A DNA stretch of 64,000 bases, taken from assembly GCA_965223825.1 (NCBI GenBank), contig OZ245018.1, positions 1,939,792-2,003,791 on the forward strand, written 5' to 3'. This stretch comes from Gammaproteobacteria bacterium (GTDB lineage: Bacteria; Pseudomonadota; Gammaproteobacteria; CAJXQU01). Below, in pieces: positions 1 through 64,000 of this stretch (positions are counted from its first letter, which is position 1; each line of letters begins with the position of its first letter). The position numbers and the translations under genes are program-made. The notes beneath the pieces are model-generated. The model ran no database searches, had not been told where the DNA came from, and saw only the letters and a list, made by a program, of their open reading frames with translations.

Positions 1-488
1 GCGAAGACGATCGTGGCTTTTTGTCGATCAATCTTGTGGACTTCGATACTTGCTGTAAACATTAAATACGTTCCCCATAACACACCGAGGATCGTGCCGA
101 TATAAGGTAAAATACTTGCCACGGCCATCACTGGCATGATTGCTGAGGCAAACGCAACGCAACGATAGGCAGTCTCATAATTTTCCGCTGACCCCATCAA
201 ACGCCAGATCACATAAAGTATCGCGGCTGAAACAAAACTCCAGATCAGCATAAAAATCGGAAATCCGATCAACGCAGCAATACCCATTCCCGCCAGTCGT
301 CCGCCACCGAATAAGCCGAAAACAGTAAAAATCAGCCCGGCAACAAATCCCATCACCACCAGAAAAATAATTGGATCCGTCAAGCCGCCCGTTCGCGGCA
401 TGGTTCGGTAAAACTCAACCGGTTGCTGAATGACACGTAAGGCGGTGTCTTTCACATTGTTTAAATCAAATGGTAATTTTTCACTCAT
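1..488 (-). CDS. Multi-pass membrane protein (Yip1-like topology), 3' end truncated by window edge; ATG at 486-488
   Basis: Continuous minus-strand ORF from window edge to ATG at 488; translation (MSEKLPFDLNNVKDTALRVIQQPV... then hydrophobic helices) shows multiple TM segments; not in ORF track because it runs off the edge. Confidence 0.5.
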   Translation of the reverse strand, partial: MSEKLPFDLNNVKDTALRVIQQPVEFYRTMPRTGGLTDPIIFLVVMGFVAGLIFTVFGLFGGGRLAGMGIAALIGFPIFMLIWSFVSAAILYVIWRLMGSAENYETAYRCVAFASAIMPVMAVASILPYIGTILGVLWGTYLMFTASIEVHKIDRQKATIVF

Positions 489-604
489 GGCGTATCCCCC
501 GATAGTCCAGAATTTGATGAATCGCGTGCGGCAACACGAGATCGCGTAGAAGTCAGATATTTGTCACTCTTAAAGGTGGATGATCCAACATCAACCAGAA
601 CAGA

Positions 605-1033
605 TCAACTCACGTGACTGCCCCATTCCCAAACCATTAAGACGATACCGATAAAAAACAACGAAACAGCTTCGAGAATAAAGCCGTTCATTAAGGCAAT
701 GCCACCGACGCCTGCCAACGCAAGACCAAGAACGTACAGGGTTGGACCTGGAATCAAGTCAGCTTGTTTCCGTCGATAGCCTGAGACAATTAAGCTGATC
801 CCGATGATCACCACACTGATCGCAGCCAGACACCAAAGCCCTTGATACACCAACGTCATCGTTGAATAAGGACTCTGGCCACTAAGATATTCGATCACGA
901 TATATTGTGTGATCTTCCATAAAACATGTGATGCGAATAGACCAACGATCAAGATAAACACACCAAACAGTGCGACAATTAAACTTCTGCCCTTAGAACT
1001 TTGTTCGAAGTAAGTCTGCATATCATTCCCCAT
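605..1033 (-). CDS. Small inner-membrane protein (4 predicted TM helices), hypothetical
   Basis: ORF 605..1213; internal start MGNDMQTYF at 1033 chosen because upstream part overlaps the + strand gene starting at 1121; hydrophobic helices (LIVALFGVFILIVGLFA, LWCLAAISVVIIGISLIV, LGLALAGVGGIALM, VSLFFIGIVLMVW). Confidence 0.5.
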   Translation of the reverse strand: MGNDMQTYFEQSSKGRSLIVALFGVFILIVGLFASHVLWKITQYIVIEYLSGQSPYSTMTLVYQGLWCLAAISVVIIGISLIVSGYRRKQADLIPGPTLYVLGLALAGVGGIALMNGFILEAVSLFFIGIVLMVWEWGSHVS

Positions 1034-1120
1034 TTTTGTCCACCCGACACAAGACAGGCTTAGGACACGGATACACTTTTTTATTATGCTTACCGCTCTG
1101 AATAATAAACCCGATCCCTC

Positions 1121-2482
1121 ATGACTGACAATTCTATCCAATGCCCTGAGTGCGGCGCTGAAATCGAAATCTCCGATGTACTCTCGCGCAAGATCGAACA
1201 CGATCTCAAACAATCACTAAAAGCTGAACATGAACAAAAGCTTAAACATGCGCTAGAGCGACAAAAATCCCACGCTCAAAATGAGTTTGATCAGTCCTTG
1301 CAGCAACTCAAGAGTGAACTGGAAGGTCAAGCAAAACAACTCGAAGCCGCAAAAGCCAAAGAGCAAAATCTACAGCAGCAAGCGACCGATCTTGCCCGTC
1401 AACAAGCCGAGTTAGACACCACTGTCACAGCTCGATTAAAAGAAAAAGAAACACAGCTCAAAACACAATTAAGTGAAAAATTACGCGAAGAAAACTCATT
1501 ATTAATAAATGACTTAAAAGAACAACTGCAAGAGAAATCAACCGCAATAGATGAATCCCGCACACGTGAAATGGATTTGATCAAACAAGCACGCCAGCTC
1601 GAAGAAGAAAAGAAAAACATGCGTTTGGAAGTGGAGCGTCGTGTTGATGCGAGTCGTAAGGAACTCGAATCACGCATGGCTAAAGAGTTCGACGAAGCAT
1701 CGCGTTTGAAGTTGCTGGAAAAAGAAAAACAGATCGACGGTTTGCGTAAGTCGCTCGACGAAGCTCGACGAAAAAGTGAACAAGGATCAATGGAAACGCA
1801 AGGCGAAGTCTTAGAGCTTGATCTGGAAAACCGTCTACGCACCGCATTTCCTCATGATCAATTCACTCCCGTGGCAAAAGGGGCAAAAGGCGCGGACGTA
1901 ATCCAACAAGTGTTTGACGCGACCATGAATGAGTGTGGAAAAATCATCTGGGAAGTCAAAAACACTAAAGCCTTCTCGCCACTGTGGATTCAGAAACTCA
2001 AGGATGATCAACGATCGGCTGGCGCGAGTTTAGCCGTTCTGGTCAGTGTGGTATTGCCAGACTCGATCAAACAGTTTGGTCAACACGAAGGGATCTGGTT
2101 ATCCGATATTCACTCCTATTTACCGCTGGTGACTGCGTTGCGCGATCAGTTAATTCAAGTCAACTTTGCTCGTCAAGCCTCTGAAGGTAAAGGGGAAAAA
2201 ATGGAGTTAATGTTCAGCTATTTATCTGGCGATGAATTCCGCCAACGGATTGAAGCGATCGTTGAAGCCTTTAACGATATGCAGGACCAACTCAATAAGG
2301 AACGCCGTGCAATGGAAAAACTTTGGCGCGAGCGGGAAAAACAAATCCAACGTATCACCAATAATACGGTTGGGATGTATGGCGAAGTACGTGGAATAAT
2401 TGGCTCATCCGTCGCCAGCATTCCGTCATTGGAACTGGATCCGGACTTTGATGAGGACGATGATCAAAAACGACTCCTATAA
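1121..2482 (+). CDS. DUF2130-family protein: N-terminal C4 zinc ribbon (CPECGAEI) plus long coiled coil and conserved C-terminal domain
   Basis: 453-aa ORF; N-terminal CxxC, ~200 aa of heptad-rich K/E/Q coiled coil, C-terminal globular region with GKGADVIQQV motif typical of DUF2130. Confidence 0.7.
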   Translation: MTDNSIQCPECGAEIEISDVLSRKIEHDLKQSLKAEHEQKLKHALERQKSHAQNEFDQSLQQLKSELEGQAKQLEAAKAKEQNLQQQATDLARQQAELDTTVTARLKEKETQLKTQLSEKLREENSLLINDLKEQLQEKSTAIDESRTREMDLIKQARQLEEEKKNMRLEVERRVDASRKELESRMAKEFDEASRLKLLEKEKQIDGLRKSLDEARRKSEQGSMETQGEVLELDLENRLRTAFPHDQFTPVAKGAKGADVIQQVFDATMNECGKIIWEVKNTKAFSPLWIQKLKDDQRSAGASLAVLVSVVLPDSIKQFGQHEGIWLSDIHSYLPLVTALRDQLIQVNFARQASEGKGEKMELMFSYLSGDEFRQRIEAIVEAFNDMQDQLNKERRAMEKLWREREKQIQRITNNTVGMYGEVRGIIGSSVASIPSLELDPDFDEDDDQKRLL

Positions 2483-2969
2483 GCTGTTACCGAATCCAAT
2501 CTCAGCTGTGACAATTTTCCGTCCTAATACAGCAAGATAAGAACCATCTCGCACCCCTTGTTAATTTATTGACGTTTTACCCTCAAGTTTTCCCCCTCTA
2601 GGTCGTTAACTATTTCAGCAGTGATTGCAAATGGATATGCAGCTGCATGCTTGCGGTCATGGAGTGACTGCAAATACGGCCAAGGATGGCCACCCCATTT
2701 TCACATTCCCCCACGCCCGGTTCGTTTCTGGACGAAAAATGCTGATTAACATGATGTAAACGGTTACATCAGCAACACCTTCGAGCGAGTTCAAAACAAC
2801 ACACCGCCTTAAAAAGAGTTTATCGGATGATCTTCAACATCGCTGAGTTTTAGGGGTAAATAGCCATCAGGGATTATTTACAATTAACTTGGCACGAGTA
2901 ATGCTTTCTCTTTAGTGCACAACAATCACCCCCTGGTTGTTGTACTCCTCCCTTTGGGTTTATTTTTTA

Positions 2970-2996
2970 CGCCTCTCTTTTGAGAGGCGTTTTTTT
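2970..2996 (+). terminator. Rho-independent terminator (plus-strand orientation; hairpin cgcctctc-tttt-gagaggcg followed by T7)
   Basis: Perfect 8-bp GC-rich stem followed by TTTTTTT on + strand; on the minus strand the trailing tract is A-rich/mixed so it is a weaker terminator for mazG. Confidence 0.6.
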
Positions 2997-3789
2997 ATTT
3001 GTAAGATCGTTCATGCAGCTTCGCTTCATCCCACAAAGCATCCATCTCTTCTAACGTTGCTTGATCCGGATCAGAACCTTTTTCAGCTAAAGCGGATTCG
3101 ATGTAGCGAAAACGCCGTTCGAATTTATTATTTGATCGACGTAAAGCCTGTTCTGGATCAACATCCAAATGCCGTGCGAGATTCACGCAGACGCAGAGTA
3201 GATCACCCAATTCATCTTCGATCTTTTCTTTGCCCATCTGCTGGTCGATCGCTTCGTGAATTTCACCGACCTCTTCTTTCAACTTTTCCCAGACAGGTTC
3301 GATCGTTTGCCAGTCGAACCCAACGCGAGCTGCACGGCCCTGAATTTTCGCGGCACGTGTGAGCGCGGGTAAGTTGATCGGAATATTTTCCATTAGGCTC
3401 GTCAGCGCGTTACCTTTCGCTTCTCGTTCAGCCTGCTTTTTCGCTTCCCATTGCGCGTTCAAATCGACCTCATCAACCTTCTCACCGGCGAAAACATGCG
3501 GATGTCGATCCACTAATTTCCGACAGATTGCCGCGACAACATCATCAAACGTAAAGTGATTTTGCTCAGCTCCCAATTGAGCATAAAAAACAATCTGAAA
3601 AAGCAGATCGCCTAGTTCTTCAGGTAGTTCATCTAACTGATTGTTTTCAATCGCATCGACAACTTCATAAACTTCTTCAACAGTGTGCGGAATGATCGTC
3701 CGGTAAGTTTGTCTGAGATCCCACGGGCAGCCCGTTTCCGGATCGCGCAACTGCTGCATGATCTGCAGTAATTCCTCGATTTGACTCAT
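2995..3789 (-). CDS. mazG: Nucleoside triphosphate pyrophosphohydrolase MazG
   Basis: 264 aa; tandem MazG domains, N-terminal PETGCPWDLRQT, EEVYEVVDAIE and second EELGDLLFQIV/EEVGEIHEAI motifs typical of MazG. Confidence 0.9.
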   Translation of the reverse strand: MSQIEELLQIMQQLRDPETGCPWDLRQTYRTIIPHTVEEVYEVVDAIENNQLDELPEELGDLLFQIVFYAQLGAEQNHFTFDDVVAAICRKLVDRHPHVFAGEKVDEVDLNAQWEAKKQAEREAKGNALTSLMENIPINLPALTRAAKIQGRAARVGFDWQTIEPVWEKLKEEVGEIHEAIDQQMGKEKIEDELGDLLCVCVNLARHLDVDPEQALRRSNNKFERRFRYIESALAEKGSDPDQATLEEMDALWDEAKLHERSYK

Positions 3790-3843
3790 AGTGCAACCTG
3801 TTGTTTAAATGAGCGAAGATCATATCACCTGAAGGGCAGTCGA

Positions 3844-4419
3844 ATGGCAATCCCCTTGATATTACGATTAGATATTTCCGGTCTCCCAATGACTTGGATC
3901 CCGTGGGAAGATGCTGTCAGTCTTTACACGCGGGATATGGTTGCATGGACAGCCGGTGAGAGTATGTTCTCGATACACGGCGGTACGAACCGTCTCACAG
4001 GACAACGTTCGCATATCGACGTGAATTCCATTATCGCCGTGAGACGACAATCAAAAACACGCTTCCGCCCACGCACTATTCCCCCTTTAAATAACCGCGA
4101 ATTATTTTATCGAGACGGAAATTTATGCCTTTATTGCGGTCGTATACTCGCAGATAGTCAGCTTACTCGCGATCATGTAAAACCTGTCTCTCGTGGCGGT
4201 GAGAATGTCTGGTCAAATGTTGTGGCCGCCTGCAAAAGTTGCAACACCCGTAAAGGTTGTCGTCTACCTGAAGAGGCAAATATGCCCTTACTGGCCATCC
4301 CATATGAACCCAATTGGTCAGAATACCTTGCGCTATCAAACCGTCGAATTCTGGTAGACCAAATGGACTTCCTAAAGGGTCGGTTCTCACAAAGTGATCG
4401 GCTGCTTAGCTTGCTCTAA
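3844..4419 (+). CDS. HNH endonuclease-domain protein
   Basis: ORF 3781..4419, start taken at MAIPLIL (3844); HNH motif LCLYCGR...TRDHVKPVSRGGENVWSNVVAACKSCNTRKG (Cys4 + His-Asn-His). Confidence 0.75.
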   Translation: MAIPLILRLDISGLPMTWIPWEDAVSLYTRDMVAWTAGESMFSIHGGTNRLTGQRSHIDVNSIIAVRRQSKTRFRPRTIPPLNNRELFYRDGNLCLYCGRILADSQLTRDHVKPVSRGGENVWSNVVAACKSCNTRKGCRLPEEANMPLLAIPYEPNWSEYLALSNRRILVDQMDFLKGRFSQSDRLLSLL

Positions 4420-4564
4420 TCTTGTATCCAAGACGCGATCAATCAAACATAACCCCTAGCCACACCCACCGCCCGTCTGCGGATTGCGTACGATCAAGAA
4501 TATGCTTAAATAGCGACTGACTTTTTGAATGAATGTTTCACTCACCCCCTCAGGAAAGCATCCA

Positions 4565-5740
4565 ATGGATTTATTCACCTCGAGCCAACGCATGGCTGAT
4601 GTTCAAGCCCCGATCATCCCCGTGATCGGCGATCTCATTCACACCAATCCCGGCACGATCAGCCTCGCCCAAGGTGTGGTTTCCTATCCTCCGCCTGCGG
4701 CTGCGCTTGAGTCGCTGAGTACATTTGCTTCTGATGTGAGCAATCATCTCTACGGATCTTCCATCGGACAAGCTGATCTACTCAGCTTGATCAAAGAAAA
4801 GTTAGAACTGGAAAATCATATAAAATCTGATCTCACTGATCGCGTTATCGTCACTGCCGGCGCTAACATGGCCTTTCTCACGGCACTATTTGCGATCATT
4901 GATTCAGACGATGAAGTCATTCTTCCGACACCGTATTATTTTAATCATGAGATGGCGATCAAAATGTTGGATGCTTCGCCCGTTCTTGTGCCGACAGATG
5001 CACATTTTCAGCTTGATATTGATCAGATAAAAGCTGCGATAACTGATCGCACGCGGGCAATTGTCACCATTTCCCCGAATAATCCTTCGGGAGTGATGTA
5101 TCCCCGCGAGGTACTTGAGCAGATCAATCGATTATGCCGCGATCGTGGGCTGTATCATATTTGCGATGAGGCGTATGAATATTTTACCTATGGAGAAAAT
5201 ACACACTTTTCTCCTTTAAGCTCACCGGATTCTGTTGATCACACCATCGGTATCTATTCACTTTCTAAGGCTTATGGGTTTGCCAGTTGGCGAGTGGGTT
5301 ACATGGTGATTCCGCCGCAATTATTGTTACCCATCATGAAAGTGCAAGACACAAACCTCATTTGCAATAGCCTGATCGCGCAACACGCTGCTCAGGCTGC
5401 ATTGACCACCGGACGAACCTACTGCGACGCTCAGGTAAAACAATTAGATCACACACGTGAATTAATTCTGACAACACTCGAACCGTATCGCGAACAAGTA
5501 TCGTTTCCTGATCCACAAGGGGCTTTTTATTTAATGATGAAAGTACAAACCGATCTGCCTGATATGCTGATCGTCGAAAGATTAATTAAAGAACATCGCG
5601 TTGGGGTATTACCCGGTTCAGCATTTGGCTTAGAAAATGGCTGCTATTTGCGTGTGTCATTCGGCGCGTTGCAGGTCGATACGGCACTATCTGGTATTCA
5701 GCGATTAATGAATGGATTACAAGCTATCTGCTACAATTAA
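4565..5740 (+). CDS. Pyridoxal-phosphate-dependent aminotransferase (class I/II fold)
   Basis: ~390 aa; PLP-lysine context YSLSKAYGFASWRVGY, NNPSG and other class-I aminotransferase motifs. Confidence 0.85.
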   Translation: MDLFTSSQRMADVQAPIIPVIGDLIHTNPGTISLAQGVVSYPPPAAALESLSTFASDVSNHLYGSSIGQADLLSLIKEKLELENHIKSDLTDRVIVTAGANMAFLTALFAIIDSDDEVILPTPYYFNHEMAIKMLDASPVLVPTDAHFQLDIDQIKAAITDRTRAIVTISPNNPSGVMYPREVLEQINRLCRDRGLYHICDEAYEYFTYGENTHFSPLSSPDSVDHTIGIYSLSKAYGFASWRVGYMVIPPQLLLPIMKVQDTNLICNSLIAQHAAQAALTTGRTYCDAQVKQLDHTRELILTTLEPYREQVSFPDPQGAFYLMMKVQTDLPDMLIVERLIKEHRVGVLPGSAFGLENGCYLRVSFGALQVDTALSGIQRLMNGLQAICYN

Positions 5741-5825
5741 GAACGCTGAATCGAACTTTTATAATCGTAACAGTCAACTAATAGAATAATAACAACGTAC
5801 CCACAACGAATTACAGGATTTAACC

Positions 5826-6233
5826 ATGCGTAAGCTTTCTAAAATACTCGTCGCCAGCCTGTCGGCGGCTTGCCTCAACTCCCTTAGTTTTAACGTCACC
5901 GCTGCTGATGCCGAAGGCAATTATGCCGTTTGGGGTGAAGGTGGCCTTTCTTGCTTTCAATATTCAAAATTACGTGCTGAAGGGAATGACGACAAAGTAA
6001 AAGCATTTTTGCGTGGTTATCTGACCGCTTACAACACGGTAAGTGGTGACACATATAGCATTACCGGTCCAGTGAAAATGCCACAAGCTTTGGAAATTAT
6101 TGATGAACATTGTGACGAAAAAGCCATCGACAGTTTTGATCGTGCTATACAAATGATGATCACCAATGTCGAAGACAACCGTTACCGCACACCCAATCAA
6201 AAAGGTGTCGTTGGTGGTTGGGGCAAACAGTAA
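5826..6233 (+). CDS. Small secreted/periplasmic protein, hypothetical
   Basis: 135 aa; N-terminal signal peptide MRKLSKILVASLSAACLNSLSFNVTAADA; no recognisable catalytic motif. Confidence 0.55.
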   Translation: MRKLSKILVASLSAACLNSLSFNVTAADAEGNYAVWGEGGLSCFQYSKLRAEGNDDKVKAFLRGYLTAYNTVSGDTYSITGPVKMPQALEIIDEHCDEKAIDSFDRAIQMMITNVEDNRYRTPNQKGVVGGWGKQ

Positions 6234-6254
6234 TGTCTATGGATTAACCTGAAC

Positions 6255-6899
6255 ATGATCACATCAGACTCGATCAGGGCCAGTTTTGACATGATGGAGG
6301 CCATAGCCTTTGAAGATGAAAATCACATTGACGATTTACATCTCACACCAGCCGCAGTCTTAATTGGATTGATCGATTCTGATGATTCAACCGGGTTTAG
6401 TATTTTACTCACAACGCGGACACAACACTTACATCATCACCCCGGTCAGATCAGTTTGCCCGGTGGTCGGCTCGATGCGACAGATAGCTCGCTTATGCAC
6501 ACCGCATTGCGCGAAACACATGAGGAAATTGGAGTCAGCAATCAGTACATTGACATGCTTGGTGGACTACAAACTTACAAAAGTGTGACGGGTTTCATCA
6601 TCACACCTTTCGTCGCTTACATTCGTCCGGGGTATGATTTGAAACCAGACCCTTTCGAAGTCGATGATGTATTCAGCGTTCCATTAAGTACCGTCCTGAA
6701 CCCGCTAAACCACCGAAAGATCCTACGCGATAATGCTATGAGTACAGAAAATGAACAACATGATTTCTATTTTGAAATAAACTATGGTACAAAGCGGATC
6801 TGGGGGGTAACCGCCGGTATATTAGTAAGTTTTTACAAGAGGTTAAGGGAGAAACATCCTCTATATTGTGAATTGGTGCCTCAATTTAAATCGCAATGA
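6255..6899 (+). CDS. NUDIX hydrolase, CoA pyrophosphatase-like (NudL family)
   Basis: NUDIX box GQISLPGGRLDATDSSLMHTALRETHEEIGV; upstream LLTTR motif typical of CoA-pyrophosphatase subgroup. Confidence 0.8.
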   Translation: MITSDSIRASFDMMEAIAFEDENHIDDLHLTPAAVLIGLIDSDDSTGFSILLTTRTQHLHHHPGQISLPGGRLDATDSSLMHTALRETHEEIGVSNQYIDMLGGLQTYKSVTGFIITPFVAYIRPGYDLKPDPFEVDDVFSVPLSTVLNPLNHRKILRDNAMSTENEQHDFYFEINYGTKRIWGVTAGILVSFYKRLREKHPLYCELVPQFKSQ

Positions 6900-6989
6900 T
6901 TGCACAACCTTATAAAATAGGTGATCATTTAAAGTGAGCACTTCGAAATCGGCCATACTGGCTAACTTTTTCTACTTAGGAGAAAACAC

Positions 6990-7274
6990 ATGATCAAAGC
7001 AACTCGTATCTCAGCTCTTATTTTGGCTGCTGGCCTCACTGCTGGTTGTAGTTCAATCACGGTTGAGCAACTGGATGCAGTCGCTGCAACAGCTAACAAC
7101 GCTCTGTCAGAAGCACGCGCAGCACAAGACGCGGCTAGCAATGCTCTGAGCGTCGCAAACGAAGCAAATGCAACTGCACAAAGCGCACAAGAAGCGGCTG
7201 ATGCTGCACAAGCTTGCTGCAATGCTAATACAGAACGTTTGGACCGTATGTTCAAACGCGCTATGCAGAAGTAA
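6990..7274 (+). CDS. Lpp-like alanine-zipper outer-membrane lipoprotein (Braun-lipoprotein-like, C-terminal Lys)
   Basis: 94 aa; signal peptide + lipobox LTAGC; Ala/Gln/Asn-rich heptad coiled coil; ends ...RLDRMFKRAMQK with terminal Lys as in E. coli Lpp (…ATKYRK); good RBS AGGAGAAAACACATG. Confidence 0.75.
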   Translation: MIKATRISALILAAGLTAGCSSITVEQLDAVAATANNALSEARAAQDAASNALSVANEANATAQSAQEAADAAQACCNANTERLDRMFKRAMQK

Positions 7275-7299
7275 TTTCTTAGTCAGCATGCACTAGATC

Positions 7300-7336
7300 A
7301 AAAAAGCCGTTCCTCGGGAACGGCTTTTTTTTATTC
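7300..7336 (+). terminator. Rho-independent terminator after lpp-like gene
   Basis: aaaaaGCCGTTCCtcgGGAACGGCttttttttatt: 9-bp stem, T8 tail. Confidence 0.85.
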
Positions 7337-7496
7337 TCATAATTTCCCTATAAACGCACTTGGAGAAAAAGAGTTTTATTAAAATTCACTCAATCCAATC
7401 TCGCCGTAAATTATCATCTCAGTTCAGTTAAATTTTTAACTTAATTTCTAAAATAAAAAAAACGTCCCATTTCGATTATTTTTAATTCAATCTGAT

Positions 7497-8597
7497 TTAA
7501 AATAATTCAGAATACGCGCCGGGTTCATGTCCAACTTTTTCGTTCTCTAGGTCAGGATCAATCAGCACTTCACTGACTGACGCTTTCGCTTCTTTCGAAA
7601 GATCTTCCATCTGGTAAGAGTCTGGTGCAGCCGCTTCTTGAATCAGCGGCAACGTATCTTGTGCTCCAGCGCGAAGGCTGATCAAGACAGGAATACCACG
7701 AGCATCCGCCATCACTTCACGCACGCGATTCCAATCAACTTTAACGTTCGCACGTTCTTTATTTTCTTTATGGGAATTTGTCGCCTTGCTGATCGTATCA
7801 ACCAAACGTTGGTAATTAGATTGCTTTTTATCTGCCTCTTCTTCTAATGGCGTATGCACTTCTAAATAGAGATCGCCATTTCGCCAACCGGCTTTGTAGG
7901 GTTGATTCACGATTGTCACCTTCGTATTTACCGGCGTCATTGCGAATAATTGCTCAATATCTTTGGGGTAAAGTCGAATACATCCGTGCGTCACACGCAT
8001 ACCTAAACCATAGGGTTTATTAGTGCCATGAATTAAGTAGCCCGATATACCCAAACCCATTTTGTAAGCACCGAGCGGGTTGTCAGGGCCAGCAGGCACC
8101 ACATCCGGAAGAATGTCGCCTTCAAGTGCATGTTCACGCTTGATCGACTCTGGAGGCGTCCAGGTTGGATTTTTCACTTTAGAAACAATCCGTGTTGATC
8201 CATGTGGCGTTGCCCAATCTTGTCGACCGATACTGATCGGGTAAGTCACCACATTCTGCTTTTGCCCACGCGCAACTTTCGGGTAATAGTACAAACGCAT
8301 TTCCGGTACATTAATAATAATTCCGTCGCGCGCTGTTTGTGGCAACACGTAATGAGTCGGTACGATAATTTCTGTCCCCTCACCGGGCAGCCAGGTATCA
8401 ACCGTTGGATTTGCACTACGCATTTCCAAAAATCCCTGATCATATGCCCAGGCCAAATCAGAAATCGTGTCCTCATGTCGTGAGGTAGTTAAGCTCAATG
8501 AACCGAGCACAGAATCACCGTTTGCCGCTAATTCAAAACTTTGAGCCAGCAATTGAAAAGGCGCTAACAAACCCATTACTAACAAATAATTTCGCAT
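7497..8597 (-). CDS. L,D-transpeptidase (YkuD/ErfK family), periplasmic
   Basis: 366 aa; signal peptide; YkuD catalytic motif HGTNKPYGLGMRVTHGCIRLYPKDIEQLF (His...Cys). Confidence 0.85.
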   Translation of the reverse strand: MRNYLLVMGLLAPFQLLAQSFELAANGDSVLGSLSLTTSRHEDTISDLAWAYDQGFLEMRSANPTVDTWLPGEGTEIIVPTHYVLPQTARDGIIINVPEMRLYYYPKVARGQKQNVVTYPISIGRQDWATPHGSTRIVSKVKNPTWTPPESIKREHALEGDILPDVVPAGPDNPLGAYKMGLGISGYLIHGTNKPYGLGMRVTHGCIRLYPKDIEQLFAMTPVNTKVTIVNQPYKAGWRNGDLYLEVHTPLEEEADKKQSNYQRLVDTISKATNSHKENKERANVKVDWNRVREVMADARGIPVLISLRAGAQDTLPLIQEAAAPDSYQMEDLSKEAKASVSEVLIDPDLENEKVGHEPGAYSELF

Positions 8598-8601
8598 AAA
8601 G

Positions 8602-8970
8602 TTATTTTAACATCGCAATAAACAGACAGAGCCAACCGATCATAAACGACACCCCGCCCAATGGCGTGATCATCCCAAACTTTCGGATATCCAATAATAC
8701 AAGTAAATAAAGACTGCCACTAAAGAGAAAAATTCCAATCAATAAACTAAAACCACTCCACTTTAACCAGCTTGATTCTGTCATAAACTGACTAATTAAG
8801 CCGATCAGGATCAAGCCAAGCGCATGGAACATGTGATACTGCACTCCCGTATTCCAAACAGCTAACATTTGTTCAGAAACGCGACTCCGGATCGCATGTG
8901 CACCAAACGCACCAAAGCCGACGCCGAGGAAGCTCATGATCGCACCCGTCATAATAAAAAACTTCGCCAC
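8602..8970 (-). CDS. DUF423 family inner-membrane protein
   Basis: 122 aa, 4 TM helices, FGAFGAHA motif characteristic of DUF423/YgdD. Confidence 0.7.
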   Translation of the reverse strand: MAKFFIMTGAIMSFLGVGFGAFGAHAIRSRVSEQMLAVWNTGVQYHMFHALGLILIGLISQFMTESSWLKWSGFSLLIGIFLFSGSLYLLVLLDIRKFGMITPLGGVSFMIGWLCLFIAMLK

Positions 8971-9011
8971 GTCTTCTCCTTAAATGATCTGTCGAACTTT
9001 AGCGCAATTTA

Positions 9012-11129
9012 TCACAAATCCACTGTTTCTCGGCTGATTAATGACACCGAAACTTGTACACCTTTCTCCGTATTATCAATAGACAGTGTACCACCGTGAA
9101 ACTCCGAAATTTGCTGCGCAATGTACAAACCAATGCCCAAATGGGGAACTTGATGCAGGCTTAACCGTGCTTTTTTATCGGCTGTGACTTCGCCCGTTTT
9201 TGGTAAATTGAAAGCTGGTCCAGAATTGTCGATCGTAATCAGAAATCGTGAGTTGATTTCATCGTCTTCCACGCGTAACACGATCTTGATCGGTGTCTCT
9301 TTTTGGGCATATTCCACCGCATTGGAAACTAATTTATCCAGCATTTGCACTAAAAGATCGGGCACTCCGATGAAGGAATACCGTTCTGAACCCTTAATGG
9401 TGCCATGTCTTTCAGCATTAAATTCAAACGGCACGCTAGGATAAGCATTACGATAGCCTTTAACACATTGATCGAGCAATTGGTCGAGTTCAATCACGGA
9501 ATAATCAGCGCTGCGTAGCGCTTGATCAAGATGTGCCGCCTCACTTAAACGAACGGTTAAACGTTGTAAACGCGCGATACCTTCTCGTGCGCGCGTGAGA
9601 TAAACCAACCGCTCATCCCCTTCTGCATTAGCAAGATTTTCCAGTGATGACTGCACAACAGCCATCGGCGTTTGTAGCTCGTGCGAAAGTTTTCCAGCCA
9701 AGCTTTCCAAATAATCATGGTGCTCAGACAAACGTTTTAACATTAATGAATATTGTTGCGAAAGATCGCCGAGCTCATCTGCCCACGGCTTACCCACTTC
9801 GGTTTCCACCACACGTCCGTTGATATCGATCGCGGCATTAGCATCACGGCTCAACCGTCGAATTCGACGAGACAAACTGGCCGAAAATATTAACAACAGC
9901 AACGTCACAAAAACAAAAACCAACAAGGTGCGTGTGAATAAATTCGCTAGGGCCTGACGTTGTACCATTTGCAAATTACCCGTGGTTTCTTCAACGATTA
10001 CAGCACCGATTATATTCTCACCGAATCGTATCGGTTGTGCTGCGGAGACAATCGCAGCCTCTTCATCCGATGATGAGCGCCAGCGTAATGCAGCTTTTCC
10101 TGATAATGCTTGCAACACTTCCTGCCCCTGCAAACGGGATGCGCCTTGTAATTCATCACGAAAACGATCATTCACCGACGGGAGGATTAAACGATAAAAA
10201 CGATTCACGAATTGACGGCGATCAGGATTTCGCAAAGAGCCACGCGTCGCCAACACATTACCCACTTGATCCAACACCCAAATACGACGACCCGGTGACA
10301 AGCTCAGTGCGTGTAAATGCGCATTGAGCTGATCAGAACTGCTGACTAAATGGTTCAATAATTGAGGCTGCTCAGGATCAAAACTCTCGATCACGTCAAT
10401 CTTAGTCGCCTTATTCGGTTGAAGTCGCACGTCGACATCGTGAATAATGAAACCTAAATCCTCAGCAAGCACATTCTCTGGCATGCGCAGCTCCACGCTA
10501 TAACCCTGGTCGTGCTCTTGCCAAAAACCATGTGCATTCGTCACTTTTCGGACAAATGGTCGTGGCTCCCAGATCGTCTCATCCCAGACCAAGCCTTGTT
10601 CGTAAATCCCGATTTGCCCCGGTGCCGCTGGCGCAAGCCACCAGTGCTGACGATCACCCTGTTCGTCGTGATAGATCAGTTCGATCTGATCACCTTGCAC
10701 CTCAAAAGGTTGATCGGGTGACTGATAGATAAGATTCTCGTCATTCACATAGAACAACAAATAACGCTCCTGATCGCGTTGCGCGATCAGGACTTTTACG
10801 GTGAGTTTTCCGTCTGCTGAAGAAAACACTTCGGCCCATTGCAACAGGCTATCCCAATCTTCGGTGTAACCATCTACTTGCACAACTTGACGCATTGGGT
10901 GAATAAACAAAGATCGCAAACTATTCGGTGACGCTTCGGGGAAAGAATCGGCCTTGCTAACGAGAAATCCGGCGGCCATGCTCGCATCGCCCGCGAGAGA
11001 AACTTCTAGCCCTTCGCGCAAAAACGACTCCATTTCACGCACATAATCATAGGCGACATAAGGCAAACTCAGGACAGCAATCGCGATCAGTACTAGTTGC
11101 CGTCGAATAGAAAAACGGTGTCGACTCAT
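9012..11129 (-). CDS. Sensor histidine kinase with large periplasmic sensing domain
   Basis: 705 aa; N-terminal TM, ~350-aa periplasmic region, second TM, HAMP-like, H-box SHELQTPMAVVQSSLENL, C-terminal HATPase (GIGLYIAQQISEFHGGTL). Confidence 0.85.
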   Translation of the reverse strand: MSRHRFSIRRQLVLIAIAVLSLPYVAYDYVREMESFLREGLEVSLAGDASMAAGFLVSKADSFPEASPNSLRSLFIHPMRQVVQVDGYTEDWDSLLQWAEVFSSADGKLTVKVLIAQRDQERYLLFYVNDENLIYQSPDQPFEVQGDQIELIYHDEQGDRQHWWLAPAAPGQIGIYEQGLVWDETIWEPRPFVRKVTNAHGFWQEHDQGYSVELRMPENVLAEDLGFIIHDVDVRLQPNKATKIDVIESFDPEQPQLLNHLVSSSDQLNAHLHALSLSPGRRIWVLDQVGNVLATRGSLRNPDRRQFVNRFYRLILPSVNDRFRDELQGASRLQGQEVLQALSGKAALRWRSSSDEEAAIVSAAQPIRFGENIIGAVIVEETTGNLQMVQRQALANLFTRTLLVFVFVTLLLLIFSASLSRRIRRLSRDANAAIDINGRVVETEVGKPWADELGDLSQQYSLMLKRLSEHHDYLESLAGKLSHELQTPMAVVQSSLENLANAEGDERLVYLTRAREGIARLQRLTVRLSEAAHLDQALRSADYSVIELDQLLDQCVKGYRNAYPSVPFEFNAERHGTIKGSERYSFIGVPDLLVQMLDKLVSNAVEYAQKETPIKIVLRVEDDEINSRFLITIDNSGPAFNLPKTGEVTADKKARLSLHQVPHLGIGLYIAQQISEFHGGTLSIDNTEKGVQVSVSLISRETVDL

Positions 11130-11836
11130 TGAGAACTGTGCGCCGGGCTATTCCAACGGTAACCCATGCCGTAAACCGTTTCGATACAATCAAAATTCGG
11201 ATCGAGTTGTTTGAATTTTTTACGGATTCGTTTGATGTGTGACGTGATCGTGCTGTCATCAACAAACACATTCGCGTCCTGCATGAGCTGATCGCGATGT
11301 TTTACGTGACCCGGATAACGCACCAAAGAGTGCACCACCCAAAACTCCGTCAAGGTCAGCGGGACTTTTTGATCAAGCCAAGTTGCGATCAATCGTTCAG
11401 AATCGATCACGAGCTGATCACACGTTAACAAGGCCGGTGTTTCGGTTTGTAATAACGCGTCAATACGCCGAAATAAGGCGTTTATACGCGCCAAAATTTG
11501 CGGCATGGTGATACTTTTGGTCAGGTAATCATCCGCACCGAGTCGTAGCCCGGAGATAGCGTCGTAATCAGATTCTTTCGCAGTGAGAAAGATGATCGGT
11601 AAACTGTTCGATTTACCGCGTAACATCTGACACAAGGTAAACCCCGCTTCGGCTTCGTCGCCCAAGCTAATATCCAAAATCACCAGATCCGGCAACTTTA
11701 CTGCAAACGCTTGTTCCGCGCTGGCTCTGCTAGCATAGGTCGAAATGTCATACCCCTGCTTTCGCAGATGCGCTGCATAGTTCTCACGCAAGGCTTCCTC
11801 ATCTTCAACAATCGCAATCCGTCGAGACATGCTCAC
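11126..11836 (-). CDS. OmpR-family response regulator (receiver + winged-helix)
   Basis: 236 aa; receiver Asp pocket IAIVEDEE...LVILDISLGDE; C-terminal wHTH (TLTEFWVVHSLVRYPGHVKHRDQL...VDDSTITSHIKRIRKKF); 4-bp ATGA overlap with kinase gene. Confidence 0.9.
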   Translation of the reverse strand: MSMSRRIAIVEDEEALRENYAAHLRKQGYDISTYASRASAEQAFAVKLPDLVILDISLGDEAEAGFTLCQMLRGKSNSLPIIFLTAKESDYDAISGLRLGADDYLTKSITMPQILARINALFRRIDALLQTETPALLTCDQLVIDSERLIATWLDQKVPLTLTEFWVVHSLVRYPGHVKHRDQLMQDANVFVDDSTITSHIKRIRKKFKQLDPNFDCIETVYGMGYRWNSPAHSSQ

Positions 11837-12392
11837 AACTCCATTTTAAATTCGCGCTATTCTCGCAATTTCCACCCATTCACTTTCGGCTTATTGTAGT
11901 AATTCAAACAGCGGTTAGCGAGAGTCATAAATGCACTGTAACGCATCCACCAACAAAACCGAATGCCACCGACATAAAGACGTTGAGATGCCTTCTTTTC
12001 GCCACAATTCAGCCCGACTTCGTCACAGAAGCACCCTCTGAACGACCGTTTTACTTGTTCAACTAAGCATCCACAAAGTATTACGGCCAACTTATGTCAA
12101 ACACAACGCCTTCTCTCGACTCCCTCCAACCCCTTGCCGCCAGTTCTTCTGGCGGCCTTCTTAAGCCGGATGATAAGCACAGTCACTCGCTTTCGCGCTG
12201 GTTACTGCGGGGCATTGCGCTATGTATTTTGCGCAGCGTTCTTCACGGTTTTGCTATCTCGATTAGCCTTTGCACGCTCATCTTTTTAATCTCATAATCA
12301 CCTCGTACCCAGCAACCTAACCCCATGAATGTCGATTAAACTTTTTTGCTTTTCTGTCGCTATAGCAATAAATCAAAATACACTTTAGAGGC

Positions 12393-13274
12393 TTGCCGAT
12401 GAATCCAGCGACAAACAGTTCAAATGCACCCGACACGAATCAGGGTTCTATTACGGTAATGACCTTATATATTGAAGACTCGATGTATGCCATTCCCATT
12501 GATAACGTTGTGAGCCTGAGTAAAGAGACCGATCACATCCAACCATTACCCATCAAAGCACCTGGTCTACTTGGTGTGAGCCATTTTCTCGGTTCCGTTG
12601 TGCCGGTGTTGGATGTTGCGAGTCGCATTGGCGTTAAATCAGGAACGGCATCCAAGCAAGAAATGATCGAAACACTGACGGCGCGTGAACAAGAACACGT
12701 TGAATGGCTCGATGCGCTGGAACGATCAATAAAAACAGGTGAGCGTTTTAGTAAAGCACGCGATCCGCATGAATGTGCTTTCGGCCAATGGTACGATAAT
12801 TTCGATTCACGAAATGAAGCGCTTCGCGAAATTTTCTCTCAATTTGACGCGCCGCATCGACAAATTCATAGCCTCGCCGATAAATTACTGAGTATGCGCG
12901 ATGCCGGTAATGAAGAAGCAGCGATCAAAGAATTAAATTTCCAACGATCAACCACACTTCGGCGTTTACGATCGCTCTTTAGCCATGCTCGATTACAACT
13001 ACAAGAACTAATGCGTCCAATTCTGTTATACGTGACACAAGACGGAAATAAACCCGCCTTCGCACTGTTGATAGACGAGGTGCATGATGCGCTGACGTAT
13101 GATCTTGCGAGTTGTCATAGTCCGGAAAAAGCCGGTTTTAATTTGTTACTCGGTCAAGATAAATTCATTAAAGGTGTTTTTTCTGATGCCCAACATCCTA
13201 AGTGTATTCTTTTAGATGTTGATAACATTCTCAAGCCTGAACACCTGCACGCCCTTTCAGAAGCCGCCGCATAA
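12393..13274 (+). CDS. CheW-like protein with a chemoreceptor zinc-binding (CZB) domain inserted into the CheW fold
   Basis: 293 aa; N-terminal CheW half (YAIPIDNVVSL...PGLLGVSHFLGSVVPVLDVASRIG), central CZB motifs HECAFGQW ... APHRQIHSL (Cx[F]Gx[W]...HxxxH), C-terminal CheW half (AFALLIDEVHDAL...ILLDVDNIL). Confidence 0.7.
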   Translation: MPMNPATNSSNAPDTNQGSITVMTLYIEDSMYAIPIDNVVSLSKETDHIQPLPIKAPGLLGVSHFLGSVVPVLDVASRIGVKSGTASKQEMIETLTAREQEHVEWLDALERSIKTGERFSKARDPHECAFGQWYDNFDSRNEALREIFSQFDAPHRQIHSLADKLLSMRDAGNEEAAIKELNFQRSTTLRRLRSLFSHARLQLQELMRPILLYVTQDGNKPAFALLIDEVHDALTYDLASCHSPEKAGFNLLLGQDKFIKGVFSDAQHPKCILLDVDNILKPEHLHALSEAAA

Positions 13275-13283
13275 ATCAATCAC

Positions 13284-13315
13284 CATATCCTGATCCGAAC
13301 GTGGATCAGGATATG
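13284..13315. promoter_or_regulatory. Perfect 13-bp-arm palindrome between cheW-CZB stop and trHb start (catatcctgatcc-gaacgt-ggatcaggatatg)
   Basis: Seen directly; no downstream T-run, so operator/attenuator/processing hairpin more likely than terminator. Confidence 0.4.
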
Positions 13316-13331
13316 CTAAAATGGCCGTCTT

Positions 13332-13730
13332 ATGAGCCAAGACAATCCCCTTTCCGCCTACCAAATTATAGGTGGCGATGACGGCGTTCGAGAACTCGTT
13401 GATCGCTTTTACGATTATATGGATACACTGCCGGAAACGGTGGGTATTCGCGCTCTTCACCCTAACGATTTACGCAGTGCACGTGAAAAACTCTATATGT
13501 TTTTTAGTGGCTGGATGGGCGGCCCTGATCGTTACATTGCGGCATTTGGCCACCCACGTTTACGTGCTCGACATTTACCATTCAAAATCGGCAAAAGTGA
13601 GCGTGATCAATGGATGTTATGCATGGAAAAAGCGCTCGCTGACATGATCGAAGTCGATGCCGCTTTCAAAGCGCAATTACTTTCATCGTTTAATCAAACA
13701 GCCACGTTTATGATCAACCAGGAAGAATGA
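13332..13730 (+). CDS. glbO: Truncated haemoglobin, group II (trHbO/YjbI-like)
   Basis: 132 aa; 2-on-2 globin motifs IGGDDGVRELVDRFYDYM, proximal His in FGHPRLRARHLPF, W in GWMGGPDRY. Confidence 0.85.
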   Translation: MSQDNPLSAYQIIGGDDGVRELVDRFYDYMDTLPETVGIRALHPNDLRSAREKLYMFFSGWMGGPDRYIAAFGHPRLRARHLPFKIGKSERDQWMLCMEKALADMIEVDAAFKAQLLSSFNQTATFMINQEE

Positions 13731-13842
13731 AAACCAAGTTTATTTTTTACCACGGTAAGACATCGGAAATTCGCCCCAAAAGCGGGTGGAAAATGCACCT
13801 AACTCTCTCGGTAAGCAACAACCTTTACTCAGACTAAACCGC

Positions 13843-14814
13843 TTAATGTCCTTTATGTGCACCCTCGTTTTTCAGCGCTTTCGCTTGTTCTACCCAATGC
13901 TCGCGTCTGATCGTGCCTTGACTGTTTAACTCAACATCAAACCGTTCGACATCTTTCTCATTCCACTTTGCGATATCACTAAAACGCGTCACACCGAGAC
14001 GACGTAGTACGCTCACATGCTCCTCAGCCAAGCCGCGAATTTTTTGTAAATCATCCTCTTTCTTACGCAAGAACTGATCGACAATAGACGGTTTCTTTTG
14101 ATTTTCTAACGAGGCCTTTAGCTGTGATATTTCGTTGTCTTTTTTCGCGATCTCATCGAATAATTCTTGCACACGATTTTGTAGACGGCCAATACGGCTA
14201 ATCGCTAACTCTGGATCCGTATTACCGCTCAATGCGGCTAATTGCAATGACTCGCCCGTTTGTGATTCAAGCTCTGCAATGCGCCGGTCGCGCTCAAGAA
14301 CACCCATGCGCGCTTGTTCAAACGCATTCTTTAAGACACGGCTTTGTTCTGTAATCTCATCTAGATCGCCTTCAAACCGACTTAGTTGAGATCGGATTTC
14401 GGTTAATTCTGTTTTCAATTTCGCGTTATCTTTCATTTGTGCATCGAGTGCATTGCGGGTCGTTTTCAGGGAATTATTAGCAATGTCACTTTCACGAGTC
14501 AGTGTTTGGATCTGCTGCTTACGCTCGTTGTAGCGCATATTCGCATTTTGTAATTCCTGTTGAATTCGTGACAAATCGGCCTCTTCCAAGTGGTTTTGAG
14601 CCTTTTCAGCCTCTAACTGTTCGCTTAACCGTATGCGTTGATCTCGCGTTGCATCCAACTCTTTTTGGATCGTATGCATGTGTCCCATTAGCGCTACTTC
14701 TGCATCTTCCAGTTTATGCTTCCAAGCTGATCGCGTGAATAACCATCCGCACAACCACGCTAATGCTGCAGTCGCCAACAGATAGAGTACGATTTCCCCT
14801 ATCAGATAATTCAT
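13843..14814 (-). CDS. N-terminally membrane-anchored long coiled-coil protein, hypothetical
   Basis: 323 aa; one N-terminal TM, ~230 aa of E/Q/R/L-rich coiled coil, conserved basic C-terminal tail; start abuts stop of upstream BON gene (14814/14816). Confidence 0.6.
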   Translation of the reverse strand: MNYLIGEIVLYLLATAALAWLCGWLFTRSAWKHKLEDAEVALMGHMHTIQKELDATRDQRIRLSEQLEAEKAQNHLEEADLSRIQQELQNANMRYNERKQQIQTLTRESDIANNSLKTTRNALDAQMKDNAKLKTELTEIRSQLSRFEGDLDEITEQSRVLKNAFEQARMGVLERDRRIAELESQTGESLQLAALSGNTDPELAISRIGRLQNRVQELFDEIAKKDNEISQLKASLENQKKPSIVDQFLRKKEDDLQKIRGLAEEHVSVLRRLGVTRFSDIAKWNEKDVERFDVELNSQGTIRREHWVEQAKALKNEGAHKGH

Positions 14815-14815
14815 T

Positions 14816-15556
14816 TCACTTTCTCCCCACCCTCAATTGCTTGTCCAACGTAAATTGCATTGGTAAGTTTGCAACGGCTTCATCAAAAGCCCGCTGAGCC
14901 TGCTCACCAGAGACAATACCTGACACACGAATCTGATTACCGATGTAAGCCAATTGCCCTTCTTCTACCCATTGTAGAAATGGGATCATCAAAGGCAAAT
15001 CCTGCAAGTACCATACCGGTTTTTCACTTAGTCTATCAACAGTTACGCTATATACATGATCTGTCGGTTCAAGCAACGAGGTAAACGTCTTCGCCAGATC
15101 ATTTTTAATTTTTCCCGTCGGCACAGTGCCATTAATTGCGACACCTAATCTATCCTTACTGACAAACAGATCAGATGAATACACTTCCGCTCGAGCACTA
15201 CTTTGAATGATTGTTTTTTCGGGTGAGGATGGGGATGGCGTATCAGCGATTACATTGCTTTCAACACTCAAGCGCTCTTGATGAAACGCGATCGTTCGTT
15301 GATAGATCACGCGCGCACCGTTGTTTTTTGCAATCAAGGCGGCTTCTTTGACGGAATCGGCAGGTCCCGTCAATAACATATCCAAGCCGCTCGTTTCGAC
15401 ACGAACAACGGATAGTTGTTCGTCAGCGAGTGCTCGAACAACCTTACCTTGAAGTCTGTCTTCCAGCTGTTGCGGCGCGTACTTGAGCGTTAGCCCCATC
15501 GCCAGCAACAGCAGAAGCAGACAAAACCACTTCACCAACTTACCTACCCCACCCAT
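14816..15556 (-). CDS. Membrane-anchored periplasmic protein with two BON-like domains, hypothetical
   Basis: 246 aa; N-terminal signal/anchor FCLLLLLLAMGL; BON-like segments (LSVVRVETSGLDMLLTGPADSVKEAALIAKNNGARVIYQ; IRVSGIVSGEQAQRAFDEAVANLP). Confidence 0.55.
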   Translation of the reverse strand: MGGVGKLVKWFCLLLLLLAMGLTLKYAPQQLEDRLQGKVVRALADEQLSVVRVETSGLDMLLTGPADSVKEAALIAKNNGARVIYQRTIAFHQERLSVESNVIADTPSPSSPEKTIIQSSARAEVYSSDLFVSKDRLGVAINGTVPTGKIKNDLAKTFTSLLEPTDHVYSVTVDRLSEKPVWYLQDLPLMIPFLQWVEEGQLAYIGNQIRVSGIVSGEQAQRAFDEAVANLPMQFTLDKQLRVGRK

Positions 15557-15668
15557 TTTAATCCTTCGACGCCAGAATTTTTACACAGCGACCATTATGA
15601 CGATAGTCAGGCAGAACCACGTAACAATTGTTCAAAGTTGCACGGGGCGTTCTCTGTGTTATTCATCC

Positions 15669-15878
15669 TTAAATACCCAAATACATGGTGATGACTTTTT
15701 TCAATGCGAAACCAAAAATACCGAGACCTAACCCGATAAAAAGCACCATTGTCCCAAATTTTCCTGCGCAAGATTCTTTCGCCAATCTGTAGATGATAAA
15801 CAGCATGAACAAACAAGTGGCGGTCAGACCCAAAGTCAGGGAAATCGATTCAAATTTTTCAATAAAAGCGGCGTCCAT
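15669..15878 (-). CDS. Possible small 2-TM membrane protein (69 aa)
   Basis: ORF with two clear hydrophobic helices, same strand and just upstream of BON gene; no homology I can name. Confidence 0.35.
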   Translation of the reverse strand: MDAAFIEKFESISLTLGLTATCLFMLFIIYRLAKESCAGKFGTMVLFIGLGLGIFGFALKKVITMYLGI

Positions 15879-15919
15879 TTGAGAACCTGATCACATTGAC
15901 AAGCCTATTAGACTACCAT

Positions 15920-16130
15920 AGAGTTGCGCCTGCTCGCGGTGCTTCGTTTAAAAATGAAGCGTTATGGGAAGTCGGTCTAAATCCGACGCTGCCCCCGCAA
16001 CGGTAGATGAGCATAGCCTGATTACAAAGCCACTGTGAAAACATGGGAAGGCGATCAGGCTGGAGAGTTCGCGATTTGTTAGCACACTCCACTCATAAGC
16101 CCGGAGACCGACCGAGAGCACAATAACCAG
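15920..16130 (+). promoter_or_regulatory. Cobalamin (B12) riboswitch in btuB leader
   Basis: Conserved elements readable: GGTGC..AA..GGGAAGTCGGTctAAATCCGACGCTGCCCCCGCAACGGTA ... B12 box AAGCCACTGTGAAAA..GGGAAGGCG; followed by expression platform and RBS GGGGAGA before TTG start of TonB receptor. Confidence 0.8.
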
Positions 16131-16270
16131 TCGCGGAGGGCGATGGATGGTCATGCTCAGAATCAACCGCCTGTCATGCCGCGATCACGTCTATCGTGTT
16201 CCACCATCAAACTCTCTGCTATCACCATTTCTTTGCTGTTCGGGTTGGAACGGTAACGGGGAGAATAAAA

Positions 16271-18217
16271 TTGAATAATATTACAGCAGGTTCATTTGCC
16301 CTGCTCACGACAGTTGGCCTGATCGCATCCGCGCAGGCAGAAAACATCCAGAACCTTGACGATGTATTAGTCACCGCATCTCGCGCACCGATTGCAAAAG
16401 ATCAAACCGGCTCATCGTATACCGTCATCACCGCAGAACAGATCGAGCAATCTCAACAAGTACAAGTGCATGAATTATTGCGAACTGTGCCCGGCATCGC
16501 AGTAAGTCGATCTGGTGGTATTGGATCGCAAACACAAATTCGTATGCGAGGCGCGGAGGCTGATCAGACATTAATTTTGATCGACGGCATCGAAGCAAAC
16601 GATCCTGGTCAAGGCTCTAGTTTTGATTTTGCGCATTTACTGACTGCCGATATTGAACGTATCGAAATCCTGCGTGGCCCACAAAGTGCGCTGTGGGGAA
16701 GTGATGCGATGGGTGGCGTGATCAATATCATTACTAAATCCGCGACCCGGAACCAGTTAAATGCCACGCTCGAAGCGGGAAGTTATTCTACAGTCCAGAA
16801 CACCATCAGTGGCAGTGTTGCTGGCGATCGCTACGGTATTGCCGTTAATGGTAATTTTCTACGCAGTGCTGGTATCAATGTCTCAGAGCAAGGCGATGAA
16901 GAGGATGGCTACCGGAATTCGACTTTGAATTTAAAAGCAAATTTCAACCCATTCGACAATCTTGATCTACTTTTTACCGCTCGCAAAAGCGCATCAGAAA
17001 AAGACTTCGATCCAACCTCGTTCATCACCTCCAAACCCGTGGATGGCGATCGCATCTCAGACGTTGATCAGTTTTATAGCCAATTTAATGCCGTATTGGA
17101 TACCTTAGATGGCCACTGGCAACACGTGTTCAACATCGCGTGGACCAAAACTGACAACGATAATTTTGCCGACGGTGTTGAAAACAGTTCAACCAATGGT
17201 GAAAAACGTAAAGTGAGTTATCAAAGCAATTTTTTCTTTGATACACCTTCATTTGCTGAGGCTGAACATACGTTAAGTCTCGCGCTGGAATACGAGCGTG
17301 AAGAATTTAAACAAACCGGCACCGCCAGCACATTCGGTAACCCAAACCAAGAACAGGATTTGAGTAACCGAGGCGTCATTGGTGAATACCGCATCAGCCT
17401 ACTCAAACAAATCCACGCATCTGCATCCATCAGACATGATAATAACGACGCATTTGATGATGCGACCACGTGGCGGACGAATATCGCGTGGGCAATTCCA
17501 AACACCGGTTCTACAGTACGTGCAGCTTATGGTACTGCTGTGAAAAATCCGTCATTCACGGAGCGGTTTGGTTTTACACCGGATACTTTCTTCGGTAACA
17601 CGAACCTCGAACCGGAAGAATCCAAAGGCTGGGAAATTGGTCTCGATCAATCTTTCTTGCAAGATCGCCTCACCGCCAGCGTGACATATTTTAAAGAGCG
17701 GTTAGAAAACGAAATTAACGGCTTCGTGTTTGATCCGACTCTCGGCACTTTTGGTGGTTTCACCGCACAAAACGTGCAAGGTGACAGCAAACGTCATGGT
17801 GTTGAACTGGCGCTAAACGCGATCATTTCTGACGCGCTCAGCATGAACGGCATGCTCACGTATGTTGACTCAACTCAGCCCGATGCTAATGGTGAGCAAA
17901 TCCGCGAGTTACGACGCCCTGAATACACTGCCGCGTTTGGGACGAATTATCGTTTTTTTCATAACAAAGCGAGCGTCAACCTCGATATCAGCTATACCGA
18001 CACGCAAAATGACAGTGACTTCAGCACATTTCCTGCAACACTCGTTACACTTGACGACTATGTGTTAGTGAATATTGCGACAGAATACGCGGTTCACCCT
18101 CGTGTGACCTTATTCGGCCGTATCGATAATCTCCTCGATGACGACTATCGCGATGTTTATGGTTACAACACAACGGGAATCGCCGGTTATGCGGGTTTTC
18201 GTGTTAGCTTGTATTAA
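16271..18217 (+). CDS. btuB: TonB-dependent outer-membrane receptor, cobalamin-type (BtuB-like)
   Basis: ORF 16196..18217; likely TTG start at 16271 after RBS GGGGAGA; signal peptide, TonB box region DVLVTASR, plug + 22-strand barrel, C-terminal aromatic YAGFRVSLY; riboswitch-controlled and followed by btuF/cobO. Confidence 0.85.
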   Translation: MNNITAGSFALLTTVGLIASAQAENIQNLDDVLVTASRAPIAKDQTGSSYTVITAEQIEQSQQVQVHELLRTVPGIAVSRSGGIGSQTQIRMRGAEADQTLILIDGIEANDPGQGSSFDFAHLLTADIERIEILRGPQSALWGSDAMGGVINIITKSATRNQLNATLEAGSYSTVQNTISGSVAGDRYGIAVNGNFLRSAGINVSEQGDEEDGYRNSTLNLKANFNPFDNLDLLFTARKSASEKDFDPTSFITSKPVDGDRISDVDQFYSQFNAVLDTLDGHWQHVFNIAWTKTDNDNFADGVENSSTNGEKRKVSYQSNFFFDTPSFAEAEHTLSLALEYEREEFKQTGTASTFGNPNQEQDLSNRGVIGEYRISLLKQIHASASIRHDNNDAFDDATTWRTNIAWAIPNTGSTVRAAYGTAVKNPSFTERFGFTPDTFFGNTNLEPEESKGWEIGLDQSFLQDRLTASVTYFKERLENEINGFVFDPTLGTFGGFTAQNVQGDSKRHGVELALNAIISDALSMNGMLTYVDSTQPDANGEQIRELRRPEYTAAFGTNYRFFHNKASVNLDISYTDTQNDSDFSTFPATLVTLDDYVLVNIATEYAVHPRVTLFGRIDNLLDDDYRDVYGYNTTGIAGYAGFRVSLY

Positions 18218-18278
18218 ATAGAAATAACCTGGCTGGGCGGGATTTTTTTGGGAGCATGATCCCGTCCAGTCTTAATTA

Positions 18279-18974
18279 ATGGTAATAAATCAACGTATGA
18301 TTAAAAAACGTGTGCTCCTTTCTTGGAGCAGCGGCAAAGACGCCGCATGGACGCTTTGGCAATTACAGCAAGATCCTGAGGTCGATATTATTGGCCTGCT
18401 TACCACCATGAACGGCGAATTCGATCGCGTCGCTATGCACTCCACCCGTCGCACCTTGCTGGCCGCACAAGCAGAAGCGGCAGGCCTACCCTTATTTACC
18501 GCCAACCTGCCTTGGCCGTGCAGCGACAGTAAATACCGATCAGTCATGCACCGAACCGTCAAAAAACTCGTCCGTCAGCAGAAAATTACGCATATCGCCT
18601 TTGGGGACTTATTTCTTGAAGACGTACGCGAATATCGAGAAACGCTCTTCGCCTCAACACCCGTTGAACTGCTGTTTCCACTCTGGGGCAAAGACACTAA
18701 AACCCTTGCAGCTGAAATGATCGAAAATGGACTACAAGCACAATTAACGTGCCTTAACCCCAACCAATTAGACAAACGCTTTGCCGGTCGGCAATTTGAT
18801 CATAATTTTCTCAACGAACTCCCGGAATCCGTCGATGCCTGTGGTGAGCGTGGCGAGTTTCATACGTTTGCTTACGCAGGCCCGATGTTTTCTGCGCCAC
18901 TGGCAGTTCAAAGCGGCGAAACGGTAGATCGCGATGGATTTGTGTTCTCTGATCTGAAATTATTCGGATCATGA
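18279..18974 (+). CDS. COG2102/DUF71 (MJ0570/Dph6-like) ATP pyrophosphatase-family protein
   Basis: 231 aa; PP-loop LLSWSSGKDAAW; GERGEFHTF motif of the Dph6/MJ0570 family; 4-bp overlap with btuF. Confidence 0.75.
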   Translation: MVINQRMIKKRVLLSWSSGKDAAWTLWQLQQDPEVDIIGLLTTMNGEFDRVAMHSTRRTLLAAQAEAAGLPLFTANLPWPCSDSKYRSVMHRTVKKLVRQQKITHIAFGDLFLEDVREYRETLFASTPVELLFPLWGKDTKTLAAEMIENGLQAQLTCLNPNQLDKRFAGRQFDHNFLNELPESVDACGERGEFHTFAYAGPMFSAPLAVQSGETVDRDGFVFSDLKLFGS

Positions 18975-19894
18975 AAATTGTTTCTCTCTTACCGAGCGCT
19001 ACTGAAATTCTCTGTCAGATCGGTCTGCAAGATCAGCTTGTCGGTGTCACACACGAATGTGATTATCCACCAGCGGTATTAGATCTGCCGAAAGTCACAA
19101 TAACGCTAATCCCTAAAGACGCCACCAGCAAAGAAATTGATCAACAAGTAAATGACCATTTATCCGAAAATGCAGCATTGTATTCGCTGAATATGGACGT
19201 GCTCGAAACGCTGCAACCGGATCTTATTGTCACGCAAGCCTTATGCGACGTTTGTGCTGTGGCCGAATCCGAAGTGAATGCTGCCGCCTGTACCCTGCCC
19301 GGCCAACCGCGTGTGATCAACCTTGAGCCGATGTCATTGCAAGATGTTTACGACACGATCACGCTCGTCGGTAAAGAAACGGATCACATCGATGAGGCAA
19401 AAAATGCACTAGAAAAATTGCAAGCCCGTGAACAAATCGTTCGTGCCAGAACACAGAAGATCAGCAAAGCCAAATGCCCCACCGTCGGCTTTTTAGAATG
19501 GATTGATCCGCCCTTCAACGCAGGCCACTGGACGCCCGAATTGATCGATTATGCTGGTGGCATCGACGTGCTCGGTAATCTCAACCAACCATCGGAAACC
19601 ACCAGTTGGGATCGCGTACGACAAGCTGATCCGGATGTGATCTTTGTTGCCGTCTGCGGGTTTAGTTTGGAACGTACACTGATCGATATGGACATTATGG
19701 CGAGCTTTCCCGGCTACACCGAATTAAACGCTGTCAAAACCAATCGTGTCTATGTCACTGACGGCAATGCCTACTTTTCCCGATCTGGTCCACGTTTAAT
19801 CGACTCACTGGAAATCATGGCGCATGCACTTCACCCAGATATTCATCCCGCCCCACTGATAGCGGATCCCGCGATTATCTATCAAACCCCCTAG
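18971..19894 (+). CDS. btuF: Periplasmic cobalamin/iron-siderophore binding protein (BtuF-like, cluster A-2 SBP)
   Basis: 307 aa; MKIVSLLPSATEILCQIGL...VGVTHECDYP motif typical of BtuF/FecB-type SBPs; B12 cluster context. Confidence 0.8.
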   Translation: MKIVSLLPSATEILCQIGLQDQLVGVTHECDYPPAVLDLPKVTITLIPKDATSKEIDQQVNDHLSENAALYSLNMDVLETLQPDLIVTQALCDVCAVAESEVNAAACTLPGQPRVINLEPMSLQDVYDTITLVGKETDHIDEAKNALEKLQAREQIVRARTQKISKAKCPTVGFLEWIDPPFNAGHWTPELIDYAGGIDVLGNLNQPSETTSWDRVRQADPDVIFVAVCGFSLERTLIDMDIMASFPGYTELNAVKTNRVYVTDGNAYFSRSGPRLIDSLEIMAHALHPDIHPAPLIADPAIIYQTP

Positions 19895-19948
19895 ATCGCA
19901 CGCTCGATATGCTCGACAGTACTGATTATATGCTCAAGAGAAAAAACC

Positions 19949-20545
19949 ATGACCGATAAACACCACGAAGCACACATGCAAGAAACCAAAGCCACCATGG
20001 ATGATCGGATAAAAAGTGCAAAAGATAAAAAGGGTCTGATCTTAATCTTAACCGGCGACGGCAAAGGCAAAAGCAGTTCTGGCTTCGGCATGGTCGCGCG
20101 ATCACTCGGCCACAAAATGCATTGCGGTGTCGTGCAATTTATTAAAGGCGCGTTCAGCACCGGCGAAGAAAAATTCTACAAACGCTTCCCCGATGAAGTG
20201 GAATATCACGTCATGGGCGAAGGCTACACCTGGGAAACCCAAAACCGCGATCAAGATGTTGCAGCAGCCGAACGCGGCTGGGCTGTCGCACAAAAAATGC
20301 TGCAAGATCCGAACTTTGATCTCGTCTTACTCGATGAATTAAATATTGTGTTGGATTTTAATTATCTCGATATTGATAAAGTGATTGCTGATCTACAAGC
20401 CACCCCCCCCATGCAACACGTCGTCATCACTGGCCGAGGCGCACCACAAAAACTGATCGAGATCGCGGATACGGTAAGTGAAATTCAAGTGATCAAACAT
20501 GCGTTCGATCAGGGGATTACGGCGCAGAAAGGAGTGGAGCTTTAA
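19949..20545 (+). CDS. cobO: Cob(I)yrinic acid a,c-diamide adenosyltransferase (CobO/BtuR)
   Basis: 198 aa; P-loop GDGKGKSSSGFG, VVQFIKG, ITGRGAP motifs of BtuR/CobO. Confidence 0.9.
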   Translation: MTDKHHEAHMQETKATMDDRIKSAKDKKGLILILTGDGKGKSSSGFGMVARSLGHKMHCGVVQFIKGAFSTGEEKFYKRFPDEVEYHVMGEGYTWETQNRDQDVAAAERGWAVAQKMLQDPNFDLVLLDELNIVLDFNYLDIDKVIADLQATPPMQHVVITGRGAPQKLIEIADTVSEIQVIKHAFDQGITAQKGVEL

Positions 20546-23094
20546 TCATTTTCACATCCGTCCTTCAGCTGCTTGCTCAATCTGTTTAAATCTAGTTGGA
20601 TCTGATCACGCAAACCTTGCCATTGAGTGCCAGGTTTTGCAAACTGTTCGATAAGAGTAAAAGCACGACGAGACAACCTGTATGCTTTCTCATACTGCTC
20701 TAGCGCTTCAAGTCGATCAGATTTATTCGATAGGCTCCTCGCCAAGTACGGGGTGTAAGCGGCAGCGTTCGTCTGTACCAGGGGTTCGTAAAGTTCGACC
20801 GACCGTTCACTCGCCGTCAGCGCGTCGTCATCACGTCCCACCGCCGAAAGTTGAATAGAAAGATTATTCAGGCTCAACGCCAAGTCCGGGGTGTAAGCGG
20901 CAGCGTTCGTCTGTACCAGGGGTTCGTAAAGTTCGACCGACCGTTCACTCGCCGTCAGCGCGTCGTCATCACGTCCCACCGCCGAAAGTTGATTAGAAAG
21001 AGTATTCAGGCTCCTCGCCAAGTCCGGGGTGTAAGCGGCAGCGTTCGTCTGTACCAAGGGTTCGTAAAGTTCGACCGACCGTTCACTCGCCGTCAGCGCG
21101 TCGTCATCACGTCCCACCGCCGAAAGTTGATTAGAAAGAGTATTCAGGCTCCTCGCCAAGTCCGGGGTGTAAGCGGCAGCGTTCGTCTGTACCAAGGGTT
21201 CGTAAAGTTCGACCGACCGTTCACTCGCCGTCAGCGCGTCGTCATCACGTCCCACCGCCGAAAGTTGATTAGAAAGAGTATTCAGGCTCCTCGCCAAGTC
21301 CGGGGTGTAAGCGGCAGCGTTCGTCTGTACCAAGGGTTCGTAAAGTTCGACCGACCGTTCACTCGCCGTCAGCGCGTCGTCATCACGTCCCACCGCCGAA
21401 AGTCGAATAGAAAGGTTATTCAGGCTCCTCGCCAAGTCCGGGGTGTAAGCGGCAGCGTTCGTCTGTACCAAGGGTTCGTAAAGTTCGACCGACCGTTCAC
21501 TCGCCGTCAGCGCGTCGTCATCACGTCCCACCGCCGAAAGTCGAATAGAAAGAGAATTCAGGCTCCTCGCCAAGTCCGGGGTGTAAGCGGCAGCGTTCGT
21601 CTGTACCAAGGGTTCGTAAAGTTCGACCGACCGTTCAATCGCCGCCAGCGCGTCGTCATCACGTCCCACCGCCGAAAGTTGAATAGAAAGATTATTCAAT
21701 ATCCTGGCTTGTTCTGCTTCCTCACCTCCTTCTGTCAGAAGGGTTTTACTTACTGCAATGCTTAAATTCAACAAGTTTGTTTCGATATCATTTCGACATA
21801 ATCCAAGATCCAGCTTTCGACAGCGTTCTGGTTCTTGCACGCAGAAAGCTTCAAGACTGCCAAGTGGTAATGGAGAGGCCAGTATTTGTCCTGCATCATA
21901 AGCGAGGCGGCCTAACATCGAAGTCGCATGATCAATTTGCGCTGCACTAACCAACGCACTGTAAAGTAATTTGCCCGCAGCTTCGTTTTGAGAAAGGACG
22001 TTAGCAAGCAATGACGCAGCGAGTAGGTCAGGCTCCATCGGCTTGACCTTGCCTGGCTTGATCGTACCGTGATCAGACGTTTCCGCAGCTTGCCAGTAGC
22101 TCAGTTTTTCCGGTGATTCAAGATCAAAATACGATAAGCCCGTTTCATCCGCAAATGCAGCCATTTGCACTTTGCTAAATCCCTGTGTTATGGCGGAGAG
22201 GGCAATCAACACCTCGAGTGATTGCTCTGTATAATGGAATGCGCTTGCTTCTTTTCTAATTCGAATAAGTTCGCGTTTGACTAATTCATTGATGACCTCA
22301 GCACCCGTTAAATGCCGGTTGCTTTCATCCTCAATCAGATTGAATGCATAGGCTAGAATAAATAAAGGGGTTTGGTTATGTTCGCTTTGCTGCAACCACT
22401 GGAAAAAATCTTCCCGATCCAAGCCTGGCATTTTTGCCACTTCAGATCTTTTTTGTAGCATCCCCTTACAAGCAGAATCGAAAAACTCCCAATTTTTTCT
22501 CTTTTCATCTAAGGCAGAGAGCGGGAGTTGTAACGAAAATTCAGAAGCGGTTTGATCAAAAAGAGTTTGGATGTTTGTCGTTTTTCGGGAAAGAAACACT
22601 ATCCTAAGAGGCGATTCAGGTTCTTCGCTGTCATAAATCGCACGAAGTAAGGTTTGGATCTGGCTATGCCGCTCTTCAGGATAATCAATGATGAAAAGTA
22701 AGCCTTTATCACCTGTGGCATAGGCTGCATCGTTCTCATCATAATCTAATTGCCCTGCTGCCCAACCACGCGCTCTCGCTTCCTCCGCAAATTCAAACGC
22801 CAGGCGTGTTTTACCCACTCCACCTTCACCGGTAATGATGCCATAAGCGATACGTAAATCGGAGTCTAGCCAATCATGGAGTGTTTTTAATTCATCTTCT
22901 CGACCGAATAACGGGGTTAAACGACTCTGCCAGCGAAGTAGCGAAGTCACTGAGTTTGTCACACTGTTGGGTTTAAATGGGATCTGGAGAGTTTTAGGCT
23001 TGTCTACGGAGCCAAATGAAACTGTGCCGTAATCCCCACTGATAAAAATACCAGAGGAATTTTTTACATTAATCGCTCTTTTAGAATCGAGCAT
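20542..23094 (-). CDS. STAND-class P-loop NTPase (NB-ARC/NACHT-like) with C-terminal TPR-like repeat array and a short N-terminal signalling motif
   Basis: 850 aa; N-term motif RAINVKNSSGIFISGDYGTVSF; Walker A GEGGVGKTRLA, Walker B LLFIIDYPE; helical linker; ≥9 TPR-like 46-aa repeats of which 7 are near-identical; 1-nt spacing to upstream small gene. Confidence 0.85.
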   Translation of the reverse strand: MLDSKRAINVKNSSGIFISGDYGTVSFGSVDKPKTLQIPFKPNSVTNSVTSLLRWQSRLTPLFGREDELKTLHDWLDSDLRIAYGIITGEGGVGKTRLAFEFAEEARARGWAAGQLDYDENDAAYATGDKGLLFIIDYPEERHSQIQTLLRAIYDSEEPESPLRIVFLSRKTTNIQTLFDQTASEFSLQLPLSALDEKRKNWEFFDSACKGMLQKRSEVAKMPGLDREDFFQWLQQSEHNQTPLFILAYAFNLIEDESNRHLTGAEVINELVKRELIRIRKEASAFHYTEQSLEVLIALSAITQGFSKVQMAAFADETGLSYFDLESPEKLSYWQAAETSDHGTIKPGKVKPMEPDLLAASLLANVLSQNEAAGKLLYSALVSAAQIDHATSMLGRLAYDAGQILASPLPLGSLEAFCVQEPERCRKLDLGLCRNDIETNLLNLSIAVSKTLLTEGGEEAEQARILNNLSIQLSAVGRDDDALAAIERSVELYEPLVQTNAAAYTPDLARSLNSLSIRLSAVGRDDDALTASERSVELYEPLVQTNAAAYTPDLARSLNNLSIRLSAVGRDDDALTASERSVELYEPLVQTNAAAYTPDLARSLNTLSNQLSAVGRDDDALTASERSVELYEPLVQTNAAAYTPDLARSLNTLSNQLSAVGRDDDALTASERSVELYEPLVQTNAAAYTPDLARSLNTLSNQLSAVGRDDDALTASERSVELYEPLVQTNAAAYTPDLALSLNNLSIQLSAVGRDDDALTASERSVELYEPLVQTNAAAYTPYLARSLSNKSDRLEALEQYEKAYRLSRRAFTLIEQFAKPGTQWQGLRDQIQLDLNRLSKQLKDGCEND
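20736..21700. repeat. Seven tandem near-identical 138-bp (46-codon) repeats inside the STAND NTPase gene
   Basis: Direct inspection: unit cgccaagtccggggtgtaagcggcagcgttcgtctgtacca(a/g)gggttcgtaaagttcgaccgaccgttcactcgccgtcagcgcgtcgtcatcacgtcccaccgccgaaagt(t/c)ga(t/a)tagaaag... recurring every 138 bp with only a few substitutions. Confidence 0.9.
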
Positions 23095-23095
23095 G

Positions 23096-23401
23096 TTATG
23101 CCGTGTCCGATAAATAGGTCAGGAGCGCAATAATGACCGCAGCCACCCCGCAGAGCCAAGTAAGAAAAGCACCTAACGATTTCCACCAAGGCTGATCGTT
23201 TGTTTGTTCTGATGTGTGATCTGTCATGTGTATTTCAGAAACTGAAACATGGTCACCAGACACAAAAGTGCCTTTAGCGTTTTTTACGTTGATGCTCCGA
23301 GAAGCGCTTCGGGTGATGTGAAAAAGGAAAAAAAGAAATAGCAAAAATGCGAGTAGGTAGAAAAGGTCGTGCTGGTCGAGATTATCAATCAAGCTTTGCA
23401 T
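23096..23401 (-). CDS. Small two-TM membrane protein carrying the same ~25-aa motif as the N-terminus of the downstream STAND NTPase (candidate effector/partner)
   Basis: 101 aa; strong RBS TAAGGAGGG 6 nt before ATG; TM1 FYLLAFLLFLFFLF, motif RSINVKNAKGTFVSGDHVSVSE, TM2 LGAFLTWLCGVAAVIIALLTYL. Confidence 0.7.
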   Translation of the reverse strand: MQSLIDNLDQHDLFYLLAFLLFLFFLFHITRSASRSINVKNAKGTFVSGDHVSVSEIHMTDHTSEQTNDQPWWKSLGAFLTWLCGVAAVIIALLTYLSDTA

Positions 23402-23529
23402 ATTGCCCTCCTTATGAGAGCAATATACTAAGAAGATTAGTTACCATACAAGCTAATCGTTGACAAAAAATGTTAGGAATAAAGTTATTTGACGAGTGAA
23501 TCTATTGACTTACTTTACTGTCAAAAATC

Positions 23530-24378
23530 TTACAAGCCTTCCCCTTCCCCACGCAAGTAAATAAAGTAATACACTAACGCCACCAAAACCGCACCACCAA
23601 CAATATTCCCAAGCGTAACGGGGATGATATTACCGATAAATCCATTGAAGTCGAGCAACGCTATTTGTTCTGGAGTGAAGTTGCCTGCAGCGACAATATC
23701 TGGATTCCAGGACGCGACGATGCCGAGTGGAATCATGAACATGTTGGCGATGCAGTGTTCAAAGCCCATCGCAACGAATGAGGAGATGGGTAACAGGATC
23801 GCGAGAATTTTATCGGTAACGGATCGTGCGGCATAGCACATCCAGCTGGCTAGGCAGACGAGTGCGTTACAGAATAAGCCAAGGAAAAACGCTTGGGTGA
23901 ATTCATGATCCACTTTGTGGATAGCGACCTTGATCGCGGTGACGCCGACTTGGTGATGATTTCCATCGAGATAACCCGAGAGATAAAGTAAAAATAACGT
24001 CCCGAAGGCACCGATCATATTGCCGAGATAGACCAAGCCCCAATTGCGTAAAATTTGAGGTGTTGAGACCATGCCGCCAGCCCACGCCATAACGATCAGG
24101 TTATTTCCGGTAAACAGTTCTGCTCCAGCGATCACAACAAGCACAAACCCTAGTGAGAAAGCGATCCCCCCAAGCATTCGTGACGCCCCCCACGCTTCGG
24201 CGGGATCGGTCATGACGACGGTATAGTACATCGCGCCAAAAGAGATGAATGCTCCAGCAATGAGCGCCAATACGATCAGTTGGCTAAAGGACATTGTCGC
24301 TTTAGTGACGCCGATCGATCGCATTTTATCTGCAACTTCAGGTGGTGAAAATGGATCAGTGAATCCAGATTTTGACAT
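23530..24378 (-). CDS. Formate/nitrite transporter family (FNT) channel
   Basis: 282 aa; FNT signature regions (LGGIAFSLGFVLVV..GAELFTGN; GNIIPVTLGNIVGGA). Confidence 0.85.
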   Translation of the reverse strand: MSKSGFTDPFSPPEVADKMRSIGVTKATMSFSQLIVLALIAGAFISFGAMYYTVVMTDPAEAWGASRMLGGIAFSLGFVLVVIAGAELFTGNNLIVMAWAGGMVSTPQILRNWGLVYLGNMIGAFGTLFLLYLSGYLDGNHHQVGVTAIKVAIHKVDHEFTQAFFLGLFCNALVCLASWMCYAARSVTDKILAILLPISSFVAMGFEHCIANMFMIPLGIVASWNPDIVAAGNFTPEQIALLDFNGFIGNIIPVTLGNIVGGAVLVALVYYFIYLRGEGEGL

Positions 24379-24434
24379 GCTGCCTCCAGTGGAATGGTTT
24401 ATTTTTTGTTGTTTGTTTGTGTATATTTCTTTAT

Positions 24435-24466
24435 ACCAAAAAAAACGGGGCTCAATGAGCCCCGTT
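24435..24466 (-). terminator. Rho-independent terminator after isocitrate lyase (minus orientation)
   Basis: CGGGGCTCaatGAGCCCCG hairpin; on minus strand followed by U8 (plus-strand aaaaaaaa at 24437-24445). Confidence 0.8.
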
Positions 24467-24496
24467 CTTATTCTTTCTCAGTAAGTTGAGCAGTTC

Positions 24497-25813
24497 TTAA
24501 TCGAACTGTTCTTCTTCTGTAGAACCTGTCAGTGCCGTTACTGATGAAGCTCCACCTTGGATAACAGTCGTTACGTCATCGAAGTAGCCTGCGCCAACTT
24601 CTTGTTGATGCGATACGAATGTGTATCCGCGCTCACGAGCTGCAAATTCTGGCTCTTGAACCATTTCAGTGTAGTGTTTCATGCCTTCGCCACGCGCATA
24701 GTTATATGCGAAGTCGAAAGTGCGGTACCAGTTAGTGTGGATACCCGCCAGTGTGATGAACTGGAATTTGTAGCCGAGCTCGGACAAGTCATCTTGGAAG
24801 CTGGCGATTTGTTTGTCGTCCAGGTTTTTCTTCCAGTTGAACGATGGTGAGCAGTTGTAAGCCAACAGCTGTCCTGGGCATTCTGCTTGAACCGCTTGTG
24901 CGAATTCACGTGCAAAACCGATATCAGGAGTACCTGTTTCACACCATACCAAGTCAGCATATGGCGCGTAAGCAATACCACGGCTGATCGCTTGTTCCAG
25001 ACCGTTTTTCACACGGTAGAAACCTTCTTGAGTACGCTCACCAGTTAAGAATGGCTTGTCGTTTTCATCGAAGTCACTTGTCACTAAGTTTGCAGCTTCT
25101 GCGTCAGTACGTGCTAAGACGATTGTTGGTACGCCCATAACGTCAGATGCTAAACGTGCTGCCAACAGTTTTTGAACCGCTTCTTGTGTAGGAACAAGAA
25201 CTTTACCGCCCATGTGACCACATTTTTTAACAGCCGCTAACTGATCTTCAAAGTGAGCGCCTGCTGCACCGTTAGCGATCATGTTTTTCATGAGTTCGTA
25301 TGCGTTAAGAACGCCACCGAAACCGGCTTCTGCATCTGCAACGATTGGTAAGAAGAAGTCGATTGCGTCTTTTTCTTCAACTTTGCCGTCTGCAAGGTTT
25401 TTCCATTGGATCTCATCAGCACGTCGGAACGTGTTGTTGATACGACGAACCATTGTAGGAACTGAGTCGTATGCGTACAGAGATTGATCCGGATACATTG
25501 TTTCAGAGCTATTGCCGTCAGCAGCAACCTGCCAACCTGACAGATAAACAGCTTCAAGACCAGCTTTAGCTTGCTGCATTGCTTGACCAGCAGTGATCGC
25601 ACCGAAAGCGTTTACATAACCTTTGTTTGCGCTACCGTTGACTTTGTCCCACAGTACTTCCGCACCACGTTTTGCCAGTGTGTACTCTGGTTGAACACTA
25701 CCGCGCAGACGTACGACGTCTTCAGCACTGTATCCACGTTTAACATTTGCCCAACGTGGGTTTTCTGCCCAGTCCTTTTCTAACTGTTTGATTTGCTCTT
25801 CTCTAGAAGCCAT
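24497..25813 (-). CDS. aceA: Isocitrate lyase
   Basis: 438 aa; catalytic signature KKCGHMGGK; overall ICL length and motifs. Confidence 0.95.
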
Positions 25814-26103
25814 ATTGATTCTTTCCTCTATCCGGATGACAATAAAATTTAAACTTTTACCCGCCTGCGTTATCTACTCAATTGGGCGGTTGGTACTTCA
25901 GATAATATAACTCCTTGTTTTATCTGAAACCATCCCCGATTTAGAGTAATTCAGGGTTTAAGACCATGGGTCTAGCAATAATAGCAGATGCCTGAATAAT
26001 CGGGCGCTAAACTCTACGCCGCACTGCATCATTTGTCAAATAAAGGTATAATTTCTTCCCACTATTCATATCTTTACACCACAGCCGATACATAATTTTA
26101 AGA

Positions 26104-26424
26104 ATGTCTAATCAACCAGAATTTGAAGATGGTGCTGGGCTTGAGGTACAGGAAGCAAAACCTGAACTTGAAGAACCAGCTCAATATAAAGTCGTTTTGC
26201 TGAATGACGATTTCACGCCAATGGACTTTGTTGTAAATGTCCTTGAAGTTTTTTTTCAAAAGAATCGACAGGAAGCAACGCGAATAATGTTAGAAATACA
26301 CACTCAAGGAAAAGGAATTTGCGGCACTTTTAGCTACGAAGTGGCTGAGACAAAAGTAGCGCAAGTTAATGACTATGCAAGAGAAAATCAACACCCTTTA
26401 CTATGTACTCTCGAAAAAGCTTGA
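26104..26424 (+). CDS. clpS: ATP-dependent Clp protease adaptor ClpS
   Basis: 106 aa; [20 protein letters not shown]...[17 protein letters not shown] hallmark. Confidence 0.9.
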
Positions 26425-26530
26425 AACCTATCACAGTGTCAGAGAAGATACAGTGTAAAGGAAACCAACGAATTAGCCGTTACTTACAACGAAGGGAATC
26501 AATTGGCTGTTCAACAAATGGAGTGGTCTT

Positions 26531-28822
26531 GTGCTGAACAAAGAACTGGAACAATCATTAAACCTCGCGTTCAAGGAAGCGCGCGAGAAACGTCATGAGT
26601 TTATGACGGTAGAGCATTTATTGCTCGCCTTACTCGACAACCCATCTTCTTCACGCGTACTACGTGCTTGTGGTGTCAAAATTGACGAGCTACGAGAAGA
26701 GCTGGAAAAATTGGTCAACGAAAACGCCGTTTTATTACCAGAAGGTGATGAACGCGACACCCAGCCAACACTGGGCTTTCAGCGAGTTTTACAACGCGCT
26801 GTTTTTCATGTCCAATCTTCAGGTAAGAAAGAAGTGTCAGGTGCGAATGTCCTGATCGCAATCTTTGGTGAACGCGAATCCCGCGCCGTTTACCTCTTAA
26901 ATAAACAAAACATCACACGCCTCGACGTGGTGAATTACATCTCACATGGCATCACAAAAACGCCAAGAGATGAATCATCCACAGATGAAACGATGGATTC
27001 AGCATCACCGTCTATGGATCAGGCTAGCCCTGCCCCAGAGCAGTCAGACAATCCATTGGATAATTACACCACGAACCTGAATGAACAAGCGCTAATCGGC
27101 AAAATCGATCCTTTAATAGGCCGAAGCCATGAGGTGGAGCGAACGATTCAAATTCTGTGTCGGCGTCGCAAAAACAACCCACTACTCGTTGGAGAAGCTG
27201 GTGTGGGTAAAACCGCTATAGCAGAAGGTTTAGCGAAACATATTGTTGAAGGCAACGTACCTGAAGTACTTATGGACAGCACGATCTATTCATTGGATCT
27301 AGGTGCTCTGCTTGCTGGTACAAAATATCGCGGCGATTTCGAGAAACGTTTAAAAAGTGTTCTCGCGCATCTTAAGAAAACACCGGGTTCTGTTCTCTTC
27401 ATTGATGAAATTCATACCATTATTGGAGCCGGCGCTGCATCTGGTGGTGTTATGGATGCCTCAAACCTGATCAAACCAATGCTTGCCTCTGGCGAAATGA
27501 AATGTATCGGTTCGACGACGTATCAAGAGTATCGTGGAATTTTTGAAAAAGACCGTGCCCTTGCACGACGTTTTCAAAAAATCGATGTGACTGAACCTAG
27601 CGTGGATGAAACCTATGAAATCCTCAAAGGGTTAAAGTCACGATTTGAAGATCATCATGAGATTTCATATACCGATCAAGCGTTAAAAGCCGCGGCAGAA
27701 CTGACTGAACGTTATATTAATGATCGTCATCTTCCGGACAAAGCGATTGACATCATCGACGAGGCAGGTGCAAGCCAACGACTGTTACCGGATGATCAAC
27801 GCAAAGCGATCATAGATGTAAAAGATATTGAAGACATGATCGCTAAAATCGCGCGAATTCCAACTAAAACCGTTTCATCGTCAGATAAAGACGTCCTCAA
27901 AAACCTTGAGCGCGATCTGAAAATGGTTGTGTTCGGTCAAGATGAAGCCATTCAAACATTATCTGCTGCAATTAAAATGTCACGCTCTGGCCTTGGTCGA
28001 GATGACAAACCAATTGGTTCTTTCCTGTTCGCCGGTCCAACGGGTGTGGGTAAAACAGAAGTTAGCAAACAGCTTGCTCAAATTATGGGGATTGAATTAG
28101 TTCGGTTTGACATGTCTGAGTACATGGAGAGGCATACCGTCTCTCGCCTGATCGGCGCACCACCAGGATATGTTGGTTTTGATCAAGGTGGCTTATTGAC
28201 TGAAGCGATTAATAAGCAGCCGCATGCAATTTTACTGCTAGACGAAATTGAAAAAGCACATCCCGATGTGTTCAATTTGCTCTTGCAAGTCATGGATCAC
28301 GGCAAGCTAACAGATACTAATGGTCGGGAAACTGATTTCCGTAATGTGATCATCATCATGACGACCAATGCAGGCGCGGATCGTTTAAATCGCACATCCA
28401 TTGGTTTCACAACACAAGTTGAATCGTCGGATGCAATGGAAGATATTAAACGTATCTTCACACCAGAATTCCGTAATCGTTTGGATTCTATCGTCCACTT
28501 CGGTGGTTTGGCGCTTGAAACCATCATTCACGTTGTGGACAAGTTCATCGTCGATCTGGAATTCCAGCTTGATAAGAAGAAGGTCACGTTAGTTGTCGAT
28601 GATAGCGCTCGTCAATGGCTTGCCATTCACGGCCATGATCCACTCATGGGTGCGCGGCCGATGAATCGCTTGATTCAGGACAAAATCCGTCGCCCGCTCG
28701 CTGAAGAGTTATTGTTCGGCAAGTTGGAGAATGGAGGCTTGGTTCGAATAACAACCAAAGATGAAGAACTGGATATTGAGATCAGCGTGCTAGATCGGGA
28801 AGAAACAGAAGAAGCTTCCTGA
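26531..28822 (+). CDS. clpA: ATP-dependent Clp protease ATP-binding subunit ClpA
   Basis: 763 aa, GTG start; N-domain EHLLLALL, two AAA+ modules (GEAGVGKT; GPTGVGKT), immediately after clpS. Confidence 0.95.
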
Positions 28823-28852
28823 TAAAAAATAGACTTGAGTCGTTAAATTAAA

Positions 28853-28888
28853 ACGCCCGCTCTTTTTTGAAGACCGGGCGTTTTTTTA
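28853..28888. terminator. Bidirectional rho-independent terminator between clpA (+) and argA (-)
   Basis: acgcccgctc-ttttttgaa-gaccgggcgt followed by T7 on + strand and U-rich tract on - strand. Confidence 0.8.
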
Positions 28889-28898
28889 TACTTATCGT

Positions 28899-30206
28899 TT
28901 AAAGTGTTTTGAAAAAAACTTTTGAATTTCGCTGGAAGTTATACAAGGTCTGCCGCTCTGAGGGTAAATCTTCGATCAGCCCTTCCACAAAGCCTTGTTC
29001 AATAAACCAATGCGCAGTCTGTGTCGTCAAAACAAATAGTTTCGATAACCCAAAACGTTTGGCTTCTTTTTCAATGGCATTGAATAACAATTCACCTCGT
29101 CCATGATTCCGGTAATCATGCCGTATGGCGAGGCAAGACAACTCAGCCACTTGTTCATTTTCATGTAGATAAAGTGCAATACAACCAATGATTGCATTAT
29201 CACGCACCATCACGGTGAAATGATGAACTTCCATCTCGAGTTTTTCCCGTGAGCGTTTAACTAAAATCCCCTTCTGTTCCATTGGAATGATCAGTTCTAA
29301 AATACCACCGATATCTTCAATTGTTGCTTTTCTAATCTCATCAAAAGGAGCTGCGCTGAGCATCGTACCAACACCATCTCGTGAAAAAAGCTCTAGTAAA
29401 ACACCACCATTCACCAAACGATTAATCATGTGCACGCGTTGCACACCGTTTTGACTTGCGGCCAATGCACACAGTAACTCTGTTTGTGCGCCAGGCTCTT
29501 CAACCAACCGCTGTTCAACCACATCCGGCGTCATTTCGCGCAATAGTTGGCCATTTTGATCTAATCCTAGCTCACCCTCGGTTAGCATCACGAGCTTATG
29601 TGCACCGAGCGCAACCGATACCGATGCCGCCACATCAAAAGCGCTGAGATTAAACACCTCTCCTGTTGGTGAATACCCGATCGGAGAAACCAAGACAATT
29701 TCACCGCTGTCGAGACGCTGATTGATTGATTGGGTGGAAATGCGTCTAACCTCTCCGGTATGACAAAAATCAATTCCGTCTCGAATACCTAAAGGACGCG
29801 CCGTGACGAAATTTCCTGACGCGACACGAATTTGCGCTCCGCCCATTGGCGAATTAACAAGTCCTGTCGAAAACAGCGCCTCAATTTCAACGCGGCATGC
29901 GCCTACGGCCCTTTTAACGCTCGCGAGCGATTCTGCATCAGTGATTCGAAGACCCAACGCATATCGTGGTGTTAGCCCATCACGTTCCATTTCTTGCTCA
30001 ATTTGCGGACGAATACCATGAACCACTACTAATCGAATGCCGAGGCTAGATAGCAAAGCGAGATCGTGAATAAGCGCAGAAAAGTTGCTTGAAGTAAGTG
30101 CTTCGCCACCGAAATAAACGACGAACGTACTTCCCCTATGTTGATGAATATAGGGTGAGGCGGCACGAAACCAGTCTACAAATTGGCTGTCATCGTTCAT
30201 TGTCAT
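28899..30206 (-). CDS. argA: Amino-acid N-acetyltransferase (N-acetylglutamate synthase) ArgA
   Basis: 435 aa; N-terminal amino-acid-kinase-like fold + C-terminal GNAT (HDYRNHGRGELLFNAIE). Confidence 0.9.
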   Translation of the reverse strand: MTMNDDSQFVDWFRAASPYIHQHRGSTFVVYFGGEALTSSNFSALIHDLALLSSLGIRLVVVHGIRPQIEQEMERDGLTPRYALGLRITDAESLASVKRAVGACRVEIEALFSTGLVNSPMGGAQIRVASGNFVTARPLGIRDGIDFCHTGEVRRISTQSINQRLDSGEIVLVSPIGYSPTGEVFNLSAFDVAASVSVALGAHKLVMLTEGELGLDQNGQLLREMTPDVVEQRLVEEPGAQTELLCALAASQNGVQRVHMINRLVNGGVLLELFSRDGVGTMLSAAPFDEIRKATIEDIGGILELIIPMEQKGILVKRSREKLEMEVHHFTVMVRDNAIIGCIALYLHENEQVAELSCLAIRHDYRNHGRGELLFNAIEKEAKRFGLSKLFVLTTQTAHWFIEQGFVEGLIEDLPSERQTLYNFQRNSKVFFKTL

Positions 30207-31371
30207 TAATACAAAATTCGTGAATTAAATTTTCCAAAATTCGGATCGTCGGTGTTAAGCGATCAAGCGCAACATATTCATCGGGCTGATGCGCCTGAGC
30301 AATATCACCAGCGCCTAGAATAATCGTATCAATCCCTAACGCATCTAAAAACGGCCCTTCTGTGGCAAACGCAACGGAACCCGCCTTGCGTTGGCTGAAT
30401 TGTTCAGATGCCGTCACAATTCGTGAACTGGCTGGCGTGGCCATCGGTGGAATTGCTTCTGTCAACGTGCACAACTTGTATGTTAACCCAGAATCTAAGA
30501 GAGCGTTAGCAACCTGTTGATTTATATCGGCTCGTACCTGATCAACATTCATCCCAGGTAAAAGACGTAGATCAATTTGCAACTCACATTCACCGCAGAT
30601 CCGGTTCGGATTATCGCCGCCGTGAATGTGGCCTAGATTCATAGTTGGTGTCGCTACTTCAAACAATGCATGCTGGTATTGTTGCTGGATCTGATCGCGC
30701 CAGTTTAATAACGATCCGATCACACGGTGCATACCCTCCATCGCATTATTGCCATAGGCAGGATTACTCGAATGCCCAGACTGACCAAAGACCGTGATTG
30801 ACTCCATCATCACGCCTTTGTGCATTCGGATCGGTGTGAGTCCTGTAGGTTCGCCGATCACGGCATATTTCGCACGAATGTTCCCCTGTTCAACCAACAA
30901 CCGCGCACCAGACATCGTACTTTCTTCGTCTGCAGTTGCTAGGATGATCAGCGGTTTGGTTAATTCCTTTCCGGCAAAGGCTTGCAGTGCGGCTATCACC
31001 AGCGGGAAAAAACCTTTCATGTCAGACGTACCCAAACCGTACAATCGATCATCACGCTGGGATAACGTAAATGGATCACTATTCCACCGAGCATCGTCAT
31101 ACGGCACAGTATCGGTATGACCGGCCAAAATTAGACCATCGTCGCCCTCACCTAGTCGCGCGATCAAGTTGTACTTGTCTGGTGACGATGTTACTAATTG
31201 TTTTTCGATCGCAAAACCCAGCTCGCTAAACCAACTTGCAAGAAGATCGATCACCGTTTCGTTACCCATGTCGAATGCAGGGTTCACACTGCTTACCGAA
31301 GGGGCTTCGATCAAACGAGCATACATCTCTGTTAGATCAGGTAATTGAAAGCTTGCGTTAATCAAGGTCAT
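30190..31371 (-). CDS. argE: Acetylornithine deacetylase ArgE (M20 peptidase family)
   Basis: 393 aa; M20 metal-binding motifs (AGHTDTVP, GTSDMKG, ATADEE); 17-bp overlap with argA. Confidence 0.85.
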   Translation of the reverse strand: MTLINASFQLPDLTEMYARLIEAPSVSSVNPAFDMGNETVIDLLASWFSELGFAIEKQLVTSSPDKYNLIARLGEGDDGLILAGHTDTVPYDDARWNSDPFTLSQRDDRLYGLGTSDMKGFFPLVIAALQAFAGKELTKPLIILATADEESTMSGARLLVEQGNIRAKYAVIGEPTGLTPIRMHKGVMMESITVFGQSGHSSNPAYGNNAMEGMHRVIGSLLNWRDQIQQQYQHALFEVATPTMNLGHIHGGDNPNRICGECELQIDLRLLPGMNVDQVRADINQQVANALLDSGLTYKLCTLTEAIPPMATPASSRIVTASEQFSQRKAGSVAFATEGPFLDALGIDTIILGAGDIAQAHQPDEYVALDRLTPTIRILENLIHEFCINDNER

Positions 31372-31449
31372 CGTCGCTATTTATGTCTCTTAAATTTTGT
31401 CAGGTTGTTCTTTTCTTATTCTAGGCAACAGCTTGAACTATCTTCTCAA

Positions 31450-32109
31450 TTATTGCGCCTTTTCCGCTTCTAAAGCGGGAGAAGGAACAGGTGCTTTTAT
31501 CGAAGATAAATTTGCCGCCATGTCGGTCACCATCGCTGTTAATGCAGCACTCATCGCTGCTGTTAAAGATGTATAACCAGTCCCTGAGATCGCTTCTTTG
31601 TGTTTTTTATATCCTTCAGACACCACAATATTAGTTCGCTCGTTGATCAACACCCAACGCATTTCCGCATCCAACGTATCTCCGAGTATTCCGTCAAATT
31701 GCAGTACCGTTATCACCATTCGATAGTCCATCGCACCGAATGCATTCCAAGGATAAGGGTATAAAGACAACTGCGGATGCGCTTTCGACAAGCCTTGAGT
31801 AATCTCGCGGATCATCGCGTCATTTAAGGGCTCAGCCCATTGATCAAACTCGGCAAGCTGTAACTGATTTTGCGAATCACGAGTGACAATCTGTAAACGA
31901 TCAAGATATTTCGGTAATGATAACGGTCCAATTCCGACACGAACGCGTGCCTGTGAGGCACCAGTTGTCGCAGCCGAGACTTCACTTGGCGTCACATGTA
32001 ATGTGTAAAATCGCGCTGGTTGTGTGGTGGCGCAGGCTGTTAGAAGCAGCATGAAAATACTGGTAAAACAGAAAACTTTCGCTCGATCACGTTGTGAATG
32101 TTTCGTCAT
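31450..32109 (-). CDS. pqiC: PqiC/YmbA-like ABC-transport auxiliary lipoprotein
   Basis: 219 aa; lipoprotein signal LLLTACAT; downstream of pqiB on same strand. Confidence 0.7.
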   Translation of the reverse strand: MTKHSQRDRAKVFCFTSIFMLLLTACATTQPARFYTLHVTPSEVSAATTGASQARVRVGIGPLSLPKYLDRLQIVTRDSQNQLQLAEFDQWAEPLNDAMIREITQGLSKAHPQLSLYPYPWNAFGAMDYRMVITVLQFDGILGDTLDAEMRWVLINERTNIVVSEGYKKHKEAISGTGYTSLTAAMSAALTAMVTDMAANLSSIKAPVPSPALEAEKAQ

Positions 32110-32115
32110 AATTTA

Positions 32116-33792
32116 TTAATCCGTTTTACCTCTAATAAGAGAGTCTGGGTTGCGCTGTAAATAGTTCGCCAGCTCACGCATTGATCGCGCCGCGTCAGAG
32201 AGCTCGATCAGGGCTTTTTGTAATTCGTATTGAAGGGTGGAACCCGGCTCAAATGTGCTGAATGCATTACTCGCACTTTTCATCGTGCCATCAGCAGAGG
32301 TCATCGTGTCGTTAAACTGCGTAAAGGCTGAATCAACTGTAGACAACGCCTTGTTGGCCGATCGCAATGTTGTCGAGAGTCGCTGATCAACTGACGATAA
32401 GGTTTGCGATGCCGTATCCAACGTTGTCGTCGCCGCATCAGTCGCGTCCTTCACCCCTTTTAAGGCACTGACCAACTCACCAGAAATCTGATCAAGCGGC
32501 ATGTTTGAGAGTTTATCCATAAGTGCCTTGGCGGTATCAGCAAACTGATCCAGTGTTGGCGGAATGGTGGGTAATTCCATTTTACCTGCTGCATCTTCAC
32601 GCATCACAAGCGACTCAGTCGGATAAAAGTCTAGCGCCACGAAAAGTTGTCCTGTGATCAAACTGCCGGTTTGCAATTGTGCTCGCAAGCCGTCACGAAT
32701 GAGATGATCAATAAATTGTCGATCCGTCGCTTCGTCGCTTGTGCTCGACTGTCCGAGCCTTTCTGGTTCAAGTACAACACTCACAGGAATACGCACATCA
32801 TTCGTTTTTTCATCTATTTCCAGATCAATTCGCGCGACCTTCCCTACAGGGATCCCTCGCAGCTCAACTGGCGCCCCCACTTTTAAACCGCGAATCGAGC
32901 CTTCAAAATGTAAAGTGTAAGCCAGAGTACGGGTGTAACTCAGTTGCGTTGTATGCGTCAGTGAATCGTATAAACGAAATACTGATCCTGGCTGACTCAT
33001 TTCACTGCGTTCAAGATTATCTGGCACTTTGAAAGAAATGCCACCACTCAATAATGAAACAAACGGTCCTGTACGCAGATTAAAGCCTTGCGCACCGGCT
33101 TCCAGACTTATCCCGCTATCAATCCAAAACTGTGTACCATTTCGAACAAACTGATGATACGGCGCACGAATAAAGATCGGCAACGTCACATTTCGTCCGT
33201 CTTCCGATAATGATCGTTCCAACACTTTACCGACTTGTTCACCGTGAAAGTGAATCGGTGCGCCCGCACCGATATAACGCACATCGTCACTTTTCAACAC
33301 ATAACGACGGCCCTCCACCTCACTCGTTAAGGCAGGTGGTGTTTCCAAACCGACAAATTCATCGCGCTCCTCACCTTGCCCTGGCTCAACTTCGATATAC
33401 GGACCTGTCAGCAACGTTGATAAACCACTCACGCCGCCCAATCCCACTTGAGGACGCACAACCCAAAAACGCGTGCTTTCTTTAAAAAAATCCTCAGTGC
33501 CTTTGTTCATTTGCGCGACAATACGAATGGTTTTTAGATCGCTATTAATCACGATATTTTTCACACGGCCTATTTCAACATCACGAAATTTGAAGCGCGT
33601 TTTTTCAACATTCAAGCCTTCTGCAGTATTAAAATTTATCGTAATTTCAGGCCCTTTATCGATAATTGATTTGTAGATCATCCATGTGCTTACCACCAAT
33701 GCAATAATCGGCAATAACCAGACGATTGAAGGCCCTCGACGTTTTTTAATCGCCGCGTTTGCTGCAGGTTGAACGGGGTTATTTTCGGTCAC
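32116..33792 (-). CDS. pqiB: Intermembrane transport protein PqiB (multi-MCE domain)
   Basis: 558 aa; N-terminal TM, three MCE repeats, C-terminal helical region. Confidence 0.85.
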   Translation of the reverse strand: MTENNPVQPAANAAIKKRRGPSIVWLLPIIALVVSTWMIYKSIIDKGPEITINFNTAEGLNVEKTRFKFRDVEIGRVKNIVINSDLKTIRIVAQMNKGTEDFFKESTRFWVVRPQVGLGGVSGLSTLLTGPYIEVEPGQGEERDEFVGLETPPALTSEVEGRRYVLKSDDVRYIGAGAPIHFHGEQVGKVLERSLSEDGRNVTLPIFIRAPYHQFVRNGTQFWIDSGISLEAGAQGFNLRTGPFVSLLSGGISFKVPDNLERSEMSQPGSVFRLYDSLTHTTQLSYTRTLAYTLHFEGSIRGLKVGAPVELRGIPVGKVARIDLEIDEKTNDVRIPVSVVLEPERLGQSSTSDEATDRQFIDHLIRDGLRAQLQTGSLITGQLFVALDFYPTESLVMREDAAGKMELPTIPPTLDQFADTAKALMDKLSNMPLDQISGELVSALKGVKDATDAATTTLDTASQTLSSVDQRLSTTLRSANKALSTVDSAFTQFNDTMTSADGTMKSASNAFSTFEPGSTLQYELQKALIELSDAARSMRELANYLQRNPDSLIRGKTD

Positions 33793-34405
33793 TCAACTTC
33801 TCCTGTACATCCCAGATCCGACGTGGATCAAACGCATTTGCCGCTAACATGGTAAACACGACAACTAACGCAAATGATGTCGCCGCTGGCCCCGCGATCA
33901 CACGGGCAAGCTCGCCTAAATCCACTAGGGCGACAAGGATTGCGATCATAAAAATATCTAGCATTGACCAGCGACCAACAAAAGCAATCACACGATAAAC
34001 TTTCGTCCAATAACGCGCATCGGCGGGGAGCTGAAAATACACGATACTCATTAAGGCAATCAGCCCAACCAACTTCAATAATGGTACGAGTATACTCGCG
34101 ACCAAGACGAGTATTGCGATCGGGATCATCCCTTCGTGCATCAACGCAATGATGCCACCGGCGATCGTGTGCGTCTCTTCCTGTGCTAAGTTACTCACCG
34201 ACATGATTGGAAATAAATTTGCCGGAATATAAAAAATAATACTGGTTAATACCAACATCGCCGTCGTTCGCAAACCGCCGGATTTACGCTGGTGTAACTC
34301 ACTGTGACAACGTGGGCAACGTGAATCTTCCGTATTATGTGCAGACAACAAACCGCAATCATGGCAACGTAATAAATTCTGAGAATGCGCGGTTTCAAAC
34401 GTCAT
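33779..34405 (-). CDS. pqiA: PqiA-family integral membrane protein (second half as separate gene)
   Basis: ORF 33779..34444, start at MTFET (34405) giving ATGA overlap with upstream half; zinc ribbon CHDCG...CPRC followed by TM helices. Confidence 0.75.
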   Translation of the reverse strand: MTFETAHSQNLLRCHDCGLLSAHNTEDSRCPRCHSELHQRKSGGLRTTAMLVLTSIIFYIPANLFPIMSVSNLAQEETHTIAGGIIALMHEGMIPIAILVLVASILVPLLKLVGLIALMSIVYFQLPADARYWTKVYRVIAFVGRWSMLDIFMIAILVALVDLGELARVIAGPAATSFALVVVFTMLAANAFDPRRIWDVQEKLSDRK

Positions 34406-35025
34406 GCTGTTTGTCCTGATCGAATCATCCCAATCTGCTCCCAAAATGTTTCTTCATCCATCGTCGAACTCAACAAGGTCGTGATCAGCATTAGCACTGC
34501 AAACGAGTACAGTCCCCAGTCGAAAAAAACCTGTGCATCACCGGAGAGTTTTACAATCGCGACAATGATACCGAGCGTATAAACCTCGAGCATCGCCCAC
34601 TCATCCATGTGATGGATCCAACGCATCATATCCATCACATACGACGGTGCATTATTGAAATAAAGGTTCGCGCTCACCGCGAGCGTCATGAACAATTTCA
34701 AGAATGGAAAGATCACACTGGACAACAACACAAGAACCGCCACCAACCACAAACCACTATCAAACAACGCAGTGAAACTTCGCCACAACGGCACCTCGAC
34801 AAAATCACCTAAAAGCTGAATACCTAACATAGGTAAAAACATCGCAGGAAAGTAAAATAATAACCCGGCAATAGATAACGCAAAGGTACGTTCGACAGTG
34901 TGCTTTCGTGGCGAGTACAACACACAACCACAGCGAGGGCAGCACGCTTTTTCACCTAGCTGAGTTTGTGGATGTTGAATGAGGAGATCGCACTCACGAC
35001 ACGCGATCATCAGGTGATTAAGCAT
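34402..35025 (-). CDS. pqiA: PqiA-family integral membrane protein (first half as separate gene)
   Basis: 207 aa; CRECDL...CPRCG zinc ribbon + TM helices. Confidence 0.75.
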   Translation of the reverse strand: MLNHLMIACRECDLLIQHPQTQLGEKACCPRCGCVLYSPRKHTVERTFALSIAGLLFYFPAMFLPMLGIQLLGDFVEVPLWRSFTALFDSGLWLVAVLVLLSSVIFPFLKLFMTLAVSANLYFNNAPSYVMDMMRWIHHMDEWAMLEVYTLGIIVAIVKLSGDAQVFFDWGLYSFAVLMLITTLLSSTMDEETFWEQIGMIRSGQTA

Positions 35026-35136
35026 GTCCTAACGCAATCGCGAAAACGAAGCAGTTGAGATAATCATTATGTTATTTTAACACGTCAACGTAATCACGCG
35101 TTTTCATCGAATAAAGGCAACCGTCACCGAATTGAA

Positions 35137-35631
35137 TTACGTCTTATCGCTTTGTGTAAACTCTCCGATCGCACGGTTCTTTTTGACATTTTCCCAGCTA
35201 AATAATTTCCCATTCATGGAAATATAAACACCGGAGGACAACGCTTGCGCTGCAGAGATCGCACAACCTAAGTTAAACAACGCATCCGATTGCTTAAATG
35301 CGTAAGGCACCATCGCACCGAGTAAAACAATCGTCTTCTCAGCCAGTTTAGAATCCCCACCGAGTACGCGCGCCGTGTCCGTCATCGTATCCGTCCCATG
35401 CGTGATCACGATTTGATCTGACGAACATGCAAGACAATGTTTTAGGATTAATGCCCGATCATCATCGTTCATTTCAAGACTATCTTTTAAGAGTAATGTT
35501 TCTACTGAAATCTCCACCTTACAACGGCCCTGCGTCAACATTTGTGGCACAGCCGTTTCATCGAAGATCAACTCTCCATTCAGCTCGTTATACTTCTTAT
35601 CAATCGTCCCACCAGTAACGAATAACTGCAT
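35137..35631 (-). CDS. Asparaginase N-terminal-domain-only protein
   Basis: 164 aa; TGGTIDK and ITHGTDTM motifs of L-asparaginase catalytic N-domain; no C-domain present. Confidence 0.6.
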   Translation of the reverse strand: MQLFVTGGTIDKKYNELNGELIFDETAVPQMLTQGRCKVEISVETLLLKDSLEMNDDDRALILKHCLACSSDQIVITHGTDTMTDTARVLGGDSKLAEKTIVLLGAMVPYAFKQSDALFNLGCAISAAQALSSGVYISMNGKLFSWENVKKNRAIGEFTQSDKT

Positions 35632-35905
35632 CGTTCACAACCTCAAATTAAAAACAAAAGTCTTGCGCAAGAATAGAGAAAAAACCGATGAGAAACTAGC
35701 ACCAGACTATTTTTTACCGAGATGTACAAAAATCATCAGAAACCAGTTTGGCTCAGGCAAATTTCCCTTGTTTGGTGTTAGTTAATTGACTAACCTCGAG
35801 AGCGTAATAATTAGCTGCCATTATAATGGCACAATAGAACGTCTACAGGGATGGTGACGGGGAAATTAAAGTCACACTGTAGGCATATAATTTAGGGAGA
35901 AATTT

Positions 35906-38725
35906 ATGTTCAGCTTCACAAAAAATAGCAAAACACTCACTCTTGCTCTCAGTATTTTTATAACTAGTACACTCAACTCTAATTCTCTTCTCGCTATCGA
36001 ACTGTCACTAGAAAACGTTGACGGTGATTTTGGTGTGGAGTTGCTTGGTTCCAATACAACGACCAATTTTGGTTTAGTCAGAGACTACCAAATCGCAACG
36101 ACTACGTACGGAGTTAATGACGTAGTCACTTTAAGAAGTTCAGGTTCCGGTAGCTACATCGATTTCTATTTTCCTTTTAGTAAAAAATTCGACAGCCCGA
36201 CAGCGTCACTATACGAATGGGGTATCTCAGGAAGGTATTACTACTCCCCCAATAGAACAATCGATTTGTTTTCCGTCGGAGATGTAAATAGTGATGGCAG
36301 AGATGACATGATTCTTCTTTACGACAATCAAAAAAAGTTATTTTATGGATCAACATTTCAAAATATGTCAACGAATCTTGCTAGTACCACCTCATGGGAA
36401 AATAGAGGCATAACTTTTTCCCAGCTCCTTTTTGAAAATATAAGAAATGCGATTCCTTTAGGAGATATCAATGGCGATGGTGATAAGGATTTCCTGATGG
36501 AGACTCGCACCAATGCGAATAATGATACAGGGACTATCACTGAGCATACGCTTCATGTTGTTTTTGGCGGTGAATACAAACCCGTTGATATTTCATCAGA
36601 TGAGCTAGATGGGTACAGTGGCTTCACCATTACCCTACCAGCAAACAATAAGGTGAAAACATATGCTGGAAATGGCGATATCAATGGAGATGGACTCGCT
36701 GATATAGTGATCAGTAGCACGTACCCTTCTCAAAACACCAGCTTGGGAATATATGTGATTTACGGTCGCCCCCAATTTCCACTAAATATCGATTTGGATA
36801 CATTCAGTCCCTCTGATGATGAAGGTTATATTTTAGACCTCGTAGGTACTGGATTTAGCACTCCGGGGGATTTGGCGCTTTTAGACTTTAATGGTGATGG
36901 TTACTCGGACATCGTTAGTAGGATGGGAATAATATATGGTTCAGCCGAACCATTCTCGACAGGCACCCGTTTTACAAGTCTCGAAACACCAGATGTTACT
37001 CAGTTTAATTTTAATCATGCCTATATGCGAAATGGCGGTGATTTTGATGGGGATGGTCGAGATGAAATTTTAGTTTCTCAAACTCGTTTAAAAGATCCTG
37101 TACCCAATTCTCTTTATACCCACGATCACTTAACCACTATCATCTTTGGACGCTCAGACTTTCCAAGTGAAATTGACCCCGACACACTCGGTTCAGCTGA
37201 AAAAATCACCATTGTCGGCAGTGGTAATTTTGATGCTGAAAATCCCAATTTTGCGCGTGCAGGCGACTTAAATGGAGATGGACTTGCTGATCTTAAGATC
37301 GGAAATAATAATGACAATGGAGGGAATGGTTCATTACATATCGTATTTGGTGACCCAAATCGATGGTCAGACTCTTACGTTGATACATTCAACAGTATCA
37401 CGACCTACCGCAGTGGTTTCCAAGGCTCCATTCAATCTGCCGGTTGGAATTATTACTGGAACCCCATAGCCGCAATCGGGGATTCTTCTCATTATCAACA
37501 ACTAAAATGGACTAGTTGGAATTACGATAACGATGGCATCAGTGGTCGTAGTGATGATCAACTTAATTACGGTAATTTAAATGAAAATGGTGGTCACCCA
37601 GGTAAAGGCGCCGAGCAAGGAGGCGTATCCTACGACCGATATGTAATCGCGGCATATCAAGCAAGCCAAGATGGTGTGTACGCCATTCAGGATAGCTTTA
37701 TCGATCACACGACTTCAAGCTGCGCGCAATGGAGTAATGGCGATGATATTCGAGTTTATGTTAACGACTCTCTCCAATTATCTGTTCCACTCCCCAAACA
37801 GGGCTCAGCCAGTTTTGATACTGCTTTAGGTTCACTGAACGCAGGAGATCAAATTTATGTTGCGATTGGACCAAACGGGCGTGATGGTTGTGATGGTTTC
37901 AGTATGGATTACGCTATCGCGATTGAGGGTACCCTATTGAATACTGCACCCGTCTTGAATCATATTGCTGATCAAGTCACTAATCAGGGTATCTCTGTAT
38001 CGATGTCAGTGAACGCATCAGATACTGACTCATTAACTTATTCAGCCATTGGTTTACCCACCGGCTTAAACCTCAGCTCAAGCGGTATTATCAACGGTAC
38101 ACCAAACACGGCAGGTAGTTACAGTGTCTTGGTGACAGCAACCGATCCAAGCGGTGCTTATGATCACCAATCTTTCAACTGGACGATTGGCAATACGAGC
38201 ACTGTGCTTGCTGGCTATCAAGCTGATTTTGCCAGCACGGCTAATTGGTCTTACCTGTGGAATGCCGATAGCAGCATTGGTAATGAAAGTGGTTATGTGG
38301 GGCTTGCTTGGAGTGGCTCAGATTTCCGCAGTGGTGAGTCAAGTTATCCCGCCTCCAGTGAATTACGTTACGGCTTCCTCGGACCACGCCGCAGTCATCC
38401 TGGTGCAGGGATAAATATTGCAACCGAAAACAGGTACGTGATCGCCGCATACACCTTCGATCAACCGGGTAGTTATCGATTAGAAAATGCCTATATCGAG
38501 CACCTTGTTTCAAGCTGCTCTGCATACAGTAATGGCGGTGAAGTTCATGTCTATATCAACGATAGCTTGGTTGATTCCTTCACATATGCACCTGAATCAT
38601 ACAATACGTTTAACATGCCGTTAGGTACTGCCAGTGTCGGCGATAAACTTTATGTTGCCGTCGGACCAAATGGCGCTGATGGCTGTGATTCTTTCGGCAT
38701 GGATTACTCCATCGTGCTGGAATAA
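35906..38725 (+). CDS. Large secreted FG-GAP/VCBS-repeat protein with Ig-like (dystroglycan-type) domain and two copies of an uncharacterised Cys-containing C-terminal domain
   Basis: 939 aa; signal peptide; repeated DxNGDGxxD(I/L/F) motifs (DINGDGDKDF, DINGDGLADIV, DFNGDGYSDIV, DFDGDGRDEIL, DLNGDGLADLKIG); putative Ig segment APVLNHIADQVTNQGISVS...; duplicated ~190-aa domain ending GPNG(R/A)DGCD(G/S)F(S/G)MDY. Confidence 0.85.
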   Translation: MFSFTKNSKTLTLALSIFITSTLNSNSLLAIELSLENVDGDFGVELLGSNTTTNFGLVRDYQIATTTYGVNDVVTLRSSGSGSYIDFYFPFSKKFDSPTASLYEWGISGRYYYSPNRTIDLFSVGDVNSDGRDDMILLYDNQKKLFYGSTFQNMSTNLASTTSWENRGITFSQLLFENIRNAIPLGDINGDGDKDFLMETRTNANNDTGTITEHTLHVVFGGEYKPVDISSDELDGYSGFTITLPANNKVKTYAGNGDINGDGLADIVISSTYPSQNTSLGIYVIYGRPQFPLNIDLDTFSPSDDEGYILDLVGTGFSTPGDLALLDFNGDGYSDIVSRMGIIYGSAEPFSTGTRFTSLETPDVTQFNFNHAYMRNGGDFDGDGRDEILVSQTRLKDPVPNSLYTHDHLTTIIFGRSDFPSEIDPDTLGSAEKITIVGSGNFDAENPNFARAGDLNGDGLADLKIGNNNDNGGNGSLHIVFGDPNRWSDSYVDTFNSITTYRSGFQGSIQSAGWNYYWNPIAAIGDSSHYQQLKWTSWNYDNDGISGRSDDQLNYGNLNENGGHPGKGAEQGGVSYDRYVIAAYQASQDGVYAIQDSFIDHTTSSCAQWSNGDDIRVYVNDSLQLSVPLPKQGSASFDTALGSLNAGDQIYVAIGPNGRDGCDGFSMDYAIAIEGTLLNTAPVLNHIADQVTNQGISVSMSVNASDTDSLTYSAIGLPTGLNLSSSGIINGTPNTAGSYSVLVTATDPSGAYDHQSFNWTIGNTSTVLAGYQADFASTANWSYLWNADSSIGNESGYVGLAWSGSDFRSGESSYPASSELRYGFLGPRRSHPGAGINIATENRYVIAAYTFDQPGSYRLENAYIEHLVSSCSAYSNGGEVHVYINDSLVDSFTYAPESYNTFNMPLGTASVGDKLYVAVGPNGADGCDSFGMDYSIVLE

Positions 38726-38757
38726 CCTAACCTGTAACGATATTTCCGAAAATATTA

Positions 38758-38795
38758 ATAGCTGATCAGATACCTCTGATCAGCTATTTTTTTAA
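38758..38795 (+). terminator. Rho-independent terminator after FG-GAP gene
   Basis: AGCTGATCAGatacctCTGATCAGCT + T7. Confidence 0.8.
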
Positions 38796-38852
38796 TATCT
38801 CGATCTCAAAACACCTCTATTTCACTTCAACGCGATGTAATAAAGACTTATG

Positions 38853-39078
38853 CAATGATGCGGTGCAGCATCGCACCAGCCATGTGCAATATTTCAGGTT
38901 AGGGTCTGATCTTAATACTATAACCCATTGTTTAAATTGAGAATTTAATGTTGGCATGGTATCTGCAAACTCTATTGTAATTGGTCTCCACCAACCGCTC
39001 CCGCAAAGGGACACCCTTGTGGGCTCAGAGAAAGAATTGCGAACCGTTCTGCGACTCTGAGCCCACTCTTTTATTTTC
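38853..39078 (+). repeat. Copy 1 of a ~230-bp non-coding element (candidate sRNA; internal hairpins and 3' terminator-like stem GGGCTCAGAG...CTCTGAGCCC + T-rich)
   Basis: ~97% identical to 39249..39485; preceded by terminator/AT-rich DNA; ends in strong stem-loop followed by actcttttattttc. Confidence 0.7.
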
Positions 39079-39248
39079 ATTCTTCCGGTTGAGTTCAAAC
39101 TTCATTCATTAAAAAACTTTGAATAATTCAATTTTTAATTAAAAACTTATTTTTTCTAATATATTTTTAAAACGTTTAAATAAAATTGAGTGATTTTTTA
39201 AATCATTTATTCTCAAACCCCATGTTCTCAAAGTGAAGCGTAAAATCT

Positions 39249-39485
39249 AACTCACATGTAATGATGCGGTGCAGCATCGCACCAGCCATGTGCAATATTT
39301 CAGGTTAGGGTCTGACCTTGAAACTATAACCCATTGTTTAAATTAAGAATTTAATGTTGGCATGGTATCTGCAATCTCTATTGTAATTGGTCTCCACCAA
39401 CCGCTCCCGCAAAGGGACACCCTTGTGGGCTCAGAGAAAGAATTGCGAACCGTTCTGCGACTCTGAGCCCACTCTTTTAATTTTC
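39249..39485 (+). repeat. Copy 2 of the ~230-bp non-coding element
   Basis: Direct repeat of 38853..39078 separated by ~170 bp of very AT-rich DNA (39080-39248); minus-strand ORF seen in copy 1 is not preserved here. Confidence 0.7.
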
Positions 39486-39588
39486 TCCCTTACTTTTTAT
39501 GAAAATAACTTTTCAATAAACGAAAAAAAACGTGTTAACCTCGTAGCAAGATTACACGTTTTTTAGTAAAAAAGTTGAATCGTTAAAA

Positions 39589-40506
39589 CTAATCAGGAAC
39601 TGTCATTTTACCTTCGCTAACTAACACAGCAGGGCCACCAACTCGCACAACTAACTTATCCGGTTTGTTATCCATTTCAATATTCAAAATACTATGTCGA
39701 GTATTTTCCATACCACGATCAATGGTGAACGTATGCGTGCCGTGTTTGATATGTTTGTGTTGACTTAAGTAAGCTGTAAATGCTGGCATGGCAGAACCGA
39801 TCGGTAAATCTTCTGAATGACTAATTTCAGGTCCGACCAAGCGGCCATGAAAATCCGGTGTTCCACCACCGCGCGTTGGGGTAACGAGAAGAATTTCACG
39901 TGCCAATGTGGCTGGCGCGCTGGATAAGCTCCACGCGATAAAATCAAATTTCGCTTTTCGCACTGCAGGATAGGTTTTGATCGGAACGATCAAATAGTTT
40001 TTCCCACAAGAAACTAACAACGGTTTTAATTTAGGTGAACCTAATTCTGATGCCGAAAGCTTCAAAATATCCGCCAGCTCTTCCTCGGGTGGTACAAAAT
40101 GATCAATTTCTGATTTCACCGGCATAGAAAACATCACCATGCTCGGTTTCTTATCTTCAGTAGAGGAAATAAACGTATCGACCACGCCAATATTTTGTTC
40201 AAACTTAACTGGTGTACCGTTTTCTGTAAGTTTTAAATCACCAATTGTGCTGAGTATCCACCCTGTTGCTATGATCGGATGTCCACCAAAATCCACTTCT
40301 CCCAATGGTGAGAAAATTCGCAACCGTCGATAGGCTTCTTCACGATTTTCACCGAAAACAAAAACAGTTTCCGATAAATTCATTTCCTTTGCGATCCGTT
40401 GCATCAAGTCTTTTGTCATGCCATCAGCATTTGGAAAAACTGCTATTTGCGCACCTTGAAAAATGCGTGTCGTAAAGACATCGGCAATATAGTAATCGTA
40501 CTGCAT
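39589..40506 (-). CDS. PhzF-family (phenazine-biosynthesis-like) isomerase
   Basis: 305 aa; N-terminal YIADVFT...GAQIAVF motif characteristic of PhzF/YddE. Confidence 0.85.
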   Translation of the reverse strand: MQYDYYIADVFTTRIFQGAQIAVFPNADGMTKDLMQRIAKEMNLSETVFVFGENREEAYRRLRIFSPLGEVDFGGHPIIATGWILSTIGDLKLTENGTPVKFEQNIGVVDTFISSTEDKKPSMVMFSMPVKSEIDHFVPPEEELADILKLSASELGSPKLKPLLVSCGKNYLIVPIKTYPAVRKAKFDFIAWSLSSAPATLAREILLVTPTRGGGTPDFHGRLVGPEISHSEDLPIGSAMPAFTAYLSQHKHIKHGTHTFTIDRGMENTRHSILNIEMDNKPDKLVVRVGGPAVLVSEGKMTVPD

Positions 40507-40519
40507 ACCCGCTCCCCTG

Positions 40520-43207
40520 TTATTTAGCTAAGCTGATGGCATCGTCTTGCTGAAGCGACATTTCACTTAGTAATGTTTGTAATTCTGGTTTACATGAACC
40601 GCAGTTCGTTCCCGCTTTGAGACACTTCCCAATTTGATCAACGCTCACCAGGTTTTGTTCGATAATTGCATTATTTATTGTGTTTTGCCCGACATTAAAA
40701 CACGAACACACAACAGGCCCTGTGTCTGCCGATGGATCGGCTGGTCGACCGGACAAAAGATTAAAACGCGCTTCTGTTTCAAATTCAGCTTCGTGAAACT
40801 GCGTTAATAACCAGTCACGTGCTGGCAGTAGATCGTAATCGTTAGCAACAAATATGCAGGCTTCAATACGACCATCCTTAAAAAAAACGGCGCGATAAGC
40901 ACCCGACTTTTCATCCTGATATTCCATCACATCAAGATCATCGTCCAAGATCGATAACTGTTCTTTTACATTATCTTTCCACAATGTCGATTCTGTAGAA
41001 TTGGCCATTTCATATCGCCAGAACTCATCTTCGATCGCCAATGCCCAATAATCAGCTGCTGGTGAAATTATCTTACGCCGACTCAAAATAAAACCATGTT
41101 GTACTGATAAAAAAGGTTGAATATTTACCGGGCTATATTTAAATTCAGGTTGCCCTGAAAACGGATCATTCGACGAAAACACTAACGTATCAACTCGCGC
41201 TGAGGAAGCAAATTGTGCGTTCCAATGGATCGGTACAAATACCTCACCTGGCCGTTGATCATCACTGATTTTCAAGCGAACGGTGATCCCCCCCTTCTCA
41301 CTCTGCACTGATACAAGCTGCTGTTCTTTCAACGAAAGTGACGCCGCTGTATTAGGATGAATCGTCGCGTAAGGTTCAATAATATGCCGTGACAACGTTG
41401 GTGCTTTACCCGTTCTCGTCATCGTATGCCAATGATCGCGTACACGCCCAGTATTCAACACAAACGGATAGTCTTTCGTGATCGCATTTTTAGGAGAGAA
41501 ATAGCTTAGCGGTAAGAATTGCGCTTTTTTGGTTGCCGTAAAAAACTGGCCATCACCAAACAGTCTTGTTGTCGATTGTGACTTTTCTTTTATTGGCCAT
41601 TGTTTTGGGATAAATGCATCATACTCACCGTCATCCAAATCCTTTAAACCGCTAATATCAAAATCACGCTCACCGGTATTTTCAAAACCAGACAACGCTG
41701 CGTGTTCGCGAAACACGTCCGCAGCCGACGAAAAGTTAAATCCATCTGTAAATCCCATACGCTGCGCAACTTGACTGATAATCCACCAATCATGACGAGC
41801 ATCACCGGATGTAGGCATGAACGATCGCATTCGCGAAATACGTCTTTCTGAGTTTGTGACAGTGCCAGACTTTTCAGCCCAGCCTGTGGCGGGTAATAAA
41901 ATATCAGCACAATCCGTTGTGTCAGTATTTTGCACGCAATCCGACGCGATCACGAGATCGCATTTTTTTAATGCCGCTTTTACACGATCAGCATCCGGCA
42001 TACTTACCACAGGATTTGTCGCCATGATCCAAACTGCTTTGACTTTCCCTTCTTCCACTGCCTGAAATAAATCAACGGCTTTTAAACCCGGTTTTTTTGC
42101 GATCACCGGCGACGACCAAAAGCGTTGTACTAAATCAGTCTCTTTCGGATTAAAGTCCATGTGTGCTGCTAACATGTTAGCCAAACCACCTACTTCTCGT
42201 CCGCCCATCGCATTTGGTTGGCCCGTAATCGAAAACGCACCACTACCTTCTTTTCCAATGCGTCCCATTGCCAGATGACAATTAATGATCGCATTAACTT
42301 TATCCGTACCACTCGAAGATTGATTAACGCCTTGAGAAAATAAACTGATCGTTTTTTCTGTCTCTGCAAATGCTGCATAAAAAGCGCGAACATCATCGGC
42401 AGACACATCACAAATTTCAGCGACTTTTTCTACAGTTGGAGATGTCTTTTCAGCACTCACAATTGCGGCATCAAAACCTTCTGTAAACGCATTGATATAG
42501 TCAGCTTTATGCAAACTGTTAGATGTGAGATAAGTCAGAAGTCCATTAAAGAGCACGACATCGGTTCCCGGCTTAATGGGTAAGTGAAGCCATGCCCCAT
42601 CACAACTAGCGGTTTTACGTGGGTCAACAACGATCATACGTAAATTGTCACGCCCTTCCGCCGCCGCTTTCATGCGTTGGTATAAAACCGGGTGACACCA
42701 AGCGGCATTTGAACCGATCAACACCATGAGATCCGCTTTCTCTAGATCTTCATAGCAATTCGCGACCGTATCCTTACCGAATGCACGCTTATGACCCGCC
42801 ACGGCAGATGACATACACAAACGTGAGTTCGTGTCGATATTCGCCGATCCAATATAGCCTTTCATTAGCTTATTCGCGACGTAGTAATCTTCCGTCAGTA
42901 ACTGACCAGAAACATAAAATGCCACAGCCTCGGGGCCATGTTTTGCAATTACATCTTTGAGCCCATCAGCAACGGCAGACAACGCCGTGTCCCAATCCGT
43001 TAACGTTCCATTGATGTGCGGATGTAAAAGACGCCCTTCCATGTCAACGGTTTCAGCTAACGCTGAACCCTTTGAACAAAGCCTTCCAAGATTTGCAGGG
43101 TGACTGGAATCACCTTTGACCTGATACCCCCCAGACTCATTCTGGGAAATAATCACGCCACAACCTACCCCGCAATATGGGCATGTGGTTTGAACAGCAC
43201 TATTCAT
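40520..43207 (-). CDS. nasA: Assimilatory nitrate reductase catalytic subunit (molybdopterin), with C-terminal BFD-like [2Fe-2S] extension
   Basis: 895 aa; N-terminal CPYCGVGCG 4Fe-4S motif, MoCo-binding regions, C-terminal CSCFNVG...CGSCKPEL. Confidence 0.9.
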   Translation of the reverse strand: MNSAVQTTCPYCGVGCGVIISQNESGGYQVKGDSSHPANLGRLCSKGSALAETVDMEGRLLHPHINGTLTDWDTALSAVADGLKDVIAKHGPEAVAFYVSGQLLTEDYYVANKLMKGYIGSANIDTNSRLCMSSAVAGHKRAFGKDTVANCYEDLEKADLMVLIGSNAAWCHPVLYQRMKAAAEGRDNLRMIVVDPRKTASCDGAWLHLPIKPGTDVVLFNGLLTYLTSNSLHKADYINAFTEGFDAAIVSAEKTSPTVEKVAEICDVSADDVRAFYAAFAETEKTISLFSQGVNQSSSGTDKVNAIINCHLAMGRIGKEGSGAFSITGQPNAMGGREVGGLANMLAAHMDFNPKETDLVQRFWSSPVIAKKPGLKAVDLFQAVEEGKVKAVWIMATNPVVSMPDADRVKAALKKCDLVIASDCVQNTDTTDCADILLPATGWAEKSGTVTNSERRISRMRSFMPTSGDARHDWWIISQVAQRMGFTDGFNFSSAADVFREHAALSGFENTGERDFDISGLKDLDDGEYDAFIPKQWPIKEKSQSTTRLFGDGQFFTATKKAQFLPLSYFSPKNAITKDYPFVLNTGRVRDHWHTMTRTGKAPTLSRHIIEPYATIHPNTAASLSLKEQQLVSVQSEKGGITVRLKISDDQRPGEVFVPIHWNAQFASSARVDTLVFSSNDPFSGQPEFKYSPVNIQPFLSVQHGFILSRRKIISPAADYWALAIEDEFWRYEMANSTESTLWKDNVKEQLSILDDDLDVMEYQDEKSGAYRAVFFKDGRIEACIFVANDYDLLPARDWLLTQFHEAEFETEARFNLLSGRPADPSADTGPVVCSCFNVGQNTINNAIIEQNLVSVDQIGKCLKAGTNCGSCKPELQTLLSEMSLQQDDAISLAK

Positions 43208-43214
43208 TTTGTTC

Positions 43215-43577
43215 TTAAGCTTTTTCTAAAATTTCGACAATGCCATCGTTAACCCTTACAGTAAACGTCTTTAGTTTCACGTTTTCATCTTGTAAGCATT
43301 GCCCCGATTCCAGACAAAAATGTTGTTTATAAAGTGGTGAGGAAACGACGGCTTTGCCTTTTACATCACCAACGATGCCTCGTGATAAAACATTAGCGTT
43401 TCCGAAAGGATCAAAATTACTGATCGCATAAATATCACTTTCATCGTCACCAACTTTAAATACAGCAACCTGCTCATCTGCAACCAACGCGCAGACGCCA
43501 TCATTTATCGTGAGCTCTTCCAATGGACAGAGCGTAACCCAAGTTTCATTTGTCATTTTATTCGCAGCCACATTCAT
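43215..43577 (-). CDS. nirD: Nitrite reductase [NAD(P)H] small subunit NirD
   Basis: 120 aa Rieske-like fold; directly downstream of nirB. Confidence 0.9.
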   Translation of the reverse strand: MNVAANKMTNETWVTLCPLEELTINDGVCALVADEQVAVFKVGDDESDIYAISNFDPFGNANVLSRGIVGDVKGKAVVSSPLYKQHFCLESGQCLQDENVKLKTFTVRVNDGIVEILEKA

Positions 43578-43583
43578 GTTGTA

Positions 43584-46115
43584 TTATCCAACTTTCTTAA
43601 AGTGAATTTTTTCTTCTTTTGTTGCAGGACGGATCTGATCACGTTCCTGAACAAAGACAACGTTATTATCATCAGCATCGCTGTTAACAAAATGACGGAA
43701 ACGTTTTACTTTTTCTTCATCTTCGATCGTCGTTTTCCACTCACATTGATATGTATCAACAACCAACTCCATCTCATCTTCAAGCTGTTTCGCTAAGCCA
43801 AGTTTGTCGTCGATAATCACGGATTGAAGGTGTTCAAGCCCCCCCTCCATGTTTTCCATCCACGTGGATGTTCGTTGTAACCGATCAGCCGTTCGAACAT
43901 AAAACATGAGCAAGCGATCGATATATTTAATCAATGTTTCTTTATCCAGATCCGGTGCAAAAAGATCAGCATGACGAGGTTTAATTCCACCGTTACCACA
44001 GACATACAGATTCCAACCATTTTCCGTTGCGATCACGCCAATATCTTTACCCTGTGCTTCTGCACATTCGCGCGTACAACCTGACACTGCAAATTTAATT
44101 TTATGTGGTGAACGTAGTCCTTTGTAACGATTTTCCAGCTCGATAGCGAGGCCAACACTGTCATCAACACCGTAACGGCACCACGTGCTACCTACACAAG
44201 ATTTCACTGTGCGTAACGATTTTGCATACGCGTGACCTGATTCAAAACCCGCATCCACTAACTCTTTCCAAATATCCGGTAATTGATTTAAACGTGCACC
44301 GAAAAAATCAATACGTTGACCGCCAGTAATTTTAGTATATAAGCCATACTTCGTACCGACATTACCGAGAACAGTTAGTTTTTCTGGCGTGATTTCACCA
44401 CCTGCGATTCGCGGAACGACAGAATACGTTCCGTCTTTTTGCATATTCGCTAAATAACGATCATTCGTGTCTTGCAACCCACGGTGATCTTTTTCAAGAA
44501 CATAATCATTCCAGCAAGAGGCAAGGATCGACGCAACCGCAGGTTTACAAATCTCGCAACCTTTACCTTGTCCATGTTTATCTAATAATTCTTTAAATGA
44601 TTTAATTTCTTCGACGCGAACAAGATGATAAAGATCTTGTCGAGTGTAAGGAAAATGTTCACAAATATCAGTGTTAACTTCCATCCCAAGTTTGGCCATT
44701 TCACTGTTCATAACTTGTGTCATTAATGGCACACAACCACCACAACCTGTGCCCGCATTTGTACAACTTTTCAGCTCGCCGATCGTCACAGCACCTTCTT
44801 GAACTGCAGCACATAAATCGCCTTTCGACACATTATTACATGAACAAATTTGTGCAGAATCTGGAAAAGAATCTACACCAATGCCCGCCATACCGCTGCC
44901 GTCACGATCTGGCAATATCATTGAATCTGGAAATTCTGGTAATTCAATGGCATTCAACATCATCTGCAATAAGTTACCGTAAGCATCGGCTTCGCCAAGT
45001 AAAATACCACCAAGTAAATGTTTTTTATCGGCGCTAATAACGATTTTTTTGTATATGCCGTTCGGCTGATCGATATACGTGTAGTTTAACGCGCCTGGTG
45101 TACGACCGTGTGCATCACCAAAGCTTGCAACATCGACGCCCATGAGTTTCAACTTCGTACTCATGTCCGCGCCAGTAAATGATTCTTTCCCATCAACCAG
45201 ATGATCAGCTGCAACTGCCGCCATCGTATAGCCCGGTGCAACCAAACCAAAAATTTGATTATTCCAAAGCGCACATTCACCAATGGCATAAATATCCGGA
45301 TCACTTGTTTGACAATGATTATTGATCACGATGCCACCACGTGGGCCGATTTCCAGATCACAATCACGTGCAATTTCATCACGAGGTCGAATGCCTGCAG
45401 AGAAGACGATCAGATCGGTTTCTAACGATTCGCCATCTTCAAACTCCATACGGTTAATCGTGCTATGACCATCGGTGATATTAATCGTATTTTTAGAAGT
45501 ATGAACTTTAACGCCCATCTCCTCGATTTTATTCTTAAGTACATTTCCACCGGCATCATCAATTTGCACAGCCATTAAACGAGGTGCAAATTCAACAACA
45601 TGTGTTTCTAAGCCTAAATCTTTGATCGCTTTCGCGGCTTCTAATCCAAGCAAACCACCACCAACAACCGTACCGACTTTAGAGTTAGCACCAGCTTGAG
45701 TGATCGCCTCTAGGTCCTCAATTGTCCGATAAACTAAGCACGCTTCGCGCTCATGGCCAGGAACCGGCGGTACAAAAGGAAATGAACCTGTGGCGAGAAT
45801 TAATTTGTCATACTCAACTGTTCGGCCTTGAGAAGATGTGACGGTTTTTGCATCCCGATCAATTTTATCTGCCTTGTCGTTAAGATGAACAACCACACCG
45901 TTCTCATCATAAAAGCCCTCTTCAACCAAGGACAGATCTTCTGCTGTACTCCCCGAAAAAAACGCGGATAAATGAACCCTGTCATATGCATAACGAGGCT
46001 CCTCACAGAAAGTAATAATTTCAAAATCATCACGGTTTTCTGCTTTCACCAGCTCCTCGATAAAGCGGTGTCCGACCATACCGTTCCCAATAATGACGAT
46101 GCGTTGTTTGCTCAT
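43584..46115 (-). CDS. nirB: Nitrite reductase [NAD(P)H] large subunit NirB
   Basis: FAD/NAD Rossmann (IIGNGMVGHRF), BFD-like CxxC, sirohaem/4Fe-4S nitrite/sulfite reductase motifs; start taken at MSKQRIVIIG. Confidence 0.95.
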   Translation of the reverse strand: MSKQRIVIIGNGMVGHRFIEELVKAENRDDFEIITFCEEPRYAYDRVHLSAFFSGSTAEDLSLVEEGFYDENGVVVHLNDKADKIDRDAKTVTSSQGRTVEYDKLILATGSFPFVPPVPGHEREACLVYRTIEDLEAITQAGANSKVGTVVGGGLLGLEAAKAIKDLGLETHVVEFAPRLMAVQIDDAGGNVLKNKIEEMGVKVHTSKNTINITDGHSTINRMEFEDGESLETDLIVFSAGIRPRDEIARDCDLEIGPRGGIVINNHCQTSDPDIYAIGECALWNNQIFGLVAPGYTMAAVAADHLVDGKESFTGADMSTKLKLMGVDVASFGDAHGRTPGALNYTYIDQPNGIYKKIVISADKKHLLGGILLGEADAYGNLLQMMLNAIELPEFPDSMILPDRDGSGMAGIGVDSFPDSAQICSCNNVSKGDLCAAVQEGAVTIGELKSCTNAGTGCGGCVPLMTQVMNSEMAKLGMEVNTDICEHFPYTRQDLYHLVRVEEIKSFKELLDKHGQGKGCEICKPAVASILASCWNDYVLEKDHRGLQDTNDRYLANMQKDGTYSVVPRIAGGEITPEKLTVLGNVGTKYGLYTKITGGQRIDFFGARLNQLPDIWKELVDAGFESGHAYAKSLRTVKSCVGSTWCRYGVDDSVGLAIELENRYKGLRSPHKIKFAVSGCTRECAEAQGKDIGVIATENGWNLYVCGNGGIKPRHADLFAPDLDKETLIKYIDRLLMFYVRTADRLQRTSTWMENMEGGLEHLQSVIIDDKLGLAKQLEDEMELVVDTYQCEWKTTIEDEEKVKRFRHFVNSDADDNNVVFVQERDQIRPATKEEKIHFKKVG

Positions 46116-46170
46116 GCCCATACCTCTAACTTAAATTCGTTGCCTAATAAAATGAGTGCCAGGTTTCTCA

Positions 46171-47433
46171 CTAGGCTGCGGTTTGTTTTTCTTCTGTCGG
46201 CATTTCAATATTCACGGGACCAAACATCAGGTCTCTCCGTATTGTTGAAATATCTGTCGACGCTATGATCAAATCCATATATTCAGCATTCAAACTGGTG
46301 TTTCCAAAAAGTACCGCACCAATCAGCACGTTATTTTGGATCACAAGTTTTCTGTAAATTCGATTTGCCGGATCAATCATCGTAATCGATTCAGATTGAT
46401 CATTACCTTGAAAGTCACCGACGGAAAAAACATCAATCCCAGTAACTTTTAATTTTGTAGATGTGATCGTACCCACATACGCCTCACTTAAATCTTCACA
46501 TAATAATGCAGCACAAGCTTTTGCCATTTCATACAACGGTGCAACAAGGCCATAACACACTTTTCGATGCTGTACACATTCGCCAATAGCGTAAATATCT
46601 TTTTCTGACGTCTGCATGTGATCATCAACCACAATGCCCGCTTCACAATTAATTCCGGATGTTTTTGCTAATGAAATATTCGGACGAATCCCTGCTGTCA
46701 TAACCACTAAATCTGCAGAAATTTCAGAACCATCAGAAAATTGCACAGCACCGACATTCTTTGCATTACTGCCATGTGAAATAAACGCGCTAGTATTCGC
46801 ACCCATTTTAAATTTAATGCCACGCGCAGATAAGCTGTCGATCAACATTTGTCCCGCAACGGAATCAAGTTGGCGATCCATTAAGCACGTGCTGCGATGA
46901 ACAACCGTGACATCCATACCTTGAATTTTTAATCCATTCGCTGCTTCAAGGCCTAATAAACCTCCACCGATCACAACGGCTCTTCGATGTTTACGAGCAG
47001 CGGCCAACATGAAATCAACGTCTTTAATATCTCTAAAACTCACAACGCCTTCGAGATCATTTCCCTTGACTGGAATAATAAAAGGATTTGAACCTGTCGC
47101 GATGACTAATTTGTCGTAATCGATTTTTTCGTCATGATTGACTTCAATCTGTTTTGATTCGCTATTGATGGCAGTCACCCAACTATTTGTTCTAAGTTGA
47201 ATATTATTTTCTTCATACCAATCAATAGAATTGATCATTATTTCATCAAGTTTTTTTTCACCCGATAAAACTGGCGAGAGCATGATCCGATTATAATTAC
47301 CGTGTGGTTCTGCACCGAAAACTATAATTTTGTAACGTGCCGAATCACGTTCCAATAATTCACTCAGGAAACGACCTCCGGCCATTCCGTTACCTATCAC
47401 AATGAGCGTTTCTTTAGTCTGTTTCATGATCAT
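46171..47433 (-). CDS. FAD-dependent pyridine-nucleotide oxidoreductase, NasC-like electron-transfer subunit for assimilatory nitrate reductase
   Basis: 420 aa; homologous to N-terminal half of NirB (IVIGNGMAGGRF, VVIGGGLLGLEAA) without sirohaem domain. Confidence 0.8.
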   Translation of the reverse strand: MIMKQTKETLIVIGNGMAGGRFLSELLERDSARYKIIVFGAEPHGNYNRIMLSPVLSGEKKLDEIMINSIDWYEENNIQLRTNSWVTAINSESKQIEVNHDEKIDYDKLVIATGSNPFIIPVKGNDLEGVVSFRDIKDVDFMLAAARKHRRAVVIGGGLLGLEAANGLKIQGMDVTVVHRSTCLMDRQLDSVAGQMLIDSLSARGIKFKMGANTSAFISHGSNAKNVGAVQFSDGSEISADLVVMTAGIRPNISLAKTSGINCEAGIVVDDHMQTSEKDIYAIGECVQHRKVCYGLVAPLYEMAKACAALLCEDLSEAYVGTITSTKLKVTGIDVFSVGDFQGNDQSESITMIDPANRIYRKLVIQNNVLIGAVLFGNTSLNAEYMDLIIASTDISTIRRDLMFGPVNIEMPTEEKQTAA

Positions 47434-47579
47434 TACATTACTAATTGCATGCTGTATGCCAATTACCTATCTTTCTGTTTTATATGAGGTTTTAACTGGT
47501 TAAAACCTAACGAGCAATACCCTTCGCCCAAACTAAGTGCGATTAACACTTTAATTGCACACATGCGGTGCGCAATACT

Positions 47580-49322
47580 TTATTTAGCCCACAATAAATA
47601 CAATAAAATTATTGATAATATCGTTGTCATAAAGCTCAACCCCTTCCAGAACAACAAGGGATCACGTTCTATCAAGGGAGATTTTTCTGCTTGTAAATAC
47701 TTTTTATTCGGGTGTCTTAAGTCAAAAACAAACTCTGAAACATCCTCGTAGCGTAAATACGGATCGGGATGTACTGACTTGCGTAATGCGCCATCCATCC
47801 ACAGTGGTATTTTCGGACGATTTTCTAAACTGCTTGTATACGTTAATTTATTTTGTTTGGCTTTATTCGTTGCATGCTCTAACGATTCACCGTATGGATG
47901 TTCTCCACCGCATAACATTTCGTAAACTATGACCCCCAGCGAGAATAAGTCCGCGCGGGTACTGATCCGTCCGCCAGACAAATATTCCGGTGCTGTATAT
48001 TGTTTTGTGCCGAGTAAAGTATCACGCTCAATCGGTGTGGTAATTTCCATAACACCAGCAACACGCGTGGATCCAAAATCGATAATTTTTACCGTTCCAG
48101 TCTCAGACTCAATCATAATGTTGTCTGGTTTAAGATCCTGGTGCAGCATTTCTAATCGATGGAATGCACGTAATCCTTTTGAAATTTGTTCAACAATACT
48201 TCGTACTGTTTCTAATGGTGGTTCAGGATTATCGATCATCCATTGCGCGAGCGTTTGTCCTTGAATGTATTCCGTCGCGTAATAGAGAAAATTTCTTTCA
48301 CGATCATGTGGCCACGCTTTTAAAACGTGCACACTATTTAAGCGTCTTGCGATCCATTCTTCCATCAAAAACCGTTCAAGATAGGCTGGATCATCTTGGT
48401 AATTGATTGAAGGTGTTTTAAGAATAACTTGATTGTCTGATTTCGTATCCGCAGCAAGATAAACTTGCGTACGTTTACTGGCATGTAATTCACGAATAAT
48501 TTTGTAACCATCAATGGTCATTCCCGGGGACAAATCGGGTGGAAAAGGAAGCTGCGTTAAACTATTAAAAACATCATCCATATCCTGCGTTGGTAATGAA
48601 TCAATTGAAATGATTTGCACAGATAAATTATCGGTACTCCCATTCTCATAGGCGCGATCAACCAATGACTTTGCTGCTTCATCAAGATCATCAATTTGTA
48701 ATGCCTTGAGCAGATCAGGATTTTCAAGATCTTCATACACACCATCGGTTAATAATAAATACCTATCACCGACTTCTATCGGAAATGATAAATAATCAAT
48801 GTCTAACCGACTGTCCACACCCATTGCTCGACTGAGATAATTTTTATCTTTAGAAACCCAAACACGATGATCAGTCGTTAGTTGATCTAATTCGCCTTCA
48901 CGTAATTGATAAATACGAGAATCACCAACATGAAATAAATGCGCCGTTGTAGATTTAAAAACAAGCGCACTAAGTGTACAAACCATACCGCGGTTTTGAT
49001 CACGAAACTCTTTACTTTGTTGTGTTTGAGAATAAAGCCACGAGTTCGTTGCGGTTAAGACTTGTTGCACTGATTTTTTTACTGTCCATGCATCCGACGT
49101 GCAGTAATAATCCTCTAAAAAACCCGTTACCGTTGCTTCACTTGCAATATGTCCAACATCACTACTACTAATGCCATCTGCCAGTGCAACCGCAATTCCC
49201 TTGTTAGTTAATTGCGGTTCTTTAGGAATATACACACCATGAAAATCCTGATTGATTTCCTTTCGGCCTTTATCAGAATATTGACCTACTGATATTGAAA
49301 GTGTTGTGTTTTGCTGTGACAT
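47580..49322 (-). CDS. Bifunctional PP2C-family Ser/Thr phosphatase / Ser/Thr protein kinase
   Basis: 580 aa; N-terminal PP2C (ALADGISS..., LLTDGVYE), C-terminal Hanks kinase (HQDLKPDNIMI, DFGS, APE), C-terminal TM. Confidence 0.85.
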   Translation of the reverse strand: MSQQNTTLSISVGQYSDKGRKEINQDFHGVYIPKEPQLTNKGIAVALADGISSSDVGHIASEATVTGFLEDYYCTSDAWTVKKSVQQVLTATNSWLYSQTQQSKEFRDQNRGMVCTLSALVFKSTTAHLFHVGDSRIYQLREGELDQLTTDHRVWVSKDKNYLSRAMGVDSRLDIDYLSFPIEVGDRYLLLTDGVYEDLENPDLLKALQIDDLDEAAKSLVDRAYENGSTDNLSVQIISIDSLPTQDMDDVFNSLTQLPFPPDLSPGMTIDGYKIIRELHASKRTQVYLAADTKSDNQVILKTPSINYQDDPAYLERFLMEEWIARRLNSVHVLKAWPHDRERNFLYYATEYIQGQTLAQWMIDNPEPPLETVRSIVEQISKGLRAFHRLEMLHQDLKPDNIMIESETGTVKIIDFGSTRVAGVMEITTPIERDTLLGTKQYTAPEYLSGGRISTRADLFSLGVIVYEMLCGGEHPYGESLEHATNKAKQNKLTYTSSLENRPKIPLWMDGALRKSVHPDPYLRYEDVSEFVFDLRHPNKKYLQAEKSPLIERDPLLFWKGLSFMTTILSIILLYLLWAK

Positions 49323-49397
49323 AATAGTTTCTTATTGAATTTAAGTGATTCATTAACAACGTGCTAAATCAACTTAGCACGTTGTCTATATTTATAA

Positions 49398-50864
49398 TCA
49401 GCTTACATCGATCATCTGGACGGTGCCATCCGGCATTGTTTCAGCAATGGCTCCTTTTGGTTCATTCATAAACAAAATGCTGATTAAACCAAGAACGGCT
49501 GCACCCGCAATCACCAAAAAGAACGTTTGTGCTGACACCATGGAATAGATTGTTAAGAACGTAACCGCACCAACATTACCGTAAGCACCGGCCATCCCAG
49601 CAATCTGTCCGGTCAAACGTCGCTTAATTAGTGGAATAATGGCAAACACGGCACCTTCCGCAGATTGCACAAAAAATGAACATGCCATCATTGCGAGCAC
49701 TGCAACTAATACCGGCCAGTCTGACGTTATTTGTGACATGCTGAAATAGCCGATCGCCAATCCCGCTAATAAAATAATTAAGGTTTTTTTACGACCAAAT
49801 TTATCACTTATCAAACCACCACCAGGACGCGCAACAAGGTTCATAAACGCATAACCCGAAGCTAACATTCCCGCATATACTTGTGATAATTCGAACGTAT
49901 CCATAAAAAATAAAGGCAACATGGAAATCACGGCAAGCTCTGAACCAAATGCGAGAAAATATGCTAGATCAAGAATTGCCACTTGTTTAAATGAATACCG
50001 ATCAATCTCTGGTATTTCTTTCGTGAAGACGTCCTTGTTTACCTTAATTACGTGATACGTTTGATAGAAATAGACTAGAACTAAACCTGCATAAATCATC
50101 AACATACCGCTGTCGTTAAGCATTTGCAGCTTGTTTAATTTCCAAGTTAATAGCGCTAATGCAAGATACATAGGAATATTCATGATCAGATAAAAAATCA
50201 GATCACCTTTACTGCTGACTTCTAATGCACCTGTTTTTTTCGGTTTAAAATAGGTTGATCCTTTTGGCGTATCCGTCACTGAGAAGTAATAAATAAAGGA
50301 GTAGATAAAAGCGATTAATCCCGTTAACGCGATCGCATAACGCCAGCCATCATCTCCACCGAATGCAAGTGCAATTGTTGGTAATGCCATCGCAGCAGCA
50401 GCTGATCCAAAATTTCCCCAACCACCATAAATACCTTCTGCAAGTCCCATTTGTTTTGCTGGAAACCATTCACCGATCATGCGGATACCGATTACAAATC
50501 CTGCACCAACAAAACCCAATAAAAATCGACCAATAGCAAGCGACTCAAAGGTATTTGCCGTGGCGAAATAAAAACAAATAAGGGATGAAATAAATAGTAA
50601 ACCTGAATAGGTTTTTCTAGGGCCGATATTATCAACCAACATTCCGATCAAAATACGCGCAGGGATTGTCAGTGCAACGTTTAAAATGAGGAGCGTTTTA
50701 ACCTGTTCAGCAGTCAAACCAAGGGAGTCTTTGATCGATGCCATTAGTGGTGCGTGGTTAAACCAGACAACAAAGGTAATAAAAAAAGCGATCCACGTAA
50801 GGTGGAGTGTTTTAACCTTTCCAGAAAAGGAAAAGAGGTTTAGAGATTGATTGTCCGCACTCAT
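49398..50864 (-). CDS. narK: MFS nitrate/nitrite transporter (NNP family, NarK/NasA-type)
   Basis: 488 aa, 12 TM; NNP signature regions (GxxxNxGxxG-like in [16 protein letters not shown]). Confidence 0.9.
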
Positions 50865-51139
50865 TGAGCGTGCTCCATGTTAATAAAAATTCTTGACAAC
50901 ACGGCACACCCTTCACAGTAAAGTGAGGAAACGAATTACTCTAAATTGTTTCAAAGTGGCGCAGCATCGTTGCCGGCATAGGCGGTATTTAGCAAGTTTC
51001 TTGCCAAATACAAATTCTAGGTATATATCATTGTTTTATATAGCTTTAAACTATAATCACTCATATAAAATAAGACCCGTTACAGGTTTGTCGCACTCTT
51101 TATGTGCATAAAATATTATTTATGCACCAATCTGATCAG

Positions 51140-51170
51140 CTATAAAAAAGGCTCCATTTAGGAGCCTTTG
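51140..51170 (-). terminator. Rho-independent terminator after nrt ABC operon (minus orientation)
   Basis: AGGCTCCatttAGGAGCCT hairpin, U-run on minus strand (plus tataaaaaa). Confidence 0.75.
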
Positions 51171-51210
51171 AACTAAAAATGATAACGGTAAAAACGGAAA
51201 CGTTTACAAC

Positions 51211-52896
51211 TTAATGCTCGTCGCATTCTGCTAAGAACGTCAGCAACTCTTCACGGTATTTATAATAATCAGGATGTGCAACTAAGGCCTTGCGAGTTCG
51301 AGGTCGTGGTAGATTCACTTCCATAACCTTACCGACTTTTGCATGTGGTCCATTGGTCATCATGACGACACGATCAGCGAGCAAAATCGCTTCATCCACA
51401 TCATGTGTGATCATGATGGCGGTCACTTTTGTTCTCGCCCAAACCTCCATTAAGACTTCTTGTAACTCCCAACGCGTAAGAGAGTCCAACATACCGAAAG
51501 GCTCATCCAATAATAACAACTTTGGTGATAGAGCAAATGCACGTGCAATACCGACACGTTGTTTCATTCCATTTGAAAGCTCAGCGGCTTTCTTATCCAA
51601 CGCATCACCCAAGCCGACTTTAGCTAAATAATACTCAACAATATCTTTTCGCTCGGCTGCAGTCGCATGTGGATAAACGCGATCAACCCCAAGCTCGACA
51701 TTCTCACTCGCTGTCATCCAAGGAAATAAACTCGGTGCCTGAAAAACCACCGCACGATCAGGCCCAGCGTTCGTTACCTCTTTGTGATCTAACACTATTC
51801 CACCATCACTGATCTCGTTTAATCCAGCCGTCATCGATAGCACTGTCGATTTACCGCAACCAGAATGGCCAATAACGGAAATAAACTCTCCCTTTGTGAT
51901 GTTTAAATTAAAATCTTCAACCACCGTTAACGGGCCTTTCGGTGTTGGGTATATTTTTGTGAGATTAAAATATTCCAAATATTTTGGATCACCGATTTTA
52001 TCTTGGAACGCCTTCAACACTTCCGGCTGTGAAAGATCCGGCTCAGGTTCACCAAAATCACTTGCTGTATTGGGTTTCACATTCGGCAGGTGCACAATAT
52101 TTGAATCTTCTGCTGCAGATTCCTGCAGACCAACGTTCATCAGATATTGTGTGATCTCACTACGTAATTGCTTGAATCGTTCATTATGATTCATCGCTGT
52201 GCGATCACGTGGTCTTTCCAAATCAACAATAAACTCGGGGCCAAATGTTGCATCAGGCCCTGGGTTTAACGGAATAATGCGATCCGCCATGATCAAACCT
52301 TCATCAACATCGTTGGTGATCAGAACAACCGTTTTCTTTTCCTGCTCCCAAATACGTACAATCTCATCTTGCAGATTTGCTCGAGTCAATGCATCTAAAG
52401 CACTCAACGGCTCATCTAGCAACAATACGTGCGGGCTTGCAGCTAAAGCACGAGCAACATTCACTCGTTGTCGCATACCACCAGATAATTCTGAAGGACG
52501 GCGATTAAGGGCATGTGATAAGCCGACCATGTCAATATACTTTTCGGTACGCGCTTTACGCTCTTCAGCTGAAAGCTGACTGAATGCAGAATCCACCGCT
52601 AAGGCGACATTGCCGTAAACCGTCAACCAAGGCATCAAGGAATAACTTTGAAAAACCACACCACGATCAGAACTTGGCCCTGTGACTTTTTCACCTTCTA
52701 AAATAACCTCACCATTATCGGGTTTTATTAAACCCGCAATAGTTGAAATTAATGTTGTTTTCCCTGTACCAGAAAAGCCAACAATGGCGACAAACTCACC
52801 TTCCGCTATCTCAAGATTGATATCCTTAAGGACAGACGTCTTATTATGTCCCTGACCATATGATTTACTAATATTTTTTAAACTTAAAAAAGACAT
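51211..52896 (-). CDS. nrtCD: Nitrate ABC transporter ATP-binding protein, tandem ATPase fusion (NrtC/NrtD-like)
   Basis: 561 aa; two Walker A (GFSGTGKTT; GHSGCGKST), two signature [18 protein letters not shown] motifs. Confidence 0.85.
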
Positions 52897-52907
52897 TTTC
52901 CTACTCC

Positions 52908-54056
52908 TTACATTGCTTCGCCATAGGAAAAGAATTTTTGTAATGACAGCATGATCCGATCAAGCAAAAAACCGATGATGCCGATAGTGAAAACTGCAAC
53001 CATTATTTTACCGAGAGATTGTGAGCTGCCGTTTTGAAATTCATCCCAAACAAACTTACCCAAACCTGGGTTCTGGGCAAGCATTTCAGCTGCAATCAAT
53101 ACCATCCAACCAACACCTAACGAAAGTCGCAAGCCGGTAAAGATAAGGGGTAATGAGCTTGGTAATACAATTTTTGTGATCGTTTTCCACCAGCCAAGTT
53201 GTAGTACCTTTGAGACGTTCATCAAATCTTTATCTATCGATGCAACACCAACGGCTGTATTAATCAACGTTGGCCACAACGAACATAATGTCACGGTGAT
53301 AGCGGAAACCAAGAATGACTTAGAAAACATTGCATCATCACTGGAGGTGTAAACAGCACTGATGATTAATGTCACTATCGGCAACCACGCCAATGGAGAG
53401 ACCGGTTTGAAAATTTGAATGATCGGGTTAAGTGCCGCATTAAATAATGGACTTAAGCCACAAAATATCCCTAATGGAACAGCAATAATCGTCGCAATAA
53501 AAAATCCAACAAAAACCGTTTTCAAACTGGTCATGATTTGTTGTGGGTACGTCGGCTTACCAGTGTAAGGTCGGATTTTAACCTCGGCATCAGGATTTTT
53601 AGCGAGTTTTGCTGCATTCCTTACTTCTTGCCTTTCAAAAAAAGCGTCTTTTTTCACTTGTTCTTTTTGATGATCTTCCATCAACAGTTTGGTTTCAGTC
53701 CAAACTGATGAAGGGCCAGGTATTGCACCTAAACTGGTTTGCACTTTTCCTGCGCCCCAATCCCACAATAAAAGAAATACCATAAAAGCCAAAACGGGAA
53801 CACCAATCTGTTTGACGATTTCTTTGAGTTGAATAACCGGATCTTCACCGGAAAGAAGTTTTACAAAAGGAATAAACCAAGTAAAACCAATTAATTCTAA
53901 AAAATTAATCAATTTAATTGAAAACCCGACACCCGACTTCTTCGGTTTCGTATCTGCATCCTTGGTTTGATCATTCGCTGTGTCTGAGACACTTTCATCC
54001 ATTGTTTTCATTTGATCCATCGCTGTTTCGTTTTTTAATACTGTATTCGCAGTCAT
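52908..54056 (-). CDS. nrtB: Nitrate ABC transporter permease NrtB (with N-terminal extension)
   Basis: 382 aa; ABC permease EAA-like loop region, 6 TM in C-terminal 270 aa; ~100-aa hydrophilic N-terminal extension. Confidence 0.85.
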
Positions 54057-54137
54057 GATTACCCCAGGTTCTCATATTGATGGTGCCAGCATCATTACTG
54101 GCACCGTTTGACTGAATTAAATTAGTAGCTTAGTTAA

Positions 54138-55514
54138 TTACTCAACTTTTTCTGATCCTTTCAGACCGATTGAGAATTGATCTAAGTAAGCATTAGGTTG
54201 TGACCCATCGAACGTGATGTTGTCGATGAACTCAGTTTGCGGAGCTTTGTAGCCTGTTGAATCCCAAGGTACTTCGCTTTCTGCAATTTTCCCTTCTTCT
54301 AATAATTCTTTCGCCGCAGCAAGATATACGTCAGGTCGATACACCTTTTTAGCTGTTTCGTGATACCACTCATCAGACTTCTCTTCAGTAATTTGTCCCC
54401 AACGACGCATTTGCGTGAGATACCAGATAGCGTCAGAGTAAAACGGATAAGTTGCGAAATAACGATAGAAAACATTGAAGTCAGGCAATGAACGTTTATC
54501 GCCTTTTTCATATTCAAATGTGCCTGTCATACTGTTTGCGATCACTTCGTAATCAGCACCAACATATTCTGATTGAGATAAGATTTTGACTGCTTCCGGA
54601 CGATTAGCATCGTTGTTATCATCCAACCATTTCGCTGCTCGAATTAATGCTTTAACCACAGCTTTATGTGTATTTGGATTCGCATTTGCCCACTCTTCAC
54701 TGACACCAAAAACTTTTTCCGGGTTGTTTTTCCAGATTTCATAATCTGTAATAACTGGCACACCAATGCCTTTGAATACCGCTTGTTGATTCCACGGCTC
54801 ACCAACGCAATAACCATAAATCGTACCGGCTTCTAACGTTGCAGGCATTTGCGGTGGAGGCGTTACTGATAACAGCGCATCAGCACTGATTTGACCGGTA
54901 ATATCATTCGCTGAGTAATACCCAGGGTGAATTCCACCCGCTGCTAACCAATAACGTAATTCATAATTGTGTGTCGATACTGGAAAAACCATCCCCATGT
55001 TAAAAGGCTTACCTTCCGACTTATATTTATCCACAACCGGCTTTAAAGCTGAAGCTGAAATAGGATGGACAGGTTTACCGTCTTCGCCTGAAGGAATATT
55101 CTCTTTCATCTGTTCCCAGATATCATTAGAAACAGTAATACCATTCCCGTTAAGATCCATACTGAATGCAGTGATGATATTCGCTTGTGTACCAAAACCA
55201 ATTGTCGCCCCTAATGGTTGGCCCGCAAGCATATGGGCACCGTCAAGCTCGCCGTCAATCACGCGATCAAGCAATACTTTCCAGTTCGCTTGTGGCTCTA
55301 ATGTGACATACAAACCTTCATCTTCGAAATAACCTTTTTCGTAAGCAATGGCCAATGGCGCCATATCCGTCAGCTTAATAAACCCGAATTTAAGATCTTC
55401 TTTTTCTAAATCTTCAACGGCATAACTTGCTGTTAAACTGCCTGCTAATGTCAGACTAATCCCTGCAAATAAATTGCGTACGATTGATTTTTTACTGAAT
55501 ACTGAGCACTTCAC
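54138..55514 (-). CDS. nrtA: Nitrate ABC transporter periplasmic substrate-binding protein NrtA
   Basis: 458 aa; signal peptide; NrtA/CmpA family body. Confidence 0.85.
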
Positions 55515-55571
55515 TTTTATACCCCTTTAAGTTTTTCTAATGCTTATTCAACTAAATAAGCGTTTAAATAG

Positions 55572-56159
55572 TTAATTAATCATTTCGGATGCTGAAATAA
55601 CACTTTGTGCTAATTCAGATAATTTTATATTGCGATCCATCGCCATTTTCCTCATGGCCTTATACGCTTCATCCTCATCAATTTCAGAACGTTGCATGAC
55701 AATTCCTTTTGCTTTTTCGATGAGCTTCCTTTCATCCAAAGCTGAAGTTGTCCTTGAGAGTTCTTCACGTAACGAGTTTTCATTGGTAAAGCGAATTTCT
55801 GCTGTTCTTAAGATACCGTCCAATCTTTCAGGTATTTGATCTGTCGTAATGTATGAACTGACCCCGGCAAGTAATGCCATTTGGATATCATCATCAGAAT
55901 CGCGATTAGAGAAAATAACAACAGGCACAGGTTGTTGCCGTTGCAATTGCTGGACACAAGCTAAAAGTCCATCCATTTTTTCATTACTAATCACAAGTAA
56001 GTAATCTGCATTTCCCATAATAATGTTTCGGGTTACGTCACTAATGCGATCACAAAGATGTGTAATGCGATACCCGGATTTAAGCAACGCTCGCTCAATC
56101 CCCACCTCGTTAATTTTTTCTGTTGTGTACAACAGAATTCTTTTGCTCATGCTAGACAT
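55572..56159 (-). CDS. nasT: ANTAR-domain response regulator NasT (nitrate assimilation antiterminator)
   Basis: 195 aa; receiver-like N-domain, C-terminal ANTAR (LDERKLIEKAKGIVMQRSEIDEDEAYKAMRKMAMDRNIKLSELAQSVI). Confidence 0.85.
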   Translation of the reverse strand: MSSMSKRILLYTTEKINEVGIERALLKSGYRITHLCDRISDVTRNIIMGNADYLLVISNEKMDGLLACVQQLQRQQPVPVVIFSNRDSDDDIQMALLAGVSSYITTDQIPERLDGILRTAEIRFTNENSLREELSRTTSALDERKLIEKAKGIVMQRSEIDEDEAYKAMRKMAMDRNIKLSELAQSVISASEMIN

Positions 56160-56258
56160 AATCTTTTACTTTTATGGTTGTTATTTTTTTATTCTATTTA
56201 TTTGATTAAAAAACGATCATGAGGAGATTCCCTTCTCCCCAAAATCGGTAAGAGGACT

Positions 56259-57530
56259 TTAGAACTTCACCATGAAAAATGCCCAGAACTTAGTTAGGTC
56301 ATTACTTAAACCTGACGTGTTCATTACATTTTTATCGCCTTCGTAATCTGCGTATTTCAGGCCAACGGTGTAATGCTTGTTAAAGGTTTTCATCACTTCA
56401 AGATCAATCTCTTTACCGTAATCATAACCGTCTTTATCAGAACTAAGATCATGATAAGAAGCAACGAATTTTGCACCAAAAGCTTTTAAGACAGCAGTGA
56501 AATAAAGGTCTTCAACGCCATCGCCTGGAGTGACTAAGAACTTATCAGCCCAGCCTTGGAAGGCGTGATTAGTTCCCAAGATCGTCACGAATCGATCAGC
56601 ACCGCCATTACCTTCTTGAAGCTCATAACTGACCTTCATCATCAATGATTCAAACGGTCCAGACAGTTTGAATTTAGCGCCTATTTCCCCTAGGAAATAA
56701 TCTGCATCAATAGAATTTGGGTTATCACCTGCATCTGACTGAGTTGCAAACTCTGCTGTGTAGATACCTTTAATTTGCTCATTGACTGGAAATGCACCGT
56801 TCAAACGAATACCGTAGGTATCAGTTGAAAATGCAGCCGCGTTTTCGAAATCTAATAAATATGCATAGGCTTCAATATTTGCATATTTAAAACCAGTGTA
56901 TTTACCGTTGAAATAATGTGAATCACTCGTGAAATCATCTAATGGTGATGGTGCATCCTCACCAAAAATACGATTAATATTCCAAGCATAACCGTAGCTC
57001 AGTGTGGTATCTGGCAGTGACGTATTCACTACGGTGAATGCATCTTGTGTTTGCCAGTTTTGACGCCATAACACAGTACCCATATAACGATGGAATGGCG
57101 CATCTCGGTAAGTAATGATTTGACGACCAACTTTAAACATCGTGTCAGGTAGGCCGTTATAAAAAAGATAACTTTGATTTATTTCAGTTTGTTCCGGATC
57201 AACCACCGTCGCATATTGTGGTTTAGGATCTGCTGGTTGGTTATATTCTTGACCAAAAAGTGCTTGTACATGCTCAACTTGTCCGTATAAACCAAAACCA
57301 TGAAATGTTCCTGTTTTATACCCTAATGTAATACGTGCAGTGTATGCATTTGCATCTTCTTGCGCACCTTCATCATCAACATTTTCATAACGCAATCGCG
57401 CACTAAAATCTGTTTTCCCCGACGTTAAAGCGGTCCATAACGGATCATCCGCTTGCGCTGTATGACTCGTTGTTAACGCACTTGCCAATATTCCCCACAA
57501 TACTGGATTTGTCCCCAATTTCTTACTCAT
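56259..57530 (-). CDS. AlgE-like (alginate-export family) outer-membrane beta-barrel porin
   Basis: 423 aa; signal peptide ending AQA; alternating beta-strand pattern; C-terminal ...FFMVKF aromatic terminus. Confidence 0.7.
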   Translation of the reverse strand: MSKKLGTNPVLWGILASALTTSHTAQADDPLWTALTSGKTDFSARLRYENVDDEGAQEDANAYTARITLGYKTGTFHGFGLYGQVEHVQALFGQEYNQPADPKPQYATVVDPEQTEINQSYLFYNGLPDTMFKVGRQIITYRDAPFHRYMGTVLWRQNWQTQDAFTVVNTSLPDTTLSYGYAWNINRIFGEDAPSPLDDFTSDSHYFNGKYTGFKYANIEAYAYLLDFENAAAFSTDTYGIRLNGAFPVNEQIKGIYTAEFATQSDAGDNPNSIDADYFLGEIGAKFKLSGPFESLMMKVSYELQEGNGGADRFVTILGTNHAFQGWADKFLVTPGDGVEDLYFTAVLKAFGAKFVASYHDLSSDKDGYDYGKEIDLEVMKTFNKHYTVGLKYADYEGDKNVMNTSGLSNDLTKFWAFFMVKF

Positions 57531-57564
57531 TTCACTAATCTCCTGCTAGTGCCCATTTAAAAAA

Positions 57565-57615
57565 ACAAAAGCCAAAAACAAAAAAAGGCCATGTCAGATC
57601 ACTCCGACACGGCCT
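57565..57615 (-). terminator. Rho-independent terminator downstream of ure operon/57865 gene (minus orientation)
   Basis: GGCCATGTC...GACACGGCC hairpin; minus-strand U-rich tail (plus aaaaacaaaaaaa). Confidence 0.6.
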
Positions 57616-57864
57616 CTTTGCTCGTTCTTAGTATTTAATATTTTTGTAAGACTGCGCCGTTGCAGTCGTTTCATGGATCTAGCATAGCAAAAGAGATGCC
57701 AAGAGTTTTTATTCTTTTATTTTCAATAACTTAGCATTTTCTCAATACTTTTTAAACAGAAGGTTTCGCACTAAGTTGATGCGGAAATTATCATGCTGCA
57801 ATAAAACGCGCACCAGATTGGGCAGAGAAAGCCAATGCTTCAACTCGAATTTAAGAAAACAAAA

Positions 57865-58677
57865 CTAGCGTTGCTGCCCGAACTCCAAGATCACTTCACT
57901 CGCCGGATTTTTAATAATATATTGTGTTCGTTTTTCAGTTCTATCTTGTTCAGTCTTATGTAAAGGCGCATCGTTTTGCACGACGGATACCAGCTTTTCG
58001 GTTTCTTCACCAGCTCCCGGCTCATTAACTACTTTTTTTTGTACCGTAATATTTTCATACGACGTCGCGTATTCATGTGGCGCTTGATTATCCATGTTTA
58101 ACAAAGCTGTGTTATAAACACTTTTTTCACAGGCTTCGACTAAAATTTTAGCTAAATGCGACGTATTAAGTGCTGTCGTTTCATTTAAATTTTCAGGAAC
58201 TGGTGCATTCCATTTATTGCGTTGAAGCAAGGTTTTTGAATCAGCCGACCGAACCAAACACTGAATAGGTAACACTTGCTCTTCGTGATTATGTGCTTGT
58301 CGCGGATCTGACTGTTCAAAGCTGATTGAAAACCCTTGCGTTAATTTCCCCACTTCAATCGCTGCAACAATAACTTCCAAAGTGTGTGAGGTATAAGCCT
58401 CTTCAGTACATGTTTTCATCTCACAGAACCTCACTTGGTTTTCGGGCAAACCACGCTTTTTCCATTCTGCTTGAATATTTTTAGTTAAGACATCTCGATT
58501 TTCATCATCAAGCTTAGTCGCTATATTTAACGCCTTAATAGTAATCAAGGTTGTCAGGTTGTTCTCAGTTTTATCCGTCGCATATCCAAAAGTGGGCCAC
58601 GAGAAACTCAGCGTCATTAGTAATAACGAGATCACTCTGGCTTTTATTCTTGTGTTTTCATTACGATTAGGTTGCAT
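57865..58677 (-). CDS. Secreted hypothetical protein appended to urease operon
   Basis: ORF 57865..58713; probable start MQPNRNE (58677) with signal peptide ...[16 protein letters not shown]; overlaps ureG 3' end. Confidence 0.55.
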
Positions 58678-59290
58678 GATCGAGCATCCCCTCTTTAATA
58701 AGAAAATCCGCAATAATTTCTAAGCCCTTCTCTTCTTTTAAGTTGGTAAAGACAAACGGTTTCTCCCCGCGCATTTTTTTTGCATCGCGATCCATGACTT
58801 CTAAGGAAGCACCGACAATAGGCGCAAGATCGATCTTATTAATTACAAGCAAATCCGATCGTGTAATACCCGGCCCCCCTTTTCGTGGGATTTTATCCCC
58901 GGCGGATACATCGATAACGTAAATTGTAATATCAGCTAACTCAGGGGAAAAGGTTGCACTCAAATTATCGCCTCCACTTTCAACGATAACCATTTGTAGA
59001 TCAGCAAAGCGAGACTGTAACTGATCAATAGCGGCGAGATTCATTGACGCATCTTCTCGGATCGCCGTATGTGGACACCCTCCTGTTTCTACTCCCATGA
59101 TCCGATCAGGTGTCAATGCACCTGATCTAACCAAGAACTGCGCGTCTTCTTGTGTGTAAATATCGTTCGTCACAACCGCGATATTGTAGCGATCGCGTAA
59201 ATAATGGCACAAGGCATCGACTAATCGCGTCTTGCCCGATCCGACTGGGCCACCAATTCCAACACGAAAGACATCCGCATTTTCTGACAT
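58667..59290 (-). CDS. ureG: Urease accessory GTPase UreG
   Basis: 207 aa; P-loop [18 protein letters not shown] metal-binding motif. Confidence 0.95.
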
Positions 59291-59348
59291 AGTTATTTCT
59301 CCTTATCGATCTTGTTCTTACTTATTTGCTTGCTTTCCGCTCGTGACA

Positions 59349-60116
59349 CTACGATCGGAACAAACGCGTGTATTGTGTTTCATGCCAACCACTTGCCATC
59401 GCAAGCCCAGGCAAGGAATATCCCAAGTCAGCATCATTTAATAAATAGGCTTGTTGAATAACGTGATCCATTTGCCCTGCTAAGCGCCGCAGTAACTGTT
59501 GTCCGTGTGTTTGTCCTAAGGGAATCAGCTTGATGGCGGCCGCGATCTGATTTTCATGCCAGGCCCATAAATATCCGGCGCAGAGTTCATGTTGTGTAAT
59601 TCGCCATGGAACAGCAGCAAGAACGAGTGCAGCGGCATAAGAAATATCAACGTGATTGAGCTCATTCTTTAAACGTTCAATTACGATTTTTGTTGCTTCA
59701 AATGTGTTACTTTCTGGTTCAATATTTTTAATTAAACGTAGTAACGCCGCGCCCATTTGCCGATCTTCATCCAGCAGTTCACGACTTTCCCGCATAGATA
59801 ATAATTGCGCGTTCCAATTTGCAAATAATGCCAGATCGTTCATCTGCAACGCATCAAACAAACGGATTAAGATAGGAAGGTCAACCGCACAGAACGCATG
59901 CTCCGCAATCCCATTTATCCACTCATATGCACTATCAACATCGTGCACCCATGCAGCTTCGATCGCAGACTCTAGCCCTTGTGAATAGGAATAAGCCCCA
60001 ATGGGTAACGTCGGGCTGATCAATTGCCATAAACCAAACTGAGCAAGTTGTGAGGATGTGTTTCTCTCACCCGATCGTTGTGTTGTCTCGATGCGTTTCG
60101 TTGAATCAGTGGGCAT
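59349..60116 (-). CDS. ureF: Urease accessory protein UreF
   Basis: ORF 59349..60209, start set at MPTDS (60116); UreF motif LISPTLPIGAYSYSQGLE. Confidence 0.8.
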   Translation of the reverse strand: MPTDSTKRIETTQRSGERNTSSQLAQFGLWQLISPTLPIGAYSYSQGLESAIEAAWVHDVDSAYEWINGIAEHAFCAVDLPILIRLFDALQMNDLALFANWNAQLLSMRESRELLDEDRQMGAALLRLIKNIEPESNTFEATKIVIERLKNELNHVDISYAAALVLAAVPWRITQHELCAGYLWAWHENQIAAAIKLIPLGQTHGQQLLRRLAGQMDHVIQQAYLLNDADLGYSLPGLAMASGWHETQYTRLFRS

Positions 60117-60633
60117 GTGAATGACCAGAGTTTTGACCAACATCATCATCGGATCCATGACGATGTTGGTGAGCGTGCTTACCATGATAGGCGCCCGCTT
60201 CAGGCTCAAAAGCTTGCTCTGATTGCGTAATCGCGAGTCCTTGTAAACCTAAGATCATGTCATCTAACACATGATCATGCAGATAAGCGATCCAATTCTC
60301 ACCGACTTGTACCGACACATGACGGTTACCAAGATGATACGCCGCCTTCGCCAGCGCTTGTTGATTTTCAGCAGTGACAATACTGACCCGTTCTGGTGCG
60401 GCGATCACTTCGATGATGTCACCGTCGACGCTGATCAAATGTTCTCCTCCACGCAATAAACTGCCGCGCGGTAGCATGAGCGCGGCTTCTCGGCCCGATC
60501 CTAAAAGCAACCGTTGACGGCTGATCTGGCGCTTGGCAAAGGGCAAACTACACGTATCTGAAATACTCTCTGTAGGGTTAAACGGATCATTAATAATGAC
60601 GTCCTGTTCGTAGCGTTTTTTAATGGTGATCAT
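60106..60633 (-). CDS. ureE: Urease accessory metallochaperone UreE (His-rich C-terminus)
   Basis: 175 aa; C-terminal HGKHAHQHRHGSDDDVGQNSGHSHAH. Confidence 0.85.
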   Translation of the reverse strand: MITIKKRYEQDVIINDPFNPTESISDTCSLPFAKRQISRQRLLLGSGREAALMLPRGSLLRGGEHLISVDGDIIEVIAAPERVSIVTAENQQALAKAAYHLGNRHVSVQVGENWIAYLHDHVLDDMILGLQGLAITQSEQAFEPEAGAYHGKHAHQHRHGSDDDVGQNSGHSHAH

Positions 60634-60655
60634 CGTGGTCAGTCATCCTGCATCA

Positions 60656-62359
60656 CTAAAATAAGAAGTAACGTTGCGCTAATGGTAATTCCGTTGCTGG
60701 TTCGCACATTAAGAGTTGGCCATCGGCATGGACTTGGTACGTTTCCGGATCAACCTCGATCGTCGGCTGATAATCGTTCAGATACATATCTTTTTTCTGA
60801 ACATTCCGACAGTTTTTCACTGCTGCCAGTCTTTTTTGTAAGCCAAGTTTTTGCGCAATGCCCTGACTGATCGCCACTTGCGAAACGAAGGTCAAACACG
60901 TTTCATGTCGTGCGCCACCAAAGGCACCAAACATCGGACGATAATGCACAGGCTGTGGGGTTGGAATAGACGCATTGGGATCACCCATCGCGGCGGCGGC
61001 GATCATGCCGCCTTTTACTATAATCGAGGGTTTTGCCCCAAACATAGCAGGATTCCAGATCACCAGATCAGCTAACTTACCCACTTCGACTGATCCGACT
61101 TCGTGACTGATACCATGCGTGATCGCAGGGTTAATTGTGTATTTTGCAATGTAACGTTTCGCGCGCAAGTTATCGTGTCGATCACTATCTTCTGGTAATG
61201 CACCACGTTGTACTTTCATCTTATGTGCGGTTTGCCAAGTTCGCGTGATCACCTCCCCTACTCGTCCCATGGCTTGCGAGTCTGACGAAATCATCGAGAA
61301 CGCGCCAAGATCATGCAGAATATCCTCCGCTGCGATCGTTTCGCGACGAATTCGCGATTCCGCAAATGCAACGTCTTCCGCAATCGACGGATCAAGATGG
61401 TGACAGACCATCAGCATATCCAAATGTTCGTCGACCGTATTGATCGTATAAGGCCGCGTAGGGTTGGTTGATGACGGTAACACATTCGCTTCACCGCAAG
61501 CTTTGATAATATCCGGTGCATGGCCACCGCCCGCACCTTCCGTGTGATACGTATGAATCGTCCGACCTTTAAAGGCTGCAAGCGTATCTTCTACAAAACC
61601 AGACTCGTTTAATGTGTCAGTATGAATCGCAACTTGAATATCGGTCTCTTCTGCAACACTCAAACACGTATCGATCGCGGCTGGCGTTGTCCCCCAATCT
61701 TCGTGGAGTTTTAAACCCATCGCACCCGCAGCAACTTGTTCCGTTAAGGCTTCTGGTAACGACGCATTACCTTTTCCCATAAAACCTAAATTCATCGGGA
61801 ACGCATCTGCCGACTGCAGCATTTTTCCAATATTCCAAGGGCCTGAAGTACAGGTTGTTGCATTCGTGCCCGTTGCGGGGCCAGTGCCACCACCAAGCAT
61901 AGTCGTGATACCAGACATGAGTGCTTCTTCAATTTGCTGCGGACAAATGTAATGAATATGCGCATCAATTCCACCGGCTGTAATGATTGACCCTTCACCG
62001 GCAATCACTTCCGTTCCTGGCCCAACAATAACATCAACATTTGCTTGCGTATCAGGGTTACCACCTTTTCCGATGCCACTAATGCGTCCGTCTTTAATAC
62101 CAATATCAGCTTTATAAATACCAGTATGATCAAGAATTAGCGCATTCGTGATAATCACGTCGACAACATGTTCTGCTGTCAGCTGAGATTGGCCCATGCC
62201 ATCGCGGATCACTTTGCCGCCACCGAATTTCACCTCATCACCATAAACGGTGAAATCCTTTTCAACTTCAATAATTATCTCGGTGTCACCTAAACGAACA
62301 CGATCGCCCACTGTCGGACCGAACATTTCTGCGTAGGCACGTTTATCCATCTGACTCAT
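60656..62359 (-). CDS. ureC: Urease alpha subunit UreC
   Basis: ~567 aa; [27 protein letters not shown]-terminus, MVCHHLD and other urease active-site motifs; TGATG 1-nt overlap with ureB. Confidence 0.95.
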
Positions 62360-62664
62360 CACAGATCCCCCATGATTTTTCCGTTAAACCCAAATACACG
62401 TCGGCTGCCCACATACGGAACTAAGCTAATCGTACGGGAATGACCGGGTTCAAAACGGACAGCCGTTCCAGATGGAATATCCAAACGCATTCCACGCGCT
62501 TGTTCTCGATCAAACGAAAGCGCTGCATTGGTTTCATAAAAATGGTAATGCGATCCTATTTGGATTGGCCTATCACCCGTATTCGTAATGCTAAGGGTCA
62601 CTTTTTGCAGGCCTTGATTTATTTCTATCGTGCCTTCATCGACGATCAGTTCACCTGGAATCAT
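62359..62664 (-). CDS. ureB: Urease beta subunit UreB
   Basis: 101 aa; [11 protein letters not shown]...[13 protein letters not shown]. Confidence 0.9.
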
Positions 62665-62676
62665 TTTATATACCTC

Positions 62677-62979
62677 TTAACTAATCGGGTTATGCACGGT
62701 GACTAATTTCGTGCCATCGGGAAAAGTCGCTTCAACTTGCACTTCGTGCACCATGTCAGCGATCCCTTCCATCACATCATCACTGGATAATAATGTCGTG
62801 CCGTAACTCATTAAATCACTTACAGTACGTCCCTCACGTGCGCCTTCCATAATTGCAGAGGAAAGATACGCCACCGCCTCGGGATAATTTAATTTTATCC
62901 CACGTGCTAGACGACGTTCTGCGACAATGGCGGCCATTGAAATCAGCAATTTATCTTTTTCTCGTGGACTGAGTTCCAT
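62677..62979 (-). CDS. ureA: Urease gamma subunit UreA
   Basis: 100 aa; [13 protein letters not shown]... Confidence 0.9.
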
Positions 62980-63039
62980 ATATCTACTCCGAAATATTGA
63001 TGCTGAATAAGCTCATATTTTATTAAATTAAAAAAATCG

Positions 63040-63909
63040 TTATGTCGACCAAATCCTTGGTTCGCACTTTTTTTTCCCCACAACAACAGGACGAATCTGC
63101 GCCCATGCTGATCGCAATAACAATAATCCTTCTTCTATTTCATCGCCTAAATAACGCACAACCAGCAGACCATCAATACATGTGGCAGACCATACACCTT
63201 GTGAATAAACTGATAAGTGATCACGTAGCTGTTCGAGATCGATTTGATCAGCTGGAGTCGCATACAATGCACCGAAGACCGTCCTGCCTGATAAGCCCCA
63301 AGGTGATGTTAGACAAGCGCTTCCCGGACTTAAACGTAAACGATCAGAAAAGCAGCGTTGATTCTCTTTATTAAGAATAAGTTGATTATCAAAGTACGCA
63401 TTGTCGTAATGATCACCAGATGCCGGTCGGCCTAAACCGTAGAGCTCCATACCAATAAAACGCGATCGCTTATTTAAATTTATTTGTGTTTTTGTTTTAA
63501 CATTACTGTGCCCGAACAACAGTGTCTCCTGCACCATCCATTCAAGCGTTGCATCTTCTGCGACATGAAGTTCTTGAATTTGCTGTGCCGGTAATCCACT
63601 ACTTCGATAAAACTTCCCTGCGCCCGGCGTCGTGATCAACGCATGTGCATTTGCATCGACTGAAATAGTAATCGCGATCTGATCACCACCCGCTACGCCA
63701 CCCGGCGGATGTAATAAATAAACATGACTCACATCACCTTCAGGATAAAACGGTTTTAACACACGTAACGGGCCAAAAGACTTGCGTGCGCTTAGCACCG
63801 TTTTATTTTTCCGCTGTGAAAACCCTAGACTGATCGACGCTAACCATTGCAAAGCTGCAGCGGAATCCCCCTCAGTCATTTCCTGAATTGTCTCTTTCGC
63901 CGCTGACAC
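63040..63909 (-). CDS. ureD: Urease accessory protein UreD (UreH)
   Basis: 289 aa; first gene of ureDABCEFG on minus strand; UreD-family central motifs (LLHPPGGVAGGDQI). Confidence 0.85.
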   Translation of the reverse strand: MSAAKETIQEMTEGDSAAALQWLASISLGFSQRKNKTVLSARKSFGPLRVLKPFYPEGDVSHVYLLHPPGGVAGGDQIAITISVDANAHALITTPGAGKFYRSSGLPAQQIQELHVAEDATLEWMVQETLLFGHSNVKTKTQINLNKRSRFIGMELYGLGRPASGDHYDNAYFDNQLILNKENQRCFSDRLRLSPGSACLTSPWGLSGRTVFGALYATPADQIDLEQLRDHLSVYSQGVWSATCIDGLLVVRYLGDEIEEGLLLLRSAWAQIRPVVVGKKKCEPRIWST

Positions 63910-64000
63910 GTCACATCACTCCATTGGCTGAATTAGATACCTTTACATCAAAGGTCGTTATCGTTATTACGCATACGTTAAATATGGGTATATAAGAGTG

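Follow-up and report, generated by a model that had tools for sequence, protein, structure and literature searches.

Convergent genes for an Lpp/OprI-family lipoprotein and a YkuD L,D-transpeptidase form a conserved pair in Gammaproteobacteria

Results

A lipoprotein gene and a transpeptidase gene lie tail to tail

The window (the whole 64-kb stretch of DNA analysed, which belongs to a gammaproteobacterial genome of ~3.3 Mb) contains two convergent genes that are separated by 222 nt from stop to stop (Table 1). The plus-strand gene encodes a 94-aa lipoprotein precursor with a lipobox, a heptad coiled coil and a C-terminal Lys, and the minus-strand gene encodes a YkuD enzyme with the motifs HGTNKP and THGCIRL; in both cases the open reading frame and its features are as the original prediction had described them. 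The signal peptide and lipobox of the lipoprotein read MIKATRISALILAAGLTAG immediately followed by C. In the family alignments (A1 and A3), Cys20 is invariant and Gly19 is nearly so, and the mature protein would begin with a lipidated Cys20. Every heptad a and d position between residues 35 and 73 is occupied by Ala (residues 35, 38, 42, 45, 49, 52, 56, 59, 63, 66, 70 and 73), and the alignments reveal that these alanines are invariant or nearly invariant in the family. The AF2 monomer model displays a single helix that spans residues 25–93. Lys94 at the C-terminus is the predicted attachment residue to the meso-diaminopimelate (mDAP) of peptidoglycan, a role assigned by analogy with OprI and Lpp (PMC10434034). 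The terminal Lys is present in all the 65 syntenic homologues among the matches listed and in 135 of the 140 representatives of the lipoprotein family. A scan of the region upstream of the lipoprotein gene returned no sigma-70 promoter, with site counts not above those of shuffled sequence.

Table 1. Features of the lipoprotein and transpeptidase locus (positions in the window).
Feature	Position	Strand	Details
Shine-Dalgarno AGGAG	6978..6982	+	7 nt 5' of the lipoprotein ATG; read from the sequence
Lipoprotein ORF, Lpp/OprI-family alanine-zipper	6990..7274	+	94-aa precursor; mature Cys20-Lys94 = 75 aa
Signal peptide and lipobox	6990..7049	+	GLTAG followed by C; Cys20 codon 7047-7049; from the sequence
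Adjacent Cys76-Cys77	7215..7220	+	Heptad g and a; alignment A1; conserved in the subfamily
C-terminal Lys94	7269..7271	+	Predicted mDAP attachment residue; C-terminus ...KRAMQK; stop 7272-7274
GC-rich hairpin between the genes	7300..7330	.	Flanked by A6 and T8 runs; dG -20.7 kcal/mol, z -4.89
YkuD L,D-transpeptidase ORF, periplasmic	7497..8597	-	366 aa; ErfK/YbiS/YcfS/YnhG/LdtPae2 lineage
YkuD catalytic domain	7911..8324	-	Residues 92-229; Pfam; His190, T203-H-G-C206-I-R208

The intergenic hairpin, which none of 200 shuffled sequences matches in folding, is likely a bidirectional intrinsic terminator. A conserved terminator of this type was considered as the cause of the convergent layout and was rejected, since an A+T-flanked hairpin occurs in only 5 of 60 intergenic regions. 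No RNA family of Rfam was detected in or near the gene pair. Within the 64-kb window, neither a second Ldt gene nor a second alanine-zipper gene was found; as the window represents 64 kb of the genome, further Ldt paralogues may exist outside it.

Within the Lpp/OprI family, the lipoprotein falls into the OprI branch

The lipoprotein scores 48.1 bits against Pfam PF11839 (curated cut-off 23.1) and 58.1 bits against NCBIfam NF040598 (cut-off 43), and the latter match covers residues 5–94 of 94. NF040598 is named "Lpp/OprI family alanine-zipper lipoprotein". Judged by these profile matches, the protein is an unremarkable representative of the established Lpp/OprI family. It belongs to the long-known OprI branch and is not a new analogue outside known territory, which is how it had been presented in the original prediction. 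In the Pfam scan, the classical LPP model PF04728 gave no match to the lipoprotein at E <= 0.01. A profile of the lipoprotein family can be aligned with E. coli Lpp over the full length, at the level of remote similarity (hhalign probability 88%, E 2.7e-6), and the window protein is 25% identical to E. coli Lpp, with a mature form that is 17 residues longer. When the lipoprotein alone was compared with solved structures, the matches were weak and non-significant, the best relevant one being 9tz4 ('Major outer membrane lipoprotein', E 2.4). Across the lipoproteins surveyed, the mature lengths range from 52 to 104 residues with a median of 75.

Most of the lipoprotein members surveyed, including the window protein, carry the adjacent Cys76 and Cys77, whereas OprI and E. 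coli Lpp do not have this pair. The heptad register of the two cysteines was read off the alanines, which follow a 3-4 spacing. The mature domains of the homologues contain either two Cys residues or none, never one, which suggests that the lipoprotein chains may be joined by inter-chain disulfides.

The neighbouring gene encodes a transpeptidase-type YkuD enzyme

In the public annotation, the transpeptidase starts at the internal Met8 and comprises 359 aa (P0030, 100% identical). It scores 89.4 bits against the Pfam YkuD model PF03734, and 24.6 bits against Ldt_C, which is just below the cut-off of 26.8. H190 and T203-H-G-C206-I-R208 are invariant among the relatives in alignment A2 (in which the numbering is one lower, with Met1 omitted), and the codon of the catalytic Cys206 lies at 7980–7982. 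The transpeptidase-type motif has been defined as (S/T)xGCh(R/N), and the hydrolase (YafK/DpaA) variant as SxGChA (PMC10434034). With Arg208 placed after Cys-Ile, THGCIR fits the former and not the latter.

The NCBIfam LdtE-type models match the enzyme at ~E 1e-63, under their equivalog cut-offs. The best of them, LdtE, reaches 213 bits where its cut-off demands 480, which makes an equivalog assignment impossible, and the models of the other named E. coli enzymes (LdtA/B/C) also remain below cut-off. Residues 20–310 align with the solved LD-transpeptidase 9tyw (E 4.8e-90) and residues 21–304 align with 4lzh; 9tyw shares 77% identity with the product of the YkuD gene that adjoins oprI on a Pseudomonas-lineage contig. 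The window transpeptidase is 45% identical to the Ldt encoded next to oprI in Stutzerimonas and 37% identical to E. coli LdtE, with ~300 residues aligned in each case. Full-length alignments revealed that the layout of N-terminal domain, YkuD and Ldt_C is common to the window enzyme and the characterised members.

The pair is retained while its surroundings change

The survey set consists of 80 species-level loci with a relative of the transpeptidase among the matches listed, all in MAGs of Gammaproteobacteria, and 75 of them had enough downstream sequence to be testable. The enzymes of these loci come from different species and are 44–57% identical to the window transpeptidase. Among the matches listed, an alanine-zipper lipoprotein gene is located directly downstream on the opposite strand in 65 of the 75 testable loci (87%), and the two stop codons are separated by a median of 82 nt. 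In contrast, the other flanking genes of the window are seldom kept among the same matches: DUF423 in 15, NUDIX in 9, the 135-aa ORF in 10 and the histidine kinase in 1 of the 80 loci. The co-occurrence in relatives, which the original prediction had proposed to survey, is borne out, and the adjacency does not reflect chance.

The pair is present in MAGs labelled Chromatiales, Steroidobacteraceae, Woeseiaceae, Haliea/Halioglobus, Methylophaga and Halomonas, and also in one MAG labelled Nitrosomonas. The same tail-to-tail pair occurs in Stutzerimonas and Pseudomonas-lineage contigs (gaps of 83–126 nt), and lpp and ldtE of E. coli K-12 show the same convergent arrangement, 63 nt apart. The pairing is not novel, given the E. 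coli lpp/ldtE and Pseudomonas-lineage oprI loci. At the 10 testable loci without a lipoprotein match, a search for a small, diverged lipoprotein with a terminal Lys found none; these loci are genuine losses or paralogues. Several of the 10 have the enzyme gene placed between a LemA-like lipoprotein gene and a rhomboid-like membrane protein gene, as named from their translations.

Comparison with known systems

The P. aeruginosa OprI/LdtPae2 system shares with the window pair the curated lipoprotein family (PF11839/NF040598), the lipobox, the alanine-zipper helix and the C-terminal Lys, and Pseudomonas-lineage contigs have the same tail-to-tail layout, in which the YkuD enzyme shares its lineage and domain architecture with the window transpeptidase. 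However, the mature window lipoprotein is longer (75 aa versus ~64 for OprI) and terminates in M-Q-K instead of the S-R-K of OprI, with Gln before the terminal Lys where both Lpp and OprI have Arg. Compared with the Pseudomonas enzyme, the window transpeptidase is extended at its C-terminus by an acidic tail of ~55 residues, and the genes around the pair are entirely different. In P. aeruginosa, oprI is PA2853, and PA2854 is a putative L,D-transpeptidase. From the proximity of the locus tags, with efp being PA14_27210 and PA2851, we infer that PA14_27180 (LdtPae2) is PA2854. A search of the supplement of PMC10434034 for PA2854 and for a sequence fragment gave no hits. Work from 2023 established that LdtPae2 attaches OprI to peptidoglycan through the C-terminal Lys of the lipoprotein: deletion of ldtPae2 abolishes the OprI-derived Tri->Lys-Arg muropeptide, and ldtPae2 expressed in E. 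coli without its six ldt genes anchors Lpp (PMC10434034).

The window pair can also be likened to E. coli Lpp, a triacylated lipoprotein that forms a trimeric coiled coil and that YkuD enzymes attach to mDAP through its terminal Lys. The LdtE (YnhG) enzyme encoded beside lpp cross-links peptidoglycan, whereas the anchoring enzymes LdtA/B/C (ErfK, YbiS, YcfS) are encoded elsewhere (PMC10434034); to call the window enzyme a dedicated Ldt, as the original prediction did, is therefore too strong. Licanantase of Acidithiobacillus thiooxidans is similar by description, being an Lpp-like alanine-zipper lipoprotein that is trimeric by cross-linking and the major protein of the secretome, and PMC4137666 reports neither a peptidoglycan link nor a partner Ldt for it. 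In Coxiella and Alphaproteobacteria, a YkuD enzyme covalently joins an outer-membrane protein to peptidoglycan (PMC10434034; 10.1101/2021.05.31.446380). The substrate there is a beta-barrel and not a Lys-ending coiled-coil lipoprotein, and the same problem is solved in another way.

Discussion

We propose that the two genes encode an outer-membrane lipoprotein of the Lpp/OprI family and the YkuD enzyme that would link its Lys94 to peptidoglycan, as a counterpart of Pseudomonas oprI/ldtPae2. Read from sequence, this assignment has in our estimate a probability of roughly 0.7. The lipoprotein precursor would be exported, lipidated at Cys20 and relieved of its signal peptide, and the mature lipoprotein, with Ser at the +2 position, would be delivered to the outer membrane, into its inner leaflet. 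Residues ~25–93 would form one long helix and assemble into a parallel trimeric coiled coil of ~10 nm with an alanine core, by analogy with Lpp-56 and Licanantase (PMC4137666). Cys206 of the periplasmic transpeptidase would attack the bond between mDAP and D-Ala in a tetrapeptide stem of peptidoglycan, and the thioester would be resolved by the epsilon-amine of Lys94, so that the outer membrane becomes covalently tied to the wall. The tethering function originally suggested for the pair is supported by the family cut-offs, the invariant Lys, the synteny and the P. aeruginosa pair; its framing as a novelty is not supported.

Anchoring and cross-linking Ldts are inseparable by phylogeny or sequence signature (PMC10434034), and it is the conserved synteny with a substrate that points to an anchoring activity of the window enzyme. 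The enzyme might instead be mainly a 3->3 cross-linking Ldt like E. coli LdtE/YnhG, with the lipoprotein anchored by an Ldt encoded elsewhere, or it might do both. This would agree with the convergent neighbourhood of lpp and ldtE in E. coli, with the LdtE model as the top NCBIfam match, and with the classification of YnhG as a cross-linking enzyme within the LdtPae2 lineage, in a phylogeny that does not reveal function (PMC10434034). We nevertheless regard it as unlikely. The window enzyme is nearer to the Pseudomonas-type oprI neighbour (45%; 9tyw E 4.8e-90) than to LdtE (37%), and in P. aeruginosa the sole anchoring enzyme is LdtPae2, while cross-links are formed by a different protein, LdtPae1 (PMC10434034). 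Moreover, the lipoprotein is retained in 87% of the testable loci among the matches listed whereas the other neighbours are lost, which is hard to account for without a direct functional tie.

It is quite improbable that the lipoprotein is a free, non-covalent coiled coil in the outer membrane or the secretome, comparable to free Lpp or Licanantase, with a functionally unrelated Ldt next to it. The degree of covalent OprI attachment does vary among Pseudomonas strains (PMC4694138), and an alanine-zipper lipoprotein is the major secretome component in A. thiooxidans (PMC4137666), but the terminal Lys is invariant in the syntenic homologues although the residues before it vary, and the conserved linkage with an Ldt argues that this Lys serves as the acceptor. 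An adjacency that is coincidental, as a remnant of general local synteny, could be imagined for convergent genes, which are not co-transcribed and for which no shared regulatory element was identified. This is effectively refuted by the synteny survey: among the matches listed, the pair persists in 65 of the 75 testable loci with enzymes only 44–57% identical to the query, the flanking DUF423, NUDIX, 135-aa ORF and histidine kinase genes remain at just 15, 9, 10 and 1 of the 80 loci, and the pairing recurs in Pseudomonas-lineage contigs and in E. coli.

For the window pair alone, little is at stake: experiments in E. coli and P. aeruginosa have already demonstrated the mechanism, and both proteins would receive correct names from an automatic annotation pipeline. 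The broader point is that the genes for the lipoprotein and for an ErfK-type L,D-transpeptidase occur together, tail to tail, over a very wide range of Gammaproteobacteria, which provides a simple genomic marker of Lpp-type covalent tethering. The confinement of Lpp to four orders was concluded from PF04728 searches alone (preprint 10.1101/2021.05.31.446380), and the survey qualifies this limit. The lpp/oprI-ldt pair looks like an ancestral module of Gammaproteobacteria; if so, Lpp-type covalent tethering would extend far beyond the four orders.

Whether a single ancestral lpp/oprI-ldt module is combined with a disulfide-locked trimer is a more tentative matter, and we give this joint reading clearly less than even odds; both of its parts go beyond what was found in the literature. 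In the dominant environmental subfamily, Cys76 (g) would bond to Cys77 (a) of the adjacent chain, and three such inter-chain disulfides would form a ring that locks the trimer near its peptidoglycan end. One peptidoglycan-linked chain would in that case hold all three lipid anchors covalently, and the paired cysteines may affect how the tether works. The range of mature lengths, from 52 to 104 residues, may likewise tune the strength of the tether and the width of the periplasm.

Lipoprotein and transpeptidase of the convergent pair

The lipobox, heptad alanine coiled coil and terminal Lys that the original prediction described are all present in the 94-aa lipoprotein, whose sequence is MIKATRISALILAAGLTAG followed by CSS...KRAMQK. 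As read from the sequence, a Sec signal peptide and the lipobox precede Cys20, with Ser at +2. The heptad register places residues 28, 35, 42 ... 77, 84 and 91 at position a and residues 31, 38 ... 80, 87 and 94 at position d; all a and d positions within residues 35–73 are Ala, and the final residue is Lys94. In the AlphaFold2 monomer model, residues 25–93 form a single unbroken helix, which, at a rise of ~0.15 nm per residue, would imply a rod of ~10 nm, somewhat longer than Lpp. The protein passes the thresholds of Pfam PF11839 ('Alanine-zipper, major outer membrane lipoprotein'; 48.1 bits, curated threshold 23.1) and NCBIfam NF040598 ('Lpp/OprI family alanine-zipper lipoprotein'; 58.1 bits, threshold 43, residues 5–94), and the classical LPP model PF04728 did not match it in the Pfam scan. 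By these matches it is an OprI-branch member of a curated family, not a new analogue of Lpp. The lipoprotein family profile aligns with E. coli Lpp end to end (hhalign probability 88%, E 2.7e-6).

The neighbouring enzyme is a YkuD L,D-transpeptidase, as described originally, with a signal peptide, the motifs HGTNKP and THGC206IR, and the catalytic residues His190 and Cys206. Its YkuD domain scores 89.4 bits in Pfam, with an Ldt_C match near threshold, and the NCBIfam models of the E. coli LdtE, ErfK and YbiS type match at ~E 1e-63, below their equivalog cut-offs. The motif T-H-G-C-I-R fits the pattern of transpeptidases, (S/T)xGCh(R/N), and differs from the SxGChA that marks YafK/DpaA, the hydrolase that releases Lpp (PMC10434034). 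The enzyme also carries an acidic low-complexity C-terminal tail of ~55 residues (…QEAAAPDSYQMEDLSKEAKASVSEVLIDPDLENEKVGHEPGAYSELF), which the 320–334-aa Stutzerimonas and E. coli enzymes lack; most database relatives span only ~80% of the query.

The gene just upstream of ldt encodes a DUF423 (YgdD-like) membrane protein and stops 4 nt before the ldt start codon; it lies 41 nt past a histidine kinase gene, with a response-regulator gene further upstream on the same strand. In locus L001, a response-regulator gene overlaps the kinase start. Because of this close spacing behind the kinase and regulator genes, ldt may be co-transcribed with all three, and such an operon, if real, may place the enzyme under two-component control. 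The lipoprotein and ldt genes have separate putative promoters.

Positions of features in the window
Feature	Position	Strand	Remark
135-aa signal-peptide ORF	5826-6233	+	
Ribosome-binding site AGGAG	7 nt upstream of lipoprotein start	+	read from sequence
Lipoprotein ORF, 94 aa	6990-7274	+	read from window
Cys76-Cys77 pair	7215-7220	+	conserved in mature domain of most members
14-bp GC-rich hairpin, flanked by A6 and T8	25 nt past lipoprotein stop		dG -20.7 kcal/mol, z -4.9
L,D-transpeptidase ORF, 366 aa	7497-8597	-	read from window
Acidic tail of enzyme, residues ~310-366	7497-7670	-	
Genes upstream of ldt (DUF423, kinase, regulator)	8595-11129	-	
Cobalamin riboswitch	15920-16130	+	RF00174
673-aa ORF	16196-18217		
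568-aa ORF	60656-62362	-	
Helicobacter 5' ureB sRNA family match	61924-62209	+	RF02514

Synteny of the pair in related species

In the window, the two convergent genes are 222 nt apart from stop to stop. To survey related species, an alignment of relatives of the enzyme served as the query against one genome per species, and the loci were scanned with an HMM made from the lipoprotein's homologues. The 80 loci among the matches listed encode enzymes 44–57% identical to that of the window and include metagenome-assembled genomes labelled Chromatiales, Steroidobacteraceae, Woeseiaceae, Haliea/Halioglobus, Methylophaga, Sedimenticola, Halomonas and one Nitrosomonas. An alanine-zipper lipoprotein was found at 65 of these 80 listed loci, always downstream of the enzyme on the opposite strand. 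Since five of the 15 negative loci have <210 nt of downstream sequence and are not testable, the pair is kept in 65/75 testable loci among the matches listed (87%); the loss of synteny that the original prediction named as evidence against itself is clearly not observed. At syntenic loci the median true stop-to-stop gap is 82 nt, and the terminal Lys is present in all 65 lipoproteins. The other flanking genes of the window are kept far less, in 15 (DUF423), 10 (135-aa ORF), 9 (NUDIX) and 1 (histidine kinase) of the 80 listed loci. The 135-aa signal-peptide protein that stays near the pair in those 10 loci has no Pfam or NCBIfam match. At three loci that lack the lipoprotein (L058, L075 and L082), the enzyme's relative is flanked by a LemA-like lipoprotein gene and a rhomboid-like membrane protein gene, both named from reading translations, which suggests a distinct paralogous context.

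Counterparts in Pseudomonas and E. coli

An OprI query sequence was 100% identical along its full length to proteins in the database; further matches, in Stutzerimonas and Pseudomonas records, are named 'Major outer membrane lipoprotein' and 'Lpp/OprI family alanine-zipper lipoprotein'. On contigs from Stutzerimonas and the Pseudomonas lineage, a YkuD gene lies tail-to-tail with oprI across a gap of 83–126 nt; beyond the YkuD gene come an ORF of 93 aa, a gene for a GDSL lipase and genes for ABC transporters. The Stutzerimonas YkuD protein shares 45% identity with the window enzyme. Residues 20–310 of the latter match the solved L,D-transpeptidase 9tyw (E 4.8e-90), which is 77% identical to the YkuD protein of a Pseudomonas-lineage contig. 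In E. coli K-12 (L088, NC_000913.3 1757421-1758725), lpp (+) and ldtE (-) likewise converge, with 63 nt between them, and LdtE shares 37% identity with the window enzyme. The layout shared by E. coli, the window and the Pseudomonas-lineage contigs suggests one ancestral lpp/oprI–ldt locus in Gammaproteobacteria. The arrangement already exists in the two best-studied systems, E. coli and Pseudomonas; no mention of oprI–ldt adjacency was found in the literature searched.

Anchoring or cross-linking

In P. aeruginosa, oprI carries the locus tag PA2853 (PMC4694138), and a putative L,D-transpeptidase the tag PA2854 (bioRxiv 10.64898/2026.04.14.718437). OprI is anchored by LdtPae2 (PA14_27180) alone, through the C-terminal Lys, which yields a Tri->Lys-Arg muropeptide (Hugonneau-Beaufet et al. 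2023, PMC10434034). Expressed in E. coli without its own ldt genes, LdtPae2 also anchors Lpp, and loss of either OprI or LdtPae2 results in EDTA sensitivity (PMC10434034). From the three-member P. aeruginosa Ldt inventory and the proximity of the locus tags to efp, we infer that PA14_27180 is PA2854.

In E. coli, LdtE (YnhG), encoded next to lpp, cross-links peptidoglycan; three paralogues, ErfK, YbiS and YcfS, perform the anchoring of Lpp, and phylogeny cannot separate anchoring from cross-linking Ldts (PMC10434034). The assignment of the window enzyme therefore rests on its closer similarity to the Pseudomonas type, its persistent linkage to the presumed substrate gene and the Pseudomonas experiments, which together make it the probable anchoring enzyme of the lipoprotein (probability about 0.7). 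That it is instead a cross-linking enzyme, an activity that phylogeny would leave indistinguishable, is unlikely. More broadly, homology and synteny lend good support to the reading of the pair as a tether lipoprotein with its linking enzyme.

By analogy with the family, Cys20 would be triacylated, and the lipoprotein would be sorted to the outer membrane via Lol and would trimerise as in Lpp-56 and Licanantase, whose trimers were shown by cross-linking (PMC4137666). Cys206 would form an acyl-enzyme with the tetrapeptide stem, freeing D-Ala, and the epsilon-amine of Lys94 would resolve this intermediate.

Breadth of the family and a conserved cysteine pair

The survey that confined Lpp to Aeromonadales, Alteromonadales, Enterobacterales and Vibrionales used PF04728 as its sole search model (preprint 10.1101/2021.05.31.446380). 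The OprI-type family, whose partner enzyme takes the relative position seen at E. coli lpp, brings predicted tethers of the Lpp type to many further lineages. When 1.84 billion cluster representatives were searched with a profile, 1208 clusters passed E <= 1e-3 and 270 passed E <= 1e-10. One protein of 2222 aa (P0308) matches the alanine-zipper profile in 14 separate stretches; it could be a low-complexity artefact or a giant relative built of coiled-coil repeats.

Like most members, the window lipoprotein carries a Cys76-Cys77 pair, which is absent from OprI and E. coli Lpp. Of the 65 syntenic homologues (L004–L083), 46 have CC, 5 have CxxxC slightly beyond that position, 14 have no Cys and none has a single Cys; among 140 representatives, two Cys occur in 115, none in 18 and three in 2, with 5 uncounted as no lipobox was recognised by pattern. 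Cys77 occupies core position a and Cys76 position g. In parallel coiled coils, residues at g pack onto position a of the adjacent chain, from which we infer that a ring of three inter-chain Cys76-Cys77 disulfides would be geometrically plausible; other trimeric coiled coils stapled by disulfides exist. A reading that joins an ancestral lpp/oprI–ldt module with a disulfide-locked trimer subfamily is tentative and, on balance, doubtful.

The mature lipoprotein has 75 residues, compared with 58 in E. coli Lpp, and ranges from 52 to 104 (median 75) across L004–L083. Lpp length has been reported to determine how far the outer membrane stands from the peptidoglycan; if the same applies here, periplasm width would vary widely among these lineages.

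Other features of the window

A cobalamin riboswitch (93.2 bits) lies directly 5´ of the 673-aa ORF. The match to the Helicobacter 5' ureB sRNA family (97.9 bits) lies antisense within the 568-aa ORF and most likely stems from conservation of a gene for a urease subunit, not from a genuine sRNA.

Follow-up and report, generated by a model that had tools for sequence, protein, structure and literature searches.

Within the window, by which we mean the whole 64-kb stretch of DNA analysed here, a gene for a protein combining CheW and CZB domains (CheW-CZB) is followed by a gene for a truncated haemoglobin, and a perfect palindrome lies in the gap between them. The features on which our analysis relies are the following.

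12399..13274, + strand: nested CheW-CZB coding sequence (ORF listing; Pfam CheW and CZB both above their gathering cut-offs)
12447..12635, + strand: CheW N-terminal half, residues 17-79, Pfam CheW positions 2-69 (Pfam; AF2)
12636..13013, + strand: nested CZB domain, predicted four-helix bundle, residues 80-205
12696..12698, + strand: codon of His100, putative zinc ligand 1, equivalent to DgcZ His22 (sequence; alignment to 3t9o)
12774..12776, + strand: codon of Cys126, counterpart of DgcZ Cys52 and putative redox-reactive zinc ligand in the C-A-F-G-x-W motif (sequence; DgcZ alignment)
12855..12869, + strand: codons of His153 and His157, the third and fourth putative zinc ligands, at the positions of DgcZ His79 and His83 (sequence; DgcZ alignment)
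13014..13229, + strand: CheW C-terminal half, residues 206-277, Pfam CheW positions 76-135
13284..13315, no strand: perfect inverted repeat CATATCCTGATCC-N6-GGATCAGGATATG, arms of 13 bp around a 6-nt loop, within the 57 bp between the two genes
13332..13730, + strand: group II truncated (2-on-2) haemoglobin, 132 aa (Pfam Bac_globin; PDB relatives)

The ORF listing offers two candidate starts for the CheW-CZB gene, a TTG at 12393 (293 aa) and an ATG at 12399 (291 aa). Since the database protein P0001, which is 100% identical to the gene product, comprises 291 aa, the ATG is the likely start, and all residues of the window protein are numbered according to the 291-aa form.

The CZB domain is nested inside the CheW fold

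The Pfam CheW profile (PF01584) matches the window protein with 44.9 bits (cut-off 23.5) in two collinear stretches, and the CZB profile (PF13682) matches with 50.3 bits (cut-off 29.4) between them. In the AF2 model of the protein (pLDDT 88.8, pTM 0.79), the N-terminal CheW half consists of strands 17-25, 28-33, 37-41, 57-63 and 66-72 and a helix at 73-77, the C-terminal half of another five strands with one short helix; the protein has the two intertwined five-stranded beta-barrels typical of CheW and CheA-P5. A second model (pLDDT 92.9, pTM 0.85), computed for a remotely related family member of a different lineage, has the same strand-helix-strand order, and Pfam hits precomputed for distant members likewise run CheW, CZB, CheW. 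Foldseek aligns CheW over about 265 columns spanning the insert, with target-normalised TM-scores of 0.79-0.81, and the top structural matches of the models are CheW, CheV and CheA-P5. The insert takes the place of a surface loop equivalent to residues ~77-84 of E. coli CheW; residues 82-84 of the E. coli protein were left out of a molecular dynamics alignment for being too mobile (Ortega et al., 2013; PMC3828127).

The CZB domain is thus nested inside the CheW fold, as the HMM coordinates and the predicted structures show. A preliminary description of this DNA had placed it between two CheW halves and not in tandem with CheW, a topology that our HMM mapping and structure prediction bear out; it had rightly noted the insert as well, but its length, given as about 110 aa, has to be corrected to about 125 aa. 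One might still suspect a mis-assembly, a fusion or frameshift, or a CheW domain followed by a C-terminal CZB domain with an unrelated tail, all the more as the C-terminal half, when searched alone, reaches only 17 bits against Pfam CheW (E=0.0046), the N-terminal half alone giving E=1.4e-7. The identical protein is, however, present on 12 independent contigs, its full-length homologues number in the hundreds, and two independent high-confidence models agree on the topology. We therefore count an artefact or a simple tandem as already refuted, with a residual chance close to nil.

When aligned to DgcZ (3t9o), the four putative zinc ligands of the window protein fall onto those of the cyclase, and they are retained by its relatives almost without exception: His100 in 209, Cys126 in 208, His153 in all and His157 in 209 of 210. 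The distance between His153 and His157 is four residues in 210/210 relatives, and that between His100 and Cys126 is 26 residues in 209/210. The cysteine motif of the window protein reads C-A-F-G-Q-W and conforms to Cys-x-[FL]-G-x-W; its second position, Ala127, is alanine in 166/210 relatives. Judged from these alignments, the putative 3His/1Cys zinc site, which the preliminary description had proposed, is complete in the window protein and varies hardly at all within the CheW-CZB family. Equally constant is the path from the CheW part into the bundle: from the equivalent of Asp70 in CheW strand 5 to the first zinc ligand, His100, there are 28 residues in 207/209 sequences. Because its length is fixed, this junction suggests a rigid mechanical link between CheW and CZB.

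CheW surfaces and extent of the family

Sequence conservation is distributed unevenly over the protein, with 25/126 columns of the CZB part conserved to at least 80%, versus 3/133 in the CheW halves. A functional CheW of the F7 type is marked by the Glu38-Arg62 salt bridge together with Gly57 and Gly63 (E. coli numbering), and substitutions of Arg62 in E. coli CheW impair chemotaxis and leave binding intact (Ortega et al., 2013; PMC3828127). The window protein has equivalents of both glycines, Gly57 being kept in 176/210 relatives, and the positions of the receptor groove (E. coli I33, V36, V105 and V108) stay hydrophobic in CheW-CZB. The hallmark pair is absent from the window protein: Glu38 is replaced by Ser39 and Arg62 by Leu64. 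Among the 70 closest homologues, none has glutamate at the Glu38 position and four have arginine at the Arg62 position; in the wider family the two residues co-vary and occur together in 67/210 sequences. By these alignments, the subclade of the window protein has lost the pair, though a third of the family keeps it, and the specific window protein is a divergent member of the CheW-CZB family.

This family is large. With representatives defined as clusters at 50% identity and a threshold of E<=1e-30, 773 representative clusters from several phyla match the window protein; nearly all of the best 150 of these align over their full length in one stretch of roughly 260-300 aa. The members recovered belong to Gammaproteobacteria, Deltaproteobacteria and Acidobacteriota. 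In the clusters of ten representatives, the only name carried by the member proteins was 'purine-binding chemotaxis protein CheW'.

The combination of both domains had been catalogued before. 'CheW-CZB' is a subgroup in the compilation of Perkins et al. (2021, mBio; PMC8262984), whose text describes it as commonest in Clostridia, with alanine or little conservation at the second position of the cysteine motif, and proposes a CZB-regulated CheW as its function; Muok et al. (2023; PMC10653840) list it as well. The window protein, with both domains in one polypeptide and alanine at this position, falls into this subgroup. CheW-CZB is consequently a catalogued multi-phylum family and no one-off, and the novelty that the preliminary description implied for its architecture is lower than assumed. 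The nested topology is not described in the searchable text of either paper, figures apart, the text of the supplements of Perkins et al. does not mention CheW, and a literature search for CZB domains inserted into a CheW-like domain found nothing. As the searchable texts treat CheW-CZB as a domain combination, the nested topology and the fixed junction add to the published description.

Genomic neighbourhood

Most CheW-CZB genes are orphans with respect to chemotaxis. A tblastn search with CheA, CheW, MCP and CheV detected no che gene in the window other than the CheW-CZB gene itself, about 64 of 80 species-level loci have none within 10 kb, and four of four distant members have none within 8 kb. 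Linkage was found in two clades. In Thiohalobacter, the CheW-CZB gene is located between a REC-PP2C-HATPase_c_2 gene and a che cluster (loci L014 and L038), or directly upstream of such a cluster (L028); the cluster encodes STAS, CheY, CheA, CheW and a globin-HAMP-PAS-MCP, its domains were assigned on L038, and the arrangement at L014 and L028 was deduced from BLAST together with the order of the ORFs. The CheW-CZB gene of four Halothiobacillaceae loci has a cheA-cheW-mcp cluster upstream of it. When all ORFs within 6 kb were clustered across the 80 loci, no conserved partner emerged; the commonest neighbour, a large GTPase that resembles translation factors by sequence, occurs in 17/80 loci, and all others in at most 11/80.

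The gene downstream of CheW-CZB in the window encodes a group II truncated haemoglobin, as the preliminary description had recognised. Its product matches Pfam Bac_globin (E=4e-36), its best PDB relatives, 2xyk (E=1.7e-30), 4uur and 1ngk (HbO), are all group II 2-on-2 globins, and it carries RFY, GHPRLRARHLPF and RDQW motifs, which we take to be those of B10, F8 and G8. The 57-bp gap and the perfect palindrome with 13-bp arms had also been reported correctly. The palindrome is present in a single copy in the window, and none of 100 shuffles produced such a repeat; folded as RNA, it reaches an energy of -21.5 kcal/mol. It is not conserved in the close relatives L001, L002 and L004. We reject it as an intrinsic terminator, since neither strand has a T-run after it and it is missing from the results of a terminator scan, and as a REP-like repeated element, in view of its single window copy and its absence from these three relatives. 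Candidate roles for it are an operator covering the promoter of the globin gene and a hairpin formed in RNA.

Do CheW-CZB and the globin form one oxidant-, O2- or NO-responsive unit, in which the globin, for example, makes, consumes or buffers the species sensed by the CZB cysteine? The two genes share their strand and are only 57 bp apart, they adjoin each other in the closest relatives as well (L001, L002, L004 and L086-88), and the globin-coupled MCP of the che cluster beside CheW-CZB in Thiohalobacter provides a thematic echo. Against this stands the distribution of the pair. A globin within 10 kb was found in 3/80 species-level loci, each in a close relative whose surroundings are fully syntenic; it is missing within this distance at L003, whose CheW-CZB protein is 67% identical, and at 76 further loci, as well as in four of four distant members. 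Moreover, loci with the globin share their entire gene neighbourhood (YkuD, DUF423, HK, RR, a coiled-coil protein and DUF2788), so that shared ancestry explains the adjacency; neither the intergenic sequence nor its palindrome is conserved, and a promoter-like -10 element just 5' of the globin ATG seems to be the globin's own. We consequently regard a joint unit as improbable: the haemoglobin neighbour reflects lineage-specific gene order and is no conserved partner. The dedicated module that the preliminary description had envisaged fails the conservation check it had itself set, with 77 of 80 loci devoid of the globin, and is further undercut by the lack of conservation of the palindrome even among close relatives.

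Proposed function and comparison with known systems

Our analysis lends itself to a model in which CheW-CZB would act as a stand-alone adaptor of the CheW family that carries a CZB domain in place of a surface loop and serves as a zinc or oxidant sensor on chemosensory arrays, a reading to which we give a probability of about 0.5. We infer its individual steps from the behaviour of CZB domains in DgcZ and TlpD and from that of CheW in chemosensory arrays. The CZB four-helix bundle, which is probably dimeric, would hold one Zn2+ through three histidines and one cysteine, and the protein would dock at CheW positions of the arrays. Loss of the zinc, or oxidation of the zinc-bound Cys126 by HOCl or similar oxidants, would rearrange the bundle. 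As the helices at both ends of the bundle continue directly into the CheW halves, such a rearrangement would shift the geometry of the two barrels, and hence of the receptor- and kinase-binding surfaces, relative to each other, and thereby tune the coupling to CheA. The physiological signal would be zinc or an oxidant, and the adaptor, not a receptor, would be its point of entry. In the subclade of the window protein, the loss of the Glu38-Arg62 pair may mean that the protein binds to arrays and couples differently, for instance as a modulator or decoupler.

A bolder version of this model is possible, if on balance doubtful. The nested CZB domain could be a rigid lever by which zinc occupancy or oxidation of Cys126 resets the angle between the CheW barrels; whole patches of an array might then be switched on or off, or the connectivity of CheW rings rewired through dimerisation of the CZB domains. 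In the subclade lacking Glu38 and Arg62, the insert might replace the salt bridge that aligns receptor and kinase sites. If this were true, the cytoplasmic metal or redox state would feed directly into chemotaxis, independently of receptors.

A different interpretation dispenses with coupling altogether: the CheW-like fold could have been co-opted for a cytoplasmic zinc or redox sensor that serves a partner outside the arrays, or for a non-coupling decoy within them. Such a fate would fit the loss of the Glu38-Arg62 pair in the window protein and its subclade, the weakly conserved CheW halves, the mostly orphan-like loci with their variable context and a 64-kb window free of other che genes, findings that tell against the array model as well. 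Yet the top structural matches are all chemosensory proteins, the hydrophobic groove residues are kept, 67/210 family members retain the canonical pair, and the gene lies in or beside che clusters in two clades, observations that favour a function in arrays. To our knowledge, CheW-like domains are known solely from chemosensory complexes (CheW, CheV and CheA-P5). We therefore consider co-option unlikely and retain the zinc- or oxidant-sensing array adaptor as our preferred reading.

CheW is usually viewed as a passive coupling protein. Several hundred sequence clusters that carry a putative high-affinity metal or oxidant switch in the core of CheW, with an invariant junction length, suggest that adaptor-based sensing is widespread and evolutionarily stable, the only tested precedent being CheWS in a spirochete. 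Culturable carriers such as Pseudoalteromonas, Neptuniibacter, Enterovibrio and Methylophaga make this idea directly testable, and the domain-in-domain geometry is a natural setting in which to examine how the orientation of the CheW barrels controls kinase coupling. The haemoglobin neighbour contributes little to this significance.

The closest known counterpart is the CheW-CZB subgroup of Perkins et al. (2021; PMC8262984), with which the window protein shares the two Pfam domains, a soluble protein of about 280 aa and the alanine of the cysteine motif; according to the text of that study the subgroup is commonest in Clostridia, whereas those recovered here stem from Gamma- and Deltaproteobacteria and Acidobacteriota. 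With E. coli DgcZ (CZB-GGDEF), the window protein has the cysteine motif and the aligned zinc ligands in common. In DgcZ and in TlpD, an MCP-CZB protein of H. pylori, zinc binding and oxidation of the cysteine by HOCl are described as switching the attached output domain (PMC8262984; PMC6715182). Their CZB domains are N-terminal and C-terminal, respectively, whereas here both ends of the bundle join CheW, and an adaptor fold takes the place of the cyclase or receptor coiled coil as output.

Canonical CheW proteins (2ho9 from E. coli; 1k0s and 2ch4 from T. maritima; 2qdl from T. tengcongensis) share Gly57, Gly63 and the hydrophobic groove with the window protein; the latter differs from them by its 125-aa insertion at ~77-84, by serine and leucine in place of Glu38 and Arg62, and by a gene that lies outside any che operon. 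Fusion of CheW to a sensory or regulatory domain is also seen in CheWS of Treponema denticola (CheW-CheR-like), which has been demonstrated to integrate into arrays and to feed its signal in through the adaptor (Muok et al., 2023; PMC10653840), and in CheV (CheW-REC). These proteins are tandem fusions joined by linkers and use a SAM-binding CheR-like domain or a phospho-receiver as sensor, whereas in CheW-CZB one domain is inserted into another at a fixed length, with a putative Zn/redox sensor in the CZB domain.

A CZB domain nested within a CheW fold

Pfam families, taken when above their curated cut-offs, divide the product of the following gene between CheW (PF01584, 44.9 bits), split over two stretches, and CZB (PF13682, 50.3 bits), with the NCBIfam DgcZ model also matching the CZB segment.

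12393 (TTG) or 12399 (ATG) to stop codon 13272-13274, + strand: CheW-CZB, from the ORF listing

The ATG at 12399 is the probable start codon, since a public protein (P0001) with 100% identity is 291 aa long and occurs on 12 independent metagenomic contigs; residue numbers count from this codon. To obtain the domain order, the protein was cut into thirds that were searched separately. The CheW profile (positions 2-69) matched the N-terminal third (E=1.4e-7), the CZB profile (1-63 of 64) the middle third (E=4e-14), and CheW positions 76-135 the C-terminal third (E=0.0046), a match that is weak by itself and collinear with the first stretch. The central observation of the preliminary description, a CZB domain inserted inside the CheW fold, is therefore correct; the insert, put there at about 110 aa, comprises about 125 aa (residues 80-205). 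Precomputed Pfam matches of distant family members follow the same order of CheW, CZB and CheW.

The AlphaFold2 model, computed from an alignment of 70 homologues, is confident (mean pLDDT 88.8, pTM 0.79). In its N-terminal part, five strands (residues 17-72) are followed by a short helix (73-77); the insert has four helices (82-113, 127-147, 150-168, 172-204), and the C-terminal part five further strands (208-272). The model of P0141, a distant member from another lineage with the canonical Glu/Arg pair, has the same strand-helix-strand order (pLDDT 92.9, pTM 0.85), so that two structure predictions agree with the insertion topology that had been proposed.

Structural matches of the model (score; residues matched; deviation)
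CheW, T. tengcongensis (2qdl): 17.1; 139 of 146; 2.1 A
CheW, E. coli (2ho9): 14.6; 144 of 167; 2.5 A
CheA P5 (6s1k_B): 14.2; 144; 4.0 A
DgcZ CZB (3t9o): 12.8; 116 of 120; 2.4 A

Foldseek is in agreement (TM-score 0.79-0.81, normalised to the CheW target), and its alignments of about 265 columns span the insert. By these matches, the two halves together make up a complete CheW fold, and the inserted segment is a complete CZB bundle. When aligned with E. coli CheW, the insertion point falls into the loop equivalent to residues ~77-84; this loop includes residues 82-84, which were left out of a molecular dynamics alignment as too mobile (Ortega et al., PMC3828127).

Predicted zinc site, junction and coupling residues

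Pairwise alignment with the DgcZ CZB crystal sequence places H100, C126, H153 and H157 opposite DgcZ H22, C52, H79 and H83. In a family alignment of our protein and 209 members of at least 240 aa each, collected in two homology searches (n=210), these predicted zinc ligands are kept in 209, 208, 210 and 209 sequences, respectively; the ligands of the 3His/1Cys site suggested previously are thus well supported. The Cys-motif residues F128, G129 and W131 are kept in at least 207 sequences. Most of the strongly conserved columns belong to the insert: of 28 conserved to at least 80%, 25 are in the CZB part and 3 in the two CheW halves. The path from the CheW strand-5 Asp (equivalent to E. coli D70) to the first predicted ligand measures exactly 28 residues in 207 of 209 sequences, and that from His100 to Cys126 measures 26 residues in 209 of 210. 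A junction so constant in length points to a rigid helical continuation, not a flexible tether, as mechanical coupling of sensor to adaptor would require.

According to Ortega et al. (PMC3828127), Gly57 and Gly63 are conserved across CheW classes, and F7 proteins invariably have Glu38 and Arg62, whose salt bridge brings the receptor and kinase sites into alignment; the R62A variant still binds both partners and is impaired in chemotaxis. All four residues are invariant in eight canonical CheW proteins (that of E. coli and seven from the fetched loci). Our protein keeps the equivalents of both glycines and carries Ser (residue 39) in place of Glu38 and Leu (residue 64) in place of Arg62. Glu38 is found in none, and Arg62 in four, of its 70 nearest homologues; in the wider set (n=210), 67 have both residues, one Glu only and 28 Arg only. 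By these latter counts, the pair co-varies, and the present lineage is a derived branch from which it was lost. The equivalents of the receptor-groove positions I33, V36, V105 and V108 listed in a 2026 review (PMC13098124) remain hydrophobic. The family as a whole hence looks like one of genuine array adaptors, and the subclade studied here may couple differently. The sharp co-variation of Glu38 and Arg62 in the family also provides independent evolutionary support for the salt bridge of Ortega et al. (2013).

Haemoglobin neighbour and genomic context

The preliminary description had read CheW-CZB and the downstream globin, with a palindrome between them, as a dedicated oxidant-responsive module. 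The surrounding features are:

9012-11129, - strand: histidine kinase, upstream and divergent, with ~470 N-terminal residues lacking a Pfam match
11126-11836, divergent, upstream of CheW-CZB: OmpR-type response regulator
13332-13730, + strand: globin gene
13843-15556, - strand: two convergent genes downstream of the globin, without Pfam match (products of 323 aa, coiled-coil-like, and of 246 aa)
15920-16130, + strand: cobalamin riboswitch (RF00174, 93 bits), immediately preceding a TonB-dependent receptor gene
16196-20545: B12-uptake cluster (TonB-dependent receptor, then Peripla_BP_2 binding protein and BtuR/CobO adenosyltransferase)

The 132-aa globin is indeed a group II truncated haemoglobin, as judged from its Bac_globin match (E=4e-36) and its best solved relatives, the group II 2-on-2 haemoglobins 2xyk, 4uur and 1ngk. 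It adjoins CheW-CZB in three related loci (L001, L002, L004) and in contigs with the 77%-identical P0002, and these globin-bearing loci have the whole neighbourhood in common (YkuD, DUF423, histidine kinase, response regulator, coiled-coil protein, DUF2788). Among the 80 loci surveyed, it is absent from L003, which has a 67%-identical protein and the same upstream genes, and from 76 others. The palindrome with its perfect 13-bp arms is real, improbable by chance and unique in the window; the equivalent spacers in L001, L002 and L004 lack it, and no T-run follows it.

The globin ATG lacks a Shine-Dalgarno sequence (13314-13331), has an in-frame stop four codons upstream, and is preceded at 9 nt by the end of an extended -10-like element, TGcTAAAAT. 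The same geometry recurs in L001 (TTTAAT, ~1380-1399), L002 (TCTAAT, ~10912-10930) and L086 (TGcTACACT, ~6970-6989); the -10-like hexamer ends 8-9 nt ahead of the ATG in all four sequences, that of the window included. Together, these features suggest that the globin gene has its own promoter, possibly with a leaderless transcript, in which case the palindrome would cover the -35 and spacer region. Given the absence of the globin, in the loci surveyed, outside fully syntenic close relatives, the absence of the palindrome even from L001, L002 and L004, and the signs of a separate promoter, the dedicated module is unsupported.

No other che genes are present in the 64-kb window, and clustering of all ORFs within 6 kb of the gene across the 80 loci yielded no conserved partner. 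CheA, CheW and MCP genes are found within 10 kb in seven loci from two clades. In Thiohalobacter, the gene is located either between a REC-PP2C-HATPase_c_2 gene and a STAS, CheY, CheA, CheW, globin-HAMP-PAS-MCP cluster (L014, L038) or directly upstream of this cluster (L028), with domains assigned on L038 and those of L014 and L028 inferred from ORF order and BLAST; this organisation resembles that of a chemosensory pathway whose output is of the sigma-factor type. The gene is preceded by a cheA-cheW-mcp cluster in four Halothiobacillaceae loci, and four distant members are orphans without nearby che genes. This linkage lends modest support to a chemosensory role; the loci are not phylogenetically independent. 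Partner-switching genes (REC-PP2C-HATPase_c_2, STAS) stand beside CheW-CZB in Thiohalobacter (L038 7579-16794; also L014 and L028), where the receptor is a 961-aa globin-HAMP-PAS-MCP protein.

Several further observations concern the window itself. Synteny of the histidine kinase and the two genes beyond the globin with CheW-CZB is limited to the closest relatives. An ORF of 67 aa (12094-12297, + strand), with a hydrophobic helix at its C-terminus, precedes CheW-CZB by ~100 bp; the P0002 contigs (L086-88) have a 42%-identical copy, called as a gene, in the equivalent position, and none was found in L002-L004. The riboswitch and TonB-receptor cluster look like an ordinary B12 uptake/salvage locus. 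An Rfam 5_ureB_sRNA match (97.9 bits, 61924-62209, + strand), antisense to a 568-aa ORF (60656-62362, - strand), probably arises from the conserved coding sequence of a urease subunit, not from a genuine sRNA. An assimilatory nitrate/nitrite cluster (40520-57530, - strand) encodes a molybdopterin reductase, Rieske_2 and NIR_SIR reductase proteins, MFS and NMT1_2/ABC transporters and an ANTAR regulator, with an embedded PP2C-Ser/Thr-kinase fusion protein (47580-49322).

A proposed sensor within an adaptor, and its relation to known proteins

By analogy with DgcZ and TlpD (PMC8262984; PMC6715182; 2026 TlpD structure preprint), the 3His/1Cys site would bind Zn2+, Cys oxidation or zinc loss would rearrange the bundle, and the CZB domain would dimerise. 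Judging from CheW biology, the two CheW barrels would present the receptor and P5 binding surfaces, and altered packing of the two helices entering and leaving the bundle would change these surfaces and thereby CheA coupling. We assign a probability of about 0.5 to this mechanism, in which a zinc or redox change in the CZB domain tunes CheA coupling. Its main rival, in which the protein serves a partner outside the arrays or acts as a decoy, has to be set beside the lost Glu38/Arg62 pair and the orphan loci on one hand, and the hydrophobic receptor groove and the che linkage on the other; we consider it rather unlikely. Action of CheW-CZB and the globin as one unit, for which their adjacency in close relatives might speak, is improbable in view of the poor conservation of this pairing. 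The nested CZB domain reported initially is confirmed, and its interpretation holds only in part. Experiments are warranted on the CheW-CZB family, but not on the specific globin pairing.

A profile search covering 1.84 billion representative proteins gave 773 matches at E<=1e-30, the best 150 of which are nearly all full-length matches in a single stretch, of ~260-300 aa. At least 553 related stretches were found in a scan of one genome per GTDB species; the best 80 of these loci are mostly from Gammaproteobacteria and include marine MAGs, Methylophaga, Thiohalobacter, Halothiobacillaceae, Pseudoalteromonas, Neptuniibacter and Enterovibrio. A second homology search with a Glu/Arg-type member as the query retrieved relatives labelled Deltaproteobacteria, Acidobacteriota and Bryobacterales, annotated at source as 'chemotaxis protein CheW'. 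The nested CheW-CZB proteins are a large, old family, not a singular fusion.

In the literature searched, the term 'CheW-CZB' occurs only in two studies. Among 10,140 CZB proteins, Perkins et al. (2021; PMC8262984) distinguished seven architecture subgroups, of which CheW-CZB accounts for 1.4% of the sequences and has Ala or weak conservation at Cys-motif position 2. Muok et al. (2023; PMC10653840) named CheW-CZB among CheW architectures identified by earlier work and proposed, having shown it for CheWS, that sensing via CheW fusions may be widespread. No member is characterised in either study, and the text of Perkins et al. (2021) uses none of the words insert, nested, split and embedded. 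From these texts, the class is already known; the present analysis refines it by a nested topology, a junction of fixed length and the size of the family. With its Cys motif C-A-F-G-Q-W, our protein has the position-2 Ala of the subgroup of Perkins et al., a residue found in 166 of 210 relatives, and is a new, divergent member of this known but uncharacterised kind.

Follow-up and report, generated by a model that had tools for sequence, protein, structure and literature searches.

A candidate NLR-like gene pair in a gammaproteobacterium: a STAND NTPase and a predicted two-helix membrane protein that share a BASS6-type motif

Anatomy of the gene pair

Two adjacent genes read from the minus strand lie in the 64-kb stretch of gammaproteobacterial DNA that we analyzed (the window; coordinates are counted from its first nucleotide), and together they occupy about 2.9 kb. 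Their features are the following:

23406..23413, minus strand: Shine-Dalgarno-like sequence AAGGAGGG, 4 nt 5' of the ATG of the small gene (direct sequence reading)
23096..23401, minus strand: small gene, encoding a 101-amino-acid two-TM hairpin protein, the proposed effector (ORF listing and ribosome-binding site)
23306..23374, minus strand: predicted TM helix 1 of the small protein, residues ~10-32 (AlphaFold2 helix 10-32 and hydropathy)
23234..23299, minus strand: effector-side motif RSINVKNAKGTFVSGDHVSVSE, residues 35-56 of the small protein, in the basic inter-TM loop; a divergent, BASS6-like copy
23102..23188, minus strand: predicted TM helix 2 of the small protein, residues ~72-100 (AlphaFold2 helix 72-100 and hydropathy)
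20542..23094, minus strand: large gene, encoding an 850-amino-acid STAND NTPase-TPR protein, the proposed sensor (ORF, Pfam and relatives)
23014..23079, minus strand: sensor-side motif RAINVKNSSGIFISGDYGTVSF, NTPase residues 6-27 (BLASTP and small-protein HMM)
22807..22830, minus strand: Walker A, GEGGVGKT, NTPase residues 89-96 (sequence and conservation)
22675..22701, minus strand: Walker B region, LLFIIDYPE, NTPase residues 132-140 (sequence and conservation)
20732..21698, minus strand: array of seven 138-bp (46-amino-acid) TPR units with 97% DNA identity (TRF, protein sequence, TPR_10/TPR_12)

A single base (C) separates the TAA stop codon of the small open reading frame from the ATG of the large one, and the reading frames and intergenic sequence confirm that the first-pass annotation of this DNA had correctly placed two minus-strand genes 1 nt apart. 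It had also named B12-uptake genes and a formate/nitrite transporter as neighbors; we indeed found genes for a TonB-dependent receptor, a Peripla_BP_2 protein and CobA on one side of the pair, and for a formate/nitrite transporter, isocitrate lyase and ClpA on the other. These neighbors are housekeeping genes, and no recognisable defence island surrounds the pair. The pair had been viewed as an accessory insertion; it is not a very recent one, since the same position is occupied in a related genome (L076).

Hydropathy analysis of the small protein marks two hydrophobic segments (residues 10-33 and 75-100), and AlphaFold2 predicts helices at residues 10-32 and 72-100 with block-mean pLDDT values of 80-87, while the loop between them is unstructured in the monomer prediction (pLDDT 45-58). 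Basic residues are concentrated in this loop, which across the family holds on average 5.9 K+R per protein, whereas the tails hold 0.3 and 0.5; by the positive-inside rule, the loop is therefore presumably cytoplasmic. Exactly two hydrophobic segments were found in 54 of 63 small proteins. The family is small and uniform: 49 cluster representatives were recovered at E<1e-3 among 1.84 billion, all of them 69-153 amino acids long. No relative of the small protein was found in Pfam, NCBIfam or the PDB, and its only match among the PADLOC models was a weak one to 2TM_IV (E 0.0025). These data bear out the earlier description of a tiny integral membrane protein whose two TM helices flank the motif, and which is not of the Bell type.

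The large protein had been described as a P-loop STAND NTPase with a TPR-like array, and this description holds. It matches the Pfam models AAA_16 (34.3 bits; cut-off 32.6), TPR_10 (E 3e-24) and TPR_12 (E 2e-22), with weaker matches to nSTAND3 (E 0.005) and ATPase_2 (E 0.005), while the NB-ARC and NACHT models gave no match at E values up to 1. A Walker A motif, a Walker B motif of the hhhhD type, helical domains and a C-terminal repeat sensor, the attributes of STAND/NLR-like proteins, are all present. The Walker A residues G89, G92, G94 and K95 are invariant in alignment A1; in an alignment of 47 NTPase sequences, G94 and K95 are still invariant and G92 is at least 90% conserved, and in the Walker B region of the same 47 sequences D137, Y138 and E140 are invariant and P139 is nearly so. 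The TPR units of the window NTPase vary almost solely at LN[NST]LS[IN][QR]L; there are two or three fixed positions of variation, and the same positions vary in the NTPase of locus L081.

Residues 1-546 of the NTPase were modeled with AlphaFold2 at a pLDDT of 89.7; residues 1-29 fall below 50 within this otherwise confident model. The best matches among solved structures (Foldseek, PDB) were Avs5 (E 4e-7), SAMD9 and Roq1, with low TM-scores of 0.27-0.37, so that, judged from the model, the closest structural counterparts appear to be antiviral or immune STAND proteins. Pfam revealed no effector domain other than the motif in the window NTPase, and the PADLOC models gave no match. A DNA-binding domain was likewise not found by Pfam at E values up to 1; this lack of a LuxR-type HTH or OmpR/SARP domain argues against a STAND regulator of the MalT/AfsR type, and relatives carry a TIR domain instead.

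Conservation of the pair and of the shared motif

In a single BLASTP comparison, the small protein and the NTPase share 13 identities and 19 positives over 23 residues (E 2e-7). The homology claimed by the first-pass annotation thus stands, while its count of about 14 identities in 24 positions was close rather than exact. A loop-motif HMM built from 64 relatives of the small protein scores the N-terminus of the window NTPase at 27.9 bits, and when it was run on every six-frame ORF of 40 or more amino acids in the 64 kb, it detected these two proteins alone at E<0.01; taken together, these comparisons indicate a similarity beyond chance. The motif is rich in G, N, V and I in an alternating pattern, it begins only about four residues past TM helix 1 in the small protein, where G44 and G49 are invariant, and in both partners it appears as a low-confidence coil within otherwise confident AlphaFold2 models.

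The same arrangement recurs elsewhere. A gene for a 97-137-amino-acid two-TM protein lies directly upstream of an NTPase gene of the same family in 15 loci (the window, L001, L003/L073, L004, L005, L013, L069, L070, L072, L074-L077, L079 and L081), that is, in every one of the 15 loci with readable neighboring sequence. The possibility that the small ORF is not conserved, or that it never lies beside STAND NTPases, can hence be dismissed, and the motif is not missing from homologs either, as it stands at the N-terminus of NTPase relatives that are 30-41% identical. The paired genes are separated by distances from a 4-nt overlap to about +45 nt; the exception is L013, in which a palindromic element is inserted and the gap is about 147 nt. 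Most of the loci are metagenomic, and the named ones belong to Gammaproteobacteria. In L076 a stop codon interrupts the NTPase gene, so decay of the system is possible. An Abi_alpha gene follows in L005; beyond the pair itself, no conserved neighbor was seen across the loci examined, and the pair was not found on the viral contigs searched.

The loop-motif HMM also picks up the NTPase N-termini in the paired loci. For 12 pairs, the motifs of cognate partners are identical at 10.9 of 23 positions on average and those of non-cognate partners at 7.6 of 23 (permutation p = 3e-5), a signal that comes mostly from the difference between two subfamilies, as cognate pairs within one subfamily are not consistently the best match. 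These subfamilies, with the patterns ...FI[AS]GDxNxx[IV]S and ...I[IV]TGxVxGDV, switch in both partners together. The small protein of L077 (P0106) has two motif copies joined by a Pro/Ala-rich linker, and its NTPase has one; the window small protein has a single copy. NTPase relatives at 32-37% identity possess an N-terminal TIR domain, so that within one NTPase clade the N-terminus consists of either the shared motif or TIR, and no small gene was found upstream of the Nitrosospira TIR form, the one TIR locus that was checked.

BASS6 is one of ten NLR-associated bacterial amyloid signaling motifs (Dyrka et al., 2020; bioRxiv 10.1101/2020.01.06.895854). This class was defined on pairs of an NLR, meaning there an NB-ARC or NACHT protein, with a death effector; double copies on the effector side combined with a single NLR copy were described for BASS1 and BASS6, and BASS1 and BASS3 alone were tested experimentally in that preprint (Dyrka et al., 2020). 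Applied to the published BASS6 sequences, our loop-motif HMM gave scores that include 32.3, 22.8, 21.8, 18.6 and 17.4 bits (median 9.7), as against a maximum of 9.2 bits for 480 shuffled BASS6 sequences; for BASS1-5 and BASS7-10 all scores were at most 6.4 bits and under those of their own shuffles. Reciprocally, 13 of 67 small proteins exceeded the best of 790 shuffles with a BASS6 HMM. By these profile comparisons, the family motif belongs to BASS6, with no other BASS class matching. The copies in the window are divergent and reach only -0.1 and 4.2 bits with the BASS6 HMM, and their assignment follows from the family alignment and profile. One motif shared, with co-variation, by an NLR-like N-terminus and the protein of the collinear gene beside it is found across the 15 loci, and the effector-side doubling occurs in one relative (L077). 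The partner is not a Bell or other globular effector with a C-terminal motif; it is a two-TM hairpin of 101 residues with the motif at residues 35-56, between the helices. Because the family motif matches BASS6 specifically, the earlier reading of an amyloid-signaling-like motif is strengthened. Of the three findings that the first-pass annotation had named as refuting its interpretation, none was observed, and the interpretation is supported.

Proposed mechanism and competing explanations

We propose, with a probability of roughly 0.6, that the pair constitutes a two-gene NLR-like module for regulated cell death of the abortive-infection type. The exchange of TIR and motif within the same NTPase clade argues that the motif-bearing N-terminus is the output side of the protein; TIR domains are known immune effector domains elsewhere. 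We infer a chain of events in which amyloid formation, the direction of signaling, membrane damage and a role in defence would be joined as follows. The 850-amino-acid STAND NTPase would be the sensor, its TPR array binding a trigger that is probably a phage or other foreign protein, and the 101-amino-acid hairpin would be the executioner, pre-inserted in the inner membrane with its short acidic tails outside and its basic loop inside. In the resting monomers, both copies of the BASS6-type motif of about 22 residues would be disordered. Ligand binding and NTP-dependent oligomerization would gather the sensor N-termini, whose motifs would adopt a cross-β (β-arch) fold; this fold would template the loop motifs of the hairpins and thereby align many TM hairpins in the membrane. 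The resulting assembly would permeabilize or depolarize the membrane, and the cell would die before the cycle of the invader is completed. Several observations weigh against this reading: the low direct scores of the window copies with the BASS6 HMM, the lack of a PADLOC match to the NTPase and the weak one to the small protein, the housekeeping neighbors, the absence of the pair from the viral contigs searched, the origin of the co-variation mostly between subfamilies, and the interrupted NTPase gene of L076. An in-register stack with 4.8 Å spacing would also clash with the neighboring TM helices, because the motif lies only about four residues from TM helix 1. Whether the hairpin represents a new class of amyloid-gated membrane executioner, harmless when pre-inserted and forming a lesion once its loop is templated (an "amyloid-triggered holin"), is a tentative suggestion to which we would give slightly less than even odds.

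It is unlikely, in our estimate, that the motif instead mediates a stable, non-amyloid β-strand pairing by which the NTPase-TPR protein is held at the inner membrane, the two-TM protein being an anchor and not a killer. Such a tether might serve the surveillance of injection or envelope events, or non-immune signaling. Its appeal lies in the juxtamembrane motif, in the tiny hairpin with no obvious catalytic or pore-forming domain and in the housekeeping neighbors, and conservation of the pair and co-variation of the motifs would fit any homotypic interaction equally well. However, a tether leaves the NTPase without an effector, yet relatives have TIR at exactly the position of the motif; moreover, BASS6, which the family motif matches, was defined on pairs of an NLR and a death effector, and duplicated copies on the side of the small protein are typical of templated amyloid effectors.

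A reversed or inhibitory logic, in which the two-TM protein is a membrane-stress sensor, or an inhibitor that keeps the NTPase inactive by way of the motif, and the output is, for instance, NTP depletion or an unlinked partner, strikes us as quite improbable. The short periplasmic tails of the hairpin could sense envelope damage, but the obvious part to sense a ligand is the TPR array, whose units are nearly identical and vary at fixed positions, the loci examined offer no further conserved neighbor, and the TIR exchange argues for the N-terminal position as the output side. As to a transcriptional regulator of the AfsR/MalT type beside an unrelated small membrane ORF, with a motif similarity arisen by chance, such regulators, too, are built around AAA_16 plus TPR; nevertheless, the missing DNA-binding domain, the TIR domains of relatives and a motif similarity (E 2e-7) repeated in 15 loci with co-variation effectively refute it.

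Should the cell-death reading be correct, a minimal effector of about 100 residues that kills with no more than two TM helices would be a very tractable model for the step from cross-β assembly to membrane damage, and its internal juxtamembrane motif would constrain structural models of activation. BASS-type signaling would then operate in unicellular marine Gammaproteobacteria with a STAND clade that is neither NB-ARC nor NACHT, and that of the BASS6 type would extend past filamentous Actinobacteria and Cyanobacteria. Since screens for NB-ARC and NACHT miss this clade, published surveys may underestimate bacterial amyloid signaling.

Comparison with known systems

Amyloid templating is an established mechanism of immune signaling in fungi and animals, while its use against phages in bacteria has only just been shown, for one system. 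The signaling principle is already known from the Bell/NLR pairs and from Bab/Agp in E. coli. What sets the present pair apart, as judged from sequence, would be the minimal pre-inserted two-TM hairpin, the internal position of the motif and an NTPase that is neither NB-ARC nor NACHT by Pfam. The first-pass label of an undescribed module thus stands for the effector type and the NTPase clade, but not for the motif family and the signaling principle. To our knowledge, every killer under amyloid control described so far (HET-S, HELLP, Bell, Bab) is soluble until activated, and the hairpin is probably a membrane effector of a previously undescribed kind.

With the Bell/NLR BASS pairs, the present pair shares collinear adjacent genes with a gap of at most 10 bp, a short motif, rich in G, N, V and I, that stands at the very N-terminus of an NTPase-TPR protein and recurs in a small partner, and "all-in-one" relatives in which a fused effector domain replaces the motif. 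The Bell partner, however, is a five-helix bundle of about 120-140 amino acids with a C-terminal motif, whereas here a hairpin of about 100 amino acids carries the motif between its two TM helices; the NB-ARC and NACHT models do not detect the present NTPase; and the published BASS pairs come nearly all from filamentous Actinobacteria and Cyanobacteria, whereas the named hosts here are Gammaproteobacteria. The family motif aligns in register with that of BASS6, RSVAV(G)GDNSGxIxTGD, and the occasional effector-side double copies are common to both. One of the present subfamilies has an extra conserved strand (xVxGDVxQ), and the window copies have KN in place of GxN and S in place of T.

Bab/Agp, an E. 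coli antiphage abortive-infection system of class BASS11, showed that the signal of a phage can pass through a shared BASS motif to a small killer that targets the membrane (Ibarlosa et al., 2024; bioRxiv 10.1101/2024.11.07.622273). It resembles the present pair as a two-gene proteobacterial module with membrane-targeted cell death as the proposed outcome, and in its protein of about 100 amino acids with an N-terminal hydrophobic helix and an amyloid motif in common with the N-terminus of a large TPR sensor. [quoted passage not shown]

In the HET-S/NWD2 system of Podospora anserina, the N-terminal motif of an NLR templates that of a membrane-targeting killer encoded next to it, as proposed here, and NWD2 also has highly similar repeats with few variable positions, albeit WD repeats rather than TPRs. 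HET-S, a HeLo-domain protein, is soluble and releases its TM helix only once it has been templated, in contrast to an effector predicted to be pre-inserted, and the two motif families are unrelated. A STAND NTPase core with a C-terminal TPR sensor is likewise present in Avs/AVAST and TIR-STAND proteins, but the present effector is a separate membrane protein coupled by a short motif instead of a fused domain. Finally, class II holins and the 2TM effectors of CBASS and Pycsar are also minimal two-helix proteins whose oligomerization is expected to damage the membrane; they have no detectable homology to the hairpin (2TM_IV, E 0.0025, being the best PADLOC match), and they respond to a nucleotide signal or a concentration threshold, where we propose templating by a motif.

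Organization of the gene pair and its recurrence in other genomes

The two genes under study, their TPR-encoding repeat array and the genes on either side are arranged as follows.

Features of the gene pair and its flanks
23401..23096, minus strand: ORF of the small protein, 101 aa (ORF listing)
23094..20542, minus strand: ORF of the large protein, 850 aa (ORF listing)
20732-21698, within the minus-strand large gene: TPR array of seven 138-bp units (46 aa), 97% DNA identity (tandem-repeat detection)
Flank, one side: TonB-dependent receptor, Peripla_BP_2 and CobA genes (gene annotation around the pair)
Flank, other side: formate/nitrite transporter, isocitrate lyase and ClpA genes (gene annotation around the pair)

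Direct reading of the DNA places a single base between the TAA stop codon of the 101-aa ORF, which is preceded by the ribosome-binding site AAGGAGGG, and the ATG of the 850-aa ORF, an operon-like arrangement that probably entails translational coupling. A BLASTP comparison of the two products paired positions 33-55 in the small protein with positions 4-26 in the large one, 13 of 23 residues being identical and 19 similar (E 2e-7 in this single comparison). The factual statements of the first-pass annotation (two minus-strand genes 1 nt apart, a common motif, two TM helices, Walker A and B sequences, TPRs and the flanking genes) all hold. No visible defence island surrounds the pair in the window. 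The stop codons of the NTPase gene and of the convergent cobA/btuR gene (19949-20545, plus strand) overlap by 4 nt (20542-20545), so that a terminator could not be accommodated between the two genes. Farther away, two neighbouring minus-strand ORFs (13843-15556; 323 and 246 aa) were without a Pfam match at E up to 1e-5. No tRNA gene lies in the window.

The NTPase module (residues 1-453), used as a query, retrieved 52 relatives. The closest of these (36-41% identity) begin with the same kind of N-terminal motif (e.g., MLGRLFGGGRSVNAKQSNGVFISGDGNNVSISYG), so the motif is present in homologues, as the initial proposal required of a genuine signalling element; remoter relatives carry the variant ...NxGxIxTGxVxGDV.... 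In a large group of relatives, with the source names Nitrosomonas, Nitrosospira, Nitrotoga and Nitrococcus, the motif is replaced at the N-terminus by a TIR domain some 150-200 residues long. The DNA around the relatives revealed, directly upstream of the NTPase gene, a gene for a protein of 97-137 aa in which a first TM segment is followed by the motif, a polar linker and a second TM segment. Such a gene was present at L001, L003, L004 (Chromatiales MAG), L005 (Ca. Thiodiazotropha), L013 (Gammaproteobacteria MAG), L069, L070, L072-L075, L076, L077, L079 and L081; since L073 represents the same gene pair as L003, the distinct loci number 15 with the window included, and wherever a neighbour was readable, it was an NTPase of the family found in the window. 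It was absent upstream of a TIR-fused Nitrosospira NTPase (1262 aa; L012) and of P0036, an NTPase relative without a clear motif.

Used as a lone query in a word-based homology search, the small protein matched only itself, and its relatives were reached via an alignment of neighbour genes from related loci. A profile of 22 small proteins then retrieved, from 1.84 billion cluster representatives, 49 proteins at E<1e-3, all of them 69-153 aa long. The supposition that the small ORF is conserved and adjacent to STAND NTPases is thus sustained by 15 loci and these 49 representatives, and the small-protein family is rare yet coherent. A metagenome profile scan with the closer alignment set A4 gave seven loci. 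The pair was absent from viral contigs and nearly absent from plasmids, where two distant Rhizobium matches were found. The pattern GG[VL]GK[TS]RLA was discarded as a generic Walker A sequence: the 57 matches listed contained at least three true relatives and were mostly unrelated actinobacterial NLRs.

Several loci have peculiarities of their own. In a related genome (L076, 4001-5955; Logan SRR14511799), the gene order ClpS, ICL, FNT, hairpin, NTPase, CobA, Peripla_BP_2 puts the pair at the same position as in the window, with 15 nt between NTPase and cobA genes instead of the 4-nt overlap. There the hairpin gene is intact. The NTPase has only some two TPR units and is cut by a stop codon into pieces of 184 and 360 aa, which reflects either decay of this copy, and hence a system that can decay, or an assembly or sequence error. 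At L013 (2854-3000), the two genes are about 147 nt apart instead of 1. Between them is an imperfect palindrome, possibly a REP-like element, whose arms (2880-2916 and 2937-2973) are 78% complementary; just upstream, the ORF at 1940-2470 resembles a REP-associated Y1 transposase by the look of its sequence. A gene with a Pfam Y1_Tnp match follows the pair at L001. At L005 (5514-6239; GCA_040506095.1), the pair is immediately followed by an Abi_alpha (PF14337) gene, the only defence-associated neighbour among the loci examined.

A predicted membrane hairpin and a STAND NTPase

AlphaFold2 predicts for the small protein two helices (residues 10-32 and 72-100; block-mean pLDDT 80-87) joined by an unstructured loop (pLDDT 45-58), in agreement with its hydropathy, and exactly two hydrophobic segments are present in 54 of 63 family members. 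Lysine and arginine residues are concentrated in the loop (5.9 per protein, against 0.31 in the N-tail and 0.48 in the C-tail). According to the positive-inside rule (von Heijne), such a basic loop should be cytoplasmic and hence on the same side of the membrane as the N-terminus of the NTPase. Neither the small protein nor the motif could be assigned to a family in Pfam, NCBIfam or PADLOC, and the small-protein profile had no match among PDB sequences; weak matches to Tir_receptor_N and 2TM_IV were set aside as probable composition effects.

The NTPase possesses Walker A (GEGGVGKT) and Walker B (LLFIIDYPE) sequences. Its Pfam scan gave AAA_16 above threshold and strong TPR_10 and TPR_12 matches, with no NB-ARC, NACHT or DNA-binding domain; the earlier impression that no DNA-binding domain is visible is therefore confirmed. 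The AlphaFold2 model of residues 1-546 (47 sequences) attained a pLDDT of 89.7 and a pTM of 0.88, with residues 1-29, which hold the motif, below 50. Its best solved structural matches were the Avs5/AVAST5 SIR2-STAND filament (E 4e-7), SAMD9 and the Roq1 resistosome, followed by AAA+ proteins; TM-scores of 0.27-0.37 are low, but multi-domain proteins compared across differing states are expected to score so. We therefore refer to it as a STAND NTPase close to the antiviral STANDs and outside NB-ARC and NACHT.

The TPR units of the window differ almost only at LN[NST]LS[IN][QR]L, that is, at two or three residues after 'LN.LS', and those of L081 (4291-6696) vary at the same place (LNNLS[VC][HRD]L). 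Near-identical repeats with fixed variable positions recall the hypervariable repeats of fungal NLRs and suggest, at the sequence level, rapid sensor diversification by repeat shuffling. With only about two units in L076, the seven-unit array of the window is likely a recent expansion. A TPR array is also encoded by the NTPase gene of L012 (2434-6222). In four short-read assemblies (L008-L011; Logan, SRR313667xx runs) with an identical hairpin gene, the NTPase is broken at 480 aa, where the near-identical TPR repeats begin. Metagenome assemblies therefore truncate arrays of this kind systematically, and members of the family will often appear shorter than they are. A perfectly repetitive 304-aa ORF antisense to the array (20851-21765, plus strand) was rejected as a tandem-repeat artefact.

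The shared motif and its relation to BASS6

Alignment of 64 small proteins gave the loop consensus (basic)-R-G/S-V-x-V-(G)-G/K-D/N-N-x-G-I/V-I/V-V/I-T/S/A-G-x-V-x-G-D/N-V/I-x. An HMM built from the loop only scores the N-terminus of the window NTPase at 27.9 bits, and its only matches among all six-frame ORFs of the window are the small protein and the NTPase. In an all-versus-all comparison of 12 pairs, cognate motifs had 10.9 of 23 positions in common and non-cognate motifs 7.6 (permutation p = 3e-5), a signal that comes mostly from two subfamilies in which both partners switch together, specificity inside a subfamily being weak. This co-variation has the look of co-evolving homotypic interaction motifs, although by itself it does not say 'amyloid'.

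Ten classes of bacterial amyloid signalling sequence (BASS) have been described, with sequences in Table S2 of Dyrka et al. (bioRxiv 10.1101/2020.01.06.895854). By eye, the BASS6 entries GERSVAVgGDNSGTISTGDGA and AAGERSVAVRDNRGIVQTGDG are in register with the family consensus. The loop-motif HMM scored BASS6 sequences at up to 32.3 bits (then 22.8, 21.8, 18.6 and 17.4; median 9.7 for 24 sequences; best of 480 shuffles 9.2), while BASS1-5 and 7-10 reached at most 6.4 bits, below their own shuffles. Conversely, when an HMM of the 24 BASS6 sequences was applied to 67 small proteins, 13 exceeded the highest score among 790 shuffles (10.4 bits) and 19 exceeded 6.3 bits, a level attained by one shuffle in 790. 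The two motif copies of the window have diverged, with KN in place of GxN and S in place of T, and their direct scores are only -0.1 and 4.2 bits; they are tied to BASS6 through the family alignment. BASS7 (INFKNANPTISGN), which resembles the window motif by eye, was dismissed after a profile test (<=3.8 bits).

In P0106, the small protein of L077, the motif occurs twice, with a Pro/Ala-rich linker in between, and once in its NTPase; double copies on the effector side with a single copy on the NLR side are known for BASS1 and BASS6 (Dyrka et al., bioRxiv 10.1101/2020.01.06.895854). The Rhizobium sp. SL42 plasmid NZ_CP063399.1 (L078, 2501-5828) encodes a distant NTPase relative of 967 aa (26% identity) that starts MDDEMRSITVKNILAFGNVSISG and has no two-TM gene upstream. 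The gene directly downstream encodes a helical protein of 137 aa (MEIAIW... to ...GITIRNIAVEKLDISDIKAKS) without a Pfam match; by its sequence, it may represent a partner of the Bell-like kind that bears a motif copy at the C-terminus, the similarity being not significant. We do not claim its end ITIRNIAVEKLDIS as a copy of ITVKNILAFGNVSIS in the NTPase (BLASTP E 0.75).

Proposed mechanism, alternatives and known systems

We favour, with a probability of roughly 60%, the view that the pair is an NLR-like abortive-infection module. Detection of a trigger by the TPR sensor would lead to oligomerization of the NTPase, whose clustered N-terminal BASS6-like motifs would form a cross-beta nucleus; this would template the loop motifs of pre-inserted hairpins, and the aligned TM hairpins would damage the membrane. 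The formation of fibrils, the direction in which the signal travels, the toxicity and the role in defence are inferred. The strongest argument for the hairpin as output is that members of a single NTPase clade have either 'motif plus separate hairpin gene' or 'fused TIR'; that a TIR form lacks a neighbouring hairpin gene was checked at one locus only. Reasoning on output by domain exchange has also been applied to fungal and bacterial amyloid pairs.

Only about four residues separate the motif from TM1, and a 4.8 Å in-register stack right beside a TM helix needs distortion. It may be this distortion that causes the damage, or the interaction may be something other than a classical amyloid. A distinctly less probable reading takes the shared motif as a non-amyloid membrane tether; the profile matches to BASS6 point the other way. 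That the hairpin works in the reverse direction or as an inhibitor, at odds with its alternation with TIR, seems more doubtful still. Last comes a MalT/AfsR-like regulator with a motif similarity due to chance, a highly improbable account that is effectively refuted by the domain content of the NTPase and the recurrence of the motif.

The pair had been put forward as an undescribed module, a claim that stands in part. The principle of NLR/effector amyloid signalling, the motif class BASS6, non-Bell BASS effectors (alpha/beta-hydrolase, TIR2, CHAT, guanylate cyclase) and one experimentally proven antiphage case are already known. In the literature searched, a limited body in which absence is no proof, we found no effector consisting only of a two-TM hairpin as a BASS partner, no BASS motif internal in a cytoplasmic loop, no description of this STAND clade and no mainly gammaproteobacterial distribution of BASS pairs. 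Since only proteins with a Bell domain and an NB-ARC/NACHT match qualified in the screen of Dyrka et al. (bioRxiv 10.1101/2020.01.06.895854), the hairpin/NTPase family lay outside its reach. A functional precedent for the proposed mechanism is the Bab/Agp system of E. coli (bioRxiv 10.1101/2024.11.07.622273), where infection by T5 is relayed through a shared BASS11 motif to a small killer that targets the membrane.

What the first reader, a model, noticed from the sequence alone, without database searches (positions are those of the whole stretch)
20736..21700. Seven nearly identical 138-bp tandem repeats encoding the TPR-like sensor array of the STAND protein
A repeat unit of 46 codons (…LARSLN(N/S/T)LS(I/N)(R/Q)LSAVGRDDDALTASERSVELYEPLVQTNAAAYTPD) recurs 7 times with only a handful of nucleotide substitutions. 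That is far higher DNA identity than ordinary TPR arrays show. It implies recent expansion or ongoing concerted evolution by slipped-strand or unequal recombination. This is a plausible way to vary the ligand/sensor surface of a defence NLR. It also makes the locus prone to assembly collapse or expansion. The opposite-strand ORF at 20851..21765 is an artefact of the repeats.
Basis: seen in the sequence. Interest (0 to 1): 0.5.

Follow-up and report, generated by a model that had tools for sequence, protein, structure and literature searches.

The report
Near-identical TPR repeats in bacterial NLR
The seven almost identical 138-bp repeats are real and encode the repeat "sensor" arm of an NLR-like ATPase in an unnamed gammaproteobacterium; this kind of self-homogenising, hypervariable repeat array is already known from fungal and bacterial NLRs, but here it is unusually perfect and is paired with a tiny two-helix membrane protein that carries a copy of the receptor's N-terminal motif.

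Summary
There are 7.0 copies of a 138-bp unit (97% matches, no indels) at 20732-21698. They lie inside an 850-aa gene on the minus strand (20542-23094).

The gene has an NLR-like layout: a short N-terminal motif, a P-loop NOD whose model matches NLR, MalT and Avs structures, seven 46-residue kinesin-light-chain-type TPR units, and a degenerate cap.

- In 13 homologues whose NODs are only 27-41% identical, units resemble each other more within a protein (76%) than between proteins (52%). That indicates concerted evolution or repeated recent amplification.
- Variation falls on the same few helix-A positions (2, 9, 10) throughout the family.
- Short-read contigs stop at both edges of the array.
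- The antisense ORF is an artefact.

High internal conservation of NLR repeats is an already described phenomenon.

Three things are new:
- The unit is 46 residues, not 42.
- The array is more uniform than in any relative (96% against 79-91% DNA identity), with a GC3 jump confined to it.
- A conserved upstream 99-122-aa protein (TM, motif, TM) has a loop motif that co-varies with the NLR N-terminus, while other relatives carry a fused TIR domain instead. This suggests motif-mediated recruitment of a membrane effector.

A defence function is inferred, not shown.

The parts
20743..21708 (-). Array of seven 138-bp (46-codon) TPR-like units, aa 463-784. Unit 1 is 21571-21708, unit 2 is 21433-21570, unit 3 is 21295-21432, unit 4 is 21157-21294, unit 5 is 21019-21156, unit 6 is 20881-21018, unit 7 is 20743-20880.
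   Evidence: TRF. Codon-register alignment of the units. Pfam TPR_10 and TPR_12. AF2 helix pairs. Kinesin-light-chain TPR alignment with a 4-residue loop insertion.
20542..23094 (-). NLR-like STAND gene of 850 aa: N-terminal motif, NOD, 7 TPR units and a C-terminal cap. Its stop codon overlaps the stop of the convergent btuR gene.
   Evidence: ORF list and translation. Pfam. 48 homologues.
21709..22974 (-). NOD module (aa 41-462), consisting of a P-loop NTPase domain plus helical and winged-helix-like domains.
22807..22830 (-). Walker A motif GEGGVGKT (aa 89-96).
   Evidence: The G, G, G, G and K columns are invariant in alignment A1. Sequence.
22675..22698 (-). Walker B region LFIIDYPE (aa 133-140). 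D-Y-P-E is invariant in the family.
   Evidence: Invariant columns D97, Y98, P99, E100 of A1.
23017..23085 (-). N-terminal motif of the NLR, SKRAINVKNSSGIFISGDYGTVS (aa 4-26). It is shared with the upstream small protein.
   Evidence: BLASTP of the two proteins gives 13/23 identical, E 1e-7. The motif is conserved at the N-termini of homologues. Some relatives have TIR in its place.
20545..20742 (-). Degenerate C-terminal capping repeat and tail (aa 785-850). Its GC content is that of the host genome.
23096..23401 (-). Small 101-aa partner gene with the layout TM helix, cytoplasmic loop carrying the shared motif, TM helix. One base separates its stop from the NLR start codon, and it has a strong Shine-Dalgarno sequence.
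   Evidence: Translation and sequence. Hydropathy and K+R distribution. The same arrangement occurs in five other loci. It is rare, with 4 clusters among 1.84 billion representative proteins.
23237..23305 (-). Loop motif of the small protein, ASRSINVKNAKGTFVSGDHVSVS (aa 33-55).
20851..21765 (+). Antisense 304-aa ORF inside the array. It is not a gene. One stop-free antisense frame is simply copied seven times.
   Evidence: The frame is open only where arrays are uniform or very short. It carries 9, 2 and 4 stops in the homologues P0001, P0002 and P0026.
24441..24469 (-). Terminator-like hairpin downstream of the isocitrate lyase gene. It marks one edge of the variable segment (focA, small gene, NLR) that related genomes lack.
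   Evidence: Terminator scan. The same hairpin lies between btuR and ICL in L087.

Best explanation
The 138-bp array encodes the C-terminal ligand-sensing solenoid of an NLR-like STAND NTPase. It consists of seven 46-residue TPR units of the kinesin-light-chain type, each with 4 extra loop residues.

The units are kept almost identical by repeated unequal recombination, slippage or gene conversion between them. Exact repeats of up to 346 nt are available as substrate. Units 4-6 are the product of two very recent duplications.

On this uniform scaffold the differences sit at a few exposed helix-A positions (unit positions 2, 6, 9, 10 and 45 in this gene; 2, 9 and 10 in every relative). By analogy with other TPRs these line the binding groove. 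Gain, loss and shuffling of units would therefore re-tune what the receptor binds.

Inferred mechanism downstream of the array: ligand binding releases the NOD, which oligomerises using NTP. This clusters the ~20-residue N-terminal beta-type motif. The clustered motif then pairs with, or templates, the matching motif in the cytoplasmic loop of the co-translated 101-aa two-helix membrane protein. That protein assembles and damages the membrane, giving an abortive-infection-like cell death.

Shown here: the repeats, the domain architecture, the family-wide homogenisation, the positions of variation, the conserved gene pair and the shared co-varying motif. Inferred: ligand binding by the groove, oligomerisation, motif-mediated activation, membrane killing and a role in defence.
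For: Array and architecture:
- Array and register.
- TPR identity.
- STAND fold and Walker motifs.

Concerted evolution:
- The 46-residue period is present in about 30 of 48 homologues.
- Unit identity is 0.76 within proteins and 0.52 between them, and the nearest neighbour lies in the same protein for 57 of 61 units.
- Homologue arrays keep the 138-bp period but have 3.3-8.1 copies and 83-88% matches.

Placement of variation:
- Internal units 2-6 differ only at codons 6, 9 and 10 (all changing the amino acid) plus one synonymous site (clustering P = 4e-5).
- Positions 2, 9 and 10 vary within 13, 13 and 12 of 13 proteins.
- Helix A spans unit positions 44 to 13, so positions 45, 2, 6, 9 and 13 form an i, i+3/4 stripe on one face.
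- pN/pS is 1.37 at positions 2, 9 and 10 against 0.31 at the 36 other positions.

Effector logic:
- In 6 of 6 motif-type loci a 88-122-aa TM-motif-TM gene lies immediately upstream or overlaps by 4 nt. The one exception is L079, where the gap is 143 nt.
- Its motif matches the cognate NLR best or equal best.
- The loop carries 3-6 Lys/Arg and the tails carry 0-1, which places the loop in the cytoplasm.
- Two TIR-fused relatives have no such upstream gene.
- The cassette is missing from related genomes at the same site.
Against: - No PADLOC defence model matches the NLR. The small protein gives only a weak 2TM_IV hit, E 0.0025.
- The neighbours are housekeeping genes, not a defence island.
- Only two weak relatives occur on viral contigs.
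- The selection signal rests on uncorrected pN/pS from 7 genes. In the window's array overall pN/pS is 0.89, from very few changes.
- No second assembly spans the array, so copy-number variation between strains is not demonstrated.
- A relative with a different N-terminal motif (P0033) has no adjacent partner gene.
- Nothing here shows that the motif forms amyloid or that the small protein is toxic.
Confidence: 0.6

Rival explanations
1. The copy number, and possibly the near-perfect identity, is partly an assembly artefact. The true array has fewer or more units, and the three identical central units were created or collapsed by the assembler.
For: All short-read contigs that reach the gene stop about 17 codons into unit 1 (L001-L004) or about 12 codons into unit 7 (L083). 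The exact 850-aa product is not on record in any other assembly. Units 4, 5 and 6 cannot be distinguished by reads shorter than about 350 nt.
Against: The source is a 3.33-Mb contig, which suggests long reads that would span a 1-kb array. Units 1, 2, 3 and 7 are each unique and in a sensible order. The reading frame is intact. Homologues assembled independently carry 3-8 units of the same 138-bp period.
Confidence: 0.1
2. The array is simply a young neutral amplification. Slippage duplicated one unit, and the few differences are random drift with no role in tuning specificity.
For: Within the window's array pS (0.041) and pN (0.037) are about equal, from only 15 variable columns. Terminal units are commonly degenerate caps in repeat proteins.
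Against: The same positions (2, 9, 10) vary in all 13 family members examined. Their arrays are much older, with pS 0.07-0.39. Within the window's internal units, 5 of 6 variable columns fall in codons 6-10 (P = 4e-5). Homogenisation recurs in lineages whose NODs are only 27-41% identical.
Confidence: 0.15
3. The small two-helix protein is not a killer effector. It is a membrane anchor or an inhibitor that holds the NLR through the shared motif, and the output of the system is something else.
For: The small protein has no recognisable toxin or pore domain. It gives no significant Pfam hit and only a weak PADLOC hit. Motif sharing shows interaction at most, not its direction.
Against: The motif occupies the position that a TIR effector domain holds in relatives, and TIR-type relatives lack the small gene. 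The NLR itself has no other candidate effector domain. Adjacent small membrane-targeting proteins sharing a motif with an NLR N-terminus act as executioners in the described fungal and bacterial amyloid-signalling pairs.
Confidence: 0.15
4. The protein is a housekeeping signal-transduction STAND ATPase (MalT-like regulator or scaffold), not an immune receptor.
Against: It has no DNA-binding or other output domain. Relatives carry TIR domains. The cassette is present or absent among close relatives, and each homologue has different neighbours. Hypervariable, homogenised repeats are a mark of conflict systems.
Confidence: 0.07

Closest known systems
Highly internally conserved (HIC) WD40, ANK and TPR repeats of fungal NLRs such as HET-E, HET-D and HET-R (Paoletti 2007; Chevanne 2010; Dyrka 2014, PMC4986451), also noted for bacterial NLRs in Dyrka et al. 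2020 (bioRxiv 10.1101/2020.01.06.895854)
   Same: The C-terminal repeats of an NLR-type NTPase have units 80-100% identical. Variation is confined to a few exposed positions. Copy number differs between relatives. The arrays are hard to assemble from short reads.
   Different: The host is an apparently ordinary gammaproteobacterium, whereas that paper reports NLR architectures as rare in Proteobacteria. The unit is 46 residues. No allelic series is available here to show unit shuffling directly.
42PR proteins, natural TPR-like 42-residue repeats with near-identical units (Marold et al. 2015, known to me from citation and from memory)
   Same: Kinesin-light-chain/TPR_10-type helix pairs, very high identity between units, bacterial origin, often attached to NTPase domains.
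   Different: The period is 46, not 42, with 4 extra residues in the loop between repeats (alignment). I could not compare with the 42PR structure directly, and it did not appear among the top Foldseek hits.
Bell-domain/NLR amyloid signalling pairs (BASS1-10, Dyrka 2020) and the Bab/Agp BASS11 antiphage system of E. coli (Ibarlosa et al. 2024, bioRxiv 10.1101/2024.11.07.622273)
   Same: Adjacent, collinear, nearly abutting genes. A motif of about 20-25 residues rich in G, N and beta-formers is shared between a small membrane-directed protein and the N-terminus of the receptor. The same motif position can be occupied by TIR in relatives.
   Different: The partner is not a Bell or Babybell helical domain with a C-terminal motif. 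It is a TM-loop-TM hairpin with the motif inside the loop. No match to a BASS profile could be tested, and amyloid formation is untested.
Avs and other antiphage STAND NTPases with TPR-like sensors (Gao 2022 from memory; PMC13581612)
   Different: No PADLOC Avs model matches. Avs sensors as described are irregular, non-identical helical repeats. The effector here is a separate gene.
Kinesin light chain and LGN/Pins TPR domains
   Same: These are the best sequence and fold matches for the array.
   Different: They are eukaryotic cargo or polarity adaptors with divergent 42- or 40-residue units. TM-scores are low (0.24-0.33) because the superhelix differs.

Membership tests
STAND NTPase / NLR-like architecture | P-loop NTPase with Walker A (GxxxxGK[ST]) and Walker B (hhhhD[DE]-like) motifs | tested here: met
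   GEGGVGKT and LFIIDYPE are present. The G, K, D, Y, P and E columns are invariant in the 12-sequence alignment. Pfam AAA_16 scores 34.3 bits against a cut-off of 32.6.
STAND NTPase / NLR-like architecture | NBD followed by helical and winged-helix domains, with a fold shared with NLR, AP-ATPase or MalT | tested here: met
STAND NTPase / NLR-like architecture | C-terminal superstructure-forming repeats and a variable N-terminal effector or adaptor | tested here: met
   TPR array. The N-terminus is a short motif here and a TIR domain (PF13676) in at least 12 relatives.
STAND NTPase / NLR-like architecture | Ligand-induced, NTP-dependent oligomerisation | not testable with these tools
   Requires biochemistry.
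TPR repeats (Pfam TPR_10 / TPR_12, kinesin-light-chain type) | Profile match above the curated threshold and an antiparallel helix pair in each unit | tested here: met
   TPR_10 scores 84.6 bits (cut-off 27.5) and TPR_12 79.5 bits (cut-off 30.1). In the AF2 model helix A spans unit positions 44-13 and helix B spans 17-38. Foldseek matches LGN and KLC at E 1e-8 to 1e-6.
TPR repeats (Pfam TPR_10 / TPR_12, kinesin-light-chain type) | Unit length of 34 residues (classic) or 42 residues (TPR_10, 42PR) | tested here: not met
   The period is exactly 46 residues here and in about 30 homologues. The alignment to KLC shows a 4-residue insertion in the loop between repeats.
Highly internally conserved (HIC) NLR repeats | Units at least about 80-90% identical within one protein | tested here: met
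   DNA identity 93-100%, mean 96.2%. Homologues reach 0.6-0.9 protein identity in the best two-unit window.
Highly internally conserved (HIC) NLR repeats | Units more alike within a protein than between orthologues (concerted evolution) | tested here: met
   0.76 against 0.52. The nearest neighbour is in the same protein for 57 of 61 units.
Highly internally conserved (HIC) NLR repeats | Hypervariable positions under positive selection on the binding face | tested here: inconclusive
   Positions 2, 9 and 10 are variable in 12-13 of 13 proteins and lie on one helix face. pN/pS is 1.37 there against 0.31 elsewhere, from 7 genes and uncorrected. No likelihood test was run and no structure with a ligand exists.
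Highly internally conserved (HIC) NLR repeats | Unit-number and unit-order polymorphism between strains or alleles | not testable with these tools
   No other assembly spans this array. Only between-species differences of 2-8 units are seen.
Bacterial amyloid signalling (BASS) NLR/effector pair | Short motif shared by the NLR N-terminus and the product of the adjacent collinear gene | tested here: met
   13/23 identical, E 1e-7. Six loci have co-varying pairs. The gap between the genes is 1 nt here.
Bacterial amyloid signalling (BASS) NLR/effector pair | The effector is a Bell or Babybell helical domain with the motif at its C-terminus | tested here: not met
   The partner is TM1, then a 39-50-residue loop with the motif, then TM2, in 8 of 8 sequences.
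Bacterial amyloid signalling (BASS) NLR/effector pair | The motif matches a BASS1-11 profile and forms transmissible amyloid | not testable with these tools
   No BASS profile library was available. The motif sequences appear only in figures of the papers read. Amyloid formation needs experiments.
Catalogued antiphage defence systems (PADLOC-DB v2) | Significant match to a defence-system protein model | tested here: not met
   The NLR matches 0 families. The small protein matches only 2TM_IV at E 0.0025, 15 bits.

The most novel reading that the evidence does not exclude
The two-gene cassette may be an undescribed form of NLR signalling in unicellular Proteobacteria. The receptor's N-terminal ~20-residue beta motif would template or zip onto a copy of itself in the cytoplasmic loop of a 100-residue two-helix membrane protein. 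This would turn that protein into a membrane-breaking assembly, an amyloid-signalling-like switch without a Bell or HeLo domain. The receptor's 46-residue TPR units would be kept nearly identical by intragenic gene conversion, possibly GC-biased given the GC3 of 0.61 in the array against 0.39 in the rest of the gene. New specificities would then arise by unit shuffling at positions 2, 6, 9 and 10.
Probability: 0.3. Interest if true: 0.7.

Novelty: new variant of a known kind. Interest (0 to 1): 0.45.

Why it matters
Near-identical repeats in NLR sensors are thought to allow fast re-targeting of immune receptors. Most of the evidence comes from fungi.

This locus is a clean bacterial example. 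It has an almost perfect array, a family of relatives at different stages of homogenisation, and the same hypervariable positions in all of them. It could be used to test experimentally how adding, removing or swapping units changes recognition.

The paired two-helix membrane protein with a co-varying copy of the receptor's N-terminal motif would extend motif-templated (amyloid-like) effector activation in two ways: to a new, minimal class of effector and to Gammaproteobacteria.

There is also a practical point. Genes of this kind are systematically broken in short-read assemblies, so they are under-counted in surveys.

Tried and rejected
- Exact look-up of the 850-aa product: not on record.
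- Exact search of a 36-nt unit fragment in metagenome contigs: 0 hits. Copy number could therefore not be compared between strains.
It returned only distant P-loop matches, without the source genome or close relatives. The metagenome scan had the same problem but yielded five usable family loci. The viral contig scan gave two weak hits.
- Sequence search of the PDB with the NOD profile found only P-loop-level matches such as ArsA, Rab and Clp. The fold search was needed instead.
- NCBIfam gave nothing useful.
- Organism naming failed beyond 'Gammaproteobacteria'. ClpA is at most 75% identical to any named protein (Methylohalomonas, MAGs), and the closer relatives are unnamed.
- I considered a donor for the GC-rich unit and found none. 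The unit consensus is only about 50% identical to any homologue's.
- I considered that the 153-aa protein upstream of the L096 homologue might be a Bell domain. Pfam gives no support, and its motif match to that NLR is weak by eye. This was left as a lead only.
- The literature searches found no description of a TM-motif-TM partner of an NLR. This does not prove that none exists.
Full report
**Observation**

Tandem Repeats Finder finds a single array in 18000-24000. It lies at 20732-21698, with period 138, 7.0 copies, 97% matches and no indels. The array is inside the 850-codon ORF 20542-23094 on the minus strand.

In codon register the seven 46-codon units are aa 463-784, window 20743-21708. 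Units 4 and 5 are identical in DNA. Unit 6 differs from them by one synonymous base. Mean pairwise DNA identity is 0.962.

A 36-nt fragment of the unit occurs seven times, against none in 100 shuffles. The longest exact self-match at offset 138 is 346 nt.

**What the gene is**

Pfam places TPR_10 (E 3e-24) and TPR_12 (E 2e-22) on the array. It places AAA_16, just above threshold, on residues 61-155.

A search with residues 1-462 found 48 relatives. The best are only 39-41% identical. The named ones come from beta- and gammaproteobacteria: Nitrosomonas, Nitrotoga, Nitrococcus, Chromatiales, Nevskia and Thiodiazotropha.

The array modelled alone (pLDDT 76) is a run of helix pairs. It matches LGN/Pins and kinesin-light-chain TPR domains. 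By sequence the unit aligns to kinesin-light-chain TPRs with a 4-residue insertion in the loop between repeats. This explains 46 rather than 42 residues per unit.

**Concerted evolution**

The 46-residue period is present in about 30 of the 48 relatives. Many of the rest are truncated at contig ends.

I extracted units with a profile built from the window's seven units. For the 13 proteins with at least three good units (61 units), mean identity is 0.76 within a protein and 0.52 between proteins. For 57 of 61 units the most similar other unit is in the same protein. Lineage-specific residues are fixed across all units of a protein. The NODs of these proteins are only 27-41% identical, so the units have been homogenised, or re-amplified, separately in each lineage.

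At the DNA level, relatives keep the 138-bp period but are less uniform. They show 79-91% pairwise identity, pS 0.07-0.39, TRF 83-88% matches and 3.3-8.1 copies. The window's array (96%, pS 0.04) is the most uniform seen. The block of units 4-6 implies two very recent duplications.

**Where the variation is**

In the window, 11 of 15 variable nucleotide columns lie in the first 30 nt of the unit (P = 7e-6). Among the internal units 2-6 the only differences are amino-acid changes at codons 6, 9 and 10, plus one synonymous site.

Across the family, positions 2, 9 and 10 are polymorphic within 13, 13 and 12 of 13 proteins. Positions 13, 14, 31, 36, 45 and 3 come next.

In the model, helix A runs from unit position 44 to 13. 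Positions 45, 2, 6, 9 and 13 are spaced i, i+3/4 and form one face. The conserved Leu4, Leu7, Ser/Gly8 and Leu11 face the other way. In TPR proteins generally, helix A lines the concave binding groove. That statement rests on my own knowledge of TPR structures and was not tested here.

Pooled over seven genes, pN/pS is 1.37 at positions 2, 9 and 10 against 0.31 at the 36 least variable positions. This is suggestive but not a formal test.

**Assembly fragility and the antisense ORF**

Four short-read contigs carry the identical upstream gene, and all end at codon 480 of the NLR gene, 17 codons into unit 1. A contig arriving from the btuR side ends 78 codons from the stop, 12 codons into unit 7.

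The complete product is on record nowhere else. The source is a 3.33-Mb contig. The seven-unit count could therefore not be checked independently.

The plus-strand ORF 20851-21765 is one stop-free antisense frame copied seven times. The same frame has 9, 2 and 4 stops in three relatives.

**Context and likely output**

The gene immediately upstream (23096-23401, one base from the NLR start codon, strong Shine-Dalgarno sequence) encodes 101 residues. They consist of a hydrophobic helix, a loop of about 40 residues, and a second hydrophobic helix.

The loop contains ASRSINVKNAKGTFVSGDHVSVS. The NLR begins MLD-SKRAINVKNSSGIFISGDYGTVS. These are 13/23 identical, E 1e-7 for the pair.

The same arrangement was found in every motif-type relative whose locus I could read: L077, L079, L080, L081/L093 and L094. 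In each case the loop motif resembles the cognate NLR N-terminus best or equal best.

In all eight small proteins the loop carries 3-6 Lys/Arg and the tails 0-1. By the positive-inside rule this places the loop in the cytoplasm, where the NLR could reach it.

Relatives with a fused N-terminal TIR domain lack the small gene. One relative with a different N-terminal motif also has no partner.

The small protein is rare. It has four real clusters among 1.84 billion representative proteins by single-sequence search.

The layout parallels the Bell/NLR amyloid-signalling pairs and the Bab/Agp system, with one difference. Here the effector is a TM-loop-TM hairpin with an internal motif, not a helical domain with a C-terminal motif.

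**Is it a defence gene?**

PADLOC has no model for the NLR. The neighbours are btuR, focA, isocitrate lyase and clpS/clpA, and the rest of the window is housekeeping.

However, genomes with 87% identical ClpA have btuR followed directly by the isocitrate lyase terminator hairpin. A 93% relative has focA plus a different gene at that site. The cassette therefore sits in a variable spot. Homologues have different neighbours in each genome.

Together with the TIR-bearing relatives, this fits a conflict system but does not prove one.

**Comparison with what is known**

High internal conservation of TPR and WD repeats in NLRs is described for fungi, including hypervariable positions and unit reshuffling. 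It has also been noted for bacterial NLRs (citing Paoletti 2007, Chevanne 2010, Dyrka 2014, Marold 2015 and Hu 2017). The difficulty of assembling such genes is also documented (PMC12222747, listed).

The finding is thus a clear new example rather than a new phenomenon. The differences are:
- the 46-residue unit;
- the degree of uniformity;
- the host, since NLR architectures were reported as rare in Proteobacteria and this organism is an unnamed gammaproteobacterium;
- the new type of motif-sharing partner.

**Unexplained**

The array has GC 0.569 and GC3 0.61. The rest of the same gene has 0.446 and 0.39, the cap has 0.439 and 0.39, and neighbouring genes average GC3 0.42. Relatives in GC-rich genomes show no such step.

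The effective sample is one 46-codon unit (P about 0.003-0.008). GC-biased gene conversion, import of the unit, or chance all remain possible.

**Verdict**

The repeat phenomenon itself is known. The 46-residue variant and the two-helix membrane partner with a co-varying motif make it a new variant of a known kind, of moderate interest.

Noticed in passing
window 23096-23401 (-) and 23017-23085 (-): A 101-aa TM-loop-TM protein is encoded one base upstream of the NLR. It carries in its loop a 23-residue motif that is 57% identical to the NLR N-terminus. The pairing and its co-variation recur in five other loci (L077, L079, L080, L081/L093, L094).
   Followed up: yes
window 20743-21708 against 21709-23094 and 20545-20742: There is a GC step confined to the repeat array. 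GC is 0.569 and GC3 0.61 in the array, against 0.446 and 0.39 in the NOD part and 0.439 and 0.39 in the C-terminal cap of the same gene. Homologues show no such step.
   Followed up: partly
window 20546-24440; loci L084, L086, L087: The segment focA + small gene + NLR is absent from related genomes, where btuR is followed within 68 bp by the isocitrate lyase terminator hairpin. It is partly replaced by a 162-aa lipoprotein-like gene in a closer relative. This makes it a variable insertion spot. The hairpin AACGGGGCTCAWTGAGCCCCGTT is conserved at 24441-24469.
   Followed up: partly
loci L079 (2248-3078), L081 (5455-6251), L095 (5223-6273): In several homologues TRF also reports a 414-bp (three-unit) super-period, scoring as well as or better than the 138-bp period. 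Positions 9-10 cycle V-D, N-R, I-R in P0001. This hints at duplication in three-unit blocks. The window's array shows no such pattern.
   Followed up: no
locus L096 1754-2215 and 2212-4797: One family member is preceded, with a 4-nt overlap, by a 153-aa protein that has an N-terminal hydrophobic helix, a helical body and a Gly/Ile/Val-rich tail. The layout is Bell-like. Pfam gives no support, and the motif match to that NLR's N-terminus is weak.
   Followed up: partly
locus L081 1-368: A second TPR_10-containing protein (806 aa, running off the locus) lies about 3.6 kb upstream of the P0026 homologue. It may be a paralogous NLR in the same neighbourhood.
   Followed up: no
window 15920-16130 (+): A cobalamin riboswitch (Rfam RF00174, 93 bits) lies upstream of the operon containing the TonB-dependent receptor, the periplasmic binding protein and btuR. 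That operon ends by overlapping the NLR stop codon.
   Followed up: no
window 61924-62209 (+): An Rfam 5_ureB_sRNA hit (98 bits) lies on the plus strand, opposite the minus-strand ORFs at 60656-62979. I took these to be urease genes from the Rfam family name and did not check them against Pfam. The hit probably reflects conserved coding sequence rather than a real sRNA.
   Followed up: no
window 47580-49322 (-): A single 580-aa ORF combines a PP2C phosphatase domain and a Ser/Thr protein kinase domain. It sits next to the nitrate and nitrite assimilation genes (40520-47433).
   Followed up: no
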